The notes under the pieces were generated by a model. The model saw only the letters and a list, made by a program, of their open reading frames with translations. It searched no databases and was not told where the DNA came from. From Anaerolineaceae bacterium UBA1415 (lineage in GTDB: Bacteria; Chloroflexota; Anaerolineae; Anaerolineales; Anaerolineaceae), in the NCBI GenBank assembly GCA_002305635.1, contig DBPR01000029.1, forward strand, positions 53,281-117,280: DNA of 64,000 nucleotides. Reading direction: 5' to 3'. Numbering within the stretch: position 1 is the stretch's first letter; every line of letters begins with the position of its first letter. This document shows, in pieces, positions 1 through 64,000 of the stretch. The translations under genes were made by a program, and so were the position numbers.

Positions 1-928
1 CAAGCCGTCCCAGGATCGAAGTAGGCTCGCCCTGTGAACCTGTTACCAGCAATACAACTTTACTCGCCGGCATGGAAAGGGCGACATCCAGCGAAACCAC
101 CTGACTCTCGTCATATTGCAGGTAGCCAAGCTCTCTGGCAATACGCGCGTTTTCCACCATGCTTAGACCAGTGAAACAAACCTTGCGGTTATAGCGGATG
201 GCAGTATCGAGCACCTGCTGCATGCGCGAGATCAGGCTGGCAAAGGTGGCAATAATGATCCGGCCTTTGGCTTGTTGGAACACATGATCAAACGCAGCAT
301 CAATAACCCGTTCAGAAGGCGTCCAGCCTTTGCGCTCAGCGTTGGTGGAATCAGCCAAAAGCGCCAGGACACCACGGCTGGCCAACTCTGCCAGTTTACC
401 GTAATCGGTTGGCTGGCCGTCGACCGGTGTGTGATCAAATTTGTAATCCCCGGTGTGCACGACCAGACCAGCCGGGGTTTCGATCCCAAGCCCGACGCCA
501 TCCGGCACGGAATGACAGACATGGAAAAAATCGACCTTGAAAGGCCCTATCTGAACAGTTTCACCGGCGTGAACATTGATCAGTTTGGCTTCTTTCGGGA
601 AATTGCGCCGACTGAGTTTGTTCTTGATCAACCCGTTGGTAAGCGGGGTCGCGTAAATTGGCGCGTTTACATGCTCCATTAGATGACCAATGGCGCCGGT
701 ATGGTCTTCGTGACCATGCGTGATGATGATGCCAACCACCTGATCTGCCCGTTGAACCACGTAATCAAAATCGGGGATGATGTAATCGATGCCAATCATG
801 TCGTTATCCGGGAACATCATGCCCGCATCGACGATTAGAATTTGGTTTTGATATTCATAGACGGTCATGTTTTTCCCGACTTCACCGAGACCGCCCAGAG
901 GGATTATTTTTAGTTTTTTATCTTTCAT
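1..928 (-). CDS. rnj: Ribonuclease J (metallo-beta-lactamase/beta-CASP RNase), N-terminal ~309 codons; C-terminus lies beyond the window start
   Basis: My own reverse-strand translation from ATG (complement of 926-928) reads MKDKKLKIIPLGGLGEVGKNMTVYEY... An HGHEDH zinc motif is encoded around 700-720. The frame appears open to position 1. It is missing from the ORF track because it runs off the edge. Confidence 0.85.
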   Translation of the reverse strand, partial: MKDKKLKIIPLGGLGEVGKNMTVYEYQNQILIVDAGMMFPDNDMIGIDYIIPDFDYVVQRADQVVGIIITHGHEDHTGAIGHLMEHVNAPIYATPLTNGLIKNKLSRRNFPKEAKLINVHAGETVQIGPFKVDFFHVCHSVPDGVGLGIETPAGLVVHTGDYKFDHTPVDGQPTDYGKLAELASRGVLALLADSTNAERKGWTPSERVIDAAFDHVFQQAKGRIIIATFASLISRMQQVLDTAIRYNRKVCFTGLSMVENARIARELGYLQYDESQVVSLDVALSMPASKVVLLVTGSQGEPTSILGRL

Positions 929-1071
929 TATTATTCCTAATTTATAAAGTAAACCCGGATTTAATTCCAGGCAATATTCAAAAACAATGGAAATGATCTC
1001 CTGAGAGAACTTTTTCCCGATAGAGTATAGCACAAAGCTTTTTCAGCTAAAAAGCTTGTGGAAAGTGGAAC

Positions 1072-1102
1072 AAAAAAGCTCGCAAAAATGCGAGCCTTTT
1101 TT
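1072..1102 (-). terminator. Intrinsic terminator candidate downstream of the CDP-alcohol phosphatidyltransferase gene
   Basis: Stem GCTCGCA (1078-1084), loop AAAA, stem TGCGAGC (1089-1095), flanked by A6 and T6 runs. It would work in either direction. Confidence 0.6.
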
Positions 1103-1118
1103 GTATTATTTTGCTGAT

Positions 1119-1949
1119 CTAAGCTTCCGGGTCTTTGTCGAGGTGTTGTTTTTCCAGGACGCGGGCAGCTTTCTTTTCTGCTTTCAGCCTTGCTTTTTCG
1201 GCTTTGCGGGCTTCTTTTTCACGGCGGCGGATCAGACGTTCTTCATCATGAGCTGCCAGGATGATGGCAGTGCTGGTGACCTGATAGATATAGTAAAGCA
1301 GGAACAGCACCGCCAGGATGGCAATGATGATGCTGCCGATGGTCATATCAATAACCTGACCCTCAATGGTCGGCTGCCAGATCGATCCGCCAATGCCGGT
1401 GAAAAACATTGTTGTGTTCAGAATGATCGCCATCAGGCGCACTTCCGTTGGGCCGATGCCAATGCTGGTCATCTCAAATGTGCCGGTTACATGGGTTTTG
1501 AGGTACACCTGGATCATCAGCAGGAGCCAGCAGGCAAGAGCGATCATACAGATATCAAAGCGGGCAATGCCAGAAAGCCCAATGCCGCCGAACAGAAGCA
1601 GTGAGGTGATGCCGTCGATCGCGTGGTCGGTGTAATAGCCGTAATTTGGACGTTCATGATGGCGGTAGCGGGCAAGCGTGCCATCAAGGCTGTCGCCAAA
1701 CCAATTAATGATAAAGCCAAGGCTGGCAACAAAAAGCCAGGGGTTGCCTTTGATCTCACCTCTGCCAACCATCACATAAGCAAAACCAGCCAGGATGGAC
1801 CCGAGCAGCCCCAAAACGGTGAGCATATCGGAATTCACCCAGGCAGGCATATTGCGGGCAAAGAATTGCAGGGCAGGCCTTTCGAGCGGGCCCAGTAAAA
1901 TATCGTTGGTGCGTTTGTCTTTTGAAGTATCGTTAATTGTGTTGTCCAT
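1119..1949 (-). CDS. CDP-alcohol phosphatidyltransferase family protein
   Basis: Signature DSLDGTLARYRHHERPNYGYYTDHAID (D-x2-DG-x2-AR...D-x3-D) and a multi-pass membrane profile. I chose the internal ATG at 1949 (MDNTIN...) because GAGG lies 5 nt upstream and the upstream gene stops at 1963. The track start is 1979. Confidence 0.85.
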   Translation of the reverse strand: MDNTINDTSKDKRTNDILLGPLERPALQFFARNMPAWVNSDMLTVLGLLGSILAGFAYVMVGRGEIKGNPWLFVASLGFIINWFGDSLDGTLARYRHHERPNYGYYTDHAIDGITSLLLFGGIGLSGIARFDICMIALACWLLLMIQVYLKTHVTGTFEMTSIGIGPTEVRLMAIILNTTMFFTGIGGSIWQPTIEGQVIDMTIGSIIIAILAVLFLLYYIYQVTSTAIILAAHDEERLIRRREKEARKAEKARLKAEKKAARVLEKQHLDKDPEA

Positions 1950-1962
1950 AAAACCTCGTTTA

Positions 1963-2883
1963 TTATAGTAAATGCTCAATGATGGGTTTGACCTCGGGCC
2001 AAACCGGATAAAACATAGCCCAGTTCTGGGCGTGCTCGCGAATCATGACCTCGGCCTCGCGCAGAACCTTGCCGACATTAATTAAATTCTCTTCAACCAG
2101 ATCAGGACGGGCCTCCATCTCAATTGGTTTGGAAGAATCGATCAGAAAATCACCATTTTCTTGTCTGACTCCACAGGCTACCCTGGCGACCGCTCCGGTT
2201 TCCAGACAAAGACGGGCGTAAAAACTGGGCAAAGCAGCTGGGCGGCCAAAGAATTCATGTTTATACTTGGCGTCTTCCTGGTTTTCAAGCGGCCGATCCA
2301 TGCCGGTAACCAGCGCCTTGCCTTCTTTGAGCGCTTGTTTGGCGCCCCGAAAGGCGCTGAAGGAAAGCGGGTGAATGTCCATTCCAACGGCTGCCCGCAG
2401 CTTGTTCTGGGCTTTATAGGCATTGTTGGGGTTGGGGTAAGCCAAAACATAAACAGGCACATTCAGCCAGCATAGCGTCATGCCAAACAAGTCAAAATTG
2501 CCGATATGCGGCCCCAGAACAAAGGTGGGCACCTTCCGGTCACGCATATCCCTGACTGCGTTTTGAGCTTCAGGCGTGAGATGGATCGATCTCTTCCCCT
2601 CTTCAGGGTGTTGATAGTAATAAAAATATTCAAAAAGCGAGGTCACCATGGAAGTCGTGACCTTGAGCGTTTGTTCCTGCAGTTGTTCCTGGTTCAGACT
2701 CTCACCAGTAACAACCCATTGATTGGCTTTGATATTTTTTATCTGGTTGCTTTTTTGTCTGGAAGCAAGTACCTTTCCGCCAAAACCTGCCATCTTTCGC
2801 AGCGTGGGAAGCGAAAACGTTCTCCCTCCCCACATACCTGCGCTGATTGCCGCGGAGTCCTGAAGAAATTCTTTGAGTGCCAT
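1963..2883 (-). CDS. Lipid acyltransferase of the LpxL/HtrB (PatA-like) lysophospholipid acyltransferase superfamily
   Basis: 306-aa ORF with an HIGNFD (H-x4-D) acyltransferase motif. It sits directly upstream of the CDP-alcohol phosphatidyltransferase gene. Confidence 0.7.
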   Translation of the reverse strand: MALKEFLQDSAAISAGMWGGRTFSLPTLRKMAGFGGKVLASRQKSNQIKNIKANQWVVTGESLNQEQLQEQTLKVTTSMVTSLFEYFYYYQHPEEGKRSIHLTPEAQNAVRDMRDRKVPTFVLGPHIGNFDLFGMTLCWLNVPVYVLAYPNPNNAYKAQNKLRAAVGMDIHPLSFSAFRGAKQALKEGKALVTGMDRPLENQEDAKYKHEFFGRPAALPSFYARLCLETGAVARVACGVRQENGDFLIDSSKPIEMEARPDLVEENLINVGKVLREAEVMIREHAQNWAMFYPVWPEVKPIIEHLL

Positions 2884-2964
2884 GGTTATTAAATTTTACT
2901 CTATGAATTTAATAACACATTAACAATAAAAGGGTTTGCTTTTCTCCATTTGTAATGACAATTG

Positions 2965-3804
2965 TCACTTGTTTCTGACAGCCTGTACTTTTTTCACCAA
3001 AGCGGATAGCAGATAAACGCCAGAAGCCAAAAGAATAATGACCGGGCCAGTTTGCAGGTTGGTCTGGTAAGAAATGACCAGGCCAAGAAAACAAAACAAA
3101 GCGCTTAAAAAGGTCGAAAGCGCCATGATGCCGCGCATATCCTTGAGGAAGATGCGGGCGATGGCGGCTGGGATCGTGAGTAGCGCGATGACGAGGATGA
3201 GCCCGACCATGCGCATTGAAACCACAACCGTCAGGCCGATCAGCACCAGCATGGTCAGATAGATCAGATTGACATGAGCGTTGCGAACGGTGCTGAAAGT
3301 TTCATCGTAAGAAATTGCCAGCAAATTGCGGTAACTGAGCACAACAAATGCCAGAACAAGCAGCGAAACGACTGCCATCAGCTTAAGATCACTGGCGGAG
3401 ACGGCTAAGATGCTGCCAAAAAGATAGCTCATCAGATTAGCCTTGTAGCCCGGCGTCATGGCAATGAAAATGATGCCAACTGCCATGCCGATCGACCACA
3501 TCACCCCAATTAAGGTGTCCGCACCGGTTTTGGACTTGCGATGAGCAACGCCCATCACCAGAGCCGAGAGCGAGCTGAAGAGCAAAGCGCCGAGCATCGG
3601 GTCTTGCCCAAAATAGTAAGCCAGACCAACCCCGCCGTAAGCCGCGTGGGCGATCCCGCCGCTAAGCGAAACGATGCGGTTGAGGACGACCAGGGTGCCA
3701 ATGATGCCGATCGCCAGGCTGATCCACAGGCTGGCCAAAAGCGCGTTCTGCATGAAACCGTAAGAAAAGATGGTTCTAATTTGTTCGATCATGCTCTTCT
3801 CCAT
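2965..3804 (-). CDS. znuB: Zinc/manganese ABC transporter permease
   Basis: 279-aa polytopic membrane ORF of the ZnuB/MntB type. It is the last gene of the zur-znuA-znuC-znuB string and overlaps the end of znuC. Confidence 0.85.
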   Translation of the reverse strand: MEKSMIEQIRTIFSYGFMQNALLASLWISLAIGIIGTLVVLNRIVSLSGGIAHAAYGGVGLAYYFGQDPMLGALLFSSLSALVMGVAHRKSKTGADTLIGVMWSIGMAVGIIFIAMTPGYKANLMSYLFGSILAVSASDLKLMAVVSLLVLAFVVLSYRNLLAISYDETFSTVRNAHVNLIYLTMLVLIGLTVVVSMRMVGLILVIALLTIPAAIARIFLKDMRGIMALSTFLSALFCFLGLVISYQTNLQTGPVIILLASGVYLLSALVKKVQAVRNK

Positions 3805-4564
3805 GCTGGTGGCTGGGCAAGACCCGATGCGGCAGGCCGTGCGCGATCAGATCGATCGGGCATTCGTAGGCTGAATGCAGCATGTCCTCGGTGATCTCCT
3901 TGCTGTGATGATAAAACAGCTGCCGGTTGACGCAGCCGATGGTTTTGACATAGGTGGAAATGGCGGTCAGGTCGTGTGAGATCAACAGGATCGCGATACG
4001 CTCATTCAGCTCAGCCAGAAGTTCGTAAAGCTGGGTGCTGGACTGGCTGTCAACCGATGAGGTTGGCTCATCCAGCAAAAGGATCTTCGGTTCGGTCGCC
4101 AGCGCGCGTGAGATATAGACACGCTGACGCTGCCCACCGGATAGTTCATTCATCGTCCGTTTGCGCAAATCGAGCATGTTGGTTTGTTCGAGCGCTTTTT
4201 CGATCGCTTCTTTATCGTGCGGGCTTAAAAAGGTGTTCGAAAACAAGCCTGGCTTCAGACGTCCCATCGCGACCACGTCCCAGACACTGATCGGGAAGTG
4301 CTTATCCTCCACCTGGAACTGGGGCACGTAGCCGACATGGCGGCGGCCTTCTTTGGGGCTGGCGCCCATGACGGTGATCTTGCCGCGGTCGGGCTGCAGC
4401 AAGCCGAGAATTACGCGGATCAGGGTGGTCTTGCCGCCGCCGTTAGGCCCGATCAGGCCAACATAATCGTCCTGATACATGTCAAAGTTGACATCCTCCA
4501 GGACGGTATCGGCTTCATAGCCAGCCCACAGATCAGAAATTGAGATGACTGCTTGCCTGAACAT
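3776..4564 (-). CDS. znuC: Zinc ABC transporter ATP-binding protein
   Basis: Walker A GPNGGGKTT, signature LSGGQRQR, Walker B LLLDEP. Confidence 0.85.
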   Translation of the reverse strand: MFRQAVISISDLWAGYEADTVLEDVNFDMYQDDYVGLIGPNGGGKTTLIRVILGLLQPDRGKITVMGASPKEGRRHVGYVPQFQVEDKHFPISVWDVVAMGRLKPGLFSNTFLSPHDKEAIEKALEQTNMLDLRKRTMNELSGGQRQRVYISRALATEPKILLLDEPTSSVDSQSSTQLYELLAELNERIAILLISHDLTAISTYVKTIGCVNRQLFYHHSKEITEDMLHSAYECPIDLIAHGLPHRVLPSHQHGEEHDRTN

Positions 4565-4570
4565 ATGATC

Positions 4571-5491
4571 CTAATTCAACGCCTTTTGGAGCGCCTGACC
4601 GATCCCGAGCAGGTTTGCTTCCCAGTCGTAGGCCAGGGGATCAAACTCGACGACCGTTTCGATGCCAGCCTGGTCGGCCAGCGCGTTTGCGCTGGCGATG
4701 TTGCTGCCCTGCTGGGCAAAGAGCGTATGGATGCCATATTCCTGCGAGGCGTTCAACAGGGCCGCCATTTGGGCTGGGGTCGGTTCCTGACCGTCAACTT
4801 CCACAGGCAGCATGATCAAGTTGTACTCATCGGCAAGATAACCGAGCGAGGGATGGACGATCAGGAATTGCTGCCGGGCTGGCTGGGCCAGCATAGTGCT
4901 CAATTGCTCCTCGATGCTGCTGATCTTCTGCAAACAGGCTTTGAGATTGCTCGCATAGACGGCGGCATTGTCGGCATCCGCAAGTTTGAGCGCCTCGGCT
5001 GCCTGGATGGCAAATTGCTTCATGCCGCTGGGGCTAAGCCAGACGTGTGGGTCAAGCCCATCATGGTGGTGCTCTTCGTGAGCATGATCTTCATGCTCTT
5101 CGTCTTCGGTCAGGCTTTCAGGCACATTGATGCGCTCGATGCCCTCAGAAACGTCCTTAACCAGCAGGTTTTTGTTGTTGGATTGAAAACGTGGGATCCA
5201 GACCTCTTCAAACTCAACCTGAATGGAAAGATAAAGATCAGCCTGGCTGACCGCTGTCATTTGCGCCGGGCTGGGCTCGTAGCTGTGTGGGTCGTCGCCG
5301 CTGACGGTCAGGCTTTGCACCTGAACCAGGTTGCCGCCAATTTGTTCCACCAGCCACTGCAGCGGAGGAATGCTGACGATGACTTTCAGACCCTGATCTT
5401 CATTGGGATCCGCGGTTTCGTTTTGCGGTTTTGTTACGCAGGCGCTCAGCATAAAAATAAGCACGAACAGGATTAAAAATACTTTCTTCAT
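4571..5491 (-). CDS. znuA: Metal (zinc) ABC transporter substrate-binding lipoprotein
   Basis: Lipoprotein signal MKKVFLILFVLIFMLSAC and a His/acidic loop EDEEHEDHAHEEHHHD typical of ZnuA. I chose the start at 5491 (MKKVF). The track start 5527 would overlap zur. Confidence 0.85.
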   Translation of the reverse strand: MKKVFLILFVLIFMLSACVTKPQNETADPNEDQGLKVIVSIPPLQWLVEQIGGNLVQVQSLTVSGDDPHSYEPSPAQMTAVSQADLYLSIQVEFEEVWIPRFQSNNKNLLVKDVSEGIERINVPESLTEDEEHEDHAHEEHHHDGLDPHVWLSPSGMKQFAIQAAEALKLADADNAAVYASNLKACLQKISSIEEQLSTMLAQPARQQFLIVHPSLGYLADEYNLIMLPVEVDGQEPTPAQMAALLNASQEYGIHTLFAQQGSNIASANALADQAGIETVVEFDPLAYDWEANLLGIGQALQKALN

Positions 5492-5502
5492 TTCGACACT
5501 CT

Positions 5503-5919
5503 TTATTTGGATTGGCAACCAGGACAAATGCCGTAAAGCTGGAGCAAATGATCACGTACCTGAAAAGCAGTTTCAGCTTCAACGCGCTGAATCAGTTCGT
5601 CAATATCGTCAGAACCGGAAAATTCAAGCGCCTGATGGCACTGCTGACAGACGATGTGATGATGATGCCCTGCGGAGCTGATGACATAGCCCGGGTTGCG
5701 CTCGGGATCATAAACAATGGCAACAAGTTCAAGCTGAGCGAGCAGGTCGAGCGTTCGGTAGACGCTGACCAGCCCCAGATCGCAGCCCTGCGCCAGCAAT
5801 TGGGCGTGGATCTGCTGCGGGGTCAGGGGCAGCCCCGCGCCTGAGAGCAATTCCATGATGCGCACGCGCGGCTGCGTAACGCGATATCCATTTATTGAAA
5901 GAATTTCCTGCCAGCTCAT
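5503..5919 (-). CDS. zur: Fur-family transcriptional regulator, probably Zur
   Basis: Winged-helix N-terminus, HHHH-x-C-x2-C and C-x2-C metal sites (HHHHIVCQQC, CPGC). It heads the znu operon. I chose the start at 5919 (MSWQEIL) with AAGGAA 4 nt upstream. Confidence 0.8.
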   Translation of the reverse strand: MSWQEILSINGYRVTQPRVRIMELLSGAGLPLTPQQIHAQLLAQGCDLGLVSVYRTLDLLAQLELVAIVYDPERNPGYVISSAGHHHHIVCQQCHQALEFSGSDDIDELIQRVEAETAFQVRDHLLQLYGICPGCQSK

Positions 5920-5926
5920 TGTTTCC

Positions 5927-5949
5927 TTATTGAAAAAGTTTATCAATAA
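5927..5949. promoter_or_regulatory. AT-rich 7-9-7 palindrome, candidate Zur/Fur box
   Basis: TTATTGA-aaaagttta-TCAATAA lies immediately upstream of the preferred zur start and overlaps its RBS. Confidence 0.4.
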
Positions 5950-6083
5950 GCGAGTATACATGGGAAGTGACGATTTGAAAAGGGGATGTAGAAGCGGTGT
6001 TGGATGTAGGAAGAAATTAAATCAAAGGGTTTCTTCTCTTGATGGTTCAATGTAGGGCGAGACAAAGTGCCCGCCAGGGTATT

Positions 6084-6114
6084 GAACATGGTTTCAGATT
6101 TTGAAACCATGTTC
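6084..6114. terminator. Perfect 13-bp stem hairpin downstream of the fucosidase gene (weak terminator candidate)
   Basis: GAACATGGTTTCA-gattt-TGAAACCATGTTC lies 17 nt past the stop of the minus-strand gene. No U-tract follows on the minus strand, so confidence is low. Confidence 0.35.
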
Positions 6115-6131
6115 GATCCGCCGTTGGTTTG

Positions 6132-7394
6132 TTACAACAAAGCCTCCACCTCAAAAGGCGAGCCTTCAAGATCAACTTCGATCACCCATGCGAGATCGTT
6201 ATCGGAGCAGAGAGTTTGGGGGAGACTGATCGCCCAATGCCCAAAGCCCTCCAGGTCTTTGCCAACCCGTAAAGGCAGTTCTTCTCCGCTCGCCAGCAAG
6301 CGCGCGGCAAGGGCAGGCGTGCGCATATGATAGAGCGAAAGCGTTTTACCGACCCAGCGCTCAGGGTTTAAAAGGTGGATATAGAGCTTGCCGGGTTTTT
6401 CCGTAAAATAGAGGCCGTCAAACTCAAAAACGTATTCCTGAGCGGGGCTGGTATCAAAAAGTGAAACCCCGTTCGCCTTCAGATGCTCGCCAAGCCGGTC
6501 AAGGATTCCTGCACTTGCTTCTGGAATGCTCCCATCCCCTCGCGGCCCGATATTAAGCAGAAGGTTGCCGCCCCGACTTACCGTTTTCATCAGTTTCTCC
6601 AAAACCAGGGCGGGCGAAGTCCAGTTCTGATCCGATGCCTTGTAGCCCCAGCTCGCGTTGAGCGTGACCGGAACTTCCCAGGGGGAAAGCAAGGCCTGAC
6701 GTGGGATGCGGTTGTCCGCCATGGTCAGATAATCGCCCAGGCCGTGCCCGATGCGTCCGTTGATGAGGCAATTCAGCTGCAGCTCCCGTACCAGGTTGAC
6801 CAGGCGCAGGCTTTGGGCGCGGCTCATTTCCATTGGCGTGTCAAACCAGAGCATGCCGATGGTGCCATAATTGCTGAGCAGTTCCCGAACCTGCGGCAGG
6901 CAGATTTGCTTGAAATAAGCCTCAAATGCTGCCGGATCGTTCGGGTGATAGGCGCGGTAACCGCCCGAGTGGTGCCAGTCCTGCGCCTGGGAGTAGTACA
7001 GGCAAAAGGTTAGCCCCTCCTGCTGGCAGGCCTGGGCCAGTTCGGCCACAAAATTACGCCCACAGGGGCTGGCGCTGACGTTGTTGAAGTCGCTGACCTT
7101 GGAATCAAAGAGCGCGAAGCCGTCGTGATGTTTGGCGGTGAAGCAGAGGTAGCGCATTCCCCATGCTTTGGCTTTACGAACGATCTCTTTTGCATCAAAA
7201 AACGTGGGATTAAATTGGCTGGCTAATTGGGCATAATCGTCGGGTGGTATTTCCAGATCGTTTTGGATCCATTCCGCCAATCCCGGGGTCTCCTGCCCTC
7301 GCCACTTGCCAGCCAGGAGCGAATAAAGCCCGAAATGAATGAACAAGCCATATTTGGCGTTTTTGAACCAGGTGAGTTTGTGCTCTTGTTCCAT
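6132..7394 (-). CDS. Alpha-L-fucosidase (GH29)
   Basis: 420-aa ORF with a KYGLFIHFGLYS N-terminal block and overall GH29-like layout. Confidence 0.8.
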   Translation of the reverse strand: MEQEHKLTWFKNAKYGLFIHFGLYSLLAGKWRGQETPGLAEWIQNDLEIPPDDYAQLASQFNPTFFDAKEIVRKAKAWGMRYLCFTAKHHDGFALFDSKVSDFNNVSASPCGRNFVAELAQACQQEGLTFCLYYSQAQDWHHSGGYRAYHPNDPAAFEAYFKQICLPQVRELLSNYGTIGMLWFDTPMEMSRAQSLRLVNLVRELQLNCLINGRIGHGLGDYLTMADNRIPRQALLSPWEVPVTLNASWGYKASDQNWTSPALVLEKLMKTVSRGGNLLLNIGPRGDGSIPEASAGILDRLGEHLKANGVSLFDTSPAQEYVFEFDGLYFTEKPGKLYIHLLNPERWVGKTLSLYHMRTPALAARLLASGEELPLRVGKDLEGFGHWAISLPQTLCSDNDLAWVIEVDLEGSPFEVEALL

Positions 7395-7412
7395 ATATTA
7401 ATCGTATCATAT

Positions 7413-7600
7413 TAAGCCTTCGCCCATTGGGAGAAGGTGCCCGAAGGGCGGACTGCTTGCGCTCTGGATACCAGAGTGAGGGGGTTGCCCGCAGGGCAAA
7501 CTGATTACTCTGAGTACAGGATGAAGGCCAAATATTGCCTTGTGGTTCTAAAGCCTTCTCCACGGGGAGAAGGGGAACCACGAAGTGGTGGATGAGGGGT
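7413..7600. repeat. Two copies of the AAGCCTTC-headed GC-rich REP-like element
   Basis: TAAGCCTTCGCCCATTGGGAGAAGGTGCCCGAAGGGCGG (7413-) and TAAAGCCTTCTCCACGGGGAGAAGGGG...GGATGAGGGGT (7549-7600). The same element recurs at 46514 and 46684. Confidence 0.55.
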
Positions 7601-7829
7601 TTTGCTTGGATAGACGTACAAATTCATACCAATACAAAAAAACACAGCAAAGATAACGGCGAAATAGACCTGATTTTTGCAAAAATAATGTTCAATATCG
7701 CCCTACATTTTTTATCACCGGGGACTTGTTGGCAATCTCCCAACATACCTGCTAAAAAACGTTGAAATATGGGCAGGCTTTGTTATAATCTCATGGCTTG
7801 TTAAACTACAGGCAGAAGGATGAAGAAAA

Positions 7830-8363
7830 ATGAATACTGTTCAATACAATACCGTTGTACAATTTGCTTATAACCTGACCGTTGACGGTGAGGAAGTTGA
7901 ATCTAATTTGCTGGAATATCTGCACGGGCATGGCAACATCATCCCCGGGCTTGAACACGAGCTGATGGATATGCAGGAGGGCGAGCAGAAAAAGGTCTTG
8001 GTCGCGGCTGCCGATGCTTACGGCGAGTTTGACCCCAATATGGTGGTGAAAGTCGATCGTGCCTCTTTTCCTGAGGATTTCGAGATCCAGTTGGGCGAGC
8101 CGATGAATTTGCGTGACCAGTCCGGACACATGTTCCAGGCCATCGCGGTCGCGCTGGATGAAGACTCGGTCGATCTCGATCTGAACCATCCCATGGCCGG
8201 GAAAAACCTCGAATTTGACGTCACCATCCTTTCGATCCGTCCCGCCACGGAAGAAGAGATCGCTCACGGTCACCTGCATTATCAGGGCGGCTGCTCGGGC
8301 TGTTCCTCTGACTCCGATTGCGGCGATGGCTGCGGTGACAGCTGCTGCGACGGATGTTGCTAA
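7830..8363 (+). CDS. slyD: FKBP-type peptidyl-prolyl isomerase SlyD with a Cys-rich C-terminal tail
   Basis: FKBP plus IF-domain pattern (YLHGHGNIIPGLEHELMDM, DLNHPMAGKNLEFDV). The tail is GGCSGCSSDSDCGDGCGDSCCDGCC. Confidence 0.85.
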   Translation: MNTVQYNTVVQFAYNLTVDGEEVESNLLEYLHGHGNIIPGLEHELMDMQEGEQKKVLVAAADAYGEFDPNMVVKVDRASFPEDFEIQLGEPMNLRDQSGHMFQAIAVALDEDSVDLDLNHPMAGKNLEFDVTILSIRPATEEEIAHGHLHYQGGCSGCSSDSDCGDGCGDSCCDGCC

Positions 8364-8376
8364 GACATTGACAATC

Positions 8377-8421
8377 AAAAAGCCCTCCCTTTGTTTTCAA
8401 AAGGAGGGCTTTTTCGTTTTT
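8377..8421. terminator. Bidirectional intrinsic terminator between slyD (+) and pepT (-)
   Basis: AGCCCTCC (8381-8388) pairs with GGAGGGCT (8403-8410). It is flanked by an A-run upstream and TTTTCGTTTTT downstream. Confidence 0.75.
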
Positions 8422-8430
8422 ATAAGAGAT

Positions 8431-9657
8431 TTACTTTTCCGTATTTAAACGGCAGATCTCAACAACCACCTTCGTTGCCAGTTTCAGCTCGTCCAACGAA
8501 AGATATTCAAAGCGGCCGTGGTAGTTGTAACCGCCAGTGAAAAGGTTCGGTGTAGGCAAGCCCATGAAGGAAAGCCGACTGCCGTCGGTGCCGCCGCGCA
8601 CGGGCACATCCACGGGTTCCACGCCCACCGCGCGATAAGCGGCATGTGCCAGCTCCACAATTTCAGGGTGGGGCTGGATCTTTTCGAGCATGTTGAAATA
8701 CTGGTCGCGGATCTCCAAAGCCAGGGTCTGGGCGCCGTAACGGTGATTGATGAAATCAGCCGCGAGCCTCATCTGCTCCTTTTTCTTCTCAAACTGCTCT
8801 CGGTCGTGATCGCGGATGATATATTCCATATGCGCCTCGTCCGCTTCCCCGGCCATTTGGGTCAGGTGAATGAAGCCCTCGCGTTTTTCGGTATGTTCGG
8901 GGCGGTCGAAAGTGGGCAGAAGGTTGTGGAAATCGATCCCGACCTGAAGGGCATTGATCAGTTTGTTCTTGGCAGCGCCCGGGTGAACGCTCTTGCCCTG
9001 GATCTTGATTTTGGCGCCAGCCGCGTTGAAGTTTTCATAGGAAAATTCGCCCACGTCGCCGCCATCAACGGTATAAGCAAAATCGGCCCCGAAACCGGCG
9101 ACGTCAAAATGGTCAACGCCAGCGCCAACTTCTTCGTCCGGGGTGAAACCGACGCGGATCTTGCCGTGGGGAATGTCGGGGTTCGCCAGCAGCGTTGCCA
9201 CAGCGCTCATGATGGCAGCAATGCCAGCCTTGTCGTCCGCTCCGAGCAGCGTGGTGCCGTCGGTCACCACCAGCGTCTGACCGATGTGATTTTTCAGGTC
9301 AGGGAACTCGCTGGGGGAGAGATGAATACCCTTTTCCTCGTTCAGCAAAATATCTTCGCCGTCATAGTTTTCAACCAAACAGGGCTTGACGTCCTTGCCC
9401 GAGGCAGCCGGGCTGGTGTCCATGTGAGCGATGAAACCGATGGTTGCAACGGGCTTATCAATATTAGCGGGCAAGATGGCTGTGACATAGCCGTATTGGT
9501 CCAGTTTCACCTCTTCCAGACCCAATTCGCGCAGTTCCTGCTCGAGCAGGCGCGCCAGATCAAGCTGTTTCAGCGTGCTGGGATAGGTTTCAGAGTTATA
9601 AGCGGATTGTGTGTCAATTTTTACATAACGTAAAAAGCGTTCAAGTACGTCGGTCAT
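8431..9657 (-). CDS. pepT: Peptidase T (tripeptide aminopeptidase, M20B)
   Basis: N-terminus LERFLRYVKIDTQS, HMDTSP, GADDKAGIAAIM. Confidence 0.9.
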   Translation of the reverse strand: MTDVLERFLRYVKIDTQSAYNSETYPSTLKQLDLARLLEQELRELGLEEVKLDQYGYVTAILPANIDKPVATIGFIAHMDTSPAASGKDVKPCLVENYDGEDILLNEEKGIHLSPSEFPDLKNHIGQTLVVTDGTTLLGADDKAGIAAIMSAVATLLANPDIPHGKIRVGFTPDEEVGAGVDHFDVAGFGADFAYTVDGGDVGEFSYENFNAAGAKIKIQGKSVHPGAAKNKLINALQVGIDFHNLLPTFDRPEHTEKREGFIHLTQMAGEADEAHMEYIIRDHDREQFEKKKEQMRLAADFINHRYGAQTLALEIRDQYFNMLEKIQPHPEIVELAHAAYRAVGVEPVDVPVRGGTDGSRLSFMGLPTPNLFTGGYNYHGRFEYLSLDELKLATKVVVEICRLNTEK

Positions 9658-9731
9658 GGTTCCTCCTGAGATTCTGCTTCCATTTTATCATTCCATTTCT
9701 GAAGTTCCACTTTTTGCGCTAAAATTAGCTT

Positions 9732-10637
9732 ATGGTAAAGAAAACTGGTCAGGCGAGGCTGATATTCATCCTTTTAGCCCTGGCGCTCGCGATTGTGTTT
9801 GCGTTTTTCCGATGCAGCAGCGTAAACCAGGAACGCGTTCTTCCAACACCCACGAAAGTGGAATTGGGCGACTACGCGGGCTACACCATCCTGAACCGTT
9901 ACCCCCACGACCCCACCTGTTACACCCAGGGCTTGCTGTATCACGAGGGCTTTCTTTATGAAAGCTGCGGCCTTTACGGAGAGAGCGATCTGCGCAAGGT
10001 TGACCTCGAAAGTGGAAAGGTCTTGCGGCAGATCGAGCTGGAAGATCAGTACTTTGCCGAGGGTCTGGCGCTCCTGGACGGTTTGCTCTATCAATTGACC
10101 TGGCAGGAGGGGCAGGCTTTTGTCTACGATCTGGAGACTTTTGAGCTGGTCCGCAAATTCCAATACAACACCGAAGGCTGGGGCTTGACCACCGACGGCG
10201 AAGCCTTGCTGATGACCGACGGAAGCAACAAGCTCTTTTGGCTCGACCCCGGTACTGGCTTTGTGGTTCGCGAAGACCACATCACCTGGCAGGGACAGCC
10301 GATTCAATACCTGAACGAGCTGGAGCTCATCCATGGCGAGCTTTACGCCAACATCTATCTGACCGATCGCATCGCGCGCATTGACCCGGCGACTGGTCAG
10401 GTGCTGACAATGCTTGATCTGAGCGGTTTATGCCCGGATGAAAATCTGAAATTACATGGTGAGGTGCTGAATGGCATCGCCTACGATGAGGAGAACGACC
10501 GACTATTCGTAACCGGCAAGCACTGGCCCTGGCTTTACGAGATCAGCTTGCGCCCGATCCCGGAACCGATCATCCCGACGCTTACGCTAACGCCGACAAG
10601 CCTTAGAGTTCCAATACCTGAGTTTCAAGGACCCTGA
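9732..10637 (+). CDS. Glutaminyl-peptide cyclotransferase (beta-propeller glutamine cyclotransferase family), secreted/anchored
   Basis: N-terminal hydrophobic anchor followed by YPHDPTCYTQGLLYHEGFLYESCGLYGES, typical of this family. Confidence 0.75.
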   Translation: MVKKTGQARLIFILLALALAIVFAFFRCSSVNQERVLPTPTKVELGDYAGYTILNRYPHDPTCYTQGLLYHEGFLYESCGLYGESDLRKVDLESGKVLRQIELEDQYFAEGLALLDGLLYQLTWQEGQAFVYDLETFELVRKFQYNTEGWGLTTDGEALLMTDGSNKLFWLDPGTGFVVREDHITWQGQPIQYLNELELIHGELYANIYLTDRIARIDPATGQVLTMLDLSGLCPDENLKLHGEVLNGIAYDEENDRLFVTGKHWPWLYEISLRPIPEPIIPTLTLTPTSLRVPIPEFQGP

Positions 10638-11625
10638 AACGGGCTTCCTTCAGTCCCGGCAGGCCTTCCAACAGATAAGAGGGTCCACTGCCCTCAACGC
10701 AAAAAGACGCGCTGACCGCGCCCGCGATCGCCGCCTGGACGACATCATATTCCTTGCGATAGTTGGCGATAAAACCGCCGTCAAAGGCATCCAGCATGCC
10801 GGTTGGGTCGCTGACGCGGCTGGCATAGGCAGGTACGATCCAGCGCTTTTGTCTGATGCGGGAATAGACCAAAACGCTGCCGTCTTTGGCGTGGATGAGG
10901 ATATATTCCGGCCCATGACCCGCCAAAATTCGGGCGATCTCCCACAGATCGGCGCTGTGCCCCTGGAAAAGGCGAAAAGCCTGTGCCTCAGTGCACATGA
11001 AGGCGGTCACATCGGCAATGAGCGCGCGCATTTCCTCCCAAAAGATCGGGTCCATATAGCAGCTGGTTGCGCGCATCGAGAGGGTCATGATCAGCCCCCC
11101 CTTGAGCAGCGAGGGCAGTATCTTGTGGGAAAGGAAATCGATCGGGCAGATATGCGCCGCGGAAGCCTCCAGAAAATGGGGCGGCAGGTCGGTCACGCGG
11201 ATGCTGTCCGCCCGATAGTCAGTTTTGCTGCAATAGATGGGGTAGGTGGGTTTGTAATTCAGCAATTCCGGCGGGAAGGGCAATTGCCTTTCCGCGAAAT
11301 GTGAGATCGGGTTTTCAAACAGTGCTTTTTGGGCTTCGGTATAGCTGATAAAAAAGCGATCGTCAATGGCTTCGCTGCTGCGGTAGATGCCCGCGGTATC
11401 GATCCCAAGCGATCGAAAATGATCCAACCATTCTTCGGGATATTCCTGATCCACCCGCGCAACCATTCCCGTCGAGGCTCCCCACTGCAAAGCAGCAAAA
11501 CCGGCGTAGCTCAGGTTGCCGCCGGGTTGATCGATGCTGGCGGGGGCATTGGCAGGGAGGATAAATTCCCGACGCAGACGGCCAAGCATCACGACGTCGG
11601 GAACGGGTTTCAACAGTTCGCTCAA
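10603..11625 (-). CDS. PfkB-family carbohydrate/nucleoside kinase
   Basis: 340-aa ORF with a ribokinase-like C-terminal DPTGMLDAFDGGF motif. The start is a TTG directly abutting the PPK2 stop, so the start is uncertain. Confidence 0.65.
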   Translation of the reverse strand: MSELLKPVPDVVMLGRLRREFILPANAPASIDQPGGNLSYAGFAALQWGASTGMVARVDQEYPEEWLDHFRSLGIDTAGIYRSSEAIDDRFFISYTEAQKALFENPISHFAERQLPFPPELLNYKPTYPIYCSKTDYRADSIRVTDLPPHFLEASAAHICPIDFLSHKILPSLLKGGLIMTLSMRATSCYMDPIFWEEMRALIADVTAFMCTEAQAFRLFQGHSADLWEIARILAGHGPEYILIHAKDGSVLVYSRIRQKRWIVPAYASRVSDPTGMLDAFDGGFIANYRKEYDVVQAAIAGAVSASFCVEGSGPSYLLEGLPGLKEARFRVLETQVLEL

Positions 11626-12483
11626 TTACTCTTCTTCCGGTTCCTTCTCTTCATAAGATTGAACCATTTCCAGGACGCGCTGATAATATTGCTCCAGATC
11701 AGCAGGTGGAGCGGGATATTGCATCTTCATGCCCACCAGGGTGTCGCGAACGATGGTAGCGATCAGCAGATTGCGATACCATTTTTTGTTGCTGGGAATG
11801 ACGTACCAGGGCGCCCACTCCGTGCTGGTCTTGTTGAGCAGGTCTTCATATGCCAGCATGTAATCGCCCCAGAGAGCGCGGTCATCAAGGTCGCCGGGGT
11901 TGAACTTCCAGTTTTTGCTGGGTTCTTCAAGGCGCGCCAAAAAGCGCCTGGCTTGTTCCTCAAGGTCGATGTTAAGGTAAAACTTGAGAACGACCGTGCC
12001 CTCATCGACCAAAAGCCGCTCAAATTCCCGGATGTGTTGGTAACGTTTTGACCAAACTTCTTCGGGCATCAGGTTGAGGACGCGCACCGCCAGCACGTCT
12101 TCGTAATGGGAGCGGTTGAAAATGACGATCTCGCCTTTACGCGGGGTTTGGCTGTGAATACGCCAGAGATAGTCGTGCGCGAGCTCCAGCCAGGTGGGCA
12201 CTTTGAAGGAAGCCACGCGCACACCCTGGGGGTTGACGCCCTCGAAGACAGCGCGGATCGTGCCGTCTTTGCCGCCAGTGTCCATAGCCTGCAGGACGAC
12301 CAAAAGGCGCTTTTTCCCTTCGGCGTAGAGCAATTCCTGCAATTCTTCGATCTCTTTGTTGAGCTCCTTCAGGGCGGCTTGCCCCGCTTTCTTTTTGCCC
12401 TCAAACTCACTCGAGTCGTTGGGGTCAAGATCGGAAATGCGGATGGGTTTGTCTGGTCTTACCAGGTATTTTTCAGTATTCAT
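11626..12483 (-). CDS. ppk2: Polyphosphate kinase 2 family protein
   Basis: LLVVLQAMDTGGKDGT (Walker A-like), HDYLWRIH, IVIFNRSHYEDVL. I chose the start at 12483 (MNTEKYL) with AAGGAGAG upstream. Confidence 0.85.
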   Translation of the reverse strand: MNTEKYLVRPDKPIRISDLDPNDSSEFEGKKKAGQAALKELNKEIEELQELLYAEGKKRLLVVLQAMDTGGKDGTIRAVFEGVNPQGVRVASFKVPTWLELAHDYLWRIHSQTPRKGEIVIFNRSHYEDVLAVRVLNLMPEEVWSKRYQHIREFERLLVDEGTVVLKFYLNIDLEEQARRFLARLEEPSKNWKFNPGDLDDRALWGDYMLAYEDLLNKTSTEWAPWYVIPSNKKWYRNLLIATIVRDTLVGMKMQYPAPPADLEQYYQRVLEMVQSYEEKEPEEE

Positions 12484-12595
12484 GTTCTCTCCTTCGCTTG
12501 TTGAGTTGATTATATTCGAGATAAAACCGTTCTGGTTTAAGCAAGGCGGCTTCATTAATTATAAAGAACGAATGACTTCAATCGTAAAAAAATTG

Positions 12596-13126
12596 TTACG
12601 GTTCCACAATAACATCAATATAAGCTGCCACCTGTCTGCCAACATTACCATTGTTTTCCATGACCTGGGTTTTAAACAAAACTCGGACTTCAGCTGGCAA
12701 TTGGATTTCTTCCAGGTCGGGAACGCCAGCCGGAACCAACATCACAGAATCGCCAAACTCATTTGCTTCAATTGTTCTATCAGAAATGGTTGAAGTCACG
12801 AGGTTCTTTAACTCTCTCCAACCCTGATTAGTTTCATCAAAATAAAAAAAGTAGATGTATTCCCCGTCTATGTATAAAGGAGTTTTATCGTTCGGAATCT
12901 CTACTATTACATCAACCAGGTAATTTTTCTTAAAAAGAGTATTGTCACCCTGCATTAAAGAGATTTTTATACTTTCATTCACATCATCTTTTTCAGATAG
13001 TTTTGCCAGTTCATAAAAACCACTATCTTTTTCTGAGAGAGTTTTACTACATGCTGTAAGCGAAAAACAAAGCAAAAGGATTGTTGCAAGGTTGATTTTA
13101 ATATGATTACAGAAATTATTTTTCAT
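12596..13126 (-). CDS. Hypothetical lipoprotein (AT-rich gene)
   Basis: Signal peptide with lipobox LTAC. I recognise no other motif. Confidence 0.5.
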   Translation of the reverse strand: MKNNFCNHIKINLATILLLCFSLTACSKTLSEKDSGFYELAKLSEKDDVNESIKISLMQGDNTLFKKNYLVDVIVEIPNDKTPLYIDGEYIYFFYFDETNQGWRELKNLVTSTISDRTIEANEFGDSVMLVPAGVPDLEEIQLPAEVRVLFKTQVMENNGNVGRQVAAYIDVIVEP

Positions 13127-13194
13127 TCTTCCACCTAAATATTAGAAATCCAAACACCATTATAAACCGCACTCTTCCATCATGCGCTTGAAGA

Positions 13195-13555
13195 AACAGC
13201 AATTCTCAGTATGGAATAATCAAGCACTTGGTATAGTCTCCTCAATGGCAGTACACAACCACAAACCGTGTTACTACACAGAGTAGAACATTTAGGGTAT
13301 GTGTTTAATAATCGGAGTTAAGGACTACAGATGTAGGGGCGGACTGCCATGTCCGCCCGATGGTGTGGAAAATTAAATTTCACAATTCCTTGATACTCCA
13401 GTAATATTTTATTTATTCCAGACGACGGGCGGGCGCAGCGGCCCGCCCCTACCACAAAATGTCCTTATAGGCCATTTCTGATCAAAAACTAAATAACATT
13501 CGCTTGAGAAAAGGAGAATCCAGATTGCAAAAAATTCATACTGAGAATTGTTGTT
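13195..13555. repeat. MITE-like non-coding element bounded by a 19-bp inverted repeat
   Basis: AACAGCAATTCTCAGTATG (13195-13213) against CATACTGAGAATTGTTGTT (13537-13555) matches 18/19 as reverse complements. The interior has two GC hairpins: GTAGGGGCGGAC..GTCCGCCC at ~13332, and GGGCGGGC..GCCCGCCCCTAC at ~13427. Confidence 0.5.
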
Positions 13556-13668
13556 AAAGAAACAACAATGTTTCTTTGATATTTTCTTTCGCTTAATATT
13601 TATCCGAAAAAGAGGAAAAATCTCCCCTAACCACTAAACCATTAGTATTTAACCAAAAGATATTTGGT

Positions 13669-14352
13669 CTAATTCCAGCTCGGAGGGGCGGGTTGGGGTT
13701 GGCGGGCGCGTTTCTTAAACAAAAAGCCCATTGCCAGGCCAAAGACAAATCCGCCAATGTGGGCAAAGTAGGCGGTACCGCCCTGGTCGGGCGCGCCGAG
13801 CGAACCAAGACCGCTAAATAACTGCAGGAGGAACCACATGCCCAGTACCACGATCGCCGGCATAAGCCGCAGCTGAGCGAAATACCCGATCGGGATGAAG
13901 GTGTAGACCCGGCTGTGCGGATACATGACCAGATACGCGCCTAACACAGCCGCGATCGCGCCGCTGGCGCCAACCATCGGAATGGTTGAGCTGGGATTGA
14001 TCAGGATTTGCAAAATTGCCGCTGCAAGGCCACCGGCGAGGTAAAAAAGTAAATAGCCGATATGCCCGAGGCGATCTTCGATGTTGTCGCCAAAGATCCA
14101 CAGATAGAGCATATTGCCCAAAAGGTGCATCCAGCCGCCGTGCATGAACATGCTGGTCAAAAAGCTGGAAATATCCCCAGGGCTGATGCCATCCCATAAT
14201 TTGGCCGGAATAAGGGCATATTGATAAAAAATCTGTTCAATTCTGCCAGCGTTAAGGAACATCCACAAAAAAACCAGCACATTAATTGCGATCAGCAGGT
14301 AGTTTACAATCGGGGTTCGGTGAGTTTTGATCTCGTCACGAATGGGAATCAT
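13669..14352 (-). CDS. Rhomboid-family intramembrane serine protease
   Basis: GASGAI (GxSG) and HIGGF catalytic motifs in a six-helix membrane protein. Confidence 0.85.
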   Translation of the reverse strand: MIPIRDEIKTHRTPIVNYLLIAINVLVFLWMFLNAGRIEQIFYQYALIPAKLWDGISPGDISSFLTSMFMHGGWMHLLGNMLYLWIFGDNIEDRLGHIGYLLFYLAGGLAAAILQILINPSSTIPMVGASGAIAAVLGAYLVMYPHSRVYTFIPIGYFAQLRLMPAIVVLGMWFLLQLFSGLGSLGAPDQGGTAYFAHIGGFVFGLAMGFLFKKRARQPQPAPPSWN

Positions 14353-14382
14353 GTTTCACTCCATTTCCAGGCGATAAGATTA

Positions 14383-15066
14383 TTACTGTGAATCCAATAA
14401 TACCCTTAATTTTGGATGATCGGCATAGAAACCGCGGCGTTCTTCGGGCAAAAGTGCCGCGATCCGCAGCATGATCTCGGTGGTCGCCAATTCGAGGATG
14501 TCTTTTTCGCTCTGACCTTCCGTTGGCTGAGGCAGATCGAAGGGTTTGCCAAAGATCACCTTCACCTGCATTTTCCTGAGCTTCAAAAAGCGTTTCGCCA
14601 TATCCGCTGAGCCCAGAACGGCAGCCGGGATAACCTGCGCCTTGGTTTTCAATGCCAGCAGGGTTGTCCCGGGCTTGCCTTGCATCAGTTTTCCGTCTTT
14701 TGAACGCGTGCCCTCAGGGGCAAGGCCAACGATCCCGCCTTTTTTCAAAAAAGCCGATGCCTGACGAAACGCCTTGAAGTCATAACCCTCACGGCTGATC
14801 CAAATCACGCCAAGTTTGTTCAGGAACCAGCCGAAGAATGGCGCTCGTTCATACTCGCGCGCCACCATGCCGACCACGTCCTTCCGATGGGTTGCCAGCA
14901 TTAAAAAAGGGGTATCGAGACGGCTGATGTGGCTGGTCGCCAGAACAAAACCGCCTTCTCTGGGCACGTTGTACTTCCCTTCGACTTCAAGATTTACCAG
15001 GCGATCGACCACCCAGCGCAAAAAGTTCATGACGCGCTCGCGGGAGACCAGAATGTCAGCTGCCAT
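14383..15066 (-). CDS. plsC: 1-acyl-sn-glycerol-3-phosphate acyltransferase family protein
   Basis: HISRLD (H-x4-D) and APEGTRS motifs. Confidence 0.8.
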   Translation of the reverse strand: MAADILVSRERVMNFLRWVVDRLVNLEVEGKYNVPREGGFVLATSHISRLDTPFLMLATHRKDVVGMVAREYERAPFFGWFLNKLGVIWISREGYDFKAFRQASAFLKKGGIVGLAPEGTRSKDGKLMQGKPGTTLLALKTKAQVIPAAVLGSADMAKRFLKLRKMQVKVIFGKPFDLPQPTEGQSEKDILELATTEIMLRIAALLPEERRGFYADHPKLRVLLDSQ

Positions 15067-16240
15067 AGACCACGCTTTGAACTGGTTTTTCCTCTTTGGA
15101 AATGTAGACTATCAGCGAAACAAAGCCAAGCGCGATGGTCAGGCTCAATGCAACCATTATCCCAATCGACAGGATGTTGTTTGGCTCATTTCCCTGAACC
15201 GCCGGTAAAATCTGCGTCGCGAAGACGTTAAAATTCCATAGGCCGTGCAGGAATATCGCGATCAAATAAGCGATCAACGCGCGATAAAACTTTTTGTCAC
15301 GCCAGGTTTTTGCAACCGCCCAGCCGATCAGGCCGCCGTTGAAGGTGTGCAACAGGCTCGCCCCAAGCCGACCAAAAATGAAGAAGACCCATTCGTTATC
15401 AGGGATCATGACAGCCTGCGAAGCGTACATAGCTCCTTCAAAAAGGGCAAAAGCCGCCCCGCTCATCAAACCGGCAACAAAACCCTCGCGGGAACTAACC
15501 TCCAGACCCAACAAGGGCCAGATCGCCAGCGTTTTAAACAATTCTTCCGTTAAGGGCGCGACGATCGCAAGGATCAGAAAAAGAGCAAAAATGACCGACG
15601 GCTCTTTAACCAATGCTTCTATTTGGCTCATATCCGTCAGGGTGGTCAGATCAATACTGGTCAGGACGACCATGACGATCAAAATCAGAACCAACAAGAC
15701 CTGTACGATCATGATGAAAGGCGTAGACATGCCAACTGTCCAGCTGATCATGGCGGCATCGCGACCGCCGTGCTTTCCCCAGAGTTCGCCGCTTGCCGCG
15801 CGCAGCATGGCGATGATCGGAATGGCAATCGCCAAAAACGCCAGCAAGGCAAAGAGCCAGTCTGGCATGGCAGCGGAATATTCCCATTTTTTGATGGCAA
15901 TAAGCAATAACGGGAACAAGAGAATGACAAAATACAGCCAGCGCGCTGAGTTGGCACGCGCTGGCCTGGATTTGCGACTTACTTTTTTGGCACTGTCGAT
16001 AAAGGTGAGCAATGCCATCAGGGCAAAAAAGATAAAGGTATAGGCCCAAAGGTAGACGGCCCGGTCTGACGTGCCCCCCAGGGCTGCCCTGAACTCTGCG
16101 TTCGGAAGGCCAACCAGCGTTCCCACAGACAGAGCGGCCAAAGTCAGGAACGTTAGCCCGTTCCAGATCAGATTGAGGTAATGCAACCAATCCGGGCTGG
16201 TTCGGGCTGCAAAGTTTTGTTCAAGATTATTGTCAATCAC
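15056..16240 (-). CDS. PrsW/CPBP-like intramembrane metalloprotease
   Basis: Polytopic protein with the EELFK, FALFEG, LHTFNG and FLHGLWN motif series. Confidence 0.6.
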   Translation of the reverse strand: MIDNNLEQNFAARTSPDWLHYLNLIWNGLTFLTLAALSVGTLVGLPNAEFRAALGGTSDRAVYLWAYTFIFFALMALLTFIDSAKKVSRKSRPARANSARWLYFVILLFPLLLIAIKKWEYSAAMPDWLFALLAFLAIAIPIIAMLRAASGELWGKHGGRDAAMISWTVGMSTPFIMIVQVLLVLILIVMVVLTSIDLTTLTDMSQIEALVKEPSVIFALFLILAIVAPLTEELFKTLAIWPLLGLEVSSREGFVAGLMSGAAFALFEGAMYASQAVMIPDNEWVFFIFGRLGASLLHTFNGGLIGWAVAKTWRDKKFYRALIAYLIAIFLHGLWNFNVFATQILPAVQGNEPNNILSIGIMVALSLTIALGFVSLIVYISKEEKPVQSVVYGS

Positions 16241-17541
16241 TATTTTTCGTTAATCACGATGCTGATGATTTCATCACCACGCGGCGCGTCAGGGTTGTTG
16301 TCGGCGTCCCGTTCGGTGATCTTCTCAAAAACATCAATACCATCAATCAGCTTGCCAAAAATGGTGTAACCGCCATTCAGGGAAGGATAAGGCACATAAG
16401 TGATGAAGAACTGGCTGCCGCTCGTCCCGGGCATGCTGCTTTTGGCAACACCAACCATATAAGCTTCATCGAAGGTCAGATCAGGGCTGATCTCTTCACG
16501 GTATTGGTAGCCAGCGCCAGACCAACCGGTTCCGGTGGGGTCGCCAGTCTGAGCCATGAAGGTGTGATAGACGCGGTGGAAGGTAACACCGTCATAAAAG
16601 CCCTTGCGTGCCAGGTAGACAAAGGAGTTGACTGCCAGAGGCGCGGCTTCGGGATACAGCTCGAGAACCATTTCGCCATCTTTGGTTTTAATGGTGGCAG
16701 TGTAGGTTTTGCTCTGATCAATGACCCACTCGGGGCATTCGCCGGTCATTTGCTCTTCAGCTTTCATGACTTCGATGATGTTGGAGAGGTAATTCCCACG
16801 CCAGTCGCCCAGCGGACGGCCGTTTGCCAGCACGGTCGGGGTGGAGCTGACGCCAGCGTCGAACATGGTCTGGGCACCCTGGGATATCTTGTCGATCACA
16901 GCCTGACTTTCCATATCCTTTACAAACTGATCGACATCCAGTCCCATCTCTTCTGCGTGTTTGGTCAGTTCCGCTTTCAGTTCCTCAGCGGTCATGGGGG
17001 CCAGAGTTTCCTGGTTCGAGAAGATGGCTTCGTACATTTCCCAGAACTTGCCCTGCATGCCAGCTGCTTCAGCTGCCTGCGCGGCCAGAGGCGCGGTCGG
17101 GTGCAAAGATTCCAGAGGCAATGCACGATAGACCAGGCGGACATCGTCCGGGTACTTTTCCATCACATCCTCAAAGGCCTGAAAAGCCATTCCGCAATAG
17201 GGGCAGAAGAAATCGGTATACTCGATCAAGGTGAGCATGGCGTCTTCGGGCCCTTTGGTGTAATCTTCATCGCTGACCTCAGGGAAGACCGACAGTTGTT
17301 GTTTTTGCTCTTCAGTCAATTCCGGGAAGAGGGACTCGACGATCGTGCAGGCCATACGCCCGTCTTCGCCCAGCAAAGGCAGATCTTCGGGTGGTGTGGT
17401 AGTCTCTCCGGTATCAGGAACAAGCGTTCCCACTTCACTATCGGTCGGTTCAACTGGTGGCGGTGTTGTCTCTTCGATCTGACAGGCACTGACCATCAGC
17501 ATCAGAACCAAGGCGATCAGTAGAAATTTTGCTTTTTTCAT
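16240..17541 (-). CDS. Lipoprotein fusing a DsbA-like thioredoxin domain to a cyclophilin-type peptidyl-prolyl isomerase
   Basis: Lipobox MVSAC, a CPYC active site (DFFCPYCGMAF), and C-terminal FYDGVTFHRVYHTFMAQTGDPTGTG...SQFFIT. Confidence 0.75.
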   Translation of the reverse strand: MKKAKFLLIALVLMLMVSACQIEETTPPPVEPTDSEVGTLVPDTGETTTPPEDLPLLGEDGRMACTIVESLFPELTEEQKQQLSVFPEVSDEDYTKGPEDAMLTLIEYTDFFCPYCGMAFQAFEDVMEKYPDDVRLVYRALPLESLHPTAPLAAQAAEAAGMQGKFWEMYEAIFSNQETLAPMTAEELKAELTKHAEEMGLDVDQFVKDMESQAVIDKISQGAQTMFDAGVSSTPTVLANGRPLGDWRGNYLSNIIEVMKAEEQMTGECPEWVIDQSKTYTATIKTKDGEMVLELYPEAAPLAVNSFVYLARKGFYDGVTFHRVYHTFMAQTGDPTGTGWSGAGYQYREEISPDLTFDEAYMVGVAKSSMPGTSGSQFFITYVPYPSLNGGYTIFGKLIDGIDVFEKITERDADNNPDAPRGDEIISIVINEK

Positions 17542-17593
17542 TATTCTATCCTTTCGATCAACAGGGCTTTCCGTCCCGTTGTTAACTACAATT

Positions 17594-18208
17594 TTAACCC
17601 ATCGCGTCGATTACGATTTGACGGATATTTTCCTGCACAAGCTCCGCGCTTTGGGAGGCATCCACGATGCGCCAGCGCTTCGGATCCTGCGCGGCGAGTT
17701 GATGATAACCCTCGCGCACCCGTTCGTGGAAGCTGATCTCATAGGCGTCCAGTCGATTCCACTCGTCCTTGGCTTTTTTGCGCTTCAAGCCCACCAGAAC
17801 GTCCACATCCAGCAGGATCGTAAGGTCGGGTTTTAGCCCGTTGGTCGCGAATTGAAGCATCATCCTGAGCTTTTCCAGGTCGAGCCCATGCCCGTAGCCC
17901 TGATACGCCAGGGTGGAGTCGCCATAACGGTCGCAAATAACGATCTTCCCATCAGCCAGACTGGGCAAGACCAGTTCTTCCACCAATTGGGCGCGGGCAG
18001 ACAGGAAGAGCAATATCTCGGTACGGGGGTGCAATTCCACATTATCCATGCGCACCAAAACCTCGCGGATCTGGTCGCCGATCTTCGTGCCCCCCGGTTC
18101 ACGAGTGCATATCACATCGTGACCTCGCGCACGCAAAAACTCCGCCAATAAGGGCAATTGGCTGCTTTTTCCACTTCCTTCAGGTCCTTCAAGCGTAATA
18201 AACATCAT
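17594..18208 (-). CDS. tmk: Thymidylate kinase
   Basis: FITLEGPEGSGKSS P-loop, REPGGT, DRY motif. Confidence 0.9.
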   Translation of the reverse strand: MMFITLEGPEGSGKSSQLPLLAEFLRARGHDVICTREPGGTKIGDQIREVLVRMDNVELHPRTEILLFLSARAQLVEELVLPSLADGKIVICDRYGDSTLAYQGYGHGLDLEKLRMMLQFATNGLKPDLTILLDVDVLVGLKRKKAKDEWNRLDAYEISFHERVREGYHQLAAQDPKRWRIVDASQSAELVQENIRQIVIDAMG

Positions 18209-19875
18209 TAATCCCGGTATATCCTTACGTAACGGTTTGGATCTTTCCCGAACGAGCGGGAGACCAAATGGGCTTCCTTTGCCATCTCATGCTGCTCCCG
18301 ACGGATCGGAGAGGGCATGGGAGCCAAATTAATAAACTTTTCTCCTGCCTGCACCATCCGAATGGCTTGCGCGGCGGACGCCAAAGCCTCTTCGGTCAGA
18401 CTAAGGCGGGCCGGGCTTTGCCTTTGCGCAAAAGAGTCGGCCAAAAATTGTTCGATCTGGCCGCTCGAATTGCTTTTGACCACAAAGATCGGAAGGCCGC
18501 GCTCTTCTGCTTCAACGATCGGCTGCAGTCGATCGCGATAATAACGGCGTTGGGTCAGCAAAATATCTGCTTCTGCCAAATCTTTGACCACATAAGCGGC
18601 AACGCCCATGCTTTTTATGGCCTGCAGCAAGCGATTTCGGGCAACGCCAAAGGCAAATATCTTCTTTTCGCCTTCCTGCCGCTCTGGCTGCTCTTCCGGC
18701 TCATCCTGCGGAGCCAGAAAATCTTCGTACCGTTCCGCGTGGCGCTGGGTTCTGCCCGGATAGGGTTGGTTTTGCTGATTTTGGTCAGCAGTCCCGTTGT
18801 TTCGTTGAAAAGGAATTTTATCCATGCCGTTCCCTCGGCGCATGGCTTGCGAAACCGTCGGCATGTTCGGTCGGGTTTGTTTCAAAATATGAACCTTGCC
18901 GTGCTCGTCCCGAAAACGCTCCTCTGGCAAGATCGGATATCCGCGCAAGATCGAATCGACCGATGCCCCCACATCGGGGTGCACATTGACCCGCGCACGA
19001 TCCTGAATTTCGACCAGGACGGTGAAAGTTGGTGGGGCTTTGCGCTCCAAAACTGTTTTTTGAGTGCCGCGTCGGCGTGCTTCGTCATCAGAAAGCGTAA
19101 CGGAGGAGATCCCGCCCACCAGATCCGAAAGGGTCGGGTTGACCAGCAGGTTGTCCAGCGCGTTGCCGTGTGCCGTGCCGATCAATTGCACGCCGCGCTC
19201 GGCGATCGTGCGGGCTGCCAAAGCTTCCAGCTCGCGCCCGATCTCGTCGATCACGATCACTTCGGGGTTGTGATTTTCGACCGCCTCGATCATGACCTCA
19301 TGCTGCAGCGAGGGTTTCGGCACCTGCATGCGCCGCGCCCGACCTACCGCCGGATGAGGCACATCGCCGTCGCCGCCAATTTCGTTGGAGGTGTCCACGA
19401 TCACGACCCGTTTTTTCTCTGATAAGATGCGGGCCGCCTCGCGCAGCATGGTCGTTTTCCCCACGCCGGGCTTGCCCAGGATCAAAATGCTCTGACCGGA
19501 ATCGATCAGGTCTTCGATAATGCTGATGGTGCCATAAACCGCCCTACCAACGCGGCAGGTCAGACCAACCACCTCACCGCGGCGGTTGCGAATGGCTGAG
19601 ATACGGTGCAGCGTGCGTTCCATACCGGCGCGATTGTCAGCGTCAAAGTCGCTGATGCGCCCCACCACATGGTCGATATCCTTTGGCTCCACCACGCGTT
19701 CAAGCAAGGCAACTTCGCCTTCGACAAACCGAGCCGTCGGCACACGGCCCAGGTCCAGAATCACTTCCAGTAAATCGTCAAAATGATCGGCGTTCCTGAC
19801 CGCTTCCGCGATTTCCTCCGGAAAAACGTTCAGCATGGCAGCCAGATCATCGGTAATGTATTTTGTTTGTGTCAT
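18208..19875 (-). CDS. AAA ATPase with C-terminal R3H-type nucleic-acid-binding region (ycf45/SpoIIIAA-like)
   Basis: GKPGVGKTT Walker A, VIVIDEIG Walker B, a long C-terminal extension. The stop overlaps the tmk start. Confidence 0.7.
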
Positions 19876-19992
19876 TCTTTCGTTCTTTTAATGCATGCGC
19901 CATTAAACGCGCAAAGTTAATTTGTCTGCAATCATTCTAACTTATTCCAGCAGTTTTTTCGCCCCTTTGAATAGTTTCTTACGGAATTTTTA

Positions 19993-21162
19993 TTAAATGC
20001 TGAGAATCTGGGTGGCAACTGCCGAGGCGGTGGCTGCCAGACTTTGCGTCATGGCGATCCTGGCGTTGGGGATCTGGTTCGCGCCTGCCTCGCCGCGCAG
20101 CTGTAAACAAGCTTCCACCACCTGAAAAACGCCCGAAGCGCCCAGTGGGAAACCGCGTGCCTTGTGCCCGCCCATGGTCGCCACCGGCAGCGTGCCCTGC
20201 AGAGTCAACGCGCCTTCACCAGCCAGCTTCCAGCCTTCCCCTCGGGGCGCGAAGCCAGCCGCTTCCAGCGAAAGGACAGCATGCAAGGTCGTATTGTCAG
20301 AATACTCAAAGAAATCCACCATCGCCAGCTCGATCCCAGCCTTTAGCAAAGCCTTTTGGGTCGAAACAGCCGCTGCTTCAAAGAACAGTGGATCGCGGCG
20401 GTCATGGATCGCCAGACGGTCGGTAATATAGGAAGAGCTCACCAGACGAACAGCGTTATGGCGCAGGTCTTTGGGTATCTGATCTCCCCGCACAAGAATC
20501 AGCGCGGCGGCTCCATCGGCATTGGGCGCCAGATCAAAGGTCGAGAATCCTCCCGGATCGCCGATCCCTTTCATATAGGTCTTCTCATCGATCGCCTTGC
20601 GGAACATGGCTCTCGGATTATTCACCCCGTTTGCATGCGCGATCATCGGGAAACCCGCCAAAGCTTCCCGCGGTACCTGGTTTTCAAAAAGATATCGCTG
20701 CAGCAAAAGCGATGCCTGCCCGGTCAGCGTTAGCCCTTCCGAGGCTTCAAAGTCAGAATCGATGCCGGTTGAGAGCAAACGGCTCTCGATCCCGGCGCCG
20801 ACGACATCGGTGGTCTTTTCCACCCCTACGACCGCCGCCACGTCAATCATTCCTGAGCGAATCGCGTTCCAGGCAGCATAAAGCGCCGCGCCACCGGAGG
20901 CTTCAGCCGTCTCTACCGTAAAACCTTCCGCCTTGCCAGCCAGCCCGGCATATTCATTGATCAAGGATGCCAGGTTTGCCTGCCTTGAGGCATTGGCTGC
21001 CAACATATTGCCAACAAAAACAGCTTCGGGTTCAAGTCCATTGGCATCAGCCATGGCATCCCGCAACGCGCTCGAACCTAATTGACGCAGCGAAAGATCC
21101 CAAAGCTCACCAAGTTCGGTTTGCGCAATGCCAATGATAAAAACGTCGTTGGTTCGTTTCAT
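19993..21162 (-). CDS. Thiolase-domain protein (archaeal-type acetoacetyl-CoA thiolase)
   Basis: 389-aa thiolase-fold ORF whose start abuts the stop of the HMG-CoA synthase gene. Confidence 0.75.
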   Translation of the reverse strand: MKRTNDVFIIGIAQTELGELWDLSLRQLGSSALRDAMADANGLEPEAVFVGNMLAANASRQANLASLINEYAGLAGKAEGFTVETAEASGGAALYAAWNAIRSGMIDVAAVVGVEKTTDVVGAGIESRLLSTGIDSDFEASEGLTLTGQASLLLQRYLFENQVPREALAGFPMIAHANGVNNPRAMFRKAIDEKTYMKGIGDPGGFSTFDLAPNADGAAALILVRGDQIPKDLRHNAVRLVSSSYITDRLAIHDRRDPLFFEAAAVSTQKALLKAGIELAMVDFFEYSDNTTLHAVLSLEAAGFAPRGEGWKLAGEGALTLQGTLPVATMGGHKARGFPLGASGVFQVVEACLQLRGEAGANQIPNARIAMTQSLAATASAVATQILSI

Positions 21163-22247
21163 CAGCGCATCCGAATCTCACCGCGATAGCGTAGATAGGT
21201 GGCGTAATCAATCTCGGTGCGTCGATTGATGTAATCCTGCGTCGAAAGCGCGTTGCCTCGGCGTTTTTTCAGCGCTTTTCGCACTTTTAGAATGAAGGAA
21301 TCGGAACCAGACCCGGAACCGTAGGAAGTCATCAGGATCAGGTCGCCTTCCTTCGCGATATCCAGAACAGCGGTCAGCCCGATCAGCGCGGCGCCTGAAT
21401 AGGTGTTGCCGATCACAGGCGCCAGCAAACCGGGCGCGATCTGCTCGTTCGTGAAGCCGAGGGATTTGGCGATCCGCTGCGGGAACTTGGCATTGGGCTG
21501 ATGGAAGACGGCATAGGCAAAATCACTGGCTTTCAGCCCGGTTTCAGCCATGATCGTGCTGGCAGAATTGCCAACATGTTCAAAATAGGCCGGTTCACCC
21601 GTGAAACGCTGCCCATGTTCGGGGTAAACCTGGTATTCCCGACGCCAGAAATCGGGCGTATCGGAAACAAAGCTGTAACTCGCTTCAATATTGACCAGCG
21701 CGGAGCGCTGCGGGCCAATAATATAAGCTGCGCCGCCACTCGCAGCGGTGAATTCCAGCGCGTCGCCGGGCTTGCCTTGCGCGGTATCCATGCCGATCGC
21801 CAGAGCATAGTCGCCCATGCCCGACCCGACCATCGCGATGGCTGCCACCATCGCCTCGGTGCCGGCCTTGCAGGCAAACTCCCAGTCGCCCGACTGAATG
21901 TCATTCGACGCGCCAATTGCTTCCGCCACCACGGTACCGCTTGGCTTGACCGCGTAGGGGTGTGATTCCGAACCAATCCAAACCGCCCGCAGCTCCTGGG
22001 CTGAAATTTCCGCCCGCTTCAAGGCGTTGCGCGCGGCTTCGATAGACATCGTGATCACATCTTCGTCCAAACCCGCCACCGCTTTTTCCTTGACCGGGAA
22101 GCCGCCTTCGCTGCCCCAGATGCGGGCGATCTCTTTGGCGGGCAAGCGGTAACGCGGCACATAGGCGCCGTAGCCGATGATGCCGACTTTGACCTTGGGC
22201 ACCAACAATTTGCTTTTTTCAGCTTGAGAAAGCACTTCTTTTTTCAT
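21162..22247 (-). CDS. Hydroxymethylglutaryl-CoA synthase, archaeal-type
   Basis: [15 protein letters not shown]-terminus and the ~350-aa size typical of the archaeal HMGCS clade. It lies between the HMGR and thiolase genes. Confidence 0.8.
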
Positions 22248-22248
22248 C

Positions 22249-23562
22249 TTATTTTCCGTTCCACTGCGCCAGAATCTCCTGCGCGCGTGTTAATTTTATG
22301 TTCTTTTCTTCCACTAACATTTTGGCCAGGCGATCAACCTGCTCGGGCTTCGCTCCGGCTGTCAGCGCGATCTGACGGGCGTGCAGGCTCATATGCCCGC
22401 GCTGGATGCCTTCGGTCGCCAACGCGCGCAGTGCTCCCAGGTTTTGTGCCAAACCGACCGCCGCGGCGATCCCGCCCAATTCGGCAACGGTCTTTACGCC
22501 CATCAATTTGAGGCTTGCCTGAGCGGTCGGGTGCAGTTTGGTTGCCCCACCCACAATGCCCAGCGCCATCGGCAGTTCGATGAAGCCCAAAAGATCGCCA
22601 TTCTCAGCCTTTGACCATTGCGTAAGGCTGCGGTATCGCCCAGAGCGCGCCGCGTAGGCGTGCGCCCCGGCTTCGACCGCGCGCCAGTCATTGGCGCAAG
22701 CCAGCACGACCGCGTCAATGCCGTTCATCACGCCCTTGTTGTGGGTCGCGGCACGATAGGGGTCGCAGTCCGCGAAAGCCCAGGCTTCGATGATGCCGTC
22801 GCGCACTTCTTCGCCAGAATAATCGCCAAAAGCCAGCTCCGCCAGGGCAAAACGAGCCCTTGCCCATGCCAGCCGTCGGTCGCTCAGGTTGGAGAGGATG
22901 CGCAAATGCACGCGACCGCCCGTTATTTCCTCGATCGGGCTTGCCAGATGCTCGAGCATGCTGTTGATCAGGTTCGCGCCCATCGCGTCCTGCACGTCCA
23001 CGATCAGGTGCACGACCAAAAACGCGCCGATAGGCGAATCCTCGATCACGCGGACTTCAAGATTGCGCGGACCGCCCCCGTATTTTGCCAGATTGGGGTG
23101 AAAAGCCGCAGCTTTCGCCAGGAGCGCCTCTTTTTCTTCCAAAACCTGCGCGGCGGCCTGGTGCGGATCAGCCAGATCCAGCACCTGCAGCTGCCCGATC
23201 ATCTCTTGCGAGCGCATACCAGCCTCAAAACCGCCGCTTGCTTTTGCGAGTTTTGCCATAAAGGAAGCGCTGGCGACAACGGAAGGCTCTTCGATCGCCA
23301 TCGGCACCAGAACCTCCCGCCCGTTGATGAAGAAGTTCTGGGCAATGCCCAGCGGCAGGCTGTACAGCCCGACCACGTTTTCGATCATGCCGTTGGCGCT
23401 CTCCAGGCTCAAGCCGCCATTGGGATTAAATCCCTTCAGATCTTCGGGTTTTAGACCAGTCCGTTCCTTCAGCGTCTCCAGCCGTTCGGGAATGCTTTGT
23501 TGATAAAACTTTTTATTCATGGTCAAATCCATTTTCATCCGACGATATTTATAGCAATCCAA
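22249..23562 (-). CDS. Hydroxymethylglutaryl-CoA reductase, class II
   Basis: EEPSVVA, DAMGAN, GTVGG-like IVGGATK blocks. The start is uncertain, with alternative in-frame ATGs at 23538, 23532 and 23520. Confidence 0.85.
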
Positions 23563-23677
23563 GGCTCTAAAAAACTATCAGATTAGCGTTTTATAAGAAA
23601 ATTCCCGATGTAAAAGCCTTTGTATTGAACATATTACTCACTTTCCTTATACTTCCAACAGCAAAAAAGAGGTAACC

Positions 23678-24643
23678 ATGACAGAATTTTCTGAAAACAT
23701 TTATGACGTTTTGATCATTGGCGGAGGTCCCGCTGGAGCAACCGCCGCCATTTACGCCGCGCGGGCAGGCCTGAAGGTGGGCATTCTTGACAAGGGTCTT
23801 ACGACCGGCGCACTGGGCACGACCAGCAAGATCGCCAACTACCCCGGCATCGAAGGTGAGATCGCAGGGGCAGAACTCCTGCAGATCATGCGCAAACAGG
23901 CGCAAGCCTTCGGCGCGGAATTCATCAACGATAAAGCCATCGGCACCGATCTGATCAGCGAACCCCGTTCCGTTTTTGGCAACTTTAATGTCTACAACGC
24001 CCGTTCGATCATCATCGCGACTGGCTCCATGGGTCGCAGCAACCTGATCAAGGGTGAAGCAGAATTGCTCGGACGAGGTGTTTCCTACTGCGCCGTTTGT
24101 GATGCCGCCTTCTTTAAAGGAAAGGATGTCGCTGTGATCGGGAAGAGCGATGAGGCGGTCGAAGAGGCTTCCTACCTGACGCGCTTTGCCAAAACCGTTC
24201 ATTTCTTTGCGCCAGGGACGGAAATTAACGTAAGCGAATCCGAATTGGCAGAGCTGAGCCGCAAGCCTAATGTCGTCATGCACCTGGGCAGCATGGTCAG
24301 GGAGATCTACGGAGAAAACAAGGTCGAGGGCTTGCGCTTTATCAGGCGCGAAAGCGGTTCAGTCGAAGAAAGCGTTGCGATCGAAGGCGCCTTTGTTTAT
24401 CTGCAGGGCGGAAAACCGATCACTGATTTCCTGCAGGGGCAGCTCGAGGTCTCAGAACTTGGTTGTTTGCAGGTTGACCGTGAAAACCAGACCAATATCC
24501 CCGGCGTTTACGCCATCGGCGACGTGATCTGTGTTCACGTTAAACAAGCCGTCATCGCTGCCGGCGACGGCGCCATTGCAGCCATCGCCGCCGAAAAATG
24601 GCTCAGGGGAAAATCGAAGGCAAGGGTTGATTGGGGAAAGTAA
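23678..24643 (+). CDS. trxB: Thioredoxin-disulfide reductase
   Basis: GGGPAG FAD motif and redox-active CAVC. Confidence 0.9.
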   Translation: MTEFSENIYDVLIIGGGPAGATAAIYAARAGLKVGILDKGLTTGALGTTSKIANYPGIEGEIAGAELLQIMRKQAQAFGAEFINDKAIGTDLISEPRSVFGNFNVYNARSIIIATGSMGRSNLIKGEAELLGRGVSYCAVCDAAFFKGKDVAVIGKSDEAVEEASYLTRFAKTVHFFAPGTEINVSESELAELSRKPNVVMHLGSMVREIYGENKVEGLRFIRRESGSVEESVAIEGAFVYLQGGKPITDFLQGQLEVSELGCLQVDRENQTNIPGVYAIGDVICVHVKQAVIAAGDGAIAAIAAEKWLRGKSKARVDWGK

Positions 24644-24723
24644 ACTCTGGAATCTATCGATGATCATCAAAAGGTCCTCGCGAATCATTTTGCCACAAAT
24701 CAAAAAATGGTTACAATTGGGCA

Positions 24724-25476
24724 ATGCCGAATCTGATTCCTGAAGACCTTGACAAAGCCGCCCAGCGCGGGGAGCCTTCGCACGTCTGGCGTGCCGGGCA
24801 GGAGCGCCGCTTTGCCATGCTCAAAAATGCCGCCGGGGAGCGCCTTAATGGGCTGGTGCTGGTGGACGGCAGCGGGGTGGGCACTTATCTCTCCCGCCTT
24901 GTCCCCGTTTCCGGAAAGGTTGTTGGCTTTGATATTGAACTGCCCCGCGTGCGGGATTGCCGCGTTTTCAGCCCAAACACTTACTGCGCGGCTGGCGAAC
25001 ATATCCCCCATCCCGAGAATACTTTTGATCTGGTCTTCAGTCACGAAGTGCTTGAGCACGTTCAGGACGACCACCTGGCGATTCAGGAGATGGTGCGCGT
25101 GCTCAAACCTGGCGGGCGCATCGTGCTCTTTTGCCCAAACCGCGGTTATCCCTTTGAGACCCACGGGCATTACTGGAAAGGGAAGTATCACTTCGGCAAC
25201 ACGCCGCTGATCAACTGGCTGCCCCGAAAATGGCGCGACAAGCTCGCCCCGCATGTTGAGGTCTATACTCGCAAAGACCTGGCGAAGTTATTTGAGGGCT
25301 TACCGGTGCGCTTCATCGAACAGCGCACGATCTTTGGAGCCTATGACAACATCATCGAGCGCCGTCCTGCTTTCGGCAAAGCCCTGCGCGCGTTTTTACA
25401 ATTCCTCGAAAAAACGCCCCTGCAGCGCCTCGGTCTCTCCCATTTTTGGGTAATTGAGAAGACCGCAAAAAAGTAG
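24724..25476 (+). CDS. Class I SAM-dependent methyltransferase
   Basis: VLVDGSGVG motif I and methyltransferase-11-like LKPGGRIVL. Confidence 0.7.
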   Translation: MPNLIPEDLDKAAQRGEPSHVWRAGQERRFAMLKNAAGERLNGLVLVDGSGVGTYLSRLVPVSGKVVGFDIELPRVRDCRVFSPNTYCAAGEHIPHPENTFDLVFSHEVLEHVQDDHLAIQEMVRVLKPGGRIVLFCPNRGYPFETHGHYWKGKYHFGNTPLINWLPRKWRDKLAPHVEVYTRKDLAKLFEGLPVRFIEQRTIFGAYDNIIERRPAFGKALRAFLQFLEKTPLQRLGLSHFWVIEKTAKK

Positions 25477-25605
25477 GCCGGATTCCTCGTTTGAATCCGG
25501 CATAAGAAAGCCGATCAAACAATGCTGGATCAAAACCCGGCATATTGAGCGCTTCAAACCTTCGCCGGATTGAACCACGCAATATCCAGACAATGTCCGG
25601 CCTAC
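25473..25605. repeat. GTAGG-headed inverted-repeat element filling a convergent intergenic gap
   Basis: GTAGGCCGGA (25473-) against TCCGGCCTAC (-25605). The inner hairpin is GCCGGATTC-ctcgttt-GAATCCGGC. The TAG stop of the upstream methyltransferase lies inside the GTAGG head. Confidence 0.5.
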
Positions 25606-25608
25606 ATC

Positions 25609-26964
25609 TTAATTAAGCAAAATCCTCACCTGATTGCCGTTTAATCGCACCGTCAAAACACCATCTTCAACCACAAAAAGCTCATTATCCGCCAGGGCAT
25701 CGCAAAGGTGCCAACCATCCATTTCTGGCAGATTCATCTTTAGCTCGACCGCTTCCTTGCTGCTGTTTGCGATGACCACTGCGCGATTTTCAGCGCAAAT
25801 TCGCAAAAACGCAAGCTGACTTGGAGCAACATGCAGCGTTCGATAGTCCCCATACAGCAATGCGGGGCTATTCCGGCGAATGGCTGCCAGCTTCCCGATC
25901 CAGCCCCTCAGGTCAAAGCCATGTTCCTGATCTTGCAAGGCTGGCAAATCGAAAGCCGGGCGCAGATTCCAGTCATCCGACTGCTTATATGCCTCAAAGC
26001 CGAACTCACTGCCATAATAGACCGAAGGCAAGCCCGGAAAACTAAACATGAGCGCATAGAGCGGGTAGAGGTGCTGCTTGTCCCGCAGCTGGCTGGCGAT
26101 GCGCGTCACATCGTGATTATCAACAAAGTTATACATCGTTGGCAAATGCGCGTACATGCCGCCCTGAGCAAACTGCCGGTTGAGGCTGTGAGCAAGCTCA
26201 AAAAAGTTGTTGTCATTCAAAGAGGAATAGCTGCTTTTGTAAAGCTCGTAATTTGTGGTGGCGTGCAGCATTTTGTCATTCGCCCAGGCGCGATGGTCGC
26301 CGTGGATCACCTCACCCATCAGCCAAAGACCCGGGTGGTTTTGGTCAACAAAGTCCCGTAAGTGAATCATAAACTCCGGGCTAAGCGCGTCGGCCGCGTC
26401 CAACCGGATGCCGTCGATCCCAAATTCTTCCACCCACATGCTGATCGCGCCAAAAAGATGCCCGCGCACATCAGGATTGGCAAGGTTGAGCTTGACCAGG
26501 TCAAAATGTCCGTTCCAGGCCAGGTAGGAAAAAGGATCACCAAAGGGGCTGTCTTGCTCAAAATTGACCCCGGCGAACCAATCTTTATAAGGCGATTGAT
26601 GCAAATTTTGCTGCAGGTCCCGAAAAGCCCAGAAATGCCTGCCGACATGGTTGAAGACGCCATCCAAAACCAGCTTCATCCCGCGGGCGTGCAGGCTCTG
26701 ACTCAATTTCGCCAGATCCTGCCGCCTTCCCAGACGGCGGTCAAGGTGATAATAGTCAGCGGTGTCATAGCCGTGTGAGCCTGACTCAAAAACAGGCCCA
26801 AGGTAAATCGCGGTTGCCCCCAGGTTTTGAATATGATCCAGCCAGTTCTCAATGCGCAAGATGCGCGCCTGAGGCTCGCTGTAAAAATCATTCATCTTGG
26901 GCGCGTCGCAGGCGCCCAAAGGGTAAATGTGGTAAAAAATGTCGTTTTGATTAATCTTCATCAT
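25609..26964 (-). CDS. GH13 alpha-amylase-family glycoside hydrolase
   Basis: GIDGIRLDAADAL, GEVIHGD and FVDNHD catalytic-region blocks. Confidence 0.85.
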   Translation of the reverse strand: MMKINQNDIFYHIYPLGACDAPKMNDFYSEPQARILRIENWLDHIQNLGATAIYLGPVFESGSHGYDTADYYHLDRRLGRRQDLAKLSQSLHARGMKLVLDGVFNHVGRHFWAFRDLQQNLHQSPYKDWFAGVNFEQDSPFGDPFSYLAWNGHFDLVKLNLANPDVRGHLFGAISMWVEEFGIDGIRLDAADALSPEFMIHLRDFVDQNHPGLWLMGEVIHGDHRAWANDKMLHATTNYELYKSSYSSLNDNNFFELAHSLNRQFAQGGMYAHLPTMYNFVDNHDVTRIASQLRDKQHLYPLYALMFSFPGLPSVYYGSEFGFEAYKQSDDWNLRPAFDLPALQDQEHGFDLRGWIGKLAAIRRNSPALLYGDYRTLHVAPSQLAFLRICAENRAVVIANSSKEAVELKMNLPEMDGWHLCDALADNELFVVEDGVLTVRLNGNQVRILLN

Positions 26965-27011
26965 TCAATCCTCCTCTATACCCGCAGGTATAGTCTGATA
27001 AGCAAAAAAAA

Positions 27012-27578
27012 TTACGAGAAGATCCCGTACATAAATTGCTGCCGCGCGCGGTATAGTATCTCGTCTTCGAGATAGCTGTTGTCTTCAAATGCCTGATGGA
27101 TATAGGCATGGATCATGCCGTGCAGGGTGATCGTGTTCGCGTTGGCATGCCCGCGCAGGTTGCCGTGGTCCGCCTCAGCCTTGCTGAACAGGCTGTGGAC
27201 AGGCCCGTATTGTGCCTTCACCCAGGGTCGGATGATCTCAAAAGTCTCGGAGCGGGTCGGCGCGTTGCGCATCGCGTATTGCAATTTGTAAAAGAGCGGA
27301 TTACTCTCCGCGAAACGGAAATACGCCCGTATCACCTGCTCGAGATTAAGCGTCAGGTCACGCCGATAGTCACAGGCGTCGTTGAGCCTCGCGATAAAGG
27401 TCGTGAAGTTCTCTTTTAATAGTGCCTCCATCAACCCGCGCTTGCTTCTGAAATAATGGTAGAGCGTCGGCTTGGTGATCCCGGAAGCGTCACAAATATC
27501 CTGGATCACCGCCGCCTCATAGCCATAGGAGGCAAAATGCAGCAGCGCGTTTTCAAGGATCACGGCACGGTTATTCAT
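27012..27578 (-). CDS. TetR-family transcriptional regulator
   Basis: N-terminal HTH (FASYGYEAAVIQDICDASGITKPTLYHYF). I chose the start at 27578 (MNNRAVIL) so that the 16-bp palindrome stays outside the CDS. Confidence 0.8.
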   Translation of the reverse strand: MNNRAVILENALLHFASYGYEAAVIQDICDASGITKPTLYHYFRSKRGLMEALLKENFTTFIARLNDACDYRRDLTLNLEQVIRAYFRFAESNPLFYKLQYAMRNAPTRSETFEIIRPWVKAQYGPVHSLFSKAEADHGNLRGHANANTITLHGMIHAYIHQAFEDNSYLEDEILYRARQQFMYGIFS

Positions 27579-27587
27579 GCGAGTCAG

Positions 27588-27603
27588 TATACCAATTGGT
27601 ATA
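27588..27603. promoter_or_regulatory. Perfect 16-bp palindrome, candidate TetR operator overlapping an extended -10
   Basis: TATACCAATTGGTATA sits in the divergent TetR/ABC region. TGGTATAAT (27597-27605) reads as an extended -10 toward the ABC genes. Confidence 0.55.
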
Positions 27604-27702
27604 ATAGATGTCAAGTTGGACGTCCCCCTACTCCTAACGTTAGTCTTTAACCTGTCTTTGTGAAAAGTTCATGAAAGGTATAATTAACCTGAAAGGAAGA
27701 GA

Positions 27703-28647
27703 ATGATCAAGACACAAAAAATCAGCAAAACCTTCAGGATCGGGAAGAAAGGGCAGACGGAGCTGCAGGCGGTTCAGAACCTGACTCTCGAAGTTGACAA
27801 AGGCGAGGTTTTTGGCTTTCTTGGCCCCAACGGCGCCGGCAAGACGACAACGGTGCGCATGCTGACCGCCCTGATCCGACCCAGCACAGGGCAAGCACAA
27901 ATTGCCGGCTACGAATTAGGCAAACAAGACACCGAGATCCGCCGCAATGTTGGCATCCTGACCGAATCGCCCGGCATGTACGAACGCTTGTCCGCCGAAA
28001 AGAACCTGACCATCTTTGCCAACCTTTACGACGTCCCGGATGTCGCTCAGGCGGTCAACAAATATCTCAGCATGCTCGGGCTATGGGAGCGGCGTTACGA
28101 CGCGGTCGGCAGCTTTTCGAAGGGCATGCGCCAAAAACTGGCAGTCGCGCGGGCGCTCATCCACGAGCCGCAGATCCTCTTCCTCGACGAACCGACCACC
28201 GGGCTTGACCCCGAAGCCGCCAAAACGGTACGCAATTTTATCGAAGAACTCAAAACGCAGGGGCGCACAATCTTCATGACCACGCACAATCTCGACGAAG
28301 CGGAAAGGCTCTGCGACCGCGTTGGCATCTTCAGGCAACAATTGCTCACGCTCGACACTCCCGCCAACCTGCGAAAACAGCTTTTTGGTCGCAAAGTCGT
28401 CTTCCACTTACGGGAGGTCAACCCCATCTGGGTAGAGGAAGTGAGCAAGTTGGACGGGATCAGCCATGTCGAGATCGTTGAAAACAAACTGGTCGTCTCG
28501 ATGCAGGATCCCGAGCAGAGCAACCCGATCATCATCCAATATCTGGTTGGTGTTGGCGCCCAGATCCTTTTTGTTGGCGAACTGCGCCATTCTCTCGAGC
28601 AGATCTACCTCGAAATGGTCAAGACCAGTCAGGGAGGCAGCTTATGA
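27703..28647 (+). CDS. ABC transporter ATP-binding protein (ABC-2 type exporter)
   Basis: GPNGAGKTT, SKGMRQKL, LFLDEPT. Confidence 0.85.
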   Translation: MIKTQKISKTFRIGKKGQTELQAVQNLTLEVDKGEVFGFLGPNGAGKTTTVRMLTALIRPSTGQAQIAGYELGKQDTEIRRNVGILTESPGMYERLSAEKNLTIFANLYDVPDVAQAVNKYLSMLGLWERRYDAVGSFSKGMRQKLAVARALIHEPQILFLDEPTTGLDPEAAKTVRNFIEELKTQGRTIFMTTHNLDEAERLCDRVGIFRQQLLTLDTPANLRKQLFGRKVVFHLREVNPIWVEEVSKLDGISHVEIVENKLVVSMQDPEQSNPIIIQYLVGVGAQILFVGELRHSLEQIYLEMVKTSQGGSL

Positions 28648-29441
28648 GACACATCCGCACGATCATAGACAAAGAATGGGCTGAGGTCTTCAAAAACCGC
28701 ATGGTGATCATGACCATGGCGTTGCTGCCCCTGCTTTTTACCGCCATACCGCTGCTGATGCTGGCTTTCACGGGGAATGGCAGCCAGAGTGTCGACCTGC
28801 CTGCCCAAAGCAGCGGCCTACCCGCTGGCTTCCTGGCCGCCTGCGAGGACATGAACGCCAACGAGTGCATGCAGGTTTATTTGCTCAATCAGTCCATGCT
28901 AATGTTCATGATGATGCCGCTGATGATCCCGACCACGATCGCTGCCTATAGCATTGTCGGTGAAAAAACAACCCGCAGCCTGGAACCGCTGCTTGCCACC
29001 CCGATCACGACGCTTGAATTGCTGGCAGGCAAGAGTCTGGCGGCTTTCATCCCAGGGGTTTTGATCACCTATGGAGCTTACGCCGTTTTCCTGATCGGCA
29101 CACATTTCCTGAAGATCAGCGCGGCTGTGCGAGCTTACCTGCTCAGCCCGGTCTGGTTTTTAGGCATTCTTTTGCTGGGTCCCTTGCTGGCCGTCATTGG
29201 AACCATGTTCGCGATCTTCATTTCCTCACGGGTCAGCGACCCACGCGTCGCCGAACAACTCTCTGGTCTGGTCATCCTGCCCCTGATGTTGGTGCTGGGA
29301 ATCGTGCTGGCAGGGTTGCTGGTGATCAATCTCTGGTTTATGCTAATCTCAATTCTCGTTTGTGCCCTTGTTGCCTACGCGCTTCTGCACCTTGGAACGA
29401 TCGTCTTTGACCGTGAGAACATCCTCACAAAATGGAAGTAA
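28644..29441 (+). CDS. ABC-2 family transporter permease
   Basis: Six-helix membrane ORF. Its start overlaps the ATPase stop by 4 nt. Confidence 0.7.
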   Translation: MRHIRTIIDKEWAEVFKNRMVIMTMALLPLLFTAIPLLMLAFTGNGSQSVDLPAQSSGLPAGFLAACEDMNANECMQVYLLNQSMLMFMMMPLMIPTTIAAYSIVGEKTTRSLEPLLATPITTLELLAGKSLAAFIPGVLITYGAYAVFLIGTHFLKISAAVRAYLLSPVWFLGILLLGPLLAVIGTMFAIFISSRVSDPRVAEQLSGLVILPLMLVLGIVLAGLLVINLWFMLISILVCALVAYALLHLGTIVFDRENILTKWK

Positions 29442-29443
29442 AC

Positions 29444-30178
29444 ATGCGCAATAAAACTTTTTTTGTTTTCCTGATTTTCTTCTTCTTTTTTGGTTTCTTC
29501 AGTAGTGCGGTTTTCGCTCAGGCAGAGGAAGCCCAATGGCAACTGCGCTTGAGCCGCGACTGGGGTTATGGCATGGGCAGTGATATTCAGGGACAATTGA
29601 CGCTCTCGCTGCAGGGAAACCTTGGCCAGGTTGACCGGGTAACTTATTATTTTAATGATGTCCAGGTTTCTGAGCAAACTGAAGCACCCTTTAAGTATTC
29701 GTTCAACACCGATCAATTTCCTGTCGGGATCAACACAATGCGTGCCGACGTACTCACCCGGGACGGCAAGCTGCATACCACTCTGCCGCTCAGCTACAAT
29801 TTTCTAAGCTCCAAAGAGGCCAACAAAAACACAGCATTGTTGGTCGGTGGGATTATCGGCGTTACGCTGCTGATCACGGCGCTGAGCTTCCTCATCGCGT
29901 CGCGCGGTCAGGGCAAAAACAGAAAATCCGGCGGCATGTTTGGCCTGGCGGTTTGCAAAGAATGCGGGCAAACTTTTCCGCGCTCGCTTTTTGGCATGAA
30001 CATCGTCGTCGGCAAATACGAACGCTGCCCCCACTGCGGCAAGTGGCAGGTTACCGTGCCTGCCTCCCAATCGGAGATCGCGCAGGCATATCGGGCCAGC
30101 CAACCCGAGCCAATGCCCAAAACCGACAGCTCTGACAAAAAAGATGAGCTGGAGGAAAGCCGTTTTATCGATCTGTAG
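29444..30178 (+). CDS. Hypothetical single-pass membrane protein with a cytoplasmic zinc ribbon
   Basis: Signal-like N-terminus, one TM helix, then CKECG...CPHCG (two CxxC pairs). I chose the start at 29444 (MRNKTFF) just after the permease stop. Confidence 0.5.
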   Translation: MRNKTFFVFLIFFFFFGFFSSAVFAQAEEAQWQLRLSRDWGYGMGSDIQGQLTLSLQGNLGQVDRVTYYFNDVQVSEQTEAPFKYSFNTDQFPVGINTMRADVLTRDGKLHTTLPLSYNFLSSKEANKNTALLVGGIIGVTLLITALSFLIASRGQGKNRKSGGMFGLAVCKECGQTFPRSLFGMNIVVGKYERCPHCGKWQVTVPASQSEIAQAYRASQPEPMPKTDSSDKKDELEESRFIDL

Positions 30179-30260
30179 AGGCAATAAGCCTTTACCATAA
30201 TAAGAATTTTGAGACCTGGCGTGGTATCATGCCATTAATCATATTAATAAAGGAGTTAAG

Positions 30261-30791
30261 ATGTCTCTCAAAGGTAAAAAAGTAGCCTTCCTTGTTGCTG
30301 AAGGCGTTGAAGATCTCGAGTTTTATGCCGTTGCGATGCGCCTTGAAGAAGAAGGCATTGAAGTTTTGACCGCAGCCATGAACCTTGATCCGATCAGAGG
30401 AAAAAACGGCCTTGTCATTAAGCCCGACACTTTGATAGAAGATCTGAAAGCTGATGACTTGTTCGGTTTGGTCTTGCCCGGCGGCTGGGCGCCAGACAAA
30501 TTGCGCCGCTACAAAGAAGTCACCGATCTGACAGCCGAAATGGACAAGCAAGGCAAAACGATCGGCATCATCTGCCACGGCGGTCTGCTGGCGATCTCCG
30601 CAAAGATCGTCAAAGGCAAAAAGACGGTCGGTTCACTTGGCATCAAGGACGACTTGCTCAACGCGGGCGCTGAGTGGGTTGACGAAGCCGCCTTCGCCGA
30701 TGGCAACCAGGTCTGGGGTCGCGTGGTTGCTGACATCCCCGCCTTCAATCGCGAGCTGGTCAAGGCACTAAAAGCAGCCAGCCAGGCCTGA
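30261..30791 (+). CDS. DJ-1/PfpI family protein
   Basis: GIICHGGLLA nucleophile-elbow Cys and ~175 aa length. Confidence 0.8.
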   Translation: MSLKGKKVAFLVAEGVEDLEFYAVAMRLEEEGIEVLTAAMNLDPIRGKNGLVIKPDTLIEDLKADDLFGLVLPGGWAPDKLRRYKEVTDLTAEMDKQGKTIGIICHGGLLAISAKIVKGKKTVGSLGIKDDLLNAGAEWVDEAAFADGNQVWGRVVADIPAFNRELVKALKAASQA

Positions 30792-30847
30792 TGGTGGTAC
30801 AATCTCATTAGAATAATAAATTAGCAATGATCGTTGCAGGAGGTTGA

Positions 30848-31735
30848 ATGACACAGGAAAAAAATGGTTTTGGAGTAAAAAAGGGTCTCGCAGAGATGCT
30901 TAAAGGCGGCGTGATCATGGACGTTGTCACCGCGGATCAGGCAAAAATTGCCGAAGATGCGGGTGCCGTGGCTGTTATGGCGCTTGAACGCGTTCCCGCT
31001 GACATCCGCGCTATGGGCGGCATCGCGCGCATGAGCGACCCTGAACTTGTTTTGAAAATTATGGAAGCGGTAAGTATTCCCGTCATGGCGAAATGCCGTA
31101 TTGGTCATTTTGTTGAAGCTCAGATTCTTGAGTCACTTGGTGTGGACTACATTGACGAATCCGAAGTGCTGACCCCTGCCGATGAAGCTTATCACATTAA
31201 CAAACACGCCTTTAAAGTCCCCTTTGTTTGCGGCTGCAAGAACCTTGGCGAAGCCCTGCGCCGTATTGGCGAAGGCGCTGCCATGATGCGCACCAAAGGC
31301 GAACCCGGCACCGGAGATGTGGTCGAAGCCGTTCGTCACGCGCGCACGGTCTACAGCCAGATCCGTCACCTGCAAAGCCTGCCGTTGGAAGAAGTTATGA
31401 CTTTCGCCAAAGACAATCAGGCTCCCTACGAGCTTTGTTTGCAGGTGCGCGAGCTTGGGAATCTGCCGGTGGTCAATTTTGCTGCTGGCGGCATTGCCAC
31501 CCCAGCCGATGCCGCGCTGATGATGCAGCTTGGCGTGGATGGTATTTTTGTTGGCTCTGGCATTTTCAAATCCGGCGACCCAGTCAAACGGGCTGAAGCC
31601 ATCGTCAAAGCCACAACACACTACAACGAACCCGGCATTTTGGCTGAAGTCAGCCGCAATCTGGGCGAGGCAATGGTCGGTCGTTCGGCAACCCAATTGC
31701 CCGAAAACGAAAAAATGTCCGACCGCGGTTGGTAA
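30848..31735 (+). CDS. pdxS: Pyridoxal 5'-phosphate synthase lyase subunit
   Basis: [14 protein letters not shown]...[10 protein letters not shown]...[11 protein letters not shown], the canonical PdxS sequence. Confidence 0.95.
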
Positions 31736-31752
31736 ACCTTAAAAAGACCATA

Positions 31753-32337
31753 ATGAAATTTGGCGTTTTGGCCCTGCAGGGCGACTTTCGTGAACATCGC
31801 ATCAGCCTCGAGAAACTCGGGGCTGATGTTACAGAAGTGCGGCTGCCAGCACATCTTGATGGGTTGTCTGGCCTGATCATCCCTGGTGGCGAATCGACCG
31901 CCATCGGAAAATTAATGGTTGCCTACAAGCTGCTCGAGCCGATCCGCCAATTTGGCAAAACCCACGCCATCTGGGGCACCTGCGCTGGCGCGATTTTGCT
32001 GGCAAAGAACGTGGGAAAAGATCAGCCTCTGCTTGGTCTGATGGACATCACCATCCAACGCAACGCCTTTGGCAGGCAGATCGACTCGTTTGAAATTGAT
32101 CTTCCCGTTCCATTTTTGACCCCACCGCAACCGGATTATCAACTCACCTTCATTCGCGGGCCGATCATCACCGAGGTTCATGGAAACGCGCGACCGCTGC
32201 TCAGCCTTCCGGATGGGCGCATCATCGCTGCCCAACAAGGCAAACTGCTGGCAACCTCTTTTCACCCCGAATTGACCGAAGACCTTCGTTTTCACCAGTA
32301 TTTTATGGAGTTAGCCCAATCAGGATACGCAGACTAA
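31753..32337 (+). CDS. pdxT: Pyridoxal 5'-phosphate synthase glutaminase subunit
   Basis: MKFGVLALQGDF, GTCAG (catalytic Cys), FHPE. I chose the start at 31753. Confidence 0.9.
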   Translation: MKFGVLALQGDFREHRISLEKLGADVTEVRLPAHLDGLSGLIIPGGESTAIGKLMVAYKLLEPIRQFGKTHAIWGTCAGAILLAKNVGKDQPLLGLMDITIQRNAFGRQIDSFEIDLPVPFLTPPQPDYQLTFIRGPIITEVHGNARPLLSLPDGRIIAAQQGKLLATSFHPELTEDLRFHQYFMELAQSGYAD

Positions 32338-32378
32338 GCCCTTTTGACCTCTATAAGATCAGTCGTCAAAGCCTTTAT

Positions 32379-33254
32379 GTGCAAGGTCTGGATACCAGTC
32401 GGCTTCTAACCCGTGGGGAACCTTTCAACTTTCGCAACCTGATGCGGCGGGTTTCCCCAACCGTTGATCTGGCCGCCGTGATCTGGGACGAAATTAAGCG
32501 TGAAACAACTTTCGGCCAAATTGAGAAAAACGAATATTCCGATTATGCTCAACTGAGCTATCTTGGCGGGTTTGACCAACCCGAAAGCAGGGTCATCGCT
32601 GGCATTCTCGAAGAGCTGGCTGTCACTGCCGGGGAATGGAGCGCCTTTGGTATTTTGGCGGAATTGCCTGAGGATTCGCCCCTTTTTGAGGGATTTCGAA
32701 TGGCAGGCTTCAGCATCTGGTCGCGCCAACAGATCTACCTGTTCGATATCGCTAAAACAGCCTGTAAGAACGCCTCCTGGCAGCCTTTTTCCGCCCAGGA
32801 TATGATCAAAATTAGACAATTTCACAAGAAATTAGTGCCGTTATTCATACAACCCATGGTTCCGGTGGATCGCAGAGCCGAAAATGGTCTGGTCGCTTTT
32901 TCTGAAAAAGGGGAGCTATTGGCTTTTGCCGAACTATACCAGGGGCCCAAGGGAATTTGGACACAGCCTTATATCAGCGCCGAGGCAGATATCCCGGGCT
33001 TGCTGAGCCAGCTCTGCGCGGCAATTCCCAATCCTAACCGCCTCCCCATCTATCTGTGCACCCGATCCTACCAACCCCTGATCGCAGACGCGGCAAATAA
33101 ACTTGGGCTAACGCACACCGGAGCCCAAAACCTGATGGTCAAACATCTCGTTCTTCGGAATAAAGTGGAGCAAAGCAGCTTGCAGAAGATCTTCGAAAGC
33201 GGTTCGATCGAAGGCTCCCTTCCCGTTTCAAACATGAAGAGTAAACCACGTTGA
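32379..33254 (+). CDS. Hypothetical protein
   Basis: 291-aa ORF with coding-like composition and no motif I recognise. It has a GTG start, and the frame stays open upstream into the pdxT end, so the start is uncertain. Confidence 0.4.
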   Translation: MQGLDTSRLLTRGEPFNFRNLMRRVSPTVDLAAVIWDEIKRETTFGQIEKNEYSDYAQLSYLGGFDQPESRVIAGILEELAVTAGEWSAFGILAELPEDSPLFEGFRMAGFSIWSRQQIYLFDIAKTACKNASWQPFSAQDMIKIRQFHKKLVPLFIQPMVPVDRRAENGLVAFSEKGELLAFAELYQGPKGIWTQPYISAEADIPGLLSQLCAAIPNPNRLPIYLCTRSYQPLIADAANKLGLTHTGAQNLMVKHLVLRNKVEQSSLQKIFESGSIEGSLPVSNMKSKPR

Positions 33255-33255
33255 T

Positions 33256-33852
33256 ATGTCCGCGAATAAATCCCTGAAACTTTTTAATCATATCGCACCA
33301 TTTTACGCACTTGCCTATCGATGGCAGCGAAAGCATCACCACGAGATCTACGCGAATCTTCCTCACTGCGATCTTTCACGATACTCGTCCATCCTTGACT
33401 TTGGTTGTGGTAATGGAGCAATGGCAGCTGTATTCACCGAACTCGGTTTGAAAACGATCGGAGTAGACCAATCTCTGGGCATGCTTCGGGTTGCCAAAAA
33501 GCAAAAAGAAAACCAGGCTGTAACTTTTATTCAGGTCGGAAATGACAACCGCCTTCCCTTCGCTTCTAAAAGCTTTGACATTGTCCTTGCAGCTTATGTT
33601 GCCCACGGAATCCAACCCGAACAGCGACTCAAGCTTTATGCCGAAATGAAACGACTAAGCCGTTATTTGGTGATTTTGCACGAATATAATCAAAACCGCT
33701 CTTTGTTGACCAGTATTGTTGAATGTGCTGAAGGCGGAGATTATTTCAACTTCATCAGAATTGTGCAAGATGAATTAAAAGGATTTTTTGGCAATCTTCA
33801 GGTTATCGAGCTTGGCGGCCGGGCAAGTTGTTACATCTGCACCGTTTCGTGA
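33256..33852 (+). CDS. Class I SAM-dependent methyltransferase
   Basis: ILDFGCGNG motif I. Confidence 0.7.
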   Translation: MSANKSLKLFNHIAPFYALAYRWQRKHHHEIYANLPHCDLSRYSSILDFGCGNGAMAAVFTELGLKTIGVDQSLGMLRVAKKQKENQAVTFIQVGNDNRLPFASKSFDIVLAAYVAHGIQPEQRLKLYAEMKRLSRYLVILHEYNQNRSLLTSIVECAEGGDYFNFIRIVQDELKGFFGNLQVIELGGRASCYICTVS

Positions 33853-34089
33853 TCTTGTCTTATATTAATATAAATCCTAAATATAATCCCAGGCGCAAAA
33901 CCATCGCTCTTATAATGTGTTTTACAAGGAAATCTCGTCATTGTTGACTGAGCTAATTTAGAAAATGCTTGGATTGTTTTTCAGGGCATTAAAATGGGAA
34001 GATATGGTTTTAAGAAACTGCCAGATGAGGTTTTAGATGCCTTATTTTTTCACGGTGGGTGAGGCATCCTCATTCTTATGTCTGTCCGC

Positions 34090-35610
34090 ACCTGACTTGC
34101 ACGTTTTAGTGCCCTGAAGAGAGCTTTTTGAGCATATTTTGAACGTTTTCAGGAATCTCTGGTTCGATCAACACCAGTTCATTCCTGATTTTCACTTCTG
34201 CTGACCTAAGTGGGCGGATGGTTTTGATGAATTGTTTTATGCTCACACCAGTCTGCCTCTCGATATTCCTGCTAATCGCCAAAGCAGCAAACACAATTGT
34301 GAGGTGGGCTTCAATCGCGTTTCTTTTTTGATGATAAATGGGTCGGGCTTTGAGGTCTGACTTCATCATCCGAAAGCTGGTTTCCACTTGAAAAAGCTGA
34401 TGATAACAAGCAATCACCTCTTCATCCGGGATGTCCAGATTAGTCACATAGCCTTTGATTCCCACCAATGCTCTCGCCTTCTCAATTAGCTCCAGGTTCA
34501 GATATTTTTATCTGACCATCAATGGATATTTCTGCCTTAGCAATCTGTTTCTCGATGTTACGCGTGTCCAGTGCCGCCCGTTTCTCGCGATATTGATAGA
34601 CGATGCGATAGTTTTTCTCTTCTGACACCACGATCTGCTGGTCCTGCAGGGCTTTGGACCTGCTAAACTCAGCTATCTCATAGGGCACTTTGTTCAGACG
34701 AGAGCCCACAATGTAGGTGTAGCCAGCTTTGGTGAGTTCATCAAAGTTGCTGGTACTGAGCATAGCTGCATCTGCCACCACTGTGACTTTCTTCAAGTTG
34801 TGCTCCGCCTGAAATGCCTGAATAACCGATAGTATGGTTTATTCCCTTCAAAGCTTTGTAAGCCCAAAGGAAAGCCGTTTTTATCCACCAGAAGCCCAAT
34901 TATGATTTGAGGTTCCAATCGGCGTTCTTTACTCAATCCTGGTTTGCGATACTCATCTTCCTTCTGCACTTCAAAGTACAGACTGGTGACATCGTATAAC
35001 ACCAAACTCAAGCTCTCGCCGTGTATGTGATCAAAACAGGCTTGAGTGATGACTTTTCGATAGTCTTGCCCTGAAGCCCGATCAAGTGTTCGGTACAGCT
35101 TCCCTCTATTCCATTTTTCTGCGCCTAAGTCTTCCAAAATTCGCAAACTGTCTATCTTTGAGGTCGGTTCCACAATTCTTGCAATACATAATGACTCAAA
35201 GACCTCGTCATCTATGCTTGAAAATCCCAACCGGTCATACTGCTTTTTTAGTAAGTTCCACAACAGGGCTGAAAAAGTCCGTTTGACAGTCATTTGTGTG
35301 GGACTGGGATCGTCTGTGAATAATGCTAATTGCTTACCTTGGATTTGTTTGTGCGCAACAGATAAAAGCATTTCCAGTTCTGTTTTGCTATGTGCACTGC
35401 CAATATGCTTCAGGCGTATGATCTTGCCTTGCTGTTTGGTGACGATTTGTACTGCAGTAGCACCGCTGGCTGTTTTCACTTTACGAATGTAGGTCATTTC
35501 CTTGATTCCAACCCATCTGTCCCGTCCATTTAGTGCCCTGAAATCACCAATTTTTCATCTTTTTACTCGATGAATTGTTGGATTATCACTAAAAGCGTGC
35601 AAGTCAGGTA
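34090..35610 (-). mobile_element. IS1634/IS4-superfamily insertion sequence, decayed
   Basis: 14-bp terminal inverted repeats ACCTGACTTGCACG (34091-34104) and CGTGCAAGTCAGGT (35596-35609) bracket the three transposase fragments. I saw no clear target-site duplication. Confidence 0.7.
34106..35497 (-). pseudogene. IS1634-family DDE transposase split into three frames
   Basis: ORFs 34793-35497 (MTYIRKVKTASGATAVQIV...), 34482-34796 and 34106-34468 (...YHQLFQVETSFRMMKSDL...) are consecutive pieces of one transposase, interrupted by two frame changes. Confidence 0.75.
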
Positions 35611-35903
35611 CCAGGCTTCAGGATAATCGAAAAAACGCGATATGTTAGAAAAAATTTCATAAGTTTCGGATACATTAATATTTGTTGTTTTTTCAAGCAT
35701 ACTTCTTGCTCTATGATCTGTATAAACTGGGGAATGATGTTCTGGGTAGCGACCTGATCTTCATTAATTATTCTGGGGTGGAGATCTGGTGTTTACGGAT
35801 GAAGACTTCGACCAGTCCCAGAACTATTAAAATCACTCTGGAATAGAATCAACCATGTTTAATTACTAAAATTGTACAATAATTTTTTGGTTTCACTTAT
35901 TAA

Positions 35904-36707
35904 TTACGGTCGTGGGTTAAACAAGGTAACAACAAACATTGTCCTTATGGCCGTGTCTTTCTCTTCCGGAGTGGCTGTATTTTGTATAAACCTAATCAGG
36001 GAATTATAATGAAATTCATCCAAAGTATCCGATAATAAGGCATCCATCGAGTCGTTGGGTAACACTTTCCTTACTTCATCTCCCCATAAAAATGAAACAT
36101 TCAATACTCTCTCGTCGGTTGGTGTCTCATAATTTGTATAAAAATACGAATCTTCCGGTGGATAGGTAAAAGATAAAGGGACTAACTCACCGTTTCTTTT
36201 ATCCATATAGACAAAAGTCTTGGTCAATATTTCTTCGTTTTGGAATATAAATTTATAGGAACTAATCACCGGCCACTCAGAAGATATAAACATTAATCTT
36301 CCTAGGTTATAACTTATGCTTGTATGTTCATCACTGATAGTCGGTCCGGTATAAGTTTTTAACTTCTCGTAAACTTGTTTTAAATATTCATCCTGAAAAA
36401 GGGTAAAAATTTCCGGGTCGTCGATGGGAGAGGGAGCCAGGACTACAGTGTCAAATTCCTCTTTGGTTTGGGGATCCTGGAAAATGTCTCCTTGAATTAA
36501 AGATTCTGTAGTGGGAATCAGAGTTTCAGTGGCAGTGGAGGTGGCTTGAACTACAGTTGAGGTGACTGACTCCTGGGTTGGGAGATCGGTCAAGGTTGCA
36601 ACCTCACTGAGGTCGGATTGGGAATTTATCGGCGTACAAGCCACAGTTACCCAGATAATAATTAGGACTGTAATCAAGTTTCTAACTACACAAGATTTTA
36701 AACTCAT
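35904..36707 (-). CDS. Hypothetical secreted/lipoprotein (AT-rich orphan)
   Basis: N-terminal hydrophobic segment with VACT, a Thr/Ser-rich linker, and no recognisable domain. Confidence 0.5.
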   Translation of the reverse strand: MSLKSCVVRNLITVLIIIWVTVACTPINSQSDLSEVATLTDLPTQESVTSTVVQATSTATETLIPTTESLIQGDIFQDPQTKEEFDTVVLAPSPIDDPEIFTLFQDEYLKQVYEKLKTYTGPTISDEHTSISYNLGRLMFISSEWPVISSYKFIFQNEEILTKTFVYMDKRNGELVPLSFTYPPEDSYFYTNYETPTDERVLNVSFLWGDEVRKVLPNDSMDALLSDTLDEFHYNSLIRFIQNTATPEEKDTAIRTMFVVTLFNPRP

Positions 36708-36963
36708 TTATCCTCTAAACTCTCTAATTCACGCCGTTCTGTATATGTGAATTATATTATTAAATGTGCATAAGAGAATTTACATGTTTATGATAAAACA
36801 ATAGAAAAACACCCTTTAGTCAAATGACTTTCTTCTTAATATGCAAAAAATAGGAGGAGTTAATTGCAACAATAAGGAAATAATTGAGGTTTTCAATTCC
36901 CACTTCAATTGGAACATCCTTAAATTTGCCGCAAAAGTTGACCTCAGGGCTGCCAGCTAAGGA

Positions 36964-37022
36964 GTAGGTCGAAACGAAGTACCCGTAAAGGTATTGAACC
37001 CTTCTTTTGGGTTCAATTCGAC
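36964..37022. repeat. GTAGGTCGA-headed hairpin element
   Basis: GTAGGTCGAAAC...GTATTGAACCC-ttctttt-GGGTTCAATTCGAC. Confidence 0.45.
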
Positions 37023-37177
37023 GTCAATGAATGGATCAATTCGCGCTGATTACTTCCAAGGATGTTTCATGAAAATCAAAGGAGATATGGGGGTCATCGG
37101 ACGCTCTGCGATCCGACCTGCAATGATACCAACGACTGATACGACTGTTATGATCACAGTTATGATCGCTGAAAAAG

Positions 37178-37206
37178 TTGACCTCCAGGCCACCAGCGTC
37201 TATAAT
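37178..37206 (+). promoter_or_regulatory. Near-consensus sigma-70-type promoter
   Basis: TTGACC (37178-37183), a 17-nt spacer, then TATAAT (37201-37206), ~125 nt upstream of the SWIM ORF. Confidence 0.55.
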
Positions 37207-37332
37207 ATAGACACTATGCAGGAGTTAGCCTGATACGCATGAACCGAAACTTTTCGGAATACTACAGATCAAAACACGCTGCCATTTTTCGACGCGTGTT
37301 TTTGTTTAATAACAGGAAAAGGAGCCAAAAAC

Positions 37333-37581
37333 ATGGATAGTGGATTCATCGGTAAGATCGAAAAAGCCAAACGCTATGCTGAAGAGCGTGACCGCATCCA
37401 GCTCACCAGCTTTGAAGCCAGTTTTGATGGGGAGAACAACACTCACACGGTAACTTATCGGGATGGTCAGTGGCAGTGCACCTGTAATTACTTTCAGGCC
37501 AAAGGCATTTGCGCCCATACCATGGGGATGGAAATGATCCTCGAAGGCATGGTCCAGCCTCTCGAAGACGCAACGATCTAA
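37333..37581 (+). CDS. Small SWIM zinc-finger protein
   Basis: CTCNYFQAKGICAH fits C-x-C-xn-C-x-H. The RBS AGGAAAAGGAG lies upstream. Confidence 0.6.
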   Translation: MDSGFIGKIEKAKRYAEERDRIQLTSFEASFDGENNTHTVTYRDGQWQCTCNYFQAKGICAHTMGMEMILEGMVQPLEDATI

Positions 37582-37687
37582 GCCATAAATCGTTCGGACA
37601 ATTCTTTTAATTTTTAAATAAACGCCGTTGGAGTTTCCCAGGCTCACTGTTTCTGGGCTTTTCTTCAGCCAGGATGAAACAGCGCTT

Positions 37688-37742
37688 GTTTAAGGGTAAA
37701 ATCAGGCCAGGAATTAGCTAAAAAATGACCGCAACCCTCGCC
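37688..37742 (+). repeat. Duplicated copy of the promoter-proximal/5' end of the downstream GT-C gene (12-codon remnant)
   Basis: GTTTAAGGGTAAAATCAGGCCAGGAATT..AAAAATGACCGCAACC..CGCC closely matches 38207-38262. The ATG at 37725 opens only MTATLAYLSFLY before a stop. Confidence 0.6.
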
Positions 37743-37913
37743 TACCTGAGTTTCTTATACTAGCGCCCTATTGCGCTGCCCGTTTTAATGCAGAGGATTT
37801 CTCTTTTTTTCTTTGATGGAAAACCCGTTTTTGGAAAACGTAGAAAACTCAGAAAGTATCAACTGTAGCATCAGAACCTTGCAATGAAATCGAAGGCTTT
37901 GACATGCATAGAC

Positions 37914-37966
37914 AGCGGACGGGGTCAATACCCTGCTTCGCGGGCACAGGTCCCCGTCCGTACAGG
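37914..37966. repeat. 53-nt GC hairpin element, left copy
   Basis: AGCGGACGGGG-27 nt-CCCCGTCCGTACAGG. It is the reverse complement of 39928-39980 at about 50 of 53 positions by eye. Confidence 0.6.
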
Positions 37967-38206
37967 TAGCTTACCTATAAACAGCTTGGTCTATACGGCA
38001 ACTTAATATCGTCAAGTACCAAATGTAAGGATGGGGCTTGTCCCCATCCGTAATTAAGCCAATCAGAACCTTGTAACAAAGATGTAAGTATTTGAAATAC
38101 ATATACAGCAGACCGGGACAGATGCTCGATTTTTTCTGTTTTAGTGGTCTAAATTTATCTATTTTCCTTAATGAAAACGCAGTTTTTTCAAAAGTGAGAA
38201 AATCAG

Positions 38207-38262
38207 GTTTTAAGGGTAAAATCAGGCCAGGAATTGTTTAAAAATGACTGCAACCTCCGCCC
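38207..38262 (+). repeat. Second copy of the 5' duplication, attached to the intact gene
   Basis: See 37688-37742. Confidence 0.6.
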
Positions 38263-39779
38263 ATGAAGATCGGAAACACATTTTCCTTTCGCTCTTATTG
38301 AGCCTGCTTGTAAAGATCCCGATCTCGCCTTTTTTCTATCCCTTTCCAGACCGTGATTCCGGCGTTTTTGCCTATATTGGGCGGCGCATCCTCAACGGCG
38401 ATCTGCCCTACCGTGATGTCTGGGATCATAAACCGCCGCTCATCTTCTACCTGAACGCTCTCGGTCTCAAAATCGCGCCCGATTCTTTATGGGGCATCTG
38501 GCTGCTTTCCGTTCTCCTTCTGGCGGTGGCGATTTTTTGCGGATTCAAACTGCTCTCAAAGCTTTTCAACAGCGAGATCGCGCTCGTTTCCACCGCGATC
38601 GCCATGGGCGGTATCCCGGTTTTGCTCGGGCTTGGCAACCTGACCACCGAGTACACCCTCCCACTGCAGTTCCTGTCCTTATTCCTGGTCTGGAAATTCT
38701 GGGATGAGGATGCGAAAGCCTCCTGGAAATACCTGTTGATTGGCGCATTGGGTGGGCTGGCTTTCCTTACCAAACAATCCGGCATTGGCATTTGGCTCTC
38801 CATCGGCCTTGTTTTGCTCGTTCAATCCTTTATTAAAGGCAAAAACCGCCTCTCGATCCTGAGATTGCTCTGGTTCGTGTCTGGCATTGCCATCGTGGTT
38901 GGGCTGGTCGCGCTTTATTTTTATCGCAACGGCGCTTTCGCGGCCTTTTGGGACCAGGCTTTTCTTTACAATTTTGTCTATGTAGGCAAAAACGAGCTTG
39001 GCTTGATCACCCGCTTTGTAAACCTGTTCACGATGCGGGAAATTGAGCCGATCGCCGTTTTCCACATGGGCATGATCGGCGCGATCCTGGCATTGGCAGG
39101 GTTTGTTTTGCGGAAAAGCGATCAGGCAAATAATAAGCAAAAAGATTTCTTTCTGCTCCTTCTGATCGACCTCTTACTCGAAGTCCTGCTGACGCAATTG
39201 CCAGACTTCACCTATGCCCATTATTATTTGACCCTTTTGCCTGCCCTCACGATCTTTGCAGGCTTAAGCCTTTCCGTTTTGTTGTCAGGACTGAAAAAAG
39301 CACCTCTACCTTTTTCACCCAAGGCTAAAAATCTCTTTTTGGCATTCTTGATCTTTTTTGCCAGCATTCCCTTGCTGACGGAATGGTATTACAGCCTGAA
39401 GGAACCGGATCAAAACTTCAACAAAGCGCTGGTCGAATTTATCCTGCAGGAAACCGAGCCGGATCAGACGGTGTTGATCTGGGGTGCGGAAACCGCCATC
39501 AACTTTTACACGGATCGAAGCAGCCCCAGCCGGTATGTCTATCAATACCCTCTGGTGCAGGAAAATTACGTAACCGAAGAAATGATCCTCGACTTCCTTA
39601 GCGAAATCGAGCGGAACAAACCCGAGCTGATCATCGACAGCGCCCGGGCGGATATGCCCTTTCTGCGTTTTCCCATTGAATCTGAGCGCATTAATGAACA
39701 GATCAACAAAATTTACTCCCAATACAAAGAGGCGGCGATCATTAACGGCTGGTGGGTCATTCAATTGGTGGAACCCTAA
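38244..39779 (+). CDS. GT-C fold glycosyltransferase (ArnT/PMT, GT39/GT83-like) membrane protein
   Basis: 511 aa with ~12 TM segments, an acidic first loop (PFPDRDSGVFAYIG) and a soluble C-terminal domain. It is a paralog of 56379-57908. Confidence 0.65.
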   Translation: MTATSAHEDRKHIFLSLLLSLLVKIPISPFFYPFPDRDSGVFAYIGRRILNGDLPYRDVWDHKPPLIFYLNALGLKIAPDSLWGIWLLSVLLLAVAIFCGFKLLSKLFNSEIALVSTAIAMGGIPVLLGLGNLTTEYTLPLQFLSLFLVWKFWDEDAKASWKYLLIGALGGLAFLTKQSGIGIWLSIGLVLLVQSFIKGKNRLSILRLLWFVSGIAIVVGLVALYFYRNGAFAAFWDQAFLYNFVYVGKNELGLITRFVNLFTMREIEPIAVFHMGMIGAILALAGFVLRKSDQANNKQKDFFLLLLIDLLLEVLLTQLPDFTYAHYYLTLLPALTIFAGLSLSVLLSGLKKAPLPFSPKAKNLFLAFLIFFASIPLLTEWYYSLKEPDQNFNKALVEFILQETEPDQTVLIWGAETAINFYTDRSSPSRYVYQYPLVQENYVTEEMILDFLSEIERNKPELIIDSARADMPFLRFPIESERINEQINKIYSQYKEAAIINGWWVIQLVEP

Positions 39780-39843
39780 CACCCGGATCAGCTTTGATTA
39801 TCATTAAAAATTTCTCAGGAACCAGGGTAAACAAAAAAAAACC

Positions 39844-40488
39844 GGCAATTATCAGTATGAACTTTGTGTAGCTCGGATTCACACCTTTCCCCAATCGAAT
39901 ATTAATTAATTTTTGATAGGAAATCGACCTGTACGGACGGGGACCCGTGCCCGCGCAGCAGGGTATAGACCCCGTCCGCTACTTCTGTACATTAAATGAC
40001 CAGATAATTGATTCTAAATTTCCAGCTTTAGCGACATTGGCTCTTAGGGCAATTGCATCTAAATCGCCTGAGCAATTGGTGATAAAAGGGCCTTTTCATT
40101 AACGCAGATAAAGCTTAGTGGTGGGGTCGCATTATTTTTGGAATAACTTCATTTACTGCCTGTGGATGTTAAAGTCTTAGACTTTCATAAGTTCTTATAA
40201 AGGCATCCTCACGGATGGGGACAATATACTGACTGGCACAGATCTCCATCCCATGTTGTGTTTGGCATGCAAACGATTTGAATTAGGACAAGCTTTTTAC
40301 CGCTAAATCCATTGTACGGATGGGGCTTTTCCCCATCCGCTGCCTGTGCTAAATAAATACCTGGGCTTCTCATTAGCGGTTTTTAGTTTTTTTTTACCAT
40401 TGTCCTCTTTGGACTATCTTTTATTAGATGCAATTGCCCTGCATCGGTTCCTAACCCAGGACTTATTTTTCCATACTGAGAATTGCTG
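39844..40488. repeat. Composite MITE-like non-coding region with the same terminal motif as 13195-13555, plus a nested inverted repeat
   Basis: Left end GGCAATTATCAGTATGA (39844-39860), right end CCATACTGAGAATTGCTG (40471-40488). A nested 16-bp IR is AGGGCAATTGCATCTA (40046-40061) against TAGATGCAATTGCCCT (40425-40440). GC hairpins lie at 39928, ~40209 and ~40313. Confidence 0.45.
39928..39980. repeat. 53-nt GC hairpin element, right (inverted) copy
   Basis: CCTGTACGGACGGGG-...-CCCCGTCCGCT, the reverse complement of 37914-37966. Confidence 0.6.
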
Positions 40489-40560
40489 GACATATAAAAT
40501 TCATTAATAAAGATGTCCCGCAACGGGGTATAATCAAAAAAGAGGATAATACACGAAACG

Positions 40561-41061
40561 ATGCCTATTTTAAAGCCGCATGCCTTTGAATTTTTCAGCC
40601 ACAGTCCTGAGCAGACCTTGCGCGTAGGCGTTCGCCTGGGCTCTTTGCTTCAGACTGGCGATGTCGTTTGCCTCGAAGGCGACCTCGGCTCGGGCAAAAC
40701 CACCCTGGTTCGGGGCATCACCCAGGGCTGGGGTTCGGCTGATCGCGTCAGCAGCCCCACCTACGTCATCGTGAATCAATACCGCCACCCCAATGGCAGC
40801 ATCCTCTACCACAGCGACGCCTATCGCCTCTCGCCCGTTGAACCGCTTGACGACGCCATGCTCGAGCTGGACACTGTCCTCTCGAACGGCGTTTTGGTCA
40901 TGGAATGGGCCGAACGCATGAAAGCCAGCCTGCCCGAAGAAAACCTCTGGATCGAACTCGACTGGATCAACCCGGAACAGCGCCACTTCATTTTCACGCC
41001 AAATGGCAGGCGCTACGAGCAGCTTCTCAAAAAATTACAGAAAGCCTTGTTTGGAGCCTGA
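40561..41061 (+). CDS. tsaE: tRNA threonylcarbamoyladenosine biosynthesis ATPase
   Basis: GDLGSGKTT P-loop, SPTYVIVNQY, HSDAYRL. Confidence 0.85.
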   Translation: MPILKPHAFEFFSHSPEQTLRVGVRLGSLLQTGDVVCLEGDLGSGKTTLVRGITQGWGSADRVSSPTYVIVNQYRHPNGSILYHSDAYRLSPVEPLDDAMLELDTVLSNGVLVMEWAERMKASLPEENLWIELDWINPEQRHFIFTPNGRRYEQLLKKLQKALFGA

Positions 41062-41062
41062 T

Positions 41063-41731
41063 ATGTTAGTTGCAATTGATACTTCCACGCAATGGGTCGG
41101 CATCGCCCTTTATGATGGCTCCCGGATATTGGCTGAACATGTTTGGCGCAGTAAGAATTATCATACCGTCGAACTCGTGCCCGCCATCGCCGACATACTT
41201 GCCAAATGCCAGGTCAGCCCAAAAACCCTGACCGGCATCGGCGTTGCCATGGGCCCCGGCTCTTTCACCGGATTGCGCATCGGTCTCAGCGCCGCCAAGG
41301 GGCTTGCCCTTGCGCGCAATCTTCCAATTGCCGGCGTGCCTTCGCTTGAAATTTTGGTCGCCTCTCAACCCGGTCTGCGCCGCCCGATGATCGCCCTGCT
41401 GCAGGTTGGGCGCGGTCGCTACGCCTGGGCGCGCTTCCGCTACAAAAACCCACGCTGGGGTCAGATCACCGAAACCCAGGTTGACGATATCAAAACCATC
41501 GCCAAAACCATCACCTCCCCGGTTTATGTTGTGGGTGAGATGGGCCCTGAGGAACGCCAGATAATGGGGCGCAAGTGGAAAACCGCCCAACTGGCGCCGG
41601 CTTCGTTCTGTCTGCGCCGTCCTTCCGTTCTGGCGGAGCTCGCCTGGGACAAATTACAGCAAGGTCATGCCGACGATAACGCCAGCCTCTCCCCCATCTA
41701 CGTGCACACCTTGAGCAACGTACCCGATTAA
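41063..41731 (+). CDS. tsaB: tRNA t6A biosynthesis protein TsaB
   Basis: MLVAIDTS...GPGSFTGLRIG. I chose the start at 41063, right after the tsaE stop. Confidence 0.85.
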   Translation: MLVAIDTSTQWVGIALYDGSRILAEHVWRSKNYHTVELVPAIADILAKCQVSPKTLTGIGVAMGPGSFTGLRIGLSAAKGLALARNLPIAGVPSLEILVASQPGLRRPMIALLQVGRGRYAWARFRYKNPRWGQITETQVDDIKTIAKTITSPVYVVGEMGPEERQIMGRKWKTAQLAPASFCLRRPSVLAELAWDKLQQGHADDNASLSPIYVHTLSNVPD

Positions 41732-41742
41732 AGAACAAAACT

Positions 41743-42237
41743 ATGTCGGCCAACCTCACCATTCGGCCCATGACCACCGAAGATCTCGCAGCGGTCAGCC
41801 AGATCGACGCTGCCTGTTTCGAGGAGCCCTGGCCCAAAAACTCTTTCGCCTTTGAATTGACCACCGACTACAGCATTTGCATGGTCGCGGCCACTCCTGA
41901 GGTGGGGGTCGTGGCTGCCGTCGTTGTCTGGCTGATCGTCGATGAAGCCCATATTGCCACCATCGCCGTCCATCCCGAGGCGCAGGGGCAGGGCATCGGG
42001 GCTTGTTTGCTCGCGCATGCCTTGCTCGCCGCGCACCAACGCGGAGCCCAGACCTCAATGCTCGAAGTGCGGGTCAGCAACCTCGCGGCAATTTCGCTTT
42101 ATCATCGCTTTGGCTATCTTCAGGTTGGCATCCGAAAAAATTATTACCAAAACAACAATGAAGATGCCCTCCTTCTTGACCTGGATCAAATTGACCCAAA
42201 CGAATTGAGGAACTTTTTAGCCTTAAATAACGTCTAA
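41743..42237 (+). CDS. rimI: Ribosomal-protein-alanine N-acetyltransferase (GNAT)
   Basis: GNAT motif A QGQGIGACLL and its position after tsaB. Confidence 0.8.
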   Translation: MSANLTIRPMTTEDLAAVSQIDAACFEEPWPKNSFAFELTTDYSICMVAATPEVGVVAAVVVWLIVDEAHIATIAVHPEAQGQGIGACLLAHALLAAHQRGAQTSMLEVRVSNLAAISLYHRFGYLQVGIRKNYYQNNNEDALLLDLDQIDPNELRNFLALNNV

Positions 42238-42276
42238 TAGGATAATGATGCGGTAAAATCAAAACCGAGAGTTTTT

Positions 42277-43020
42277 ATGACAGCTGAAAATAGATTACAG
42301 GAAATTCGCAAAGAAATAGAAGTTTGTCACGCCTGTCCGCTGGCAAAAGGCAGGGAAAGATCCGTCCCCGGAGAAGGCCCCGCGCGGGTTGATATCCTTT
42401 TTATCGGCGAGGCGCCTGGCTTTCACGAAAACAGACAAGGCAAGCCCTTTGTTGGCCAGGCCGGCCAGTTTCTGGATGAGCTCCTCAAAGCTGCCGGGCT
42501 TGAACGCAGCCAGGTCTTCATCACCAATGTCGTCAAATGCCGCCCGCCCAACAACCGCGACCCCTTGCCCGAAGAGCTTCAGGCTTGCCAGGTTTATCTC
42601 GACGAGCAGATCGCCCTTCTGCAGCCCAAAGTGATTGTCACGCTCGGGCGCATCTCAATGGGAAAATTCATCGAAATGGGGCGCATCAGCTCCATTCACG
42701 GTAAAACGCACAACGTCAATGGCCAAAAGGTCGTTACGATGTATCATCCGGCTGCCGCTTTGCATCAACCTGCCTTGCGCCAGACCTTGATCGAAGACTT
42801 CGCACGCCTGAAAAAATTTATCAGCGCGGATGCGCAAGCTGAAAAACCCGATCCGACGCCAAAACCAGTCACAAAGACTGATCAGAACCTCAGTCCAAAG
42901 CCCATTAACGAGCTTGAACCTCAACCCAAACCGCAGGCAACACCCCCAGTGGAACTTGTCAAAGCCGAACCGGCTCAACGTGAAACTCCAAAACCCCCGG
43001 AACAGCTTAGCCTTTTCTAA
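42277..43020 (+). CDS. Family 4 uracil-DNA glycosylase with a Pro/Lys-rich C-terminal tail ending QLSLF
   Basis: CHACPL Fe-S cysteines, GEGPARVDILFIGEAPG, HPAA. The tail of ~60 aa ends in EQLSLF. Confidence 0.85.
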   Translation: MTAENRLQEIRKEIEVCHACPLAKGRERSVPGEGPARVDILFIGEAPGFHENRQGKPFVGQAGQFLDELLKAAGLERSQVFITNVVKCRPPNNRDPLPEELQACQVYLDEQIALLQPKVIVTLGRISMGKFIEMGRISSIHGKTHNVNGQKVVTMYHPAAALHQPALRQTLIEDFARLKKFISADAQAEKPDPTPKPVTKTDQNLSPKPINELEPQPKPQATPPVELVKAEPAQRETPKPPEQLSLF

Positions 43021-43041
43021 GCCCGAATTGAGGAAATTACA

Positions 43042-44355
43042 ATGGTTAAAGATGAATTGATTCAAGAAATTCAACGAAAACACGCCAATATTGCCGTGAT
43101 CGGCCTGGGTTATGTGGGGCTGCCCCTGGCGATCACCTTTGCCAATGCTGGTTTTAATGTCACCGGAATTGATCCCAACGAAGAAAAAGTTGAAATGATC
43201 AACCGCAGTGAATCTTATATTTCAGATATCACCAACGCCCAATTGCGAAAACATATCGACGCGGGCCGCCTGCGTGCCACCTCGGACTATGCCGTCCTCA
43301 ATGATATTGACGCAGTCTCAATTTGCGTTCCCACGCCCCTGCGCAAAACGGGCGATCCCGATATGTCCTTTATCGCTATGGCCAGTGAAGATATAGCCCC
43401 TTACCTGCATCGCAGCATGGTCATCGTGCTCGAATCCAGCACCTACCCCGGCACCACGCGCGAATTTGTGCTCCCGAAACTGACAGCTCACACCGATCTC
43501 CAGGTCGGCGAAGACTTCTTCCTCGCTTTCTCTCCCGAGCGCGTTGACCCAGGCAGAAAAGATTACACCACCTACAACACCCCCAAGGTCCTGGGCGGCA
43601 TCACCCCTGACTGCACCGAAGTTGCCCGCGCCTGGTACGAGCAGGCTCTGGAAACAGTCGTCACCGTTTCCACCGCCGAAGTGGCAGAAATGGCAAAACT
43701 GCTTGAAAACACCTTTCGCATGATCAACATCTCCATGGTCAATGAGCTTGCCCAGATGTGCGACCGCCTGAATGTTGACGTTTGGGAAGTTATCGACGCG
43801 GCTGCCACCAAACCCTTTGGCTTCATGAAATTTACCCCTGGCCCTGGCCTGGGCGGGCACTGTATCCCGATCGATCCGCTCTACCTGTCCTGGAAGATGA
43901 AAACGCTCAATTACACCGCCCGCTTCATCGAGCTCGCCTCCGAGATCAACACCAGCATGCCCCGCTACGTTGTCTCCCGCATTCAGGACGCGCTCAATCG
44001 CTACAAAAAGCCTCTCAACGGCAGCAAAGTCCTCATCCTCGGCGTGGCTTACAAACCCAATATTAATGATATGCGCGAATCGCCCGCGCTGGACATCATC
44101 CACCTCCTGCAGGAAAAAGGCGCCATCGTCACTTATCACGATCCCTACGTGCCCGAAATTGATCACGAGAACATCCACATGAGCTCTGAAAAAGACCTGC
44201 ATGCCAGCCTGGAAGATGCTGACCTGGTGGCGATCATCACCGACCATCAGAAATACGACTACAACATGATCGGCGAGAAATCCAGTCTGATTTTTGATGC
44301 CAGAAACGCGATGAAAGACGTGCCAAAAAGCAGCCTGAAAGTGATCAAACTATAA
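43042..44355 (+). CDS. Nucleotide-sugar (UDP-N-acetyl-hexosamine/UDP-glucose family) dehydrogenase
   Basis: IGLGYVGLPLA Rossmann motif and GGHCIPIDP catalytic Cys block. Confidence 0.85.
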   Translation: MVKDELIQEIQRKHANIAVIGLGYVGLPLAITFANAGFNVTGIDPNEEKVEMINRSESYISDITNAQLRKHIDAGRLRATSDYAVLNDIDAVSICVPTPLRKTGDPDMSFIAMASEDIAPYLHRSMVIVLESSTYPGTTREFVLPKLTAHTDLQVGEDFFLAFSPERVDPGRKDYTTYNTPKVLGGITPDCTEVARAWYEQALETVVTVSTAEVAEMAKLLENTFRMINISMVNELAQMCDRLNVDVWEVIDAAATKPFGFMKFTPGPGLGGHCIPIDPLYLSWKMKTLNYTARFIELASEINTSMPRYVVSRIQDALNRYKKPLNGSKVLILGVAYKPNINDMRESPALDIIHLLQEKGAIVTYHDPYVPEIDHENIHMSSEKDLHASLEDADLVAIITDHQKYDYNMIGEKSSLIFDARNAMKDVPKSSLKVIKL

Positions 44356-45332
44356 TGGCCAGCTACATCGTCACTGGCGCGGCTGGTTTTATCGGCTCGC
44401 AGGTCGCGCTGGCACTGCTAAATCAGGGCCATACCGTTTTGGGGGTCGATAACCTCTCGCATGCTTACGACGTGCGCATGAAGCAGCACCGCCTCGAAGC
44501 CCTGACCTCCCGGGAAAGTTTCAAACTCTTGCAGGCAGATATCGCCGAAAAAGCCACAATCGATCAGCTATTTGCCCAAAACCTCAAGCCCGCAGCGGTC
44601 ATCAACCTGGCTGCCATCGCGGGCGTGCGCGCCAGTACCACCGACCCCTGGTCTTACCTAAACACCAACACCCTCGGCACGCTCAACATGCTCGAATACG
44701 CGCGCCATCAGAACGTGCCCAAATTCATCCTTGCGTCCACATCCAGCCTCTACGGCGAAGATGGCTCCCCGCCGCACAGCGAACTCGCGCCAACCGATCA
44801 TCCTCTCGCGCCTTACGCGGCCAGCAAAAAAGGCGCCGAGGCTTTTGCCTATTCCTATCACCATCTCTACAAGATCGACGTCAGCGTGCTGCGCTATTTC
44901 ACCGTCTATGGCCCTGCCGGGCGCCCTGATATGTCCATGTTCCGTTTTTGCCAGTGGATCAGCGAGGGCAGACCCGTCACCATCACCGGCGACGGCTCCC
45001 AGTCTCGCGGCTTTACTTATGTCGATGACATTGCCAGCGGAACCCTCCTGGCGCTCAAAAAAGTTGGCTACGAGGTCTTCAATCTGGGCGGGCACGAGGT
45101 CATCAGCATCAACGATCTGGTCAGCATGCTCGAAGTAATGCTCGGCAAACCCGCCCTGCGCCAATACGTGCCCGCTCATCCGGCTGATGTCTATTCCAAC
45201 GTTGCCGATGTCACCAAAGCCCGCCAAATGCTCGGCTGGCAACCCCAGATCGGGCTGGAAGAAGGCGTGCGCAGGCTTGTGGATTGGTACCAATCTAACC
45301 GCAGCTGGGCAAAAGATATCATTACCGATTAG
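44355..45332 (+). CDS. NAD-dependent sugar-nucleotide epimerase/dehydratase (SDR)
   Basis: TGAAGFIGS and the YAASKKGAE (YxxxK) catalytic motif. The start overlaps the upstream stop. Confidence 0.85.
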   Translation: MASYIVTGAAGFIGSQVALALLNQGHTVLGVDNLSHAYDVRMKQHRLEALTSRESFKLLQADIAEKATIDQLFAQNLKPAAVINLAAIAGVRASTTDPWSYLNTNTLGTLNMLEYARHQNVPKFILASTSSLYGEDGSPPHSELAPTDHPLAPYAASKKGAEAFAYSYHHLYKIDVSVLRYFTVYGPAGRPDMSMFRFCQWISEGRPVTITGDGSQSRGFTYVDDIASGTLLALKKVGYEVFNLGGHEVISINDLVSMLEVMLGKPALRQYVPAHPADVYSNVADVTKARQMLGWQPQIGLEEGVRRLVDWYQSNRSWAKDIITD

Positions 45333-45350
45333 GTAAAGATAAATACAATT

Positions 45351-45558
45351 TGCGTAGGTCGAGATTGAAAAATGCCCTCAGGGGCATTTTTCAATCCGAC
45401 GTTCACTTTTACCGGTGAACATAAAAAGGATTAATTTAAGTATTGATCTTCGTTTCATCTATATAGACATAGGGAGAAAAAACGGTAATGCATTGTACCT
45501 GGATGTCGGATTGAAGGTGTGCGGAAAAAACCGCACACCTTCAATCTCAACCTACGCA
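45351..45558. repeat. 208-bp element bounded by two inverted GTAGGTCGAGATTGAA-hairpin units
   Basis: Left unit: TGCGTAGGTCGAGATTGAA-AAATGCCCtcaGGGGCATTT-TTCAATCCGAC (45351-45400). Right unit: GTCGGATTGAA-GGTGTGCGGaaaaaaCCGCACACC-TTCAATCTCAACCTACGCA (45505-45558). The outer 19 nt are reverse complements with one mismatch. Confidence 0.6.
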
Positions 45559-45729
45559 AAAAGCTTGAACTGGGTTAAATAAATTATGGGGCTGGGTTTT
45601 GCACACAGGGTGGGCAAACCGCCAGATTGGTAATAAGTCGCAATTGAATATCGCCCGTGAAAGAGAGATTTTCAGTTCAACATCCAACATTTCCTCATAT
45701 CCACCACCCATTTCCCCTTTTTATATATA

Positions 45730-45743
45730 TGACCAATCGGTCA
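45730..45743. promoter_or_regulatory. TGACC-N4-GGTCA palindrome, site 1
   Basis: TGACCaatcGGTCA. Confidence 0.45.
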
Positions 45744-45823
45744 CGTTGTTAATTTGTCTCAGGTCCATAAGATTGGACTGATCAAGACTGGGTTCCCATG
45801 ACTTTGACGAGCCGCATCCTACA

Positions 45824-45837
45824 TGACCAGACGGTCA
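45824..45837. promoter_or_regulatory. TGACC-N4-GGTCA palindrome, site 2
   Basis: TGACCagacGGTCA. Confidence 0.45.
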
Positions 45838-45901
45838 CACAGGAATGTCCTTACACACATAAAAACATTTGTTTGTAAACAGACCTCCTGCTCGTCATGT
45901 A

Positions 45902-45915
45902 TGACCGAGCGGTCA
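45902..45915. promoter_or_regulatory. TGACC-N4-GGTCA palindrome, site 3 (arms extend to TATGACC/GGTCATA)
   Basis: TATGACCgagcGGTCATA, 74 nt upstream of the DsrE-like ATG. Confidence 0.5.
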
Positions 45916-45988
45916 TATGCGCAAAACCTTCAAAAATACCTTCCATCACAATGCGTTACACTTAAACCACTAAAACCAAGGAGCTATC

Positions 45989-46327
45989 ATGAACAAAATC
46001 CTCTTTTACGCCATGACCGGAGAAAAAATGTGTTTCCAACACATCCTCCTCAACGCGCTCGACCTTGCTGCTGCGGGCGCCGAAGTCCAGATCATCTTTG
46101 AGGGCGCCTCAGTCAAACTCCCTCCCGTCCTGGCTCAGGAATCCAACAAACACTACCTCAAAGCCCTCGAAACCGGCCTCATCGCCGGGGTCTGCCTGGC
46201 TTGTTCCCATGCCATGGGTGTCTACGACGCCAACATCGCCCTTGGCTTGCCCATGCTCAACGACATGACCGGTCACGCCGGCATCCGCGCCTATGTTGAG
46301 CAAGGCTGGCAGGTCGTCAGTATCTAA
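45989..46327 (+). CDS. DsrE/DsrF-like small protein (tentative)
   Basis: 112 aa with an alternating beta-alpha pattern, a conserved-looking Cys (GVCLACSHAMG) and the RBS AAGGAG. The family call is by resemblance only. Confidence 0.5.
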   Translation: MNKILFYAMTGEKMCFQHILLNALDLAAAGAEVQIIFEGASVKLPPVLAQESNKHYLKALETGLIAGVCLACSHAMGVYDANIALGLPMLNDMTGHAGIRAYVEQGWQVVSI

Positions 46328-46380
46328 ACCAACCGCCACCACCCTCTTCGCGCGTAAGTTGGATAGGACGGCCGTGGTAT

Positions 46381-46492
46381 AAACCCTTCTCACCCGCCCG
46401 TGGTACTTTCCCAGTATGGAAGGTCGGGTTGCGCTGCCTGCCCTTGGCTTATTTGCCAAGGGTCAACCCGACAAAATCTTAAGCCTTCTCAC
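46381..46492. repeat. Cluster of REP-like units
   Basis: AAACCCTTCTCACCCGCCCGTGGTACTTTCCCAG, then the AGGTCGGGTTG...CAACCCGAC long hairpin (46422-46472) with inner CCCTTGGC-ttattt-GCCAAGGG, then TAAGCCTTCTCACCTGCCCGG. Confidence 0.55.
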
Positions 46493-46840
46493 CTGCCCGG
46501 TAGGGTCGGTTTTTAAGCCTTCGCCCATGGGGAGAAGGTGCCCGCAGGGTGGATGAGGGGTAATCGAGAACCTGCCCGAAGGCCGGGTACTACCTAAAGC
46601 CTTCCCACCTGCCCGTGGTGCTTTCCCAGGGGGCGGGAGAAGGCCTGCCCTCTTTTAGAGAGGGTGCTCGGCAGGTCGGTCTTTAAGCCTTCGCCCATGG
46701 GGAGAAGGTGCCCGCAGGGCGGATGAGGGGTAATCGAGAACCTGCCCGAAGGCCGGGTACTACTAAAAGCCTTCCCACCTGCCCGTGGTGCTTTCCCAGG
46801 GGACTGGGAGAAGGCCTGCCCTCTTTGTAGAGAGGGTGCC
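46493..46840. repeat. Tandem direct repeat, two copies of ~170 bp
   Basis: TAAGCCTTCGCCCATGGGGAGAAGGTGCCCGCAGGG starts at 46514 and again at 46684. AAAGCCTTCCCACCTGCCCGTGGTGCTTTCCCAGG occurs at 46596 and 46766. Only a few substitutions and one 1-nt indel separate the copies. Confidence 0.8.
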
Positions 46841-47053
46841 CGAAGGCCGGACTGTTTACCCGATGTTACTAGGGTGAGGGGTGTTTCTTGCGCCCTGGAT
46901 TTCCAGGATGAAGGGAAACGAAACCATGTAAGATCAACCTTACACTCGCTTGTCAACCATGGCATTCTGCCCCTGACCCCACCCAATTTTTCATAAAAAC
47001 ATCCCCCATCCAAGAGTATAATTACCCACAACGCAATCCCCGTCAGGAGGACC

Positions 47054-50000
47054 ATGACCGCGCCGGAAATCATTCACAACCTCGTCACCAGCTTTCGCGA
47101 CCTGCGCGAACAATACACCTCTGTCCACTACAAAGAAACCCAACTGCGCAACGAATTTCTCAACCCCTTCTTCATCGCCCTCGGTTGGGATGTCTACAAC
47201 GAGCGCAACGTCGCCCTCCAATACCGCGACGTCATCCACGAAGACTCCCTCGAGATCGAAGGCAAAACCCGCGCGCCTGACTACGCCTTTTGCGTCGGCA
47301 GCTCCCGAAAATTCTTCGTCGAGGCAAAAAAGCCTTCTGCCCGCGTCAAAACCAACGGCGAAGCCGCCTATCAACTCCGCCGCTACGCCTGGAACACCAA
47401 ACTTCCCCTCTCCATCCTGACCGATTTCGAGCATTTCGCCGTCTACGACTGCCGCACTCGTCCCGACCCCAAAGACAGTGCCGCCGTCGGGCGCGTCAAG
47501 CTCTATAATTTTGAAGAATACCTCAGCCATTGGGACGAGATCGCCAGCATCTTCTCCCGGGAAGCGGTCTGGAAAGGGAAATTAGACGATTTCGCCGACG
47601 GCACCAAAGGCAAACGCTCCACCACCGAGGTGGACGCTGAATTCCTCAAGGATATCGAAGCCTGGCGCGATCTGCTGGCGCGCAATATCGCCCTGCGCAA
47701 CTTCCGTTCCAGCGAAGAGCTCGCCAACCTACCCCGTGCCGAACGCCAGCTCAACTATGCCGTACAGGCGACCATCGACCGCATCCTCTTTTTGCGCATC
47801 TGCGAAGACCGCGAAATTGAGCCGCCCGATCAGCTCCTTCAAAATGCGCAGCAGCCTGATGTCTACGCCAACCTGCTCACCCTCTTTAAGCACGCCGATC
47901 AGAAATATAATTCCGGGCTCTTCCATTTTTCGGAAGAAAAAAGCCAGACCAGCGCGCCCGATACCTTTACCCCCACCTTGCAGATTGACGATAAGGTACT
48001 GCGTCAGATCATCGAAAGCCTTTATGGCCCCAGCTCCTATATCTTCAAAGAGATCCCGGTCGAGATCCTTGGGCAAATATACGAGCAATTCCTGGGCAAG
48101 GTCATCCGCCTGACGCCCAAAGGCATCGCCAAGGTCGAAGAAAAGCCCGAAGTCCGCAAAGCCGGCGGCGTCTACTACACCCCCAGCTACATCGTCGATT
48201 ACATCGTCCACAACACCCTCAGCCCTCTCCTTAATCCAAACCAGCCTTCCCAAGATGGTAAAAAAGTGGGCTTCGAAAACCAACCACCATCTAGGACGAG
48301 AGCTGTGGAAGCGCCAAACTCTACCCCTTCCAGGGAAAGGGAATTAAAGGGGTTGGGTCTTGAAAAACATCCTTCGAAAACTACGCTGAAGAGTGGGTCT
48401 TTCGATCTGTCATCGCGAGACCCGCAGGGTCGTGGCGATCTGCCTTTCCAATCTTCTTCAGATCAACAAAAAGTACAGGAACCAATGGGCTCAAACGACC
48501 AAACCTTGACCAGGTCGAAGCCTGCGGAATCGTCCAGCCAAACCCCCTCCAGGGAGGGGGGCAGGGGGGTGGGTCTTGAAAACAAACCGACCACACAAAC
48601 CATCTCCAGCGAAGCGACGGAAGCCGTAGGTCGGGTTGCGCTTGTCAACCCGACATCCACATCCCTAACCCCCGACCAGGCCCTCAAACTCCGTGTCGTC
48701 GATCCCGCCTGCGGCTCCGGCTCCTTCCTCCTGGGTGCCTACCAATACCTCCTCGACTGGCACCTCAACTACTACCTCACCCACGACCCCGAAAGCCACA
48801 TCCGCGGCAAAAACCCACCCATCGTCGCCACCGAAGGCGGTGAATATCGCCTCACCACCGAAGAAAAGAAGCGCATCCTCACCGCCAGCATCTACGGCGT
48901 CGATATCGACGCCCAGGCGGTCGAGGTCACCAAGCTCTCCCTCCTGCTCAAACTGCTCGAGGGCGAAACCGGTCAGCTCACCCTTGGTTTCGACCGCGTC
49001 CTGCCCGACCTCGGCAACAACATCCGCTGCGGCAACTCCCTCATCGGCTGGGACTATTTTGCCAGCCAGCTTTTGCCCGACGAAGAAGAGATCATCCGCG
49101 TCAACCCCTTCGACTGGCAGCGCTCCTTCCCCGAAGTCTTCGCCCAGGGCGGCTTCGACGCCGTCATCGGCAACCCGCCCTACGTCCGCCAGGAAGATCT
49201 CGGCGCCGACAAACGCTATTACCAGAGCCTCTACGAGGTCTACACAGGCACTGCCGACCTCTACAGCTATTTCATCGAGCGCGGCATCAAACTGCTGGCA
49301 CCCAACGGCAATTTTAGCTACATCGTCGCCAACAAGTGGATGCGCGCCAATTACGGTCGTCCCCTGCGTGAATGGCTCAAAAAGCAGTGTATCGATGAGA
49401 TCACTGACTTTGGCGACCTGCGTGTTTTCACCAGCGCCACCACCTACCCATGCATCCTGCGCGTCAGCAACCGCGAACCGCACAACCGACCCTGGGTGAC
49501 CACCGTCAAAACGCTTGACTTCCCCTCACTGCAGGAATACGTTGATCAAAACGGCTCAGTTGCCGACCAAACCCGCTTTGAGGATGGCGGTTGGTCGCTG
49601 GCAGGCATCGAGACCCAAAGACTGATGGAAAAGATCCGCCAAAACTCCATCCCACTGGGTGAATATGTTAAGGGCAAAATTTATCGGGGAGCAGTTACTG
49701 GTCTAAATGAAGTCTTCATCATTGACCAGTCCACCCGAGATCATCTCATTGCTGAAGATCCTAAAAGCGCTGAACTGATCAAGTCGTGTTTGTTGGGGAA
49801 AGACATTAAACGCTACGGCATTGATTACCAAAATCTTTACATGATATTCACCAGACGCGGCACCAATATTAAAGATTATCCTGCGATTCACGACTACTTA
49901 CTCAAATTTAAGGATAAATTAATGCCACGACCAAAAAAATGGGCTGGCAAAGATTGGAAAGGGCGGAAACCTGGTCCCTACCAATGGTTTGAAATTCAAG

Positions 50001-50446
50001 ATTCAATTGCCTATTACGAAGAATTTGAAAAGCCAAAAATTATTTGGGGTAATCTGGCACAGAAACCTAAATTTACCATGGATACAGATGGATACTATAT
50101 CAATGCTCCAGGGGTTATTATTCCAGTCGAAGATTACTATCTTCTGGGAATAATGAATTCTTCATTGTTTTACACATTTATTAGTGAAGTGGCAGCTGGT
50201 AGACGAGGAGGATTCTTCGAGTACAAACCCATCTATGTTTCCCAAATGCCGATTCATATCATAGATTGGGATAATATTGCTGAAGTTGAGATGGTAAACC
50301 AACTTCGTCAACTGGTAATTAGAAGGCTTGAATTAGGAAAACGCAATGCTCAAACCCCAGGGCAAGTAATGATGTTAGAAAACGAAATTGAAATTATCGA
50401 GACACATATAGACTCTGTCGTTATGACACTTTACAATCTCAAATAA
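47054..50446 (+). CDS. Type IIG restriction-modification fusion: PD-(D/E)xK nuclease, gamma-class N6-adenine methyltransferase and TaqI_C/Eco57I-like recognition region
   Basis: APDYAF...FFVEAKKP (D...ExK), YYTPSYIVDYIV, DPACGSGSFLL (motif I), GNPPYV (motif IV), YRGAVTGLNEVFII and a C-terminal ...IDSVVMTLYNL. The RBS CAGGAGG lies 4 nt upstream of the ATG. Confidence 0.85.
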   Translation: MTAPEIIHNLVTSFRDLREQYTSVHYKETQLRNEFLNPFFIALGWDVYNERNVALQYRDVIHEDSLEIEGKTRAPDYAFCVGSSRKFFVEAKKPSARVKTNGEAAYQLRRYAWNTKLPLSILTDFEHFAVYDCRTRPDPKDSAAVGRVKLYNFEEYLSHWDEIASIFSREAVWKGKLDDFADGTKGKRSTTEVDAEFLKDIEAWRDLLARNIALRNFRSSEELANLPRAERQLNYAVQATIDRILFLRICEDREIEPPDQLLQNAQQPDVYANLLTLFKHADQKYNSGLFHFSEEKSQTSAPDTFTPTLQIDDKVLRQIIESLYGPSSYIFKEIPVEILGQIYEQFLGKVIRLTPKGIAKVEEKPEVRKAGGVYYTPSYIVDYIVHNTLSPLLNPNQPSQDGKKVGFENQPPSRTRAVEAPNSTPSRERELKGLGLEKHPSKTTLKSGSFDLSSRDPQGRGDLPFQSSSDQQKVQEPMGSNDQTLTRSKPAESSSQTPSREGGRGVGLENKPTTQTISSEATEAVGRVALVNPTSTSLTPDQALKLRVVDPACGSGSFLLGAYQYLLDWHLNYYLTHDPESHIRGKNPPIVATEGGEYRLTTEEKKRILTASIYGVDIDAQAVEVTKLSLLLKLLEGETGQLTLGFDRVLPDLGNNIRCGNSLIGWDYFASQLLPDEEEIIRVNPFDWQRSFPEVFAQGGFDAVIGNPPYVRQEDLGADKRYYQSLYEVYTGTADLYSYFIERGIKLLAPNGNFSYIVANKWMRANYGRPLREWLKKQCIDEITDFGDLRVFTSATTYPCILRVSNREPHNRPWVTTVKTLDFPSLQEYVDQNGSVADQTRFEDGGWSLAGIETQRLMEKIRQNSIPLGEYVKGKIYRGAVTGLNEVFIIDQSTRDHLIAEDPKSAELIKSCLLGKDIKRYGIDYQNLYMIFTRRGTNIKDYPAIHDYLLKFKDKLMPRPKKWAGKDWKGRKPGPYQWFEIQDSIAYYEEFEKPKIIWGNLAQKPKFTMDTDGYYINAPGVIIPVEDYYLLGIMNSSLFYTFISEVAAGRRGGFFEYKPIYVSQMPIHIIDWDNIAEVEMVNQLRQLVIRRLELGKRNAQTPGQVMMLENEIEIIETHIDSVVMTLYNLK
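48240..48660 (+). repeat. In-frame block of intergenic-type repeat elements inside the RM gene
   Basis: GTAGGTCGGGTTGcgcttgtCAACCCGAC at 48626-48654. Two ~45-nt units lie at 48324-48369 and 48543-48586, each ending GGGTCTTGAAAA. More TGGGYCTT-type copies lie at ~48265 and ~48393. The block translates as a low-complexity S/T/P/G/Q-rich stretch. Confidence 0.7.
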
Positions 50447-50464
50447 GACATACTTAGGAGTACG

Positions 50465-53400
50465 ATGGTTCAAATTGGAAAAATCGATTTCCCAGAAACG
50501 TTATTAAAAAGCCTCGAGAATAATGAACTCGTCGTTTTTGCTGGTGCAGGTGTTTCAATGGGACCTCCTTCAAATCTACCGAATTTTAATGGATTGGCTC
50601 AGGATATAGGTAAGAGTGTAGGTCATGAATTTAATGAAAAGAAAGAAGCTGCAGACTTGTTTTTGGGAAGGCTTGAAGATCAGGGAATAGATGTAAAAGA
50701 ATTTGCAAAGAAAGAATTAAATAAAGCGATGAGCTTTAACCCATTACATTCAGCCATTATTTCCCTTTATGATAAGTCACAAAATCTAAGGATTGTCACG
50801 ACAAATTTTGATGATCTTTTCGAACAAGCATTTCTTTCAAAACCTGAAAAAAAAGTAAACACATATTGTTCTCCAGTATTGCCTTTAGGGCATGATTTTG
50901 AAGGTCTTGTGCATCTCCATGGTAGTGTAACAAATACTAAGAGCATGATTCTAACCGATCGAGATTTCGGTAAGGCTTATCTAACAGATGGTTGGGCATT
51001 GCGATTCTTGATACCCTTATTTCAAAAATTTTCAGTTTTATTCATTGGCTATAGCTATAACGATGTTGTTATGAAGTATCTGGCACGAGCGTTACCTCCT
51101 GAATTGACAGAAAAAAGATATATCTTAAGTACTGAAAAAAGAGACGACCATTGGCGGCGATTAAGGCTGACCCCAATTTACTATTCAGGAAGAAACAAAC
51201 ATTCTGCACTAATCTCTTCATTATCAGAGATGGCGGATAGGCAGAATAGAACTTTACTAGATTGGAAATCTAGAATTACTGATTTATGCTCAAAGGGTTT
51301 GCCGAAAGAAAAAGCAAAACTTGATGAACTTGAACAGATATTTCTAGATACTAATAGGACAAAGTTGTTTATTCAGATAGCCAGAGGATTTAGTTGGGTT
51401 CCTTGGTTAATTGAAAAAAAATTTCTTGATCCATTCACTAAACCGAATCTTGATGGATGGGCTAGATGGTTTGCTTCAATATTCATTGAGAACCAGGAAA
51501 AAATAATCTCTTTATTTATTAATAGACAGCATATGGATAGACTGTTTTGGTCATCATTAATTTATGAGGTTAATGACCTTGATTTAGAAAAATGTCGACA
51601 GATTGATTTTTCAAGGATGATTTCTTTTTTGCTCAGAACAAAGCCGATTCCCTCGAATTTGTCCCTTTATTACATAATCGCACAAAAATGCTATGAATTT
51701 GGTGATTTTGAATCATTGTTAGATGTTTTTGAAACATATGTCAGTGAATACGAAGTCTTAATCACAAAATCACTTTGGAGGGAAAGTGATACATTTGAAG
51801 TGGTAGCTGATGAACACGGAAATGAAGTGGTATATATGTTTTATCAATTTATTGAGCCTAATTTATCTTTTGCACCAGAGAGATTGTTGAATCTAGCAAT
51901 GCGAACCTTGAGAAAAATGAACAGGCTCGAAATGATATGGTCTGATTCAATTTCACAACTCAACTCTTCAAGTATGAGATTTCACAGTCTCCTCAAAGAT
52001 GTTGATAGAAATGAATATGGCACAGATTTCATACAAGTTGCTATCATTTCTGCGAGAAAAGCTCTTCTAGAAATAATGTCAAGAGATTCCGTTTTATGGC
52101 GGTTTTATACTGGTCAAGCTATACGAGACAAATGTAATCTAATTGCAAGGATTGGTTTAGATGCTTTAATTAACTCAGACTTAGTCGATAGTTCTTATAT
52201 TATTTCCGAGTTTCTTAAGATTCAACATCCTTTAGCTTGGGATATGCGACCAGAAGTATACGAATTACTTTTCACAAATTTTAAAAGTAGTAATGATGAA
52301 TTAAAAGTTTTGGTTTTAGAAAAAATAAATAAATCGATTAATGAAATGGAATGGAATTCTGATTTTAAAACAAAGCAATTAGTTAGCTGGTGTAATTTCT
52401 TCTATGAATTAGATCCCAACAACAAAATTCTAAGGATGAAAAAAGATTTGCTACAAGCAAAGTATCCTGAGGTTAAACCAAAAATAATTGGAAAAAGAAT
52501 AATTGAAGTAAGTGGAATTAAAGACCCAGACCCTTCATTTTGGTCACCAGATGAATTGATAAATATGACGACAGATGCAGAATTCGAAAAGATTCTAAAT
52601 AAAATAAAAACATTCCAGTTGTCGACAGACATTGGCTCCTCCTATATTGCCATACAACGAGCAGTTGAGAAGGATCAGGGTTGGGCGTTTTTATTTGCTG
52701 ATTATCTCGTCAAAATAGAATGTTTTAGTAATACTGTTTGGAGCCGTATATTTTTGGGGCTTCAAAAAGTTCACTTGAACGAACAAGAGAAAGAATTCAT
52801 AATAAATCTCAGTAAAATCAAGGAGATCATTCATTCTTTTCAATATTATTATTTAGAATTGCTAGAAAATCAACTAAATACTTCAGAAGACCTGTTCAAC
52901 AATACTGATATTAATGAAGTAATTACTCTCGTTGAAAAAATGTTATCTTCAAAAAATCTTGAAGTCATGGTTAGTGAAAAGTCCAGTATTCTAATGAAAT
53001 CTTGTAACAGTAATATTGGAATGATTTCATTAATTCTCATCAAATGTGTTGATATTCTGAATAAAAGAAATATCTGCAGAGGGTGCCTTGATAAAGGTTT
53101 GGAGATAATATCCGAATTAGCTAATTCATCAGAATTTGGGGATTTTGCGAGACCAATGATCTTCACCCAATTTACCTTTTTTATGACTTCTTTTCAAAAT
53201 TTTGCCATCCGAGAACTTGTCCCATTCCTGACAAACAGAAAAAATGATTATTATATTCAAGCTTGGAATGGTTTCCTAAATGGGGATAATAATCCAGCAA
53301 GCTACATCGAACATTTTAAACCCATAATGATTAAAGCTGCTCAAAGAGTTGAGCACTTGGAAGAAAGCGACCGACAATTATTCTTACAACTGTGTGCTCA

Positions 53401-53905
53401 TGTTGCAGTAAATGAGAGAAATCCAATAACCTCAATTGTTTTTCCTGTTTTTAAAGTGGTACCGTCAAAATACTTGCACTATTTTTCTAGAACCATTGGG
53501 CAAGTAATAAATACCGCAGATTCTGATTTAATCGATTCTTTATGGAATAATTTTCTTTCTGACTTTCTCGAAAAGAGAATCAATAATGCCCCTGTGGAAA
53601 CTACAGACAAAGAAACCAAAGAGATCTCAAAGTGGCTTATTAAATTAGGGAAATACTATCCTGAAGCGGTAGATTGTTTCATAAAATTCAAACCTGCAGA
53701 TTTGAGTAAATCCAACCTAATTTATAGATTAGAAAATTCTGAAATAACTGATTTATACCCATTGGCGACAAAAAAACTATTGTCATACTTAAATAAGTGT
53801 AAAATTGATTCTTGGAATAAGCAATACATACAAAAAGTTGTGGAACGTCTGAAAGTCCATCTGGATAAAACCGATATAGAAATGTTAGAAATTGAAATGA
53901 CATAA
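50465..53905 (+). CDS. SIR2-family (SIR2_2-like) NAD-utilising domain fused to a ~900-aa uncharacterised helical region; DSR-like defence candidate
   Basis: VVFAGAGVSMGPPSNLP, VTTNFDDLFE, LVHLHGS and LFIGYSYNDVVM in the first ~230 aa. I recognise no motif in the rest. The RBS TAGGAG precedes the start, which is 18 nt after the RM stop. The gene is strongly AT-rich. Confidence 0.8.
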   Translation: MVQIGKIDFPETLLKSLENNELVVFAGAGVSMGPPSNLPNFNGLAQDIGKSVGHEFNEKKEAADLFLGRLEDQGIDVKEFAKKELNKAMSFNPLHSAIISLYDKSQNLRIVTTNFDDLFEQAFLSKPEKKVNTYCSPVLPLGHDFEGLVHLHGSVTNTKSMILTDRDFGKAYLTDGWALRFLIPLFQKFSVLFIGYSYNDVVMKYLARALPPELTEKRYILSTEKRDDHWRRLRLTPIYYSGRNKHSALISSLSEMADRQNRTLLDWKSRITDLCSKGLPKEKAKLDELEQIFLDTNRTKLFIQIARGFSWVPWLIEKKFLDPFTKPNLDGWARWFASIFIENQEKIISLFINRQHMDRLFWSSLIYEVNDLDLEKCRQIDFSRMISFLLRTKPIPSNLSLYYIIAQKCYEFGDFESLLDVFETYVSEYEVLITKSLWRESDTFEVVADEHGNEVVYMFYQFIEPNLSFAPERLLNLAMRTLRKMNRLEMIWSDSISQLNSSSMRFHSLLKDVDRNEYGTDFIQVAIISARKALLEIMSRDSVLWRFYTGQAIRDKCNLIARIGLDALINSDLVDSSYIISEFLKIQHPLAWDMRPEVYELLFTNFKSSNDELKVLVLEKINKSINEMEWNSDFKTKQLVSWCNFFYELDPNNKILRMKKDLLQAKYPEVKPKIIGKRIIEVSGIKDPDPSFWSPDELINMTTDAEFEKILNKIKTFQLSTDIGSSYIAIQRAVEKDQGWAFLFADYLVKIECFSNTVWSRIFLGLQKVHLNEQEKEFIINLSKIKEIIHSFQYYYLELLENQLNTSEDLFNNTDINEVITLVEKMLSSKNLEVMVSEKSSILMKSCNSNIGMISLILIKCVDILNKRNICRGCLDKGLEIISELANSSEFGDFARPMIFTQFTFFMTSFQNFAIRELVPFLTNRKNDYYIQAWNGFLNGDNNPASYIEHFKPIMIKAAQRVEHLEESDRQLFLQLCAHVAVNERNPITSIVFPVFKVVPSKYLHYFSRTIGQVINTADSDLIDSLWNNFLSDFLEKRINNAPVETTDKETKEISKWLIKLGKYYPEAVDCFIKFKPADLSKSNLIYRLENSEITDLYPLATKKLLSYLNKCKIDSWNKQYIQKVVERLKVHLDKTDIEMLEIEMT

Positions 53906-54026
53906 CTCATCGAGTAGGTAAGGTTCCGCTCCCGTTCTTCGTTCTTATGCTGAGTGCTATGTAAAAAAACAAAACCTAGATGTTATACCACAAGCAGGTT
54001 GTGCGATCAGGGGTACGCAATTTTGA

Positions 54027-54050
54027 CCGCACAACCGCACAACCGCACAA
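54027..54050. repeat. Three tandem CCGCACAA octamers
   Basis: CCGCACAA is repeated three times. The last copy plus CCT is the reverse complement of AGGTTGTGCG at 53996-54005. Confidence 0.6.
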
Positions 54051-54146
54051 CCTCACCCTTGCACAATCCAAGGGCAGGCAACCTCAGCTTTTACCCTCAT
54101 ACCTATACAAAATACAGGGTAAAAGGGTAAAACCTCATCGCCTCCG

Positions 54147-54155
54147 TGCTATAAT
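54147..54155 (+). promoter_or_regulatory. Extended -10 promoter candidate for the ChlI-like gene
   Basis: TGCTATAAT lies 24 nt upstream of the ATG, with AAGGAAG as RBS. Confidence 0.4.
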
Positions 54156-54178
54156 TTGCCTTTGCAAAGGAAGCGACT

Positions 54179-55309
54179 ATGAATCATAAAGTAATTTTTC
54201 CCTTCACCGCCATTGTTGGGCAGGAGCGCATGATGCGCGCCCTCATCCTCAACGCGGTTGACCCGCGCATCGGCGGCGTCCTCATCCGCGGCGAACGCGG
54301 CACTGCCAAATCCACCGCCGCCCGCGCCCTGGCAGCCCTCCTGCCCGCCATCGAGGTCGTCACAGACTGCCGTTTCAACTGCGACCCCGCCAAACCGACC
54401 ACCTGGTGTACCGAATGTCAGGAGCGTTTTGTCGGCGGCGAAGACCCTTTGCCCCACGAAAGCAAAACCACCCCCTTCGTCAACCTGCCCGTTTCCGCCA
54501 CCGAAGACCGTGTCGTCGGCACCCTCGATATCGAACGCGCCATCCAGAAAGGCGAGCGCCATTTTGAGCCCGGCGTGCTGGCAAGCGCCAACCGCGGCTT
54601 GCTCTACATCGACGAGGTCAACCTGCTCGACGATCACGTCGTCGATATCCTGCTCGACTCCGCCGCTATGGGCACCAACGTCGTCGAACGCGAAGGCATC
54701 TCCTTCAGCCACCCCGCCCGCTTCATCCTCGTTGGCACGATGAACCCCGAAGAGGGCGACCTGCGCCCGCAGCTGCTCGACCGATTCGCCTTTTCCGTTG
54801 AAATTCACGGCATCCTGGATAAAGCCCAGCGCGTCGAGATCATGCGCCGCAACATCGCCTTTGAAAGCGACCCCGAAGCCTTCCGCCAGGCATTTTTGCC
54901 CCAGGAGCTTGAGCTTTCCGACAGAATCGCCGCCGCCCAAAAACTGGTCGAAGACGTTTCCTACACCCAGCGCGACCTGCTGATCATCGCCGAGCTGACC
55001 TCCTCGATGGATGTCGATGGGCACCGCTCCGACCTGGTCATCCTCAAAGCCGCCCGCGCCCAGGCAGCCTTTGAGGGGCGCGACCGCATCACCCCGCACG
55101 ATATCGCCATGGCTGCCGAACTGGCGCTGCCCCACCGCGTCAAGGCTGGTCCCTTCCGCAAGAGCGAGAATGGCATCGAGCACCTCAACGCCAAACTGGC
55201 AGACCTGAAGATGCAGACCACGCTCTCTCCTTCTGAGGACGACCGCGACCAGGAAGTTGAGCAAAACCAGGACGACGATAAAAAAAAAGTGACCCCGTCC
55301 CTGACTTAG
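54179..55309 (+). CDS. ChlI/BchI-family AAA+ ATPase (chelatase I-subunit-like)
   Basis: FPFTAIVGQERMMRALILNAVDPRIGGVLIRGERGTAKST and LLYIDEVNLLDDH (Walker B). It has a Cys-rich insert CRFNCDP...CTEC and an acidic C-terminal end. Confidence 0.85.
   Translation: MNHKVIFPFTAIVGQERMMRALILNAVDPRIGGVLIRGERGTAKSTAARALAALLPAIEVVTDCRFNCDPAKPTTWCTECQERFVGGEDPLPHESKTTPFVNLPVSATEDRVVGTLDIERAIQKGERHFEPGVLASANRGLLYIDEVNLLDDHVVDILLDSAAMGTNVVEREGISFSHPARFILVGTMNPEEGDLRPQLLDRFAFSVEIHGILDKAQRVEIMRRNIAFESDPEAFRQAFLPQELELSDRIAAAQKLVEDVSYTQRDLLIIAELTSSMDVDGHRSDLVILKAARAQAAFEGRDRITPHDIAMAAELALPHRVKAGPFRKSENGIEHLNAKLADLKMQTTLSPSEDDRDQEVEQNQDDDKKKVTPSLT
55280..55288 (+). other. A9 homopolymer linking the ChlI-like frame to the VWA frame
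   Basis: GAT AAA AAA AAA GTG in the ATPase frame. The -1 frame has TAA at 55279-55281, then stays open from 55282 straight into the VWA ORF. Confidence 0.9.
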
Positions 55310-55347
55310 ACAACAAAGACAACGACTTTGATCCTGAGATCCCGATC

Positions 55348-56310
55348 GTGGGCGAGTCGCAGCAGGACGTATTCGTCCAGCTCAACCCGAACTGGTGGGA
55401 CGGCGGCAAGGTGGTCAAGCCAGGCGAGACCTTTGAGCCGCGCCAGCTCGACACCCCGCTCGACGAAATGGTCCGCAAACAGGGCGGCAGACGTTCCCAG
55501 ACGATGTCCAGGACCAAACGCGGGCGCTACATCATGGCGCGCCCAGCCCCGCGCGACCGCAGCGACGTGGCTTTTGACGCCACACTGCGCGCCGCCGCGC
55601 CCTATCAGCGCCGCCGCAAAGCCCTGCGCGAGGAGCGCAAGGTCGCTTTTGCCATCCGTCCCGACGATTTTCAGAAAAAAGTGCGCGTGCGCAAGACCGC
55701 CAACCTGATCCTCTTTTTGGTTGATGGCTCCTGGTCGATGGCGGTCGCCGAGCGCATGCAGGCGACCAAGGCGGCGATCCTGTCGCTGCTGACCGACGCC
55801 TACCAGCGTCGCGATCGGGTCGGCCTGGTCGTCTTCCAGAAAGACCGCGCCACCCTGGTCCTGGCGCCGACCAATTCGGTCCTGCTGGCGCAGCGCGCGC
55901 TGGCGAGCATCCCGGTCGGCGGCAAGACGCCTCTCTCGGCTGGGCTGGAAATGGCATGGGAGGTCATCGCGCGTGAGAAGATCCTGCACCCGGATGTGCA
56001 GCCCCTGCTGATCGTCTTGACCGACGGCGCCGGCAACGTACCCCTCGTGCCCGGCAGACCTGTGGCGGAGGAGATCAAAGAGCTGGCGGGCATGTTCGCC
56101 AACGAGAAGATCCACAGCGTTGTGATCAACATGGAGCAGAAGGTCTTCGACAGTGGTCTGGCGCAGGGTCTGGCGGAAGATATGGGCGCGGTTTGTTATA
56201 CCGTTGATGATCTGAGGGGCGACACGCTTTACAAGACTGTCCAGAAAGAGATCCTCGCCCCCTCCGTCCCAACCTACCGCGAATTGGGCTACAGCTCGGC
56301 CGGGTTGTAG
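55348..56310 (+). CDS. von Willebrand factor A domain protein (ChlD C-terminal-like)
   Basis: MIDAS motif LVDGSWSM, ...VLTDGAGN. The GTG start has no obvious SD, and the frame is open 22 codons further upstream to 55282. Confidence 0.8.
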   Translation: MGESQQDVFVQLNPNWWDGGKVVKPGETFEPRQLDTPLDEMVRKQGGRRSQTMSRTKRGRYIMARPAPRDRSDVAFDATLRAAAPYQRRRKALREERKVAFAIRPDDFQKKVRVRKTANLILFLVDGSWSMAVAERMQATKAAILSLLTDAYQRRDRVGLVVFQKDRATLVLAPTNSVLLAQRALASIPVGGKTPLSAGLEMAWEVIAREKILHPDVQPLLIVLTDGAGNVPLVPGRPVAEEIKELAGMFANEKIHSVVINMEQKVFDSGLAQGLAEDMGAVCYTVDDLRGDTLYKTVQKEILAPSVPTYRELGYSSAGL

Positions 56311-56378
56311 TTTGATCTCAGACCTTCTCCCACCAAGGGTGATAAAATCAAGCCAAACTACCTTGTGGGAAAAGACTG

Positions 56379-57908
56379 ATGACAAGATCTGACAGCAAAA
56401 ACAGTCCCTGGTTTGCCATTCTGGCGCTTCTTTTCAGCCTGATCGTAAAACTTCCGATCGCGCCAAATTTTTATCCATATCCTGGGCGGGATTCAGGGGT
56501 TTTTGCCTATATTGGCTGGCGCATCCTCGAGGGCGAGCTGCCCTATGTCAATGTATGGGATCACAAGCCGCCCCTCGTTTTCTATATCAACGCGCTTGGT
56601 CTGAAAATGACCAACCTCTCCTTCTGGGGTGTCTGGATCATAGGAGTGATCTCGCTGGCCATCGCGGCATATTTCAGCCTGAAGCTGCTCTCAAGACTTT
56701 ACAAACCAAGCATTGCTGTCGCTGTTACCGTGGTTTGGTTGGCGTGTCTGCCGATCCTCTACGGGATCGGCAATTTGACCACCGAATACACCCTCCCACT
56801 TCAGTTTGCCAGCCTGTACGCTGCCTATCTGTGGCTGAGTGATGTTAAGAGACCCTTTTGGAAGTTCTTCCTGATCGGGGTTCTGGGCGGGATGGGGTTC
56901 ATGACCAAACAATCGAGCATTGGCGTTTGGGTCGCGATCGGCATGGCACTGGTGGCGCTGTTCTTCCATAAACCCGCGCGCAAAGACACTACGAAAAAAA
57001 TCCTTGGCATGGTCGCCGGGGTTTTCTTTTTCTGCGCATTGGTGGTTCTTTATTTTTACCTTGAAGATGGACTTAAGGCGTTTTTGAATCAGGCTTTCGC
57101 TTATAACTTTAAATATATCAGCCGTAGTAACGTGAGTGTTGTGCGACGGCTTATGAATCTGATCGACATGCGGGAAATGAAAACCATAACCGTATTTCAT
57201 CTTGGCGTAGTAGGAGGGTTTGCAGCATTGGCGCGCGTGTTCGGCAATAAAAAGGGAAAGGCTTTTGCGCCTGAGACCTTGTTCTATGGCCTGGTTGTGT
57301 TCGATCTTGTCCTGGAAGTGCTGTTAACGCACCTGCCCGATAACACCTATAAACACTATTACATGACCATGCTGCCATCTTTATCGATATTAACTGGCTT
57401 CCTGGCGTCAAGTTTGATCGATTCTCTGAACCATGATCTTGCAGGCAACAGAAAATGGTTGGAAAAGGCGTTTCTGTGCATGATGGCAGCTTTTGCCTGT
57501 ATTCCATTGTTATGGAAATGGTATGACAGTTTGCATGGTGTTACTCCAACCGTTAATGAAGGTGTGATCGAATTTGTTCAGTCCGAAACTGAACCGGAGG
57601 ATACGGTCTTGATCTGGGGTGCAGAAACGATGATAAATTATTACACCCAACGTGAGGCGCCAACCCGATACGTTTATCAGTATCCATTAATTCATGGCGA
57701 TTACGTAAACAAAGAGATGATCCTTGAGTTTCTAAATGACATTCAGGGAAAAGAACCCAAGTTTATTATCGACTCCAACAGACATGATATGCCCTTTATG
57801 ACCTTCCCGTTCAGCAATGAAGATATTGAGGAAGGGATCAACTGGATCACTGAAGAATATGAGCTGGTTGAGGATATCGAGGGTTGGATCGTTTATCAGA
57901 AGAAGTAG
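56379..57908 (+). CDS. GT-C fold glycosyltransferase (ArnT/PMT-like), paralog of 38244-39779
   Basis: Shares DSGVFAYIG, VWDHKPPL, GNLTTEYTLPLQF, TVLIWGAET and RYVYQYPL blocks with the other copy. Confidence 0.65.
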   Translation: MTRSDSKNSPWFAILALLFSLIVKLPIAPNFYPYPGRDSGVFAYIGWRILEGELPYVNVWDHKPPLVFYINALGLKMTNLSFWGVWIIGVISLAIAAYFSLKLLSRLYKPSIAVAVTVVWLACLPILYGIGNLTTEYTLPLQFASLYAAYLWLSDVKRPFWKFFLIGVLGGMGFMTKQSSIGVWVAIGMALVALFFHKPARKDTTKKILGMVAGVFFFCALVVLYFYLEDGLKAFLNQAFAYNFKYISRSNVSVVRRLMNLIDMREMKTITVFHLGVVGGFAALARVFGNKKGKAFAPETLFYGLVVFDLVLEVLLTHLPDNTYKHYYMTMLPSLSILTGFLASSLIDSLNHDLAGNRKWLEKAFLCMMAAFACIPLLWKWYDSLHGVTPTVNEGVIEFVQSETEPEDTVLIWGAETMINYYTQREAPTRYVYQYPLIHGDYVNKEMILEFLNDIQGKEPKFIIDSNRHDMPFMTFPFSNEDIEEGINWITEEYELVEDIEGWIVYQKK

Positions 57909-57989
57909 CCCGTTCCAACACCATCTCGAAGCTTGGTCTTAATTGAAAAACAGCCCGTATTAGCGAGCTGTTTTGACAGTAACAAACGT

Positions 57990-59183
57990 TTACAGAATTT
58001 TATTTCCCTTTCCGAGCATCTTGCCAACACGATCGAAGGCGTCGAGCGCCTGTTCGAGGTGATCCTGGCTGTGAGCGGCCGAGATCATGACGCGAATGCG
58101 GGCCTTGCCCCTGGGAACGGTCGGGAAGCCGAGCGCTCCGGCGAAGATGCCTTCATCCATGAGCTTGCGGCTGAATTCGCGCGCCAGTTGGACATCGCCA
58201 AGCATGACCGGAGTGATGGGGGTTTGGGTCGCGCCGGTATCAAAACCAAGCTTGCGCATTTCTTCCTGGAAGAAACGGGCGTTTGCCCATAATCGGTCAA
58301 CCAGTTCGGTGGATTCTTCGAGCAGATCGACCGAGGCCAGGCAAGCAGCCACATCCGGGACGGTGACGGCTGAGCTGAAGAGGAAGGGTCGCCCGCGTTG
58401 GCGCAGCCATTCGATGATCTTTGCGTTGCCGGCAACCACGCCGCCGACCACGCCAAAAGCCTTGCTGAAAGTGCCAACTTCGACGTCAACCTGACCGTGA
58501 AGCTTGAAGTGGTCAACGATACCGCGACCGCCCTCGCCCAAAACGCCTTCGCCGTGAGCGTCATCGACCATGGTCATGACGTTGTATTTTTTAGAAACCT
58601 CGACCAATTTGTCGAGCGGGGCATAATCGCCATCCATCGAGAAAACGCCGTCCGTGATCATGAGGCCGCGGCGATAAGTTCCCTGAGCTTCTTTGACCAC
58701 GCGCTCGAAATCAGCCACATCGGCATGGGCGAATCGATGAATTTTCGCGCCGGAGAGGCGTGAGCCATCGATAATGGAAGCGTGGTTGAGTTCGTCCGAG
58801 AAAATCGCATCTTCCTTGCCAACCAAAGCCGGGATCGTCGCGCCGTTGGCGGTGAAACCGGATTGGAAGGTGATGGCGGCTTCCACCCGTTTGAAAGCGG
58901 CCATGCGCTTTTCGAGCTCGACATGCAGGCTAAGCGTCCCGGCGATGGAGCGCACCGCGGCGGGGCCCACGCCGTATTTTTGCATTGCTTCGGTGGCGGC
59001 TTTGACAATATGGGGGTGGTTGGCAAGCCCCAGATAATTGTTGGAGCAGAAGTTGAGCACTTGTTTGCCGTTGATGATCACCGATGGCCCCTGAGGAGAG
59101 TCCATCATGGGAATGGTGTTGTAAAAACCAGTGTCTTTGAGGTTTTGGAGTTCTTCGTCAATCCAGGCTAATTTGTGTGTCAT
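57990..59183 (-). CDS. kbl: Glycine C-acetyltransferase (2-amino-3-ketobutyrate CoA ligase)
   Basis: [14 protein letters not shown] and a PLP-lysine block TFSKAFG. The 397-aa length fits the family. Confidence 0.8.
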
Positions 59184-59313
59184 AGTTCTCCTTTTTCTTA
59201 ATTGGTCCTGACTATCTGATTATACTCGTCTGAGCCACAAAATATTGAAACAGATGATATATTTAAACATTCCTGGCCCAAACCAGAGTTGGATTGACAG
59301 ATTTGGAGAGACC

Positions 59314-60048
59314 ATGCTTGTAATCAGAGCGAAAAACTACGAAGAATTAAGTCGGAAGGCGGCAAAATATATCGCCAATCAGGTGGAGCTAAAGCCAAAC
59401 AGTGTTTTGGGACTCGCGACCGGTTCCACCCCTGTAGGGACTTATAAGGAATTAATTCGTTATTGCCAGGAAGAAGGCCTGAGTTTCAGGAAAATTCGTA
59501 CGGTCAATCTGGATGAATACTACGGCTTGCGCCCGGATCACGAGCAGAGCTACCGGCATTTTATGGACCACAATTTGTTTGACCATATCGACATTCTCAA
59601 GGAGAACACGCATGTACCGGACGGCCTGACCCAGGATCCATGCGCGTTTGGGGAAGCCTATGACGAAATGATCTCCGTTTTAGGTGGCATCGATCTGCAG
59701 TTGTTGGGGATCGGCAGCAATGGCCATATTGCCTTTAATGAACCGAACCAGCACTTTGTCGCCCCGACGCATCTGGTAAAACTCAGCGAGAACACGCTTG
59801 AAGACAACGCGCGCTTTTTTGACTCGATCGATGAGGTGCCTCCTCAGGCTATTACGATGGGGATGCGTTCGATCATGCGGGCAAGGCGAATATTGATCCT
59901 GGCGAGCGGTGTCAACAAAGCCGAAGCGGTCAAGGGGATGCTGGAAGGCGAAATTGACCCGATGCTGCCAGCTTCGATCCTGCAATTGCACCCCGATGTC
60001 GTCCTGATCGCCGACAATGAGGCGCTTTCTCTCTGTGCTCTGGAATAG
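59314..60048 (+). CDS. nagB: Glucosamine-6-phosphate deaminase
   Basis: LGLATGSTP, NLDEY, LLGIGSNGHIAFNEP. I chose the start at 59314 (MLVIRAK) with GGAGAG upstream. Confidence 0.85.
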   Translation: MLVIRAKNYEELSRKAAKYIANQVELKPNSVLGLATGSTPVGTYKELIRYCQEEGLSFRKIRTVNLDEYYGLRPDHEQSYRHFMDHNLFDHIDILKENTHVPDGLTQDPCAFGEAYDEMISVLGGIDLQLLGIGSNGHIAFNEPNQHFVAPTHLVKLSENTLEDNARFFDSIDEVPPQAITMGMRSIMRARRILILASGVNKAEAVKGMLEGEIDPMLPASILQLHPDVVLIADNEALSLCALE

Positions 60049-60063
60049 ATCTTCTTACAAGAT

Positions 60064-60912
60064 CTAAAGGTCGCGGGCGCTGCAAAAAGCCAGCGCTTTC
60101 GGGCCGGTATGAATACCGATGACCGGTCCGGTGCTGCTCACTATCAATTCCACCGGTTTGGCAATTTTAAGGATCTTTTCTTTTAACTCCATGGCATGTT
60201 CATGCGCGTTGGCATGCATGATCGCCAGGCGGTGATTCTGAAGATCGGGTACAAGCTTCAGGAAGGTTGAAACCAAACCTTCTTTGAGTGAATTATAAGT
60301 CCGGCGCAAGCTAATCGGCTCGATCTTGCCTTGTTGGGTGGTGATGGCAACCAGCGGTTTGACCGGAAAAGCATTATTCAGGAGTCGGAAGAGGTGAGCA
60401 AGACGCCCTCCACGGGTTGCCCAGACAAAACTATCCAAACCGGCTAAAAAGACCGCTGACTTGCGAACCTCGTCAATTTTTCGCAGGACTTCATCAATGG
60501 ACTTTCCCAGCGCGGCCAGGCGGGCGCCTGCCAAAAGCTGCCAACCGGCTGTCATGCTTATGCTGCAGGAGTTGACAACATGAATGGGGATGTCGAAATC
60601 TCGGGCGGCCTGTTGGGCGGTCGAGTTGATGGCGCTAAAGGCGGCGCTGACGGTCATGCAGACGATCTGGGTGGCGCCATCTCGTATGGCCTGATCGAAC
60701 GCCATGCCGAATTCGGCAATACTTGGTGTGGAAGAAGTTGGAATGACCGGGTCGGATTGTATTCGCCGGAAAAATTCTTCGGGCTGTATGTCGACGCGGT
60801 CGGCGTATTGTTGGTCTCCCCAGATAACGTGAGTGGGAACGGAGCGAATATCAAACTCCTGCATCAGTTCAGCAGGGATATCCGCGCTGCTATCGGTAAT
60901 AAATTTGATCAT
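60064..60912 (-). CDS. DegV-family fatty-acid-binding protein
   Basis: MIKFITDSSADIP N-terminus typical of DegV. I chose the start at 60912. Confidence 0.8.
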   Translation of the reverse strand: MIKFITDSSADIPAELMQEFDIRSVPTHVIWGDQQYADRVDIQPEEFFRRIQSDPVIPTSSTPSIAEFGMAFDQAIRDGATQIVCMTVSAAFSAINSTAQQAARDFDIPIHVVNSCSISMTAGWQLLAGARLAALGKSIDEVLRKIDEVRKSAVFLAGLDSFVWATRGGRLAHLFRLLNNAFPVKPLVAITTQQGKIEPISLRRTYNSLKEGLVSTFLKLVPDLQNHRLAIMHANAHEHAMELKEKILKIAKPVELIVSSTGPVIGIHTGPKALAFCSARDL

Positions 60913-61085
60913 GAGTGTCATCCTTCCAAATGTAAAAACACCTTGCAACCAAGAAGTTTCGATTCTATAGATGGCTGTCAAAAAAATGTGACCTTTGTCA
61001 TACTGTCAAATTGGCTTTTGGATATTTGCCCAAAAGAAGCTTTTGCATGGTACCCAGATGATATAATTTTCTCAGAGTCTGCTCC

Positions 61086-62273
61086 ATGAACGAGACAAAG
61101 CGAATCCAAACCCTTTTCAAACTGTACTTTTTCCTGATCTTTGGCGCGCTTGGGACGCTTGTCAACTATGCCCCTCTCTATTTCAAACAGATCAACTTCT
61201 CCGGGACGCAGATCAGCACCATCCTTGTTTTGGGCTCGGTCATGCTGATCCTGATCGCCCCAAAATACGGTCTGATTTTCGACACTGCCAAAAACAAACG
61301 CAATGTTCTGCTGGTTTCGATCCTTGTGATGGCTGCCTCGCTGGGGACGATCGGATATTTCAAAGCGTTCATACCCATTCTGATCCTGTGGGTCATCTAC
61401 CGGATTGTCAACGGGCCGCTCTATTCCATTTCAGAAAACCTTTCCTATGGGGTAATAACGACCCAAAACAACAGTTTTGGCGGAATTCGACTCTGGGGCT
61501 CAATAGGATTCGCAGTCGCGGCGTGGATCGGCGGGTGGACCTACCAACTTTATGGCTTGCAGGCCAACAATCTGCTCTTTTTTACTCTGATGGGTCTAAG
61601 CGCCCTGGTCTTGCTGCGGATGCCCGCGAGCGTCTTTGAGATCGAAAAAGATGCAGGGACGCGCGATCTTTCCCTGCGCGAAGTGTTCAAACTGATCGTG
61701 GACAACCGCTTTTTGCTGCTGATGGCGCTCGCGCTGGCCCTTTCTGATCCGGTGCAGGATGGCGTGCGTTCTTTTGAAAATATTTATCTCGAAAACCTTG
61801 GCGTTCAGGCGGGAATGATCGGGTTGGCGAACATGCTCAGCGCCCTGACAGAAGTGCCTTTCATGAGCTATGCCGATCGGGTCATCCATAAATTCGGCAT
61901 TCGGCGGATCATCCTCTTCGTCTTTGTTTTTGATATTCTCAGGCGTCTATCAGTTTGGTTCTTCCCGTCTGCAGGGATGGTCTTTACTACCAGCGTAATG
62001 AATTCGATCAGTTTTACTTTTCGCCTGGTTTGTTCGATCACTCTGGTCAATCTTTGTCTGCCCAAACAGGTCACCAGCGCGGCAAATGCATTTGTTGGCG
62101 TGACGCTATTCAGCCTGGGCTATGTCATCAGCAACGCGCTTGGCGGGCTGATCTATGATAGCTGGGGCAACCGACCCATCTATCTGATGGGCGCGGCTTT
62201 TAGCTTGCTCTCCCTGATGCTCGCCTTGAGCGCGGGTGAGCTGCAATTGGCGGAAAAAAAACAGGCAAATTGA
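61086..62273 (+). CDS. MFS transporter
   Basis: 12-TM profile, 395 aa. Confidence 0.7.
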   Translation: MNETKRIQTLFKLYFFLIFGALGTLVNYAPLYFKQINFSGTQISTILVLGSVMLILIAPKYGLIFDTAKNKRNVLLVSILVMAASLGTIGYFKAFIPILILWVIYRIVNGPLYSISENLSYGVITTQNNSFGGIRLWGSIGFAVAAWIGGWTYQLYGLQANNLLFFTLMGLSALVLLRMPASVFEIEKDAGTRDLSLREVFKLIVDNRFLLLMALALALSDPVQDGVRSFENIYLENLGVQAGMIGLANMLSALTEVPFMSYADRVIHKFGIRRIILFVFVFDILRRLSVWFFPSAGMVFTTSVMNSISFTFRLVCSITLVNLCLPKQVTSAANAFVGVTLFSLGYVISNALGGLIYDSWGNRPIYLMGAAFSLLSLMLALSAGELQLAEKKQAN

Positions 62274-62376
62274 AAATGGCTGTCGCTCATGGCATTTGTG
62301 TTGTGTCAAATAATGGTAAAAAACGCACGATGTAGGTATAATTAACTGAATTAATTGGCCATTAACGGAGGATTCA

Positions 62377-63513
62377 ATGAAAGCAACCGTTCAGCAACAA
62401 CAACTCGCCCATGGTGTTAGCACCGTTTCCCGCGCAGTAACTTCCCGCAGCTCTTTGGCTGTGCTCTCTAACATCCTGATCAAGACCGATAACGGGCGTT
62501 TGCGCCTTTCGGCAACCAATCTTGAGTTGGGGATCAGCGCCTGGATCGGCGCAAAAGTTGAAGAAGAAGGCGCGATCACGGTGCCTTCCAGAACTTTTGT
62601 GGACCTTGTCAGCAATTTGCCCAACGAAGAAGTGACCCTGATCGTGGACGAACGCACGCAAAGCCTGAACGTGAAATGCGGCACCTTGAATACCGATATT
62701 AAAGGCATCAGCGCCGAAGAGTTCCCGCCCATGCCGTCTCCTGATCTTGAGGACGCGATTACCCTGAATGTTGAAAACTTCAAAGAGCAAATCCAACAGG
62801 TTGCTTTCGCGGCCTCAACTGACGACGCCCGACCGAACCTGACAGGCGTTCAAATGATGTTTGAGGGTAATAAGCTGGAAATGGCTGCCACGGATGGGTA
62901 TCGGATCTCCATTGCCAAAACTGAAATGGCTCAGAAGGTGCCTCAGGACTTTAAGGCTTTGGTGCCAGCCCGCGCGCTATCGGAATTGAGCAGGATTGCC
63001 GTTGATAATAACGATGCCCTGATGATGGCTTTCCCCTCCGGCCGCGGTCAGGTGATCTTCCATACCAGGGACGCCGAATTGGTGTCCCAGCTGATCGAAG
63101 GCACCTTCCCCAATTATGCTGCTATCATTCCTCCTTCCTTTAAAACGCGTACGGTGCTTTCAACCGCTCAGCTGCTGAAGGCCTGCAAACAAACTGAAAT
63201 TATTGCCCGTGAAGGCAGTTATATCGCCAGGTTTGACATTCAGCCAGAAGCCGAGGGCGACCGAGGCTCCATGCTGGAGATCTCAGCCCATTCGGAGCAG
63301 ACCGGTTCTTCCGAGGTTGTGGTGGACGCTTCCATAGATGGTGTGCCTTTGTTGATCTCTTTCAACATCAAACTTTTCCGTGAGGCTCTGGAAGTGATCA
63401 AGAGCCCGAATGTGATTTTTGAGACCAACGCGGCTCATACCCTGGGCATGCTGCACGGCGTTGGAGATGAGAAGTTTGTCCACATCATCATGCCGATCAA
63501 TACAGCAAGATAG
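62377..63513 (+). CDS. dnaN: DNA polymerase III beta sliding clamp
   Basis: MKATVQQQQLAHGVSTVSRAV...LSNILIKT...LRLSATNLELGI. The 378-aa length fits the family. Confidence 0.9.
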   Translation: MKATVQQQQLAHGVSTVSRAVTSRSSLAVLSNILIKTDNGRLRLSATNLELGISAWIGAKVEEEGAITVPSRTFVDLVSNLPNEEVTLIVDERTQSLNVKCGTLNTDIKGISAEEFPPMPSPDLEDAITLNVENFKEQIQQVAFAASTDDARPNLTGVQMMFEGNKLEMAATDGYRISIAKTEMAQKVPQDFKALVPARALSELSRIAVDNNDALMMAFPSGRGQVIFHTRDAELVSQLIEGTFPNYAAIIPPSFKTRTVLSTAQLLKACKQTEIIAREGSYIARFDIQPEAEGDRGSMLEISAHSEQTGSSEVVVDASIDGVPLLISFNIKLFREALEVIKSPNVIFETNAAHTLGMLHGVGDEKFVHIIMPINTAR

Positions 63514-63533
63514 GCTAAATTAAGTTAATGAAA

Positions 63534-63565
63534 ACACACCCCGCAAAACGGGGTGTGTTTGTTTT
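63534..63565 (+). terminator. Intrinsic terminator after dnaN
   Basis: ACACACCCC-gcaaaac-GGGGTGTGT followed by TTGTTTT. Confidence 0.8.
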
Positions 63566-63616
63566 ATCAGCAGCCTGATCGTTTGCTTCCTGCGATAGGC
63601 TATGCTAAAGAAAGCC

Positions 63617-64000
63617 TTATGAATAACGCTGGATCAGTTGCACGAATGTGTTGATCACGGACTGGAGGAACTGGAGCGTATCCTGATTGGTGATCTTGCC
63701 GTCTTCGCCGAGCAGTTTGTTGAAACCTGCGATGTAGGCTTCGGGCTGCCCTACCAGGGGCATGTTCAGGAATGATAAAACCTGGCGCAGGTGATTACTG
63801 GCCAAAGCCCCGGAAAGGTTGCCGGGAGATTGGCTGACGACCAAGGCGGGTTTACCGTTCCAGACTGACTGTCCGTAAGGGCGGGAGCCGATATCCAGCG
63901 CGTTTTTCAAGGCCGCGGGGAAGGAGCGGTTGTGCTCGGGGGTAACAAACAAGACAGCATCGGCAGAGCGAATCTGATCCCGAAAAGCGGTGTACTGGTC
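63617..64000 (-). CDS. NAD(P)H-dependent FMN reductase family protein, C-terminal part (N-terminus beyond the window end)
   Basis: The frame is open to position 64000. It reads ...DQYTAFRDQIRSADAVLFVTPEHNRSFPAALKNALD..., a flavodoxin-like NADPH-FMN reductase signature. Confidence 0.7.
   Translation of the reverse strand, partial: DQYTAFRDQIRSADAVLFVTPEHNRSFPAALKNALDIGSRPYGQSVWNGKPALVVSQSPGNLSGALASNHLRQVLSFLNMPLVGQPEAYIAGFNKLLGEDGKITNQDTLQFLQSVINTFVQLIQRYS

What the first reader, a model, noticed from the sequence alone, without database searches (positions are those of the whole stretch)
47054..53905. Type IIG restriction-modification fusion tightly coupled to a 1146-aa SIR2 protein: candidate undescribed two-gene defence cassette
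The first ORF has an apparently intact PD-(D/E)xK nuclease motif, gamma-class m6A methyltransferase motifs I and IV, and an Eco57I/TaqI_C-like recognition region. The second ORF starts 18 nt later behind its own TAGGAG. Its SIR2 core keeps the conserved Asn (TTNFD) and His (HLHG), and it continues for ~900 aa with no motif I recognise. SIR2 effectors are established NAD-depleting abortive-infection modules (DSR1/DSR2, ThsA, SIR2-HerA, SIR2-pAgo). I do not know of a fixed pairing with a Type IIG enzyme as a named system. I see no BREX, DISARM or Thoeris partner genes here. The pair sits in the most repeat-cluttered, compositionally mosaic part of the window, which fits a defence island. The pair could act as layered defence, with restriction first and NAD depletion as backup, or the RM protein could serve as sensor for the SIR2 effector.
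Basis: partly seen in the sequence, partly recalled or inferred. Interest (0 to 1): 0.85.

Follow-up and report, generated by a model that had tools for sequence, protein, structure and literature searches.

The report
Restriction enzyme beside swappable defence gene
Both genes are real anti-phage genes, but they are a Type IIG restriction enzyme followed by one interchangeable cargo (a distant relative of the known sirtuin Dsr1) in a defence-gene hotspot, not a new fixed two-gene system.

Summary
ORF1 (47054-50446) is an intact Type IIG restriction-modification enzyme. ORF2 (50465-53905) starts 18 nt later and has an intact SIR2 NADase core.

ORF2 is not an unknown protein. It is a divergent, full-length relative of the single-gene defence sirtuin Dsr1. 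Both the SIR2 domain and the C-terminal helical sensor are homologous to Dsr1, and the predicted fold is closest to DSR2.

The "fixed cassette" idea is not supported:
- In related genomes the same chromosomal locus keeps the Type IIG gene and the downstream MoxR/VWA genes. The slot between them holds SIR2, or a CBASS-like cyclase+SAVED pair, or PDC-M46, or an SMC-like ATPase set.
- Recombination breakpoints lie inside the 3' end of the Type IIG gene.
- One allele has the same specificity domain (98% nt) but CBASS-like cargo.
- None of 80 other loci of this Type IIG family has a SIR2 neighbour.

Among 80 distant SIR2-DUF4020 loci, 19 have a Type IIG or PglX gene nearby, usually directly adjacent. 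A rough control gave 0 of 80. The Type IIG partners are unrelated to each other, so there is no partner specificity.

Verdict: a new member of known kinds in a defence hotspot. An optional functional link remains untested.

The parts
46360..46900 (.). Array of ~170-nt direct repeats with REP-like palindromes in the intergenic region upstream of ORF1. It marks the left edge of the locus.
   Evidence: 134-nt unit x2 at 96% identity, with 21-22-nt sub-repeats x4-5. The palindrome arms GTCGGGTTG/CAACCCGAC (46423-46472) recur inside the ORF1 insert. Related copies occur upstream of the orthologous gene in L091 and L095.
47054..50446 (+). ORF1: Type IIG restriction-modification enzyme, 1130 aa. It is the conserved left anchor of the variable slot.
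   Evidence: PADLOC PDLC03604 E 4e-202; Pfam Eco57I, TaqI_C, MmeI_Mtase, N6_Mtase, HSDR_N. More than 8000 homologues, typically 990-1000 aa. dN/dS is 0.02 over the last 590 aa and 0.34 over aa 1-395, against L001.
47234..47464 (+). N-terminal PD-(D/E)xK nuclease domain of ORF1 (D76, E90, K92).
   Evidence: Pfam HSDR_N aa 61-137. Motifs APDYAF 74-79 and VEAKK 89-93. Both are identical in all five orthologues.
48236..48673 (+). In-frame, low-complexity insert of ~146 aa in the ORF1 linker between the helical region and methyltransferase motif I. It is built from short repeats and palindromes, and its length varies between alleles.
   Evidence: The five orthologues carry inserts of very different length at this point, all in frame. 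The family norm is ~990-1000 aa. The palindrome 48630-48654 is shared with the upstream repeat array and with an intergenic site in L001.
48701..49183 (+). Gamma-class N6-adenine methyltransferase core of ORF1, from motif I (DPACGSGSF) to motif IV (GNPPY).
   Evidence: PDB sequence matches to adenine methyltransferases including TaqI, BseCI and PglX/BrxX.
49787..50254 (+). TaqI_C-type target-recognition domain of ORF1 at 37-41% GC. It is exchangeable: identical or nearly so in L001 and L094, and different in L095 and L091.
   Evidence: Pfam TaqI_C aa 912-1067; GC profile. blastn breakpoints are 49189 (L091), 49779 (L095) and 50257 (L094). Protein alignment.
50255..50464 (+). Last 63 codons of ORF1 plus the 18-nt spacer with TAGGAG. 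This tail travels with the cargo: it is 100% identical in the SIR2 allele L001 and diverged in the CBASS-like allele L094.
50465..53905 (+). ORF2: divergent Dsr1-family defence sirtuin (SIR2-DUF4020 family), 1146 aa. It is the cargo of the slot in this genome.
   Evidence: PADLOC Dsr1 E 8e-54; NCBIfam Dsr1 215 bits. Full-length alignment (97-100% coverage, 25-28% identity, E ~1e-118) to SIR2_2+DUF4020 proteins. AlphaFold2 model pLDDT 82.5. Best PDB fold matches are DSR2.
50486..51295 (+). SIR2 NADase effector domain of ORF2, with catalytic N114 and H152.
   Evidence: 95% aa identity to the L001 allele over aa 1-150 and 91% over aa 151-340.
51485..53902 (+). All-helical repeat (alpha-solenoid) sensor region of ORF2. 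It is a highly diverged allele relative to L001.
   Evidence: AlphaFold2 secondary structure. aa ~815-1130 match Dsr1 model positions 931-1243, E 4e-15. Against L001: 67-77% nt identity, no indels, 63% aa identity, dS 0.87, dN/dS 0.26, while both flanks are 96-100% identical.
53906..54178 (.). Right junction of the variable segment. Homology among all alleles resumes at ~53,960-54,030, upstream of the MoxR-like gene.
54179..56310 (+). MoxR-like AAA ATPase (54179-55309) and VWA protein (55348-56310). They are the conserved right anchor, not defence partners.
   Evidence: Pfam Mg_chelatase/AAA_5/AAA_lid_2 and VWA. No meaningful PADLOC hit. 95-96% nt identity in all four related loci.

Best explanation
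The region is a small defence hotspot between housekeeping genes. It is anchored on the left by a resident Type IIG restriction-modification gene and on the right by conserved MoxR/VWA genes.

ORF1 is a single-polypeptide nuclease, N6-adenine methyltransferase and specificity enzyme. It methylates its own genome and cuts unmodified incoming DNA.

The position directly after its stop codon is a cargo slot. In this genome the slot holds a stand-alone Dsr1-like sirtuin. In sister genomes it holds a CBASS-like cyclase+SAVED pair, PDC-M46 or an SMC-type ATPase module instead.

Cargo is exchanged by homologous recombination. The left crossover falls inside the 3' part of the Type IIG gene: after motif IV, at the start of the specificity domain, or 63 codons before the stop. 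The right crossover falls just upstream of the MoxR gene. As a result, specificity domain and cargo are reshuffled, sometimes together and sometimes separately.

ORF2 most likely acts on its own, as Dsr1 does. Its C-terminal helical-repeat sensor binds a phage structural protein; for E. coli Dsr1 this is the major capsid protein. Binding switches on the N-terminal SIR2 NADase, which lowers NAD+ and stops phage replication.

The two genes therefore give layered but mechanistically independent protection, and are probably co-transcribed from the restriction gene's promoter.

Shown here: gene identities, intactness, purifying selection, slot variability, breakpoints and sensor-allele replacement.

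Inferred, not shown: enzymatic activities, the trigger, co-transcription and independence of function.
For: Identity of ORF1.

Identity of ORF2:
- Dsr1 is the best family in PADLOC and NCBIfam.
- full-length homology to more than 1,800 SIR2_2+DUF4020 proteins.
- all 29 family members sampled hit the Dsr1 model.
- the sensor region is colinear with the C-terminal part of the Dsr1 model.
- SIR2 plus alpha-solenoid, with DSR2 the closest solved fold.

Slot variability:
- L001: SIR2.
- L094: SAVED effector + cyclase + a 519-aa protein.
- L091-93: PDC-M46A/B.
- L095: SMC_N/AAA_23 ATPase set.
- All lie between the same Type IIG orthologue and the same MoxR/VWA genes.
- All start 6-59 nt after the Type IIG stop codon, and all are low-GC.

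Breakpoints.

The same specificity domain occurs with different cargo. L094 is 98.1% identical over 48657-50257.

Generality of the slot: 80 further loci of this Type IIG family have highly diverse downstream genes. These hit 114 PADLOC families, including Pycsar cyclase, LeoA/BC, Type IV restriction, CapP, RmrA and PDC systems. None is SIR2.

Functionality: ORF1 3' half dN/dS 0.02; ORF2 0.29 overall and 0.26 in the sensor; equal length with no indels.

Single-gene sufficiency and NAD+ depletion by DSR1: Garb et al. preprint 10.1101/2021.12.14.472415.

Major capsid protein as the EcDsr1 trigger and the TPR-repeat sensor: PMC12803255.

No partner genes, tRNA, integrase or Rfam element in the neighbourhood.
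Against: - ORF2 scores far below the curated Dsr1 cutoff (215 against 1400 bits). Pfam DUF4020 is not detected in ORF2 itself, and its closest non-orthologous relatives are only 28% identical. Transferring the trigger and mechanism from Dsr1 is therefore an extrapolation.
- SIR2-DUF4020 genes are unexpectedly often directly adjacent to Type IIG, PglX or Hma genes in unrelated phyla. A purely passive hotspot model does not fully explain this. The Type IIG partners belong to unrelated subfamilies, which could not provide DNA homology for recombination.
- Only five alleles of the locus were seen, all from metagenome assemblies of unidentified organisms.
- No expression or activity data exist.
Confidence: 0.72

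Rival explanations
1. Optional functional partnership. Dsr1-like SIR2-DUF4020 proteins are preferentially recruited next to Type IIG, BREX or Hma methyltransferase-nuclease systems because they cooperate with them. The sirtuin might act as a backup that fires when restriction fails or is inhibited by an anti-restriction protein, as PrrC does within the EcoprrI locus. Alternatively, restriction might buy time for, or generate, the sirtuin's trigger. The sirtuin works with any such enzyme and can also work alone.
For: - 19 of 80 distant SIR2-DUF4020 loci carry a Type IIG or PglX gene within 8 kb. The same query set finds 0 of 80 in anchor-masked loci centred on the ORF1 family.
- 13 of the 19 lie within 700 nt, against 4.9 expected under uniform placement.
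- 17 of 19 are co-oriented and 15 of 19 are upstream.
- Among the large (750 aa or more) neighbours of the SIR2 genes, 17 are Type IIG, 2 PglX and 3 HmaC, against only 2 Type I HsdR.
- In L052 the SIR2 gene sits between BrxC and PglX, overlapping the PglX gene by 4 nt.
- The cases are scattered over the SIR2 tree.
- SIR2 genes 70-87% identical sit beside Type IIG genes only 22-24% identical. Recombination through the restriction gene cannot explain this.
- In the window the cargo tail shows that the SIR2 gene's previous location was also behind a Type IIG gene of this family.
Against: - About 75% of SIR2-DUF4020 loci have no such neighbour.
- The same slot in sister genomes holds other systems.
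- 0 of 80 ORF1-family loci have SIR2.
- DSR1 works alone in heterologous hosts, and EcDsr1 is triggered by a capsid protein, not by anti-restriction proteins or DNA damage.
- The control set is imperfect: different environments, query proteins taken from the test set, and an anchor that is itself a Type IIG gene.
- Many SIR2 loci come from sponge-symbiont and Chloroflexota MAGs. From my own knowledge, untested here, these are rich in restriction-modification genes.
Confidence: 0.2
2. Obligate, previously undescribed two-gene system. The Type IIG protein would be the sensor or an essential partner, the SIR2 protein its effector, and the two genes would be inherited as a fixed cassette.
For: - 18-nt spacing with no terminator-like site between the genes.
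- The pair is conserved with identical spacing in L001.
- The L048 and L081 pairs may be co-inherited (Type IIG 77% aa identity, SIR2 55%).
Against: - L001 is the orthologous locus, so it is a single evolutionary instance.
- L094 has the same Type IIG gene and the same specificity domain but CBASS-like cargo.
- Four alternative cargos occupy the slot.
- 0 of 80 in the reciprocal test.
- No co-divergence between SIR2 and Type IIG partners.
- The sensor half of ORF2 was replaced by a diverged allele while ORF1 stayed 97-100% identical.
- ORF2 has its own full sensor domain homologous to that of single-gene Dsr1.
Confidence: 0.04
3. One or both genes are decaying remnants or have a non-defence role. 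ORF1 could be inactivated by its 146-aa insert and act at most as an orphan methyltransferase. ORF2 could be a protein deacylase.
For: - ORF1 carries a large repeat-derived insert that is absent from most family members.
- ORF2 is a deep-branching outlier of its family.
Against: - The insert is in frame in all five alleles and lies in a linker.
- All catalytic motifs are intact.
- dN/dS is 0.02-0.34 for ORF1 and 0.19-0.53 for ORF2 segments, with no indels over 3.4 kb despite dS 0.87 in the sensor region.
- ORF2 belongs to the SIR2_2 (defence-type) family, not to the deacylase sirtuins: Pfam SIR2 gives 17.6 bits, below its cutoff of 24.
Confidence: 0.04

Closest known systems
Dsr1 (defence-associated sirtuin 1; single-gene system named by Gao et al. 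2020, as cited; NAD+ depletion shown by Garb et al.; major capsid protein trigger for E. coli Dsr1 in PMC12803255)
   Same: - One polypeptide of ~1150-1260 aa.
- N-terminal SIR2_2 domain with the catalytic Asn and His.
- Long C-terminal helical-repeat sensor. Both parts are homologous and colinear with the Dsr1 model.
- Usually stand-alone in variable neighbourhoods.
   Different: - Only 215 bits against the 1400-bit equivalog cutoff.
- It belongs to the very large 'DUF4020 domain-containing protein' branch, and within that branch it is an outlier (28% identity to the nearest non-orthologue).
- The trigger is unknown.
- The middle part of the sensor (aa ~280-815) gives no match to the Dsr1 model.
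DSR2 (Bacillus subtilis; cryo-EM structures 8WY8, 8Z18 and others)
   Same: SIR2 domain followed by an alpha-solenoid sensor. It is the best structural match to the ORF2 model (Foldseek E 1e-8, full-length alignments).
   Different: - 10-13% sequence identity and low TM-scores (0.2).
- The NCBIfam Dsr2 model is not hit by ORF2.
- The sensor is not demonstrably homologous.
- DSR2 senses tail tube protein.
Type IIG restriction-modification enzymes of the Eco57I/MmeI kind (PADLOC REase_MTase_IIG PDLC03604)
   Same: PD-(D/E)xK nuclease, gamma-class N6A methyltransferase and TaqI_C specificity domain in one chain, with near full-length profile coverage.
   Different: - ~146-aa repeat-derived in-frame linker insert.
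- The specificity domain and the last 63 codons take part in cargo exchange.
Core-gene-flanked defence hotspots, and cassette-like variation at restriction loci such as the E. coli immigration control region (comparison from my own knowledge)
   Same: Conserved flanks with alternative defence cargos in related genomes. Low-GC cargo. No integrase, so exchange is by homologous recombination.
   Different: The left recombination arm is the restriction gene itself. The crossover points lie inside its coding sequence, so specificity and cargo can be swapped in one event.
PrrC anticodon nuclease embedded in the EcoprrI Type I restriction locus, and accessory genes embedded in BREX loci (comparison from my own knowledge)
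   Same: An abortive-infection-type effector encoded inside or directly beside a methylation-based restriction system. L052 shows a SIR2-DUF4020 gene between brxC and pglX.
   Different: There is no evidence here of physical or regulatory coupling. The sirtuin has its own sensor domain, and the partner enzymes are interchangeable.

Membership tests
Type IIG restriction-modification enzyme | Nuclease, methyltransferase and target recognition in a single polypeptide | tested here: met
   HSDR_N 61-137, Eco57I 612-792 and TaqI_C 912-1067 in one 1130-aa ORF. PADLOC REase_MTase_IIG E 4e-202.
Type IIG restriction-modification enzyme | Intact PD-(D/E)xK catalytic residues and gamma-class motifs I and IV (NPPY) | tested here: met
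   D76/E90/K92, DPACGSGSF 550-558 and GNPPY 706-710. All are conserved in five orthologues.
Type IIG restriction-modification enzyme | Site-specific m6A methylation and cleavage of unmodified DNA | not testable with these tools
   Needs methylome data or biochemistry. dN/dS of 0.02 in the methyltransferase/specificity half argues for function.
Dsr1 (defence-associated sirtuin 1) | N-terminal SIR2 domain with catalytic Asn and His | tested here: met
   SIR2_2 E 5e-21. N114 and H152 are invariant in the family alignment. Dsr1 models align to aa 8-277.
Dsr1 (defence-associated sirtuin 1) | C-terminal helical-repeat sensor homologous to that of Dsr1 | tested here: met
   ORF2 aa ~815-1130 match model positions 931-1243, E 4e-15. 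Family members align over positions 415-1251, E 1e-30 to 1e-45. The AlphaFold2 model is all-helical from aa ~245. The middle of the sensor is not matched in ORF2 itself, and the L001 allele gives no hit.
Dsr1 (defence-associated sirtuin 1) | Score above the curated equivalog cutoff of NCBIfam NF041818 | tested here: not met
   215 bits against 1400. The best of the 29 family members reaches E 3e-94. NCBI names such proteins 'DUF4020 domain-containing protein'. ORF2 is therefore a Dsr1-like relative, not an equivalog.
Dsr1 (defence-associated sirtuin 1) | Pfam DUF4020 (PF13212) at the C-terminus, as in most of the SIR2-DUF4020 family | tested here: inconclusive
   Not reported for ORF2 at E 0.01 or below. 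It is present in most full-length homologues that align over 97-100% of ORF2.
Dsr1 (defence-associated sirtuin 1) | Acts as a single gene; phage-triggered NAD+ depletion | not testable with these tools
   Context is compatible. Most of the 80 family loci have unrelated, variable neighbours. Published for DSR1 itself.
DSR2 | Sequence membership (NCBIfam Dsr2) | tested here: not met
   ORF2 gives no Dsr2 hit, and only 1 of 29 family members gives a weak one. Only fold-level resemblance.
Thoeris (ThsA/ThsB) | SIR2-SLOG ThsA plus an adjacent TIR-domain ThsB | tested here: not met
   ThsA models match only the SIR2 part (aa 7-207). The C-terminal region is an alpha-solenoid, not SLOG. No ThsB is present in the neighbourhood.
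SIR2-HerA / SIR2-pAgo | Adjacent HerA helicase or short Argonaute/APAZ partner | tested here: not met
   The only neighbours are ORF1, housekeeping genes and MoxR/VWA. None gives a meaningful PADLOC hit.
BREX / DISARM | PglX or DrmMI methyltransferase together with BrxC/PglZ/BrxL or DrmA/B/C/D | tested here: not met
   ORF1 matches the PglX and DrmMI models only through the shared methyltransferase core, far below cutoff (97 against 500 bits). No partner genes are present.
Fixed Type IIG + SIR2 two-gene system (as proposed) | Conserved synteny of the two genes beyond the orthologous locus, with co-divergence | tested here: not met
   - Alternative cargos in orthologous loci.
- 0 of 80 ORF1-family loci with SIR2.
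- 61 of 80 SIR2-family loci without a Type IIG/PglX gene.
- Incongruent partner identities.

The most novel reading that the evidence does not exclude
Dsr1-like SIR2-DUF4020 sirtuins may have a real, non-obligate affinity for methyltransferase-nuclease defence systems: Type IIG enzymes of at least four unrelated subfamilies, BREX PglX and Hma. They would be repeatedly recruited directly beside or inside these loci because the sirtuin backs up or guards the restriction system, for example by firing when restriction is evaded or inhibited. In the window's lineage, the restriction gene's own 3' end would serve as the recombination handle that moves such backup modules between genomes.
Probability: 0.2. 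Interest if true: 0.65.

Novelty: new member of a known kind. Interest (0 to 1): 0.38.

Why it matters
In itself the locus is ordinary: a Type IIG restriction enzyme plus a Dsr1-type NAD+-depleting sirtuin in a defence hotspot. It is useful in three ways.

1. It is a clean natural example of how defence repertoires are reshuffled. The crossovers lie inside a restriction gene, so one recombination event can change the enzyme's DNA specificity, the downstream defence module, or both.

2. It shows allele replacement confined to the sensor half of a defence sirtuin while the effector half stays nearly identical. This is what an arms race over phage-protein recognition would produce.

3. It raises a testable statistical lead: Dsr1-like genes sit next to Type IIG/BREX-type enzymes far more often than a rough control predicts. 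If that survives a proper genome-wide test, it would point to cooperation between restriction and NAD+-depletion defences.

Tried and rejected
- Literature. 'DUF4020' returns no paper. Searches combining Type IIG, PglX or BREX with SIR2 or DSR1 found no description of this pairing. This covers only the searchable library.
- Organism identification failed. The closest named Type IIG relatives are Chloroflexota/Anaerolineae MAGs, and related contigs come from fermentation, bioreactor and digester metagenomes. This is only a hint.
- Promoter and terminator scans were uninformative. Counts were about the same as in shuffled sequence. A weak promoter-like site at 50409-50437 inside the ORF1 tail is not significant.
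- I first thought the low-GC block meant that the ORF1 C-terminus and ORF2 arrived together as one foreign block. I rejected this as a general statement. The same low-GC specificity domain occurs with CBASS-like cargo in L094. In addition, the specificity domain has lower GC than the core in most of the 80 loci of this Type IIG family. Only the last 63 codons co-vary with the cargo.
- I considered DISARM or Hma membership for ORF1 because of the DrmMI and mad2 hits. I rejected it: the hits cover only the methyltransferase core and no partner genes are present.
- On short contigs (L002-L010), gene callers split ORF1 into an antisense 272-aa ORF and a 273-aa 'TaqI_C' gene. This is an artefact of truncated contigs and the GC shift, not a real alternative gene structure.

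Full report
**1. Observation**

ORF1 (47054-50446, 1130 aa):
- It carries Pfam HSDR_N, N6_Mtase/MmeI_Mtase, Eco57I and TaqI_C.
- It matches a PADLOC Type IIG profile at E 4e-202.
- The PD...ExK residues (D76, E90, K92), motif I (DPACGSGSF 550-558) and motif IV (GNPPY 706-710) are present. They are identical in five orthologues.

ORF2 (50465-53905, 1146 aa):
- It begins 18 nt after the ORF1 stop codon, behind TAGGAG.
- It has a SIR2_2 domain with TTNFD 112-116 and HLHG 150-153.
- N114, H150 and H152 are invariant in the family alignment.

The compositional mosaic is real, but its left edge is inside ORF1. GC is 53-63% up to ~49,650, then 27-38% from ~49,700 to ~53,950, then above 60%.

**2. What ORF2 is**

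- In PADLOC and NCBIfam the best family is Dsr1 (E 8e-54; 215 bits). ThsA and other SIR2 models match only the SIR2 core.
- A search of 5.8 billion proteins gave more than 1,800 hits. The top 120 are 1,146-1,227 aa. Apart from the self-match and the orthologue, they align over 96-100% of ORF2 at 25-28% identity (E ~1e-118). Most carry SIR2_2 plus DUF4020. Those named by NCBI are called 'DUF4020 domain-containing protein'.
- All 29 members sampled hit the Dsr1 model.
- With the SIR2 domain removed, ORF2 aa ~815-1130 still match Dsr1 model positions 931-1243 (E 4e-15). The C-terminal regions of family members align colinearly over positions 415-1251.
- An AlphaFold2 model (mean pLDDT 82.5) shows an alpha/beta SIR2 fold followed by ~900 aa of helical repeats.
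- Its best PDB matches are full-length DSR2 cryo-EM structures (E 1e-8). HEAT/importin-like solenoids follow, and ThsA and KomC match the SIR2 part.

ORF2 is therefore a divergent Dsr1-family sirtuin, well below the equivalog cutoff.

Published work on DSR1:
- It protects as a single gene and lowers NAD+ during infection (Garb et al. preprint).
- E. coli Dsr1 is triggered by a phage major capsid protein through a TPR-repeat sensor shared with Avs7 (PMC12803255).

**3. The pair in related genomes**

The only close relative of ORF2 (P0002, 72% aa) lies in L001. This is the orthologous locus of a related genome. It has the same Type IIG gene (88% aa), the same 18-nt spacer and the same downstream MoxR-like, VWA, PMT_2 and aminotransferase genes. 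It counts as one evolutionary instance.

The closest relatives of ORF1 reveal three more versions of the same locus. All keep the Type IIG gene and the MoxR/VWA genes. Between them sit:

| Locus | Cargo after the Type IIG gene |
|---|---|
| L094 | SAVED-domain effector + oligonucleotide cyclase + a 519-aa protein (CBASS-like) |
| L091-93 | PADLOC candidate system PDC-M46A/B (LmuB-like ATPase) |
| L095 | two small genes + an SMC_N/AAA_23 ATPase |

Every cargo starts 6-59 nt after the Type IIG stop codon and is low-GC.

Homology to the window ends inside ORF1 at these points:
- 49,189 in L091, just after motif IV.
- 49,779 in L095, at the start of the specificity domain.
- 50,257 in L094, at the end of the TaqI_C domain, 63 codons before the stop.

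It resumes in all alleles at ~53,960-54,030.

L094 shares the window's low-GC specificity domain at 98.1% nt identity but carries different cargo. Its last 63 codons are homologous but diverged. Specificity domain and cargo are thus separable. Each cargo brings with it the tail of a Type IIG gene of this family, so its previous location was also behind such a gene.

The flanking genes in the window give no meaningful PADLOC hit. There is no tRNA, integrase or Rfam element nearby. Exchange by homologous recombination is therefore the likely mechanism.

**4. Mosaic inside ORF2**

The window and L001 compare as follows:

| Region | nt identity |
|---|---|
| 48,662-50,911 (ORF1 3' half, spacer, first ~150 codons of ORF2) | 95-100% |
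| 51,512-53,911 (the sensor) | 67-77%, no indels |
| MoxR gene | 97-99% |

Substitution rates support this:
- Sensor: dS 0.87 with dN/dS 0.26.
- ORF1 3' half: dS 0.06 with dN/dS 0.02.
- MoxR: dS 0.065.

The sensor half has therefore been replaced by an old, functional, diverged allele on a nearly identical effector. Both genes are under purifying selection.

**5. Is the pairing general?**

From the Type IIG side:
- 80 further loci of the ORF1 family from metagenomes (42-81% identity) contain no SIR2-DUF4020 gene.
- Their downstream genes are very diverse and hit 114 PADLOC families. Examples are Pycsar cyclase, LeoA/BC, Type IV restriction, CapP, RmrA, mad3 and several PDC systems.
- In most of them, GC drops across the specificity domain and downstream region.

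The 3' flank of this Type IIG family is thus a general defence-cargo position.

From the SIR2 side, I examined 80 distant loci from GTDB genomes:
- Most have unrelated, variable neighbours.
- 19 contain a Type IIG or PglX gene within 8 kb.
- These genes belong to several unrelated subfamilies (PDLC03596/03601, 03613/DrmMI-like, 03628 with an SNF2 helicase, 03610/03631).
- They come from Cyanobacteria, Latescibacterota, Dehalococcoidia, Lentisphaerae, Gemmatimonadota and others.
- In L052 the SIR2 gene lies between brxC and pglX. In L059 it follows a BREX operon. In L022 and L027 it abuts an Hma ATPase, and L041 also has one nearby.
- Among large neighbours there are 17 Type IIG genes against 2 Type I HsdR genes.
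- 13 of the 19 are within 700 nt, against 4.9 expected under uniform placement in the same flank.
- The same query set finds 0 of 80 in the anchor-masked ORF1-family loci.
- The cases are scattered in the SIR2 tree.
- Partner identities are incongruent. For L017 and L021, SIR2 is 87% identical and Type IIG 24%. For L017 and L040, the figures are 75% and 22%.

The families are therefore adjacent more often than my rough control predicts, but without partner specificity or co-evolution. About three quarters of family members lack such a neighbour.

**6. Interpretation**

The best-supported reading is two autonomous defence genes of known types in a variable slot anchored by the Type IIG gene.
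- ORF1 restricts unmodified DNA.
- ORF2 senses a phage protein through its solenoid and depletes NAD+.

Protection is layered, but the mechanisms are independent.

The residual lead is the recurrent direct adjacency of Dsr1-like genes to Type IIG, BREX and Hma systems. Recombination through the restriction gene cannot explain it, because the partner enzymes share no DNA homology. It could reflect selection for cooperation. It could also reflect a high density of restriction-modification genes in the sampled lineages, many of which are sponge-symbiont and Chloroflexota MAGs. My control cannot separate these possibilities.

**7. Limits**

- The organism is unidentified.
- All related loci are metagenome assemblies.
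- ORFs in fetched loci were called with a simple longest-ORF procedure.
- The background control is imperfect.
- No activity, expression or methylome data are available.
- No paper describing the pairing was found, but only the open-access library could be searched.

Noticed in passing
window 48236-48673 (ORF1 aa ~395-540): In-frame low-complexity insert of ~146 aa in the Type IIG linker. It is made of short direct repeats and small palindromes. Its length differs in all five orthologues, yet it is always in frame. Most family members (~990-1000 aa) lack it. It looks like REP/MITE-like DNA tolerated in a disordered linker.
   Followed up: partly
window 46360-46900; also L091 9411-9828 and L095 189-259: Array of ~170-nt direct repeats (134-nt core x2 at 96% identity, several 21-22-nt sub-repeats) in the intergenic region upstream of ORF1. 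Its palindrome arms GTCGGGTTG/CAACCCGAC recur in the ORF1 insert (48630-48654). The 30-nt element around that insert palindrome (48626-48655) also occurs at an intergenic site between the VWA and PMT_2 genes in L001 (16201-16232). Function unknown.
   Followed up: partly
window 51512-53911 vs L001 11050-13450: The sensor half of the sirtuin is 67-77% nt identical between two loci whose flanks are 96-100% identical. There are no indels, dS is 0.87 and dN/dS is 0.26. This is allele replacement confined to the sensor.
   Followed up: yes
window 48660-56300 vs L001: dS is ~0.06 for the ORF1 3' half and for MoxR. It is 0.19 for VWA, 0.21 for the ORF1 5' part and 0.53 for PMT_2. A tract spanning the hotspot (apart from the sensor region) was apparently shared recently between lineages that are otherwise ~14% diverged. 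The ORF1 5' part exists as two haplotypes: window, L095 and L091 against L001 and L094.
   Followed up: partly
L052 4042-15115; L059 130-11561; L022 781-7183; L027 1306-8554; L041 543-18730: SIR2-DUF4020 genes embedded in or abutting other methylation-based systems. In L052 the gene lies between brxC and pglX and overlaps pglX by 4 nt. In L059 it lies directly after a PglX/PglZ/BrxL-type operon. In L022 and L027 it is next to the HmaC ATPase. In L041 it follows an SNF2 helicase + Type IIG pair, with an HmaC-like gene downstream.
   Followed up: partly
L096-L175 (ORF1-family loci): In most loci of this Type IIG family, GC falls from the methyltransferase core to the specificity domain and stays low in the downstream genes (for example 0.58, 0.41, 0.36 in L096). 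The specificity domain and 3' flank appear to behave as a horizontally exchanged unit across the family.
   Followed up: partly
window ~33000-38000: A second low-GC stretch (39-45% GC in a ~52% GC window) with few long ORFs (34793-35497 and 35904-36707, minus strand). It is possibly another acquired segment.
   Followed up: no
L002-L010 (short Logan contigs); window 48665-49483 minus strand: On truncated contigs, automatic gene calling replaced the 5' part of the Type IIG gene by an antisense 272-aa ORF. It also started a 273-aa 'TaqI_C' gene at the GC shift. This annotation artefact could make the specificity domain look like a separate gene.
   Followed up: yes
L091 15836-16075 and L094 17520-17759 (minus strand): A 79-aa DUF2188 gene on the opposite strand sits at the right end of two different cargos (PDC-M46 and CBASS-like). 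It is absent from the SIR2 alleles. It may be part of the slot's right border in some alleles.
   Followed up: no

What the first reader, a model, noticed from the sequence alone, without database searches (positions are those of the whole stretch)
48240..48660. About 140 codons of intergenic-type repeat elements inserted in frame between conserved methyltransferase motifs
The segment lies between YYTPSYIVDYIV and AdoMet motif I (DPACGSGSFLL), which in related gamma-class enzymes I recall as being separated by a short linker. Here it is a ~420-nt stretch built from elements also seen in non-coding DNA in this window. One is a GTAGGTCGGGTTG...CAACCCGAC hairpin (48626-48654; compare 46422-46472). 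There are two ~45-nt CCCYTCCAGGGA...GGGTCTTGAAAA units and further TGGGYCTT-type copies. The reading frame stays open throughout and encodes a low-complexity S/T/P/G/Q/E-rich loop. This recalls the Rickettsia palindromic elements that insert in frame into genes. It would be notable for a defence enzyme, either as a tolerated disordered loop or as a way to modulate or inactivate the methyltransferase.
Basis: seen in the sequence. Interest (0 to 1): 0.7.

Follow-up and report, generated by a model that had tools for sequence, protein, structure and literature searches.

The report
REP-type repeats inside a restriction-enzyme gene
A restriction-modification enzyme gene from an uncultured Anaerolineaceae bacterium carries 144 in-frame codons built from small hairpin repeats that otherwise sit only between genes; this is a large, fast-changing example of a known phenomenon and most likely forms a harmless floppy loop.

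Summary
ORF 47054-50446 encodes a 1130-aa Type IIG-like enzyme (nuclease, gamma-class N6A methyltransferase, TaqI-type TRD).

- **Insert size.** In about 85 of 120 homologues, motif X (YYTP) to motif I (DPACGSGSF) spans 43 aa. Here it spans 185 aa. The insert is 48233-48664, or 144 codons.
- **What it is made of.** It is a mosaic of at least three small palindromic repeat families. One (48626-48655) is a GTAG-headed REP. A related MAG has the same REP flanking a REP-associated tyrosine transposase.
- **Where else the repeats occur.** In about 770 kb of related DNA, every other copy of families A and B (about 100) is intergenic. The only long ORF carrying them is this gene.
- **Allele variation.** Eight alleles carry different module sets at this loop (63-299 codons between fixed anchors). 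All are in frame and stop-free, while their flanks are 94-100% identical with no gaps. The REP is read in two different frames.
- **Structure.** AlphaFold predicts residues 401-536 as disordered, between confidently folded elements.
- **Recurrence.** More distant homologues, including Brocadia, carry other repeats at the same loop.

Best reading: a permissive loop colonised by REP/BIME-type selfish repeats, then reshaped by duplication and deletion, with the enzyme kept intact. Intragenic REPs are already known, so this is an unusually large, hypervariable variant.

The parts
47054..50446 (+). Host gene: a 1130-aa Type IIG-like restriction-modification enzyme. It has an N-terminal PD-(D/E)xK nuclease, a gamma-class N6-adenine methyltransferase and a TaqI-type TRD.
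   Evidence: Pfam hits: HSDR_N 4.3e-8, Eco57I 4.8e-47, N6_Mtase, MmeI_Mtase and TaqI_C 3.4e-15. D76/E90/K92, DPACGSGSF and NPPY 707-710 are invariant across 97 homologues. Foldseek matches CamA, BseCI, PglX/BrxX, MmeI and BpuSI.
48173..48208 (+). Motif X helix (YYTPSYIVDYIV), the left anchor of the loop.
   Evidence: The AF2 helix 378-393 has pLDDT about 95.
48233..48664 (+). The in-frame insert, N394-S537 (144 codons). It is a mosaic of small palindromic repeats.
   Evidence: Canonical spacing is 43 aa against 185 aa here. Residues 401-536 have pLDDT below 50 and no secondary structure. The gene frame has 0 stops; the other two forward frames have 5 each. The insert gives 36 hits to intergenic DNA against 0-1 for controls.
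48267..48366 (+). First copy of the internal direct repeat of about 100 nt.
   Evidence: blastn against itself: 48267-48366 versus 48486-48582, 68% identity, E 6e-7.
48323..48366 (+). Module D, copy 1 (CCCCTTCCAGGGAAAGGG..AAAGGGGTTGGGTCTTGAAAA).
   Evidence: Matches intergenic copies at L001 9712-9740, L125 80-117 and L061 3575-3610. Family alignment.
48395..48453 (+). Module B, short variant (GGGTCTTTCGATCTGTCATCGCGAGACCCGCAGGGTCGTGGCGATCTGCCTTTCC). It encodes SGSFDLSSRDPQGRGDLPF.
   Evidence: Matches intergenic L007 9033-9115 (E 2e-8), L071 1700-1778 and L104 850-898. In metagenome contigs, 71 of 72 copies are not inside any long ORF; the one exception lies in an orthologue of this same gene. 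The inner stem shows compensatory variants.
48486..48582 (+). Second copy of the internal direct repeat. It contains module D copy 2 (48534-48582), which includes the palindrome CCCCCTCCAGGGAGGGGG.
   Evidence: Intergenic matches at L125 80-120, L061 3570-3610 and L058 7564-7601.
48626..48655 (+). Module A, a GTAG-headed REP: GTAG, a 9-bp stem GTCGGGTTG/CAACCCGAC and a 7-nt loop. Here it is read as AVGRVALVNPT.
   Evidence: ssDNA fold z = -4.1. More than 118 exact-pattern stretches occur in genome collections. It flanks a RAYT gene in a related MAG. In L001 the same element is read in another frame, as SGRSGCAFQPDN.
48701..48727 (+). AdoMet motif I (DPACGSGSF), the right anchor of the loop.
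   Evidence: The AF2 strand 548-550 has pLDDT about 96.
46421..46473 (+). Intergenic copy of the module-A palindrome. It is a long-loop variant with a nested hairpin, and its head reads GAAG instead of GTAG.
   Evidence: The 15-nt arm is identical to 48628-48642. ssDNA fold -18.5 kcal/mol, z = -6.1. The same long-loop variant, with a GTAG head, occurs in L058, L099 and L118.

Best explanation
The loop between the motif X helix and the motif I strand of this Type IIG enzyme has been colonised by REP/BIME-type selfish palindromic repeats. These repeats live in the intergenic DNA of this Anaerolineaceae lineage. At least one family (module A) is a canonical GTAG-headed REP of the kind mobilised by a REP-associated tyrosine transposase (RAYT).

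Once seeded, the cluster has been remodelled quickly. The likely routes are further insertion or nesting of modules, tandem duplication or unequal crossing-over of in-frame units, and deletion. Selection on the enzyme lets through only variants that keep the reading frame and lack stop codons.

The product is a long, S/T/P/G/Q-rich, disordered surface loop that the fold tolerates. The enzyme most likely remains active.

What is shown:
- it is an insertion;
- the modules are of intergenic type, and a RAYT is associated with the REP in a related MAG;
- allele-to-allele turnover is rapid while the frame is preserved;
- the loop is predicted to be disordered.

What is inferred:
- the mechanism of arrival (RAYT-mediated transposition versus recombination with intergenic copies);
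- neutrality of the loop;
- retained enzyme activity.
For: 1. **It is an insertion.** The spacing is 43 aa in about 85 of 120 homologues and 185 aa here. In the solved relative CamA the corresponding linker is about 10 aa.
2. **The modules are intergenic repeats.** blastn of the inserts finds copies of modules A, B, C and D in intergenic DNA of related contigs, with E down to 1e-19. In a census of 355 kb (crude coding fraction 86%), all copies outside this gene are intergenic or lie in spurious ORFs of about 100 aa. The insert gives 36 hits against 0-1 for control segments. Of 72 metagenomic copies of module B, the only one inside a long ORF is in another allele of this same gene.
3. **Module A is a REP.** It has a GTAG head and a palindrome. 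It is dispersed in many genomes. In MAG JBMNVH01, which also carries orthologue P0031, two inverted copies flank a 171-aa ORF. That ORF scores 161.5 bits on NCBIfam REP_Tyr_transpos (cutoff 80) and 4.9e-15 on Pfam Y1_Tnp. RAYT homologues lie next to the same REP in five other loci.
4. **The unit is DNA, not peptide.** Module A is read in two frames, AVGRVALVNPT in the window and SGRSGCAFQPDN in L001. The third frame would contain the TAG of the GTAG head.
5. **Rapid turnover under frame selection.** Seven fetched alleles have 189-897 nt between fixed anchors, all multiples of 3. The gene frame has 0 stops, while other frames typically have several (0-11 per frame). The flanks have no gaps and are 94-100% identical within about 150 nt upstream and about 400 nt downstream. 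L002 has a 174-nt (58-codon) unit repeated 3-4 times.
6. **Tolerated loop.** In the AF2 model residues 401-536 have pLDDT 25-32 and no secondary structure, while the flanking elements have pLDDT about 95. The catalytic motifs are intact.
7. **Recurrence.** About 33 of 120 homologues have inserts at this loop, with different genome-specific modules (VIASEAKQS type, PLSKGGKGV type). These include Brocadiales enzymes only about 50% identical to this one.
8. **Precedent.** Intragenic GTAG REPs, including one in an O. terrae N-6 DNA methylase, are reported in PMC3733652.
Against: - No RAYT gene lies in the 64-kb window, and the rest of the source genome was not available. The REP-RAYT link therefore rests on a related MAG.
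- Modules B and D lack a GTAG tag, so their mobilisation mechanism is unknown.
- All in-gene copies have one orientation. This fits descent from a few events plus internal duplication better than many independent transpositions.
- The restriction to a single gene is not explained by loop tolerance alone, because other proteins also have permissive loops.
- Gene calls in the censuses were crude (longest-ORF heuristic). Many loci were fetched because they contain module A or B, so copy numbers per genome are not estimates.
- Short-read assemblies may misjudge the number of tandem modules.
- Nothing here measures expression or activity.
Confidence: 0.75

Rival explanations
1. Adaptive hypervariable loop or recombination module. 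The REP cluster is maintained because it benefits the defence enzyme. It might vary a surface that phage anti-restriction proteins bind, tune activity, or act as a hotspot for recombination (or RAYT nicking) that shuffles the nuclease half against the methyltransferase/TRD half.
For: - The loop differs between alleles whose flanks are 94-100% identical.
- The frame is always preserved.
- The same loop is used in several lineages, and a second hotspot exists.
- It is the only intragenic site among about 100 copies of modules A and B.
- The gene is a recombinant mosaic. There are two N-terminal allele groups (about 98% versus about 90% identity to the window) joined to one near-identical methyltransferase core, and the TRDs are swapped.
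Against: - The module content simply mirrors whatever repeats the host genome has.
- The REP is read in different frames, so no peptide is conserved.
- The region is predicted to be fully disordered.
- The change in identity begins about 150 nt upstream of the insert, not in it.
- The TRD breakpoints lie 400-1500 nt downstream of the insert.
- No functional data exist.
Confidence: 0.12
2. Reverse direction. The block is an old lineage-specific low-complexity linker that evolves by slippage, and the intergenic look-alikes are fragments derived from this gene.
For: - Internal direct repeats and a 174-nt tandem unit show that slippage or unequal crossing-over acts here.
- Many look-alike copies lie in the intergenic region just upstream of the gene.
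Against: - Module A occurs in many phyla that lack this gene, and it flanks RAYT genes.
- Intergenic copies occur in both orientations on many unlinked contigs, without adjacent coding sequence.
- Most homologues have no linker.
- Nested variants (C inside D, long-loop A) exist in the same form in intergenic DNA.
Confidence: 0.04
3. Artefact or dead gene. The block is an assembly chimera, or the gene is an inactivated pseudogene in which the repeats accumulate freely.
For: Repeats are prone to misassembly in short-read metagenomes. One database protein (P0121) is a truncated fragment of this gene.
Against: - Eight alleles from independent assemblies and samples carry a repeat block at the same position.
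- One allele (P0016) recurs identically on 5 contigs.
- All blocks are multiples of 3 with no stop in frame, while other frames typically contain several stops.
- All catalytic motifs are intact.
Confidence: 0.04

Closest known systems
Intragenic GTAG-/CGTC-tagged REPs ('REP-decorated proteins'; Di Nocera, De Gregorio & Rocco 2013, PMC3733652)
   Same: - Small GTAG-headed palindromes that are normally extragenic, and are associated with RAYTs, are found in frame inside genes that stay open.
- They are often found in proteins that act on DNA.
- One listed case is an O. terrae N-6 DNA methylase.
   Different: - Reported inserts mostly encode 20-30 aa, and clusters encode 43-82 aa. Here the insert is 144 aa, and up to about 280 aa in an orthologue.
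- Here at least three repeat families are combined and nested.
- The content differs between nearly identical alleles.
- In the DNA sampled, this is the only gene hit. In O. terrae and R. conorii many genes are hit.
Rickettsia palindromic elements (RPE; Ogata et al. 2000, from my own knowledge; also discussed in PMC3733652)
   Same: Selfish palindromic repeats inserted in frame into protein-coding genes. They add a peptide segment that the fold tolerates, at surface positions.
   Different: - RPE-1 is a single element of about 100-150 bp spread over many unrelated genes in a reduced intracellular genome.
- Here the modules are 30-65 nt, several families form a mosaic, they are confined to one gene, and the host is a free-living Chloroflexota lineage.
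- No sequence similarity to RPEs was tested.
REP/BIME clusters and REPIN-RAYT systems (Nunvar 2010, PMC2817692; Bertels & Rainey, PMC3337134)
   Same: - Module A has the GTAG head and an imperfect palindrome.
- It is dispersed in intergenic DNA.
- It flanks a single-copy RAYT gene in inverted orientation.
- Clusters of several palindromes resemble BIMEs.
   Different: - BIMEs are extragenic by definition, with alternating REP orientation. Here the cluster is translated and all modules point the same way.
- Modules B and D carry no GTAG tag.
Type IIG/IIL restriction-modification enzymes (MmeI 5hr4, BpuSI 3s1s) and CamA/TaqI-type methyltransferases
   Same: The host protein has the same domain order and motifs.
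   Different: The solved relative examined (CamA) has only a short linker of about 10 aa between motif X and motif I, and the canonical family spacing is 43 aa, motifs included.

Membership tests
GTAG-tagged REP (module A, 48626-48655) | A conserved 5' GTAG tetranucleotide directly followed by an imperfect palindrome of about 20-40 nt | tested here: met
   GTAG at 48626-48629, a 9-bp stem and a 7-nt loop. ssDNA fold -10.2 kcal/mol, z = -4.1.
GTAG-tagged REP (module A, 48626-48655) | Many dispersed copies per genome, predominantly extragenic | tested here: met
In Anaerolineaceae DNA, 28 of the 32 copies lie outside the Type IIG gene, and all 28 are intergenic or in spurious short ORFs. Within the window itself only 2 copies are visible. 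The source genome beyond the window was not available.
GTAG-tagged REP (module A, 48626-48655) | A cognate REP-associated tyrosine transposase (RAYT) gene flanked by the REPs | tested here: met
   L106 5764-6279(-) scores 161.5 bits on NF047646 REP_Tyr_transpos (cutoff 80). It is flanked by inverted copies at 5706-5735 and 6356-6386. This is in a related MAG; none was found in the window.
REP super-families (modules B, C and D) | A GTAG or CGTC tag at one end of the palindrome | tested here: inconclusive
   B and D have no tag in the family alignments. C has CGTC directly before its stem (GCGTCCTGGG...CCCAGG), but only 7 copies were aligned. All three are palindromic, dispersed and intergenic.
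Rickettsia palindromic elements (RPE) | In-frame insertion into protein-coding genes with the ORF kept open | tested here: met
Rickettsia palindromic elements (RPE) | One element family scattered over many unrelated genes of the genome | tested here: not met
   Among about 100 copies of modules A and B in about 770 kb, the only long ORF hit is this Type IIG gene.
Rickettsia palindromic elements (RPE) | Sequence relationship to the RPE-1 to RPE-10 consensus sequences | not tested
   No RPE sequences were at hand. The host is Chloroflexota, not Rickettsia.
Type IIG restriction-modification enzyme (host gene) | A single polypeptide with a PD-(D/E)xK nuclease, a gamma-class N6A methyltransferase (motifs X, I, IV NPPY) and a TRD | tested here: met
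   Pfam HSDR_N, Eco57I, N6_Mtase and TaqI_C. Invariant D76/E90/K92, D550-F558 and N707-Y710. Structural matches to MmeI and BpuSI.
Type IIG restriction-modification enzyme (host gene) | Demonstrated cleavage and methylation activity | not testable with these tools
   Needs expression and a methylome or restriction assay.
Phase-variable R-M genes (simple-sequence-repeat switches) | Repeat units whose copy-number changes shift the reading frame on and off | tested here: not met
   The inserts in all seven fetched alleles are multiples of 3 in length. The tandem unit is 174 nt, and the internal repeat spacing is 216-219 nt.
Intein or mobile intron | A Hint/LAGLIDADG domain or an intron RNA structure in the insert | tested here: not met
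   No such Pfam domain. No Rfam match. The insert is predicted to be unstructured.

The most novel reading that the evidence does not exclude
The motif X-motif I loop of this Type IIG family is a true, recurrent intragenic landing pad for REP-type elements, and the only one in these genomes. Its REP cluster is not just tolerated but used. Nicking by the RAYT, or recombination between repeat copies, would make it a built-in diversification joint. Such a joint would quickly vary an exposed loop, perhaps helping escape from phage anti-restriction proteins, and would promote shuffling of the nuclease and methyltransferase/TRD halves between alleles in a defence island.
Probability: 0.1. Interest if true: 0.8.

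Novelty: new variant of a known kind. Interest (0 to 1): 0.55.

Why it matters
REPs are abundant in bacteria, yet how they spread is still poorly understood, and they are extragenic almost by definition. This locus offers a natural series of near-identical alleles that differ by whole REP-type modules at one site, in frame. It therefore records recent gain, nesting, duplication and loss of such elements under a simple selective filter.

It also shows that a well-studied enzyme fold tolerates up to about 280 disordered residues between motif X and motif I. That is useful for engineering Type IIG and CamA-like methyltransferases.

It is also a caution for annotation. Low-complexity loops in MAG proteins can be translated selfish DNA.

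If the loop proved to be functional in defence, it would be a new way of diversifying a restriction enzyme.

Tried and rejected
- **Peptide search with the 144-aa insert.** It returned only P0121, a truncated fragment of the same gene. It did not even recover the known alleles, so it says nothing about in-frame copies in other proteins.
- **Folding the whole insert as RNA.** z = -1.3, not significant. Only the individual hairpins, especially module A, stand out. Modules B and D on their own are not significantly more stable than shuffles.
- **Rfam and terminator scans.** No RNA family matched, and there is no terminator-like site on the + strand inside the insert. An internal attenuator or riboswitch reading was dropped.
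- **First attempt at scoring intragenic copies.** It used stop-to-stop open frames and was misleading in GC-rich genomes. It was replaced by a longest-ORF gene heuristic restricted to Anaerolineaceae and to module B in metagenomes.
- **Recombination junction exactly at the insert.** The identity profile places the change about 150 nt upstream of the insert and the TRD breakpoints well downstream. This is kept only as a low-probability reading.
- **Checks in other lineages.** In a more distant Anaerolineae-type allele (L126) only one weak intergenic look-alike was found. In Brocadia (L127) the three in-gene copies had no intergenic copy within the 23-kb locus. The generalisation to other lineages therefore rests mainly on the peptide motifs.
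- **Readings rejected.** Intein, intron and phase-variation readings were rejected (see the membership tests). A diversity-generating retroelement reading was considered but not tested: no search was made for a reverse-transcriptase gene or a template-repeat/variable-repeat pair.
Full report
**1. The observation**

The ORF 47054-50446 (+) is open for 1130 codons. Pfam finds HSDR_N (N-terminal PD-(D/E)xK nuclease), Eco57I, N6_Mtase, MmeI_Mtase and TaqI_C. The protein is therefore a single-chain Type IIG-like restriction-modification enzyme.

YYTPSYIVDYIV (motif X, 48173-48208) and DPACGSGSF (motif I, 48701-48727) are 185 residues apart, counting both motifs. Among the 120 best homologues from the protein collection, the same span is 43 residues in about 85 and longer in about 33. 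Against the canonical ...NTVGKLL-EGK-TPEQA..., the extra block is N394-S537. That is nt 48233-48664, or 144 codons.

GTAG lies at 48626-48629, with stems at 48630-38 and 48646-54. Folded as ssDNA it has z = -4.1. It shares its arms with intergenic 46421-46473.

The two CCCYTCCAGGGA...GGGTCTTGAAAA units (48323-48366 and 48534-48582) are part of an internal direct repeat of about 100 nt at 68% identity. Inside the window only the hairpin has an intergenic twin.

**2. What the insert is made of**

I fetched six further distinct alleles of the same gene from independent assemblies (L001, L002, L003/L004, L005, L006, L007). An eighth allele turned up later (L162). They lie in similar gene neighbourhoods: each has a Mg-chelatase gene, and most a VWA gene, a few kb downstream.

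I ran blastn with each insert against everything else, with the inserts masked. Four recurring modules appeared, and each also occurs in intergenic DNA:
- **Module A:** GTAGGTCGGGTTGCG..CAACCCGACA.
- **Module B:** TGTCATCGCGAGG..GGCGATCTGCCTTT.
- **Module C:** GACTGCTTGCGTCCTGGG..CCCAGG.
- **Module D:** CCCCCTCC..GGAGGGGG..AAGGGGGTGGGTCTT.

The window's insert contains, in order, D, B, D and A. Module C was not detected in it.

Family alignments show compensatory changes in the inner stem of B. They also show C nested in the loop of D, both in the gene and in intergenic DNA. Module A likewise exists with short and long (nested) loops in both settings.

As a control, the 432-nt insert gives 36 hits (E<0.01) outside the Type IIG genes in 355 kb of Anaerolineaceae DNA. 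Five equal-length pieces of the same gene give 0, 0, 1, 0 and 0.

**3. Module A is a REP in the strict sense**

I scanned one genome per species for GTAGGTCGGG-N5-35-TCAACCCGACA. Hits came from Anaerolineaceae MAGs, from Rhodanobacteraceae (dozens per genome), and from Zixibacteria, Sulfurovum, Calditrichota and others.

In MAG JBMNVH01, which also carries orthologue P0031 (L002 and L020 are the same contig), two inverted copies flank a 171-aa ORF. The copies are at L106 5706-5735 (+) and 6356-6386 (-). The ORF scores 161.5 bits on NCBIfam REP_Tyr_transpos (cutoff 80) and 4.9e-15 on Pfam Y1_Tnp.

RAYT homologues lie next to the same REP in five other loci from other phyla. No RAYT lies in the window itself.

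**4. These elements avoid genes, except this one**

In 355 kb of Anaerolineaceae DNA, with a crude coding fraction of 86%, I found 32 A, 20 B, 13 C and 17 D copies. Every copy outside the Type IIG loop is intergenic or sits in a spurious ORF of about 100 aa.

A metagenome scan for module B found 72 copies in 416 kb. Of these, 64 are intergenic, 3 lie at ORF edges and 4 lie in ORFs of 91-142 aa. Only one lies inside a long ORF. That ORF is yet another allele of this same gene.

In-gene copies all point the same way. Intergenic copies point both ways.

**5. Fast turnover under selection for the frame**

Between fixed anchors, the seven fetched alleles have 189, 210, 363, 402, 480, 492 and 897 nt.
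- All of these lengths are multiples of 3.
- All have 0 stops in the gene frame, while the other frames typically contain several stops (0-11 per frame).

The coding flanks align without a single gap. They are 94-100% identical for about 150 nt upstream and about 400 nt downstream of the insert.

L002 carries a 174-nt (58-codon) unit 3-4 times.

Module A is read as AVGRVALVNPT in the window and as SGRSGCAFQPDN in L001. These are the two frames that avoid the TAG within GTAG. The conserved unit is therefore the DNA element, not a peptide.

**6. Structural setting**

An AlphaFold2 model built from 97 homologues has mean pLDDT 78.7 and pTM 0.70. Residues 401-536 have pLDDT 25-32 and no secondary structure. 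They lie between helix 378-393 and strand 548-550, both at pLDDT about 95.

The model matches CamA, BseCI, PglX/BrxX, MmeI, BpuSI and TaqI. In CamA the corresponding linker is about 10 residues.

The nuclease motif (D76, E90, K92), motif I and NPPY are invariant across the family and intact here.

There is no terminator-like site on the + strand and no Rfam family in the insert.

**7. Recurrence**

More distant homologues (about 55-67% identity) carry other modules at the same loop. They also carry them at a second site, after ARNIALRN (about residues 216-226 here). These modules include VIASEAKQS-type and EGGRGV-type peptides typical of translated hairpin repeats.

Brocadiales enzymes carry a CCCCCTT..AAAGGGGG..AAGGGGGTTGT element once in the main loop. 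They carry it again as an inverted pair at a third site.

Support from intergenic copies in those lineages is weak within the little DNA I had.

**8. Interpretation**

The best-supported reading is passive colonisation of a permissive loop by REP/BIME-type selfish repeats. Local duplication, nesting and deletion then reshaped the cluster, and selection kept an intact enzyme.

How the modules arrived is inferred, not shown. It could have been RAYT-mediated insertion next to an existing REP, or recombination with intergenic copies. The single orientation of the in-gene copies suggests few founding events.

Why this gene alone is hit remains unexplained.

The rival readings are scored separately:
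- an adaptive variable loop or recombination joint;
- the reverse direction, in which intergenic copies derive from the gene;
- an assembly artefact or a dead gene.

**9. Relation to what is known**

Intragenic REPs are documented by Di Nocera et al. 2013 (PMC3733652).
- Most encode 20-30 aa, and clusters encode 43-82 aa.
- Many lie in DNA repair or replication genes.
- One lies in an O. terrae N-6 DNA methylase.
- That paper classes Rickettsia RPE-4/6 with the CGTC-tagged REPs.

The present case is of the same kind. It differs in four ways:
- its size: 144 aa here, and up to about 280 aa in P0031;
- its mosaic of several families;
- hypervariability between near-identical alleles;
- its confinement to one recurrent loop of one gene.

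I found no report of this for Type IIG enzymes in the searchable library.

**10. Limits**

- Gene calling in the censuses was heuristic.
- Many loci were selected because they contain module A or B.
- The source genome beyond the 64 kb was not available.
- Tandem module numbers in short-read assemblies may be wrong.
- Nothing here measures expression or activity.

Noticed in passing
window 46330-46860 (also 7412-7458): The intergenic region upstream of the Type IIG gene is packed with other hairpin repeats. It includes a 134-nt unit duplicated at 170-nt spacing (46504-46637 and 46674-46807, 96% identity). A related 41-nt copy lies at 7412-7452. These are different families from those in the insert.
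   Followed up: partly
window 50465-53905; L001-L007 downstream of the gene: The gene directly downstream encodes a 1146-aa SIR2_2-domain protein. In the other alleles' loci the downstream genes are instead SAVED plus SMODS (CBASS-like), an SMC/AAA-type protein, or unknown ORFs. This looks like a defence island with exchangeable cassettes next to a Mg-chelatase gene.
   Followed up: partly
window 49100-50446: The C-terminal specificity region is swapped between alleles. Identity to the window drops from 97-100% to 31-59%, with different breakpoints: about 49100-49200 in L002, L003 and L007, about 49700 in L006, and about 50200 in L005. The N-terminal half falls into two allele groups (about 98% and about 90%). 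The gene is a recombinant mosaic.
   Followed up: partly
L106 5706-6386 (JBMNVH010000001.1): A complete 'REPtron': a 171-aa RAYT gene flanked by inverted module-A REPs, in the same MAG as orthologue P0031.
   Followed up: yes
L008-L125 (genome-contig hits): The same REP sequence (GTAGGTCGGGTTG..CAACCCGACA) occurs in very distant phyla. Examples are Rhodanobacteraceae with dozens per genome, Zixibacteria, Sulfurovum, Calditrichota and Thermodesulfobacteriota. In several cases it lies next to RAYTs only 29-37% identical to the Anaerolineaceae one. This could reflect horizontal spread of REP-RAYT pairs or convergence on one hairpin.
   Followed up: no
homologues P0008-P0025, P0057 (window residues about 216-226): There is a second insertion hotspot after ARNIALRN in more distant homologues. 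It is filled with VIASEAKQS-type modules of up to 139 aa. The window allele has only a short FRSSEELANLP there.
   Followed up: partly
L127 11691-11770 and 11156-11284 (Brocadia sapporoensis allele): Three copies of a CCCCCTT..AAAGGGGG..AAGGGGGTTGT element lie inside the Brocadia homologue. One is in the main loop. The other two form an inverted pair at a third site, after core position 523.
   Followed up: partly
P0121 (107 aa, Logan assemblies): This is a fragment of the same gene. It follows the loop up to DPACG and then continues with unrelated sequence (EYVIIMPKEK...). It may be an allele disrupted just after motif I, or a chimeric contig.
   Followed up: no
window 38290-39511 versus 56425-57646: Two regions 18,135 nt apart share about 70% identity over several stretches (280, 102 and 45 nt). 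They are probably paralogous genes.
   Followed up: no

Follow-up and report, generated by a model that had tools for sequence, protein, structure and literature searches.

Two adjoining AT-rich modules, a recognition domain and a defense cassette, probably underlie a compositional step in a Type IIG restriction-modification gene of an Anaerolineaceae genome

The window analyzed here is a 64,000-nucleotide stretch of the Anaerolineaceae bacterium UBA1415 assembly, in which a Type IIG restriction-modification (RM) fusion gene is followed by a gene for a defense sirtuin. Composition changes abruptly inside the RM gene, and the AT-rich segment that begins there (positions 49652 to 53962) probably represents two adjoining AT-rich modules, not one insert. 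The first would be the recognition domain (TRD, 49652 to 50257), whose composition is largely independent of the host and of the remaining RM gene. The second would be a cargo cassette (50258 to about 53962) in which the last ~62 codons of the RM gene are followed by a ribosome-binding site within an 18-nt spacer and by a DSR1-like SIR2 gene. We propose that such cassettes are swapped among related Anaerolineaceae by homologous recombination, the left crossover falling within the RM coding sequence, at a junction J1 (about 49189, just after the NPPY motif) or J2 (about 50257, the end of the TRD), and the right one in conserved, repeat-rich sequence that precedes a core pair of ChlI-like and VWA genes. 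An event at J1 would change the recognition domain and the downstream defense gene together; an event at J2 would change only the tail and the cargo.

An RM fusion gene followed by a DSR1-like sirtuin

The RM gene (47054 to 50446, forward strand) encodes 1130 amino acids. Its Pfam matches follow in the order HSDR_N (residues 61-137), Eco57I (612-792) and TaqI_C (912-1067), and its PADLOC match is REase_MTase_IIG (3.8e-202). A single polypeptide thus carries, in the order typical of Type IIG enzymes, an N-terminal PD-(D/E)xK nuclease, a gamma-class N6-adenine methyltransferase (MTase) and a TaqI-like recognition domain. The alignment displays VVDPACGSGSF (motif I), GNPPYV (motif IV) and the nuclease motif APDYAF...VEAKK; the closest solved structures are CamA, M.TaqI and BrxX, with matches spanning the catalytic region. 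Judging from homology and these intact motifs, the enzyme is predicted to methylate and cleave DNA at a target determined by its TRD.

The two genes are separated by an 18-nt spacer (50447 to 50464, forward strand), just as previously described, in which an AGGAG ribosome-binding site sits 7 nt upstream of the SIR2 ATG. We found no terminator-like site between them; they are probably co-transcribed and independent in action.

The SIR2 gene (50465 to 53905, forward strand) encodes a 1146-residue protein with an N-terminal SIR2 NADase domain (Pfam SIR2_2, 4.9e-21) and a large C-terminal region. DSR1, the defense-associated sirtuin 1 (Gao et al. 2020; Garb et al., 10.1101/2021.12.14.472415), was shown to deplete NAD+ when triggered by phage and to confer protection (Garb et al., 10.1101/2021.12.14.472415). 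Like DSR1, the window protein is a single chain of ~1150 residues whose N-terminal SIR2 domain has the catalytic Asn and His (N114, H150/H152), and it matches the PADLOC Dsr1 model at 7.5e-54. Residues G27, G29, S31, T112, T113, N114, D116, H150, H152 and G153 are invariant in a 15-sequence alignment. Unlike DSR1, it scores only 215 bits against NCBIfam NF041818 (Dsr1), over residues 8-261 only and short of the equivalog cut-off of 1400; we therefore call it DSR1-like, not DSR1. Its identity to SIR2_2+DUF4020 proteins is 25-28% at full length (97-100% of length, E ~1e-118), yet despite this alignment DUF4020 itself gave no direct Pfam PF13212 match at E<=0.01. By homology and intact motifs, the protein should deplete NAD+ upon phage sensing, as DSR1 does. 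The nearest relative outside the lineage is 28% identical, and a search of the other 70 species representatives of the genus did not find the gene. The window gene lies 18 nt behind an RM gene, a position not shared by two DSR1-like relatives that were sampled.

A sharp compositional step at the recognition domain boundary

Sliding GC falls from 0.55-0.62 to 0.36-0.41 between 49550 and 49850. By maximum likelihood, GC3 along the RM ORF changes at codon 866 (nt 49652, forward strand), from 0.716 upstream to 0.355 downstream (log-likelihood ratio 55). This bears out the preliminary description, which had placed a sharp step near 49650. The change-point marks the boundary between the MTase and recognition domains, upstream of the GxxTGxNxxF block with which the TaqI-like domain begins when aligned to CamA. 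Low GC3 continues through the SIR2 gene, sliding GC remaining at 0.28-0.38 up to ~53900, again as reported, before reaching 0.57-0.66 by 54050-54200. A two-change-point fit on all bases returns 49661 and 54201, with GC of 0.57, 0.35 and 0.635 in the successive segments. The AT-rich block had been said to end at about 53990; comparison with relatives sets the right end of the foreign block at ~53962.

The fall at 49652 is not explained by amino-acid content. When GC3 was predicted from host codon usage, observed values were 0.779 against 0.583 for residues 546-866, and 0.337 against 0.557 for residues 867-1068. In this genome (GC 0.503; GC3 of long ORFs: median 0.60, 1st percentile 0.33, 95th percentile 0.69), the AT-rich island 49621-54120 is the joint-largest of the 1.65-Mb assembly. 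The GC-rich part of the RM gene had been taken as resident, host-like sequence. This view does not hold: its GC3 of 0.72-0.78 exceeds the genome's 95th percentile, and the part is itself mosaic. The chelatase/VWA neighbors are similarly high (0.77-0.82). Within the AT-rich block a second step is not significant (permutation p = 0.11), although GC3 is 0.37 in the TRD versus 0.28 in tail plus SIR2 (Fisher p = 0.019): TRD and cargo are not separable by composition alone.

Alleles with different recognition domains and cargos

We compared the locus with an allele from NCBI (L011, a related Anaerolineaceae genome), one from ENA (L012), nine Logan contigs of other samples and further homologues, including the syntenic orthologue L018 (genome G078), whose flanks are 91-96% identical to those of the window. 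These homologous loci are related by kinship and statistically non-independent. Module A (47054 to 48253, forward strand; residues 1-400; GC3 0.72), comprising the nuclease and a helical N-terminal part, shows 93-100% amino-acid identity to L018 (90% in DNA) and 88-89% to L011 and L012, and L018 is its nearest relative in the segment tree. Next comes a low-complexity linker between the nuclease and MTase parts (48240 to 48660, forward strand), rich in P, S, T and Q, with repeated SSQTPSRE units. Its length varies among alleles (proteins of 1130, 1087 and 1035 residues) and identity drops sharply there in every homologue; on this pattern, the linker is the putative crossover zone between modules A and C. 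The Logan contigs begin past the linker or right at its 3' end (L012 11278-11973, corresponding to window positions up to 49155).

The first half of module C, the MTase domain (48657 to 49651, forward strand; GC3 0.78), is 98-100% identical in DNA to L011 and L012. The second half, the TRD (49652 to 50257, forward strand; residues 867-1068; GC3 0.34), is 100% identical to L012 in DNA from 49750 to 50257 and 98% in the 49600-49749 bin, residues 867-1130 being identical in protein; identity is 95-100% in DNA to L011 (11 differences) and 70-90% in amino acids to L013. TRD and MTase domain thus appear to have been inherited as one piece in the closest alleles. The RM tail, a C-terminal helix (50258 to 50446, forward strand; residues 1069-1130; GC3 0.26), is identical in L012; L011 has its own tail, ~45% identical, diverged yet homologous. 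Beyond L012, the next relative in the tail tree lies at a distance above 1.1. The tail probably travels with the cargo.

Segment trees are incongruent: the sister is L018 for residues 1-390 and L011/L012 for the MTase and TRD segments, and the tail matches L012 only. They support the view that the RM gene is a recombinational mosaic of segments with different nearest relatives. Because the N- and C-terminal segments differ in this respect, the finding that the preliminary description had named as speaking against recombination, common relatives for both halves of the protein, did not arise.

Two in-gene boundaries recur among alleles. At J1 (49184 to 49189, forward strand; near residue 712, directly behind the NPPY block), L018, L015 and L016 lose similarity at 49182-49189, amino-acid identity drops at ~720 in L018, L015, L016 and L019, and an equivalent position, 1124-1377 nt before the stop, is seen in seven allele pairs. 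Relative to L018, similarity is missing precisely over 49189-53962, that is, the C-terminal 418 residues of the RM protein plus the effector; L018 carries there a different RM C-terminal half and PDC-M46A/B. Since they differ from L018 as one block, specificity module and effector were exchanged in linkage here. J2 (50257 to 50258, forward strand; about residue 1068) is where the cargo cassette starts on its left side when compared with the allele that carries CBASS. L011 is 98% identical in DNA across 48657-50257, step included, and near-perfectly aligned up to ...CCGATTCAT, 190 nt upstream of the RM stop; thereafter identity is 48-54%, and SAVED and CD-NTase (oligonucleotide cyclase, CBASS) genes take the place of SIR2. 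J2 is seen in three pairs, the others being window-L013 (similarity stops at 50259) and L011-L012 (189-207 nt upstream of the RM stop). The same TRD with different cargo is observed in only one allele pair (L011 versus window/L012); in other alleles both TRD and cargo differ, which is also compatible with joint transfer.

A further boundary may lie in the SIR2 gene itself. Its C-terminal two-thirds (51450 to 53800, forward strand) represent another allele than that of L012: DNA identity is 67-79% there against 87-99% in the SIR2 domain, and dS is 0.6-2.1 against 0.03-0.08 in the first 120 codons, with dN/dS below 1 along the whole gene. This suggests an additional internal recombination boundary near codons 300-360.

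These comparisons bear on the explanation closest to the preliminary description, in which a single event at ~49650 brought a low-GC donor block (TRD, tail and SIR2) into a resident GC-rich RM gene, the CBASS of L011 being a later replacement. The unbroken run of low GC between 49652 and ~53900, in which no internal step is significant, the joint difference of RM C-terminal part and effector from the syntenic orthologue, and the TRD-tail-SIR2 arrangement shared with L012 are all in its favor. Nevertheless, we consider it improbable. The block that differs from the orthologue begins at 49189, in GC-rich sequence, not at 49652. The step is also present in L011, with its CBASS cargo, and in L013, where DNA is only 75% identical and the context different. 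Because an AT-rich TRD is the norm in the family (see below), no special event has to be invoked for the step. The TRD matches that of L012 at 100% while the C-terminal part of SIR2 has diverged to the dS values above, hence the two have different histories. Finally, homologue searches found no donor of either TRD or SIR2 gene. A single ancestral co-arrival followed by later replacement in L011 is conceivable but not needed to explain the step. Of the earlier proposal that TRD and SIR2 recombined jointly, the replacement of 49189-53962 as one block relative to L018 stands; the comparisons do not support position 49652 as the junction of that block or as the point at which SIR2 arrived.

AT-rich recognition domains across the Type IIG family

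GC3 of residues 867-1130 is below that of residues 550-866 in 80 of 82 homologues, which span many phyla of bacteria and archaea. The family mean GC3 profile lies at +0.05 to +0.14 up to residue 720, falls to -0.13 to -0.25 over 871-1050 and is back at +0.03 to +0.05 in 1081-1130. Family tails (the last ~50 residues) usually regain gene-mean GC3 but that of the window does not, presumably because it belongs to the AT-rich cargo. N-terminal GC3 follows MTase GC3 closely (slope 0.95, r 0.94), TRD-core GC3 far less (slope 0.52, r 0.61). The AT-rich TRD is thus a trait found almost everywhere in the family, and it may reflect a horizontally circulating pool that turns over faster than it ameliorates. 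In the literature searched on TRD replacement, we found no description of such a family-wide signature.

An intrinsic bias, through selection or local mutation (for example, for expression control or recombination), could also produce low TRD GC3 with no horizontal exchange, the adjacent AT-rich SIR2 gene being coincidental. The breadth of the trait across bacteria and archaea, its confinement to the TRD core and the recovery in the tail agree with this view. It is quite unlikely, however, as TRDs are visibly replaced: identity drops at J1 or at ~900-930 between flanks that are 70-100% identical, and segment trees are incongruent. Moreover, TRD-core GC3 shows only a weak correlation with the GC of host flanks (r 0.43; MTase part, 0.83), as expected of sequence that was imported and not shaped locally, and low-GC hosts show no drop (for instance L048, 0.30 versus 0.34). 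As for a chimera joining the DNA of two organisms at ~49650 during assembly or binning, the step is very sharp and lies in a draft genome recovered from a metagenome (31 contigs, 81% complete), but one unbroken ORF with intact domain order spans it, assemblies made independently from many samples (NCBI, ENA and Logan) cross it at 98-100% identity, and host flanks on both sides are syntenic with G078, so that an artefact can be dismissed.

A chromosomal hotspot with a cargo slot

Four alleles converge in the right flank of the cargo (53955 to 54178, no strand assigned), where a four-way alignment shows a hairpin (TTGTGCG-N22-CGCACAA), REP-like repeats of variable copy number and a conserved chelatase-like upstream region, in this order; seven of the nine Logan contigs terminate in the repeat array. 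The right border is formed by genes for a ChlI-like AAA+ ATPase and a VWA protein (54179 to 56310, forward strand; Pfam and NCBIfam matches), 96% identical in DNA in L011, L012 and L018 and found in 62 of 71 genus genomes. Between the same flanks, related genomes carry different defense systems or none: a DSR1-like gene in the window and L012, CBASS in L011, PDC-M46 in G078 and, with no RM gene, PDC-S50 in G077 and Gabija in G073. In at least 12 genomes the site lacks an RM gene and its GC is host-like. We saw no integrase or mobile-element hallmarks there.

More widely, the downstream gene is tightly coupled at 33 of the 63 homologous loci that have a downstream ORF. These 33 genes fall into 32 unrelated groups, many of them known defense genes, and about half of those tested have no PADLOC match.

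Discussion

The process is known in kind, as recognition-domain shuffling and as defense hotspots; the window holds a well-resolved case. TRD replacement via recombination at conserved flanks is established for RM systems, and identical TRDs in otherwise diverged genes are reported, also for a Type IIG specificity gene (Furuta & Kobayashi; PMC3575425, PMC3077401). The window locus resembles this 'domain movement', in which specificity modules are swapped between alleles and loci at conserved TRD-flanking sequences. It differs in that its TRD is part of an RM fusion polypeptide, that the exchanged unit often passes the stop codon to include an unrelated defense gene, and that the TRD has a family-wide compositional signature.

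Rhs/polymorphic-toxin C-terminal displacement, in which a variable tip and the next gene are swapped at an in-gene junction (Jackson et al. 2009, PMC2935791), offers a second parallel: a conserved core, a C-terminal tip exchanged as a unit with the downstream gene, a compositional change at the tip boundary and, in L023, one orphan RM tail fragment downstream of the inserted cargo. Proteins and biology are unrelated, a restriction enzyme with defense cargo as against a toxin with its immunity gene. Nor do orphan tips accumulate as in Rhs loci: a tblastn search with 12 allele C-termini found none in 10 of 11 loci, so clean replacement, not serial displacement, is the rule. The likeness is an analogy of mechanism, not membership.

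Defense islands and integration hotspots with conserved flanks (Hochhauser et al. 2023, PMC10121019) likewise hold different systems at one site between conserved genes in related genomes. Unlike them, the window locus lacks integrase or mobile-element hallmarks and has its left border inside coding sequence; every exchange thereby alters the C-terminal end of the RM protein as well. PrrC in EcoprrI is an example of an effector that resides within an RM locus (PMC12707154). The window effector gene is likewise tightly linked to its RM gene, but we see no sign of SIR2 having a guarding role towards the RM enzyme like that of PrrC in EcoprrI.

A bolder reading, which we put forward tentatively and hold to be rather unlikely, is that the RM 3' end of this widespread family serves as a dedicated docking site for circulating bacterial and archaeal defense cassettes carrying their own C-terminal helix and often the TRD. 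A single crossover would then alter the end of the enzyme and at the same time place a new effector under the control of the RM signals for transcription and translation. By analogy with PrrC/EcoprrI, the cargo-borne tail may couple effector and RM enzyme physically or functionally, for example as a back-up upon RM inhibition.

The case cautions against taking a compositional step for the boundary of the latest insertion. In these uncultured anaerobes, the locus would show at base-pair resolution how a single step can replace both restriction specificity and another, unrelated immune gene, one recombination arm sitting within coding sequence. Recognition domains that are compositionally foreign almost everywhere in a Type IIG family may be an easily read mark of fast horizontal turnover. 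Immediately after the RM gene lies a hypervariable cargo slot that could be mined for new defense systems: as about half of the coupled genes tested have no PADLOC match, the slot would be an unexploited bait for defense genes if the docking-site reading is true.

The compositional step

The window belongs to a metagenome-assembled genome from an uncultured Anaerolineaceae (1.65 Mb in 31 contigs, 81% complete, GC 0.503). Two consecutive plus-strand genes are at issue: a Type IIG restriction-modification (RM) fusion of 1130 aa (47054-50446; PADLOC model REase_MTase_IIG, 3.8e-202) and, 18 nt past its stop and preceded by AGGAG, a SIR2 gene (50465-53905) encoding 1146 aa with an N-terminal SIR2_2 domain. 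The RM protein combines an HSDR_N-type nuclease (residues 61-137), an Eco57I-type gamma-class adenine methyltransferase (MTase, residues 612-792) and a TaqI-like target-recognition domain (TRD, residues 912-1067).

A sharp compositional break had been proposed inside the RM gene, and sliding GC, change-point analysis and amino-acid-controlled GC3 show this to be correct and precise. GC drops from 0.55-0.62 to 0.36-0.41 across 49550-49850, then runs at 0.28-0.38 as far as about 53900. In the RM ORF, a likelihood change-point on third codon positions falls at codon 866 (nt 49652), where GC3 passes from 0.716 to 0.355 (LLR 55); when two change-points are fitted to all bases, they fall at 49661 and 54201. 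GC3 predicted from amino acids and host codon usage is 0.58 on the 5' side of the step and 0.56 on the 3' side, against observed values of 0.78 and 0.34. Residue 866 lies just ahead of the GxxTGxNxxF block that opens the TaqI-like domain in an alignment with CamA; the step thus corresponds to the MTase-TRD boundary. The AT-rich block is the joint-largest AT-rich island of the assembly, with a GC3 within the lowest ~1% of long ORFs. Nor is the GC-rich part of the RM gene simply host-typical: its GC3 (0.72-0.78) exceeds the genome 95th percentile (0.69), as does that of the neighboring ChlI-like and VWA genes (0.77 and 0.82).

The step is not an assembly artefact. A single ORF with canonical domain order spans it, and sequences crossing it at 98-100% identity are found in two homologous loci, L011 (NCBI, GCA_040364295.1) and L012 (ENA, ERZ2647986), as well as in nine Logan contigs from other samples.

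Mosaic structure of the locus

We compared four alleles of one chromosomal locus: the window, L011, L012 and the syntenic orthologue L018. All four have the ChlI-like/VWA pair downstream, with 96% identical DNA. The upstream genes and flanks of L018 show 91-92% DNA identity to the window, and its UDP-glucose dehydrogenase, epimerase and 112-aa ORF are 97-98% identical in protein sequence. Its RM gene matches the window until nt 49189, with residues 1-420 and 541-660 at 93-100% identity; no similarity is observed from there to 53962, an interval in which L018 carries another RM C-terminal half and the candidate system PDC-M46A/B. L011 is 90% identical to the window over the N-terminal part and 98% over 48657-50257, a segment that spans the step. 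Similarity then stops abruptly after ...CCGATTCAT (~50257, residue ~1068), and beyond this point L011 has a homologous C-terminal helix, ~45% identical to that of the window. Its RM stop is followed after 7 nt by a SAVED effector gene, then by an oligonucleotide cyclase (CBASS), a 519-aa gene of no known function and a DUF2188 gene. L012 shares the TRD of the window (100% identity from 49750) and the RM tail (residues 1069-1130), and also carries a SIR2 gene; its upstream neighborhood is unlike that of the window.

Segment phylogenies of up to 81 homologues agree with a mosaic. The window lies beside L018 (distance 0.02) in the tree of residues 1-390, but beside L011 and L012 (0.00-0.01), followed by L013, a JGI metagenome contig, in those of residues 546-866 and 867-1068. 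In the tail tree its only neighbor is L012, and the distance to the next sequence is more than 1.1. The RM gene is a mosaic, since its two halves differ in nearest relatives.

The preliminary description had suggested from the step that the 3' part of the recognition region and the SIR2 gene arrived together by recombination into a resident RM gene, or the reverse. The mosaic part of this interpretation holds; the location is not supported. Phylogenetic breaks occur instead at the linker (~48250-48650) and at two junctions, J1 (~49189, after the NPPY motif) and J2 (~50257, at the end of the TRD). The step at 49652 is probably not the junction of SIR2 arrival: L011 is 98% identical to the window across it, yet has a CBASS cargo. 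A free-standing TRD+SIR2 cassette, suggested by a 273-aa TaqI_C ORF behind a minus-strand ORF in Logan contigs, was a gene-calling artefact: these contigs begin within the RM gene and are 100% colinear with L012, and the minus-strand ORF runs antisense to the GC-rich MTase region (compare 48665-49483). A search for a donor found no near-identical TRD or SIR2 sequence outside this Anaerolineaceae lineage.

Two further variable regions were observed. The linker (48240-48660) is a low-complexity, P/S/T/Q-rich sequence with repeated SSQTPSRE-type units, which varies in length among alleles (RM proteins of 1130, 1087 and 1035 aa) and coincides with a module boundary. The region 5' of the RM gene (window 46333-46996) differs as well: L012 (4391-9943) has ~5 kb of ferredoxin/NADH-oxidoreductase genes missing from the window, and L011 (7951-9316) has AT-rich GDSL-lipase and acetyltransferase genes.

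Recurrent junctions

Pairwise comparison of twelve Anaerolineaceae-type alleles shows that these junctions recur. At J1, similarity is lost 1124-1377 nt ahead of the stop in seven allele pairs, just past the NPPY block. At J2, similarity between L011 and L012 is lost 189-207 nt ahead of the stop, and that between the window and L013 (75% DNA identity) also stops at 50259. In three other relatives (L021, L022 and L026), similarity stops at residues ~900-930, where the TRD core starts. On the right side, the four alleles converge at ~53955-53965. This flank holds a TTGTGCG-N22-CGCACAA hairpin and, behind it, an array of REP-like units (window 53990-54120). The units read CACCCTTGC...GCAAGGGCAGGCAACC, and their copy number varies across the four alleles. 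Short-read contig ends cluster at repeats, on the left just 3' of the RM linker and on the right in the REP-like array, where seven of nine Logan contigs end. The hairpin and array may constitute the right-hand recombination arm.

Low-GC recognition domains across the family

We fetched 80 homologous loci from named genomes of Anaerolineae, Thermodesulfobacteriota and other 'delta' lineages, Planctomycetota (Brocadia, Scalindua), Nitrospirota, Bacteroidota and Spirochaetota, and of the archaea Methanothrix, Methanoregulaceae, Methanosarcina and ANME. GC3 is lower in the C-terminal than in the MTase part in 80 of 82 comparisons, a count that overstates independence because the homologues are related; the mean difference is 0.17, exceeding 0.15 in 43. 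Position-resolved over 76 genes, mean GC3 lies 0.05 to 0.14 above the gene mean until residue 720, declines to -0.13 to -0.25 over residues 871-1050, and is back to +0.03 to +0.05 in the final 50 residues. N-terminal GC3 follows MTase GC3 nearly one to one (slope 0.95, r 0.94), whereas TRD-core GC3 follows it with a slope of 0.52 (r 0.61) and correlates weakly with flank GC (r 0.43, versus 0.83 for the MTase part). The step position is identical in L013. At 0.49, the drop in the window exceeds the family mean (0.28 +/- 0.11) by about two standard deviations, and only two of 79 homologues drop further. The origin of the AT bias in these TRDs is something that we infer. A limited literature search, which is not proof of novelty, returned no statement on low-GC TRDs.

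In the window, the tail does not recover in GC3 (0.26-0.35), as expected if it were part of an AT-rich cargo cassette delimited by J2. Because TRDs are AT-rich throughout the family and the tail remains so here, the continuous AT-rich tract most likely represents two AT-rich modules side by side, the TRD and a cargo cassette. The two are inseparable by composition alone: a second composition step at J2 was sought and was not significant (internal-step permutation p = 0.11), and GC3 is 0.37 in the TRD versus 0.28 in tail plus SIR2 (Fisher p = 0.019).

A separate observation concerns L022 (JAKIZI010000065.1), a 6-kb contig of GC 0.40 labelled as a Bacteroidetes MAG. The C-terminal part of its RM gene is 84% identical to the MTase segment of the window, with a GC3 of 0.74, and is followed by reverse transcriptase and DUF3800 genes. 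This is either a recent inter-phylum transfer or a mis-binned contig.

A cargo slot at a defence hotspot

Downstream ORFs were called in 63 of the 66 homologous loci that extend 1.2 kb or more past the RM gene; we considered an ORF coupled when it lay on the same strand and began no more than 130 nt from the RM stop. Coupled ORFs were found in 33 of the 63 loci. They often overlap the stop by 4 nt and usually have a higher AT content than the RM core, and their 33 proteins form 32 unrelated groups. Slot genes include CBASS cyclases with a SAVED effector, a deoxyribosyltransferase/DUF4062 protein followed by an AAA_15/21 ATPase and a UvrD helicase, a reverse transcriptase with DUF3800, a type IV methyl-directed restriction enzyme, PDC-S05, a PD-T4-6 kinase, a Pycsar cyclase, a GmrSD-like Orf5/HEC-06 protein, an LmuB-like ATPase, PD-T7-5 and PDC-M46A/B. 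About half of the coupled genes tested have no PADLOC match; as the slot otherwise holds known defence genes, these are candidate new defence genes. Unmatched first genes occur in L023, L031, L052, L053, L062, L064, L069, L076, L082 and L094. The 519-aa protein of L011 (15899-17458) matches neither PADLOC nor Pfam.

The chromosomal site is variable also without the RM gene. Genome G073, from a species lacking it, has a complete AT-rich Gabija pair directly 5' of the ChlI-like gene (L107 8928-12021; GajA 3.5e-163, GajB 8.7e-116), which makes the site a hotspot independently of the RM gene. PDC-S50 occupies it in G077 and AT-rich lipoprotein-like genes in G058 and G059; at least 12 other species have host-like GC at the site and no RM gene. 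The ChlI-like ATPase/VWA pair (window 54179-56310) belongs to the genus core (62 of 71 genomes) and has a GC3 of 0.77-0.82 versus a genome median of 0.60; it behaves as conserved host genes, not as defence cargo.

One locus retains a trace of insertion. In L023, an orphan RM C-terminal helix fragment (12759-12917), 57% identical to the tail of its own gene, lies 1.75 kb 3' of the RM stop, beyond two cargo genes; it is the footprint of an inserted cassette bearing its own tail. Ten other loci checked have no orphan tail fragment, so that clean replacement is the rule.

The SIR2 gene

Dsr1 models match the SIR2 protein only over residues 8-277 (PADLOC 7.5e-54; NCBIfam 215 bits, for a cut-off of 1400). 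Its sole close relative is the L012 copy (72%); the remaining matches show 25-28% identity over 97-100% of the length and carry SIR2_2 and DUF4020, the DSR1 architecture. DSR1 itself works as a single gene and lowers NAD+ when phage infects (Garb et al.). Our alignment shows no variation in the NAD-binding GAGVS, in the TTN114xD motif or at H150/H152, and this conservation of NAD-binding and catalytic motifs makes NADase activity plausible. A search of the other 70 species representatives of the genus recovered no copy of the gene.

The L012 SIR2 gene is itself a mosaic relative to that of the window: dS is 0.03-0.08 in the first 120 codons and 0.6-2.1 in codons 361-1140, with dN/dS below 1. 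Positive selection on the C-terminal part was rejected, dN/dS being below 1 everywhere and dS saturated, so that the divergence reflects allele replacement. As the C-terminal two-thirds represent another allele, the presumed sensor part is exchanged separately from the NADase domain. Window 51450-53800 (SIR2 codons ~330-1110) shows 67-79% DNA identity to L012, versus 87-99% in the SIR2 domain.

A promoter and terminator scan yielded nothing over background; as it revealed no terminator-like site between the RM and SIR2 genes, they are probably co-transcribed. A conserved RM-DSR1 pairing was considered and rejected: two distant DSR1-like genes that we sampled are located in defence islands, not behind this RM family. 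We therefore read the two genes as co-located and mechanistically independent. By analogy with PrrC and EcoprrI (PMC12707154), a guard relationship between them is possible but less likely.

Relation to known systems

A modular mosaic at a defence hotspot is the best explanation for these data, and we hold it with good though not full confidence. The locus is a variant of already known kinds of process. TRD replacement through recombination at conserved flanks is established, including in a Type IIG specificity gene (PMC3575425), and earlier work has likewise described defence hotspots flanked by conserved genes, and RM loci that contain an effector. The nearest mechanistic analogy is Rhs C-terminal displacement (PMC2935791), with its conserved core, variable tip and downstream gene, and compositional break; however, the accumulated orphan tips that are the hallmark of Rhs have no counterpart in ten of the 11 loci checked here. 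What is new is a matter of degree: the left recombination arm falls inside the coding part of the RM gene, at two sites that recur; exchange links a specificity module to an unrelated effector; and the TRD is compositionally decoupled throughout the family.
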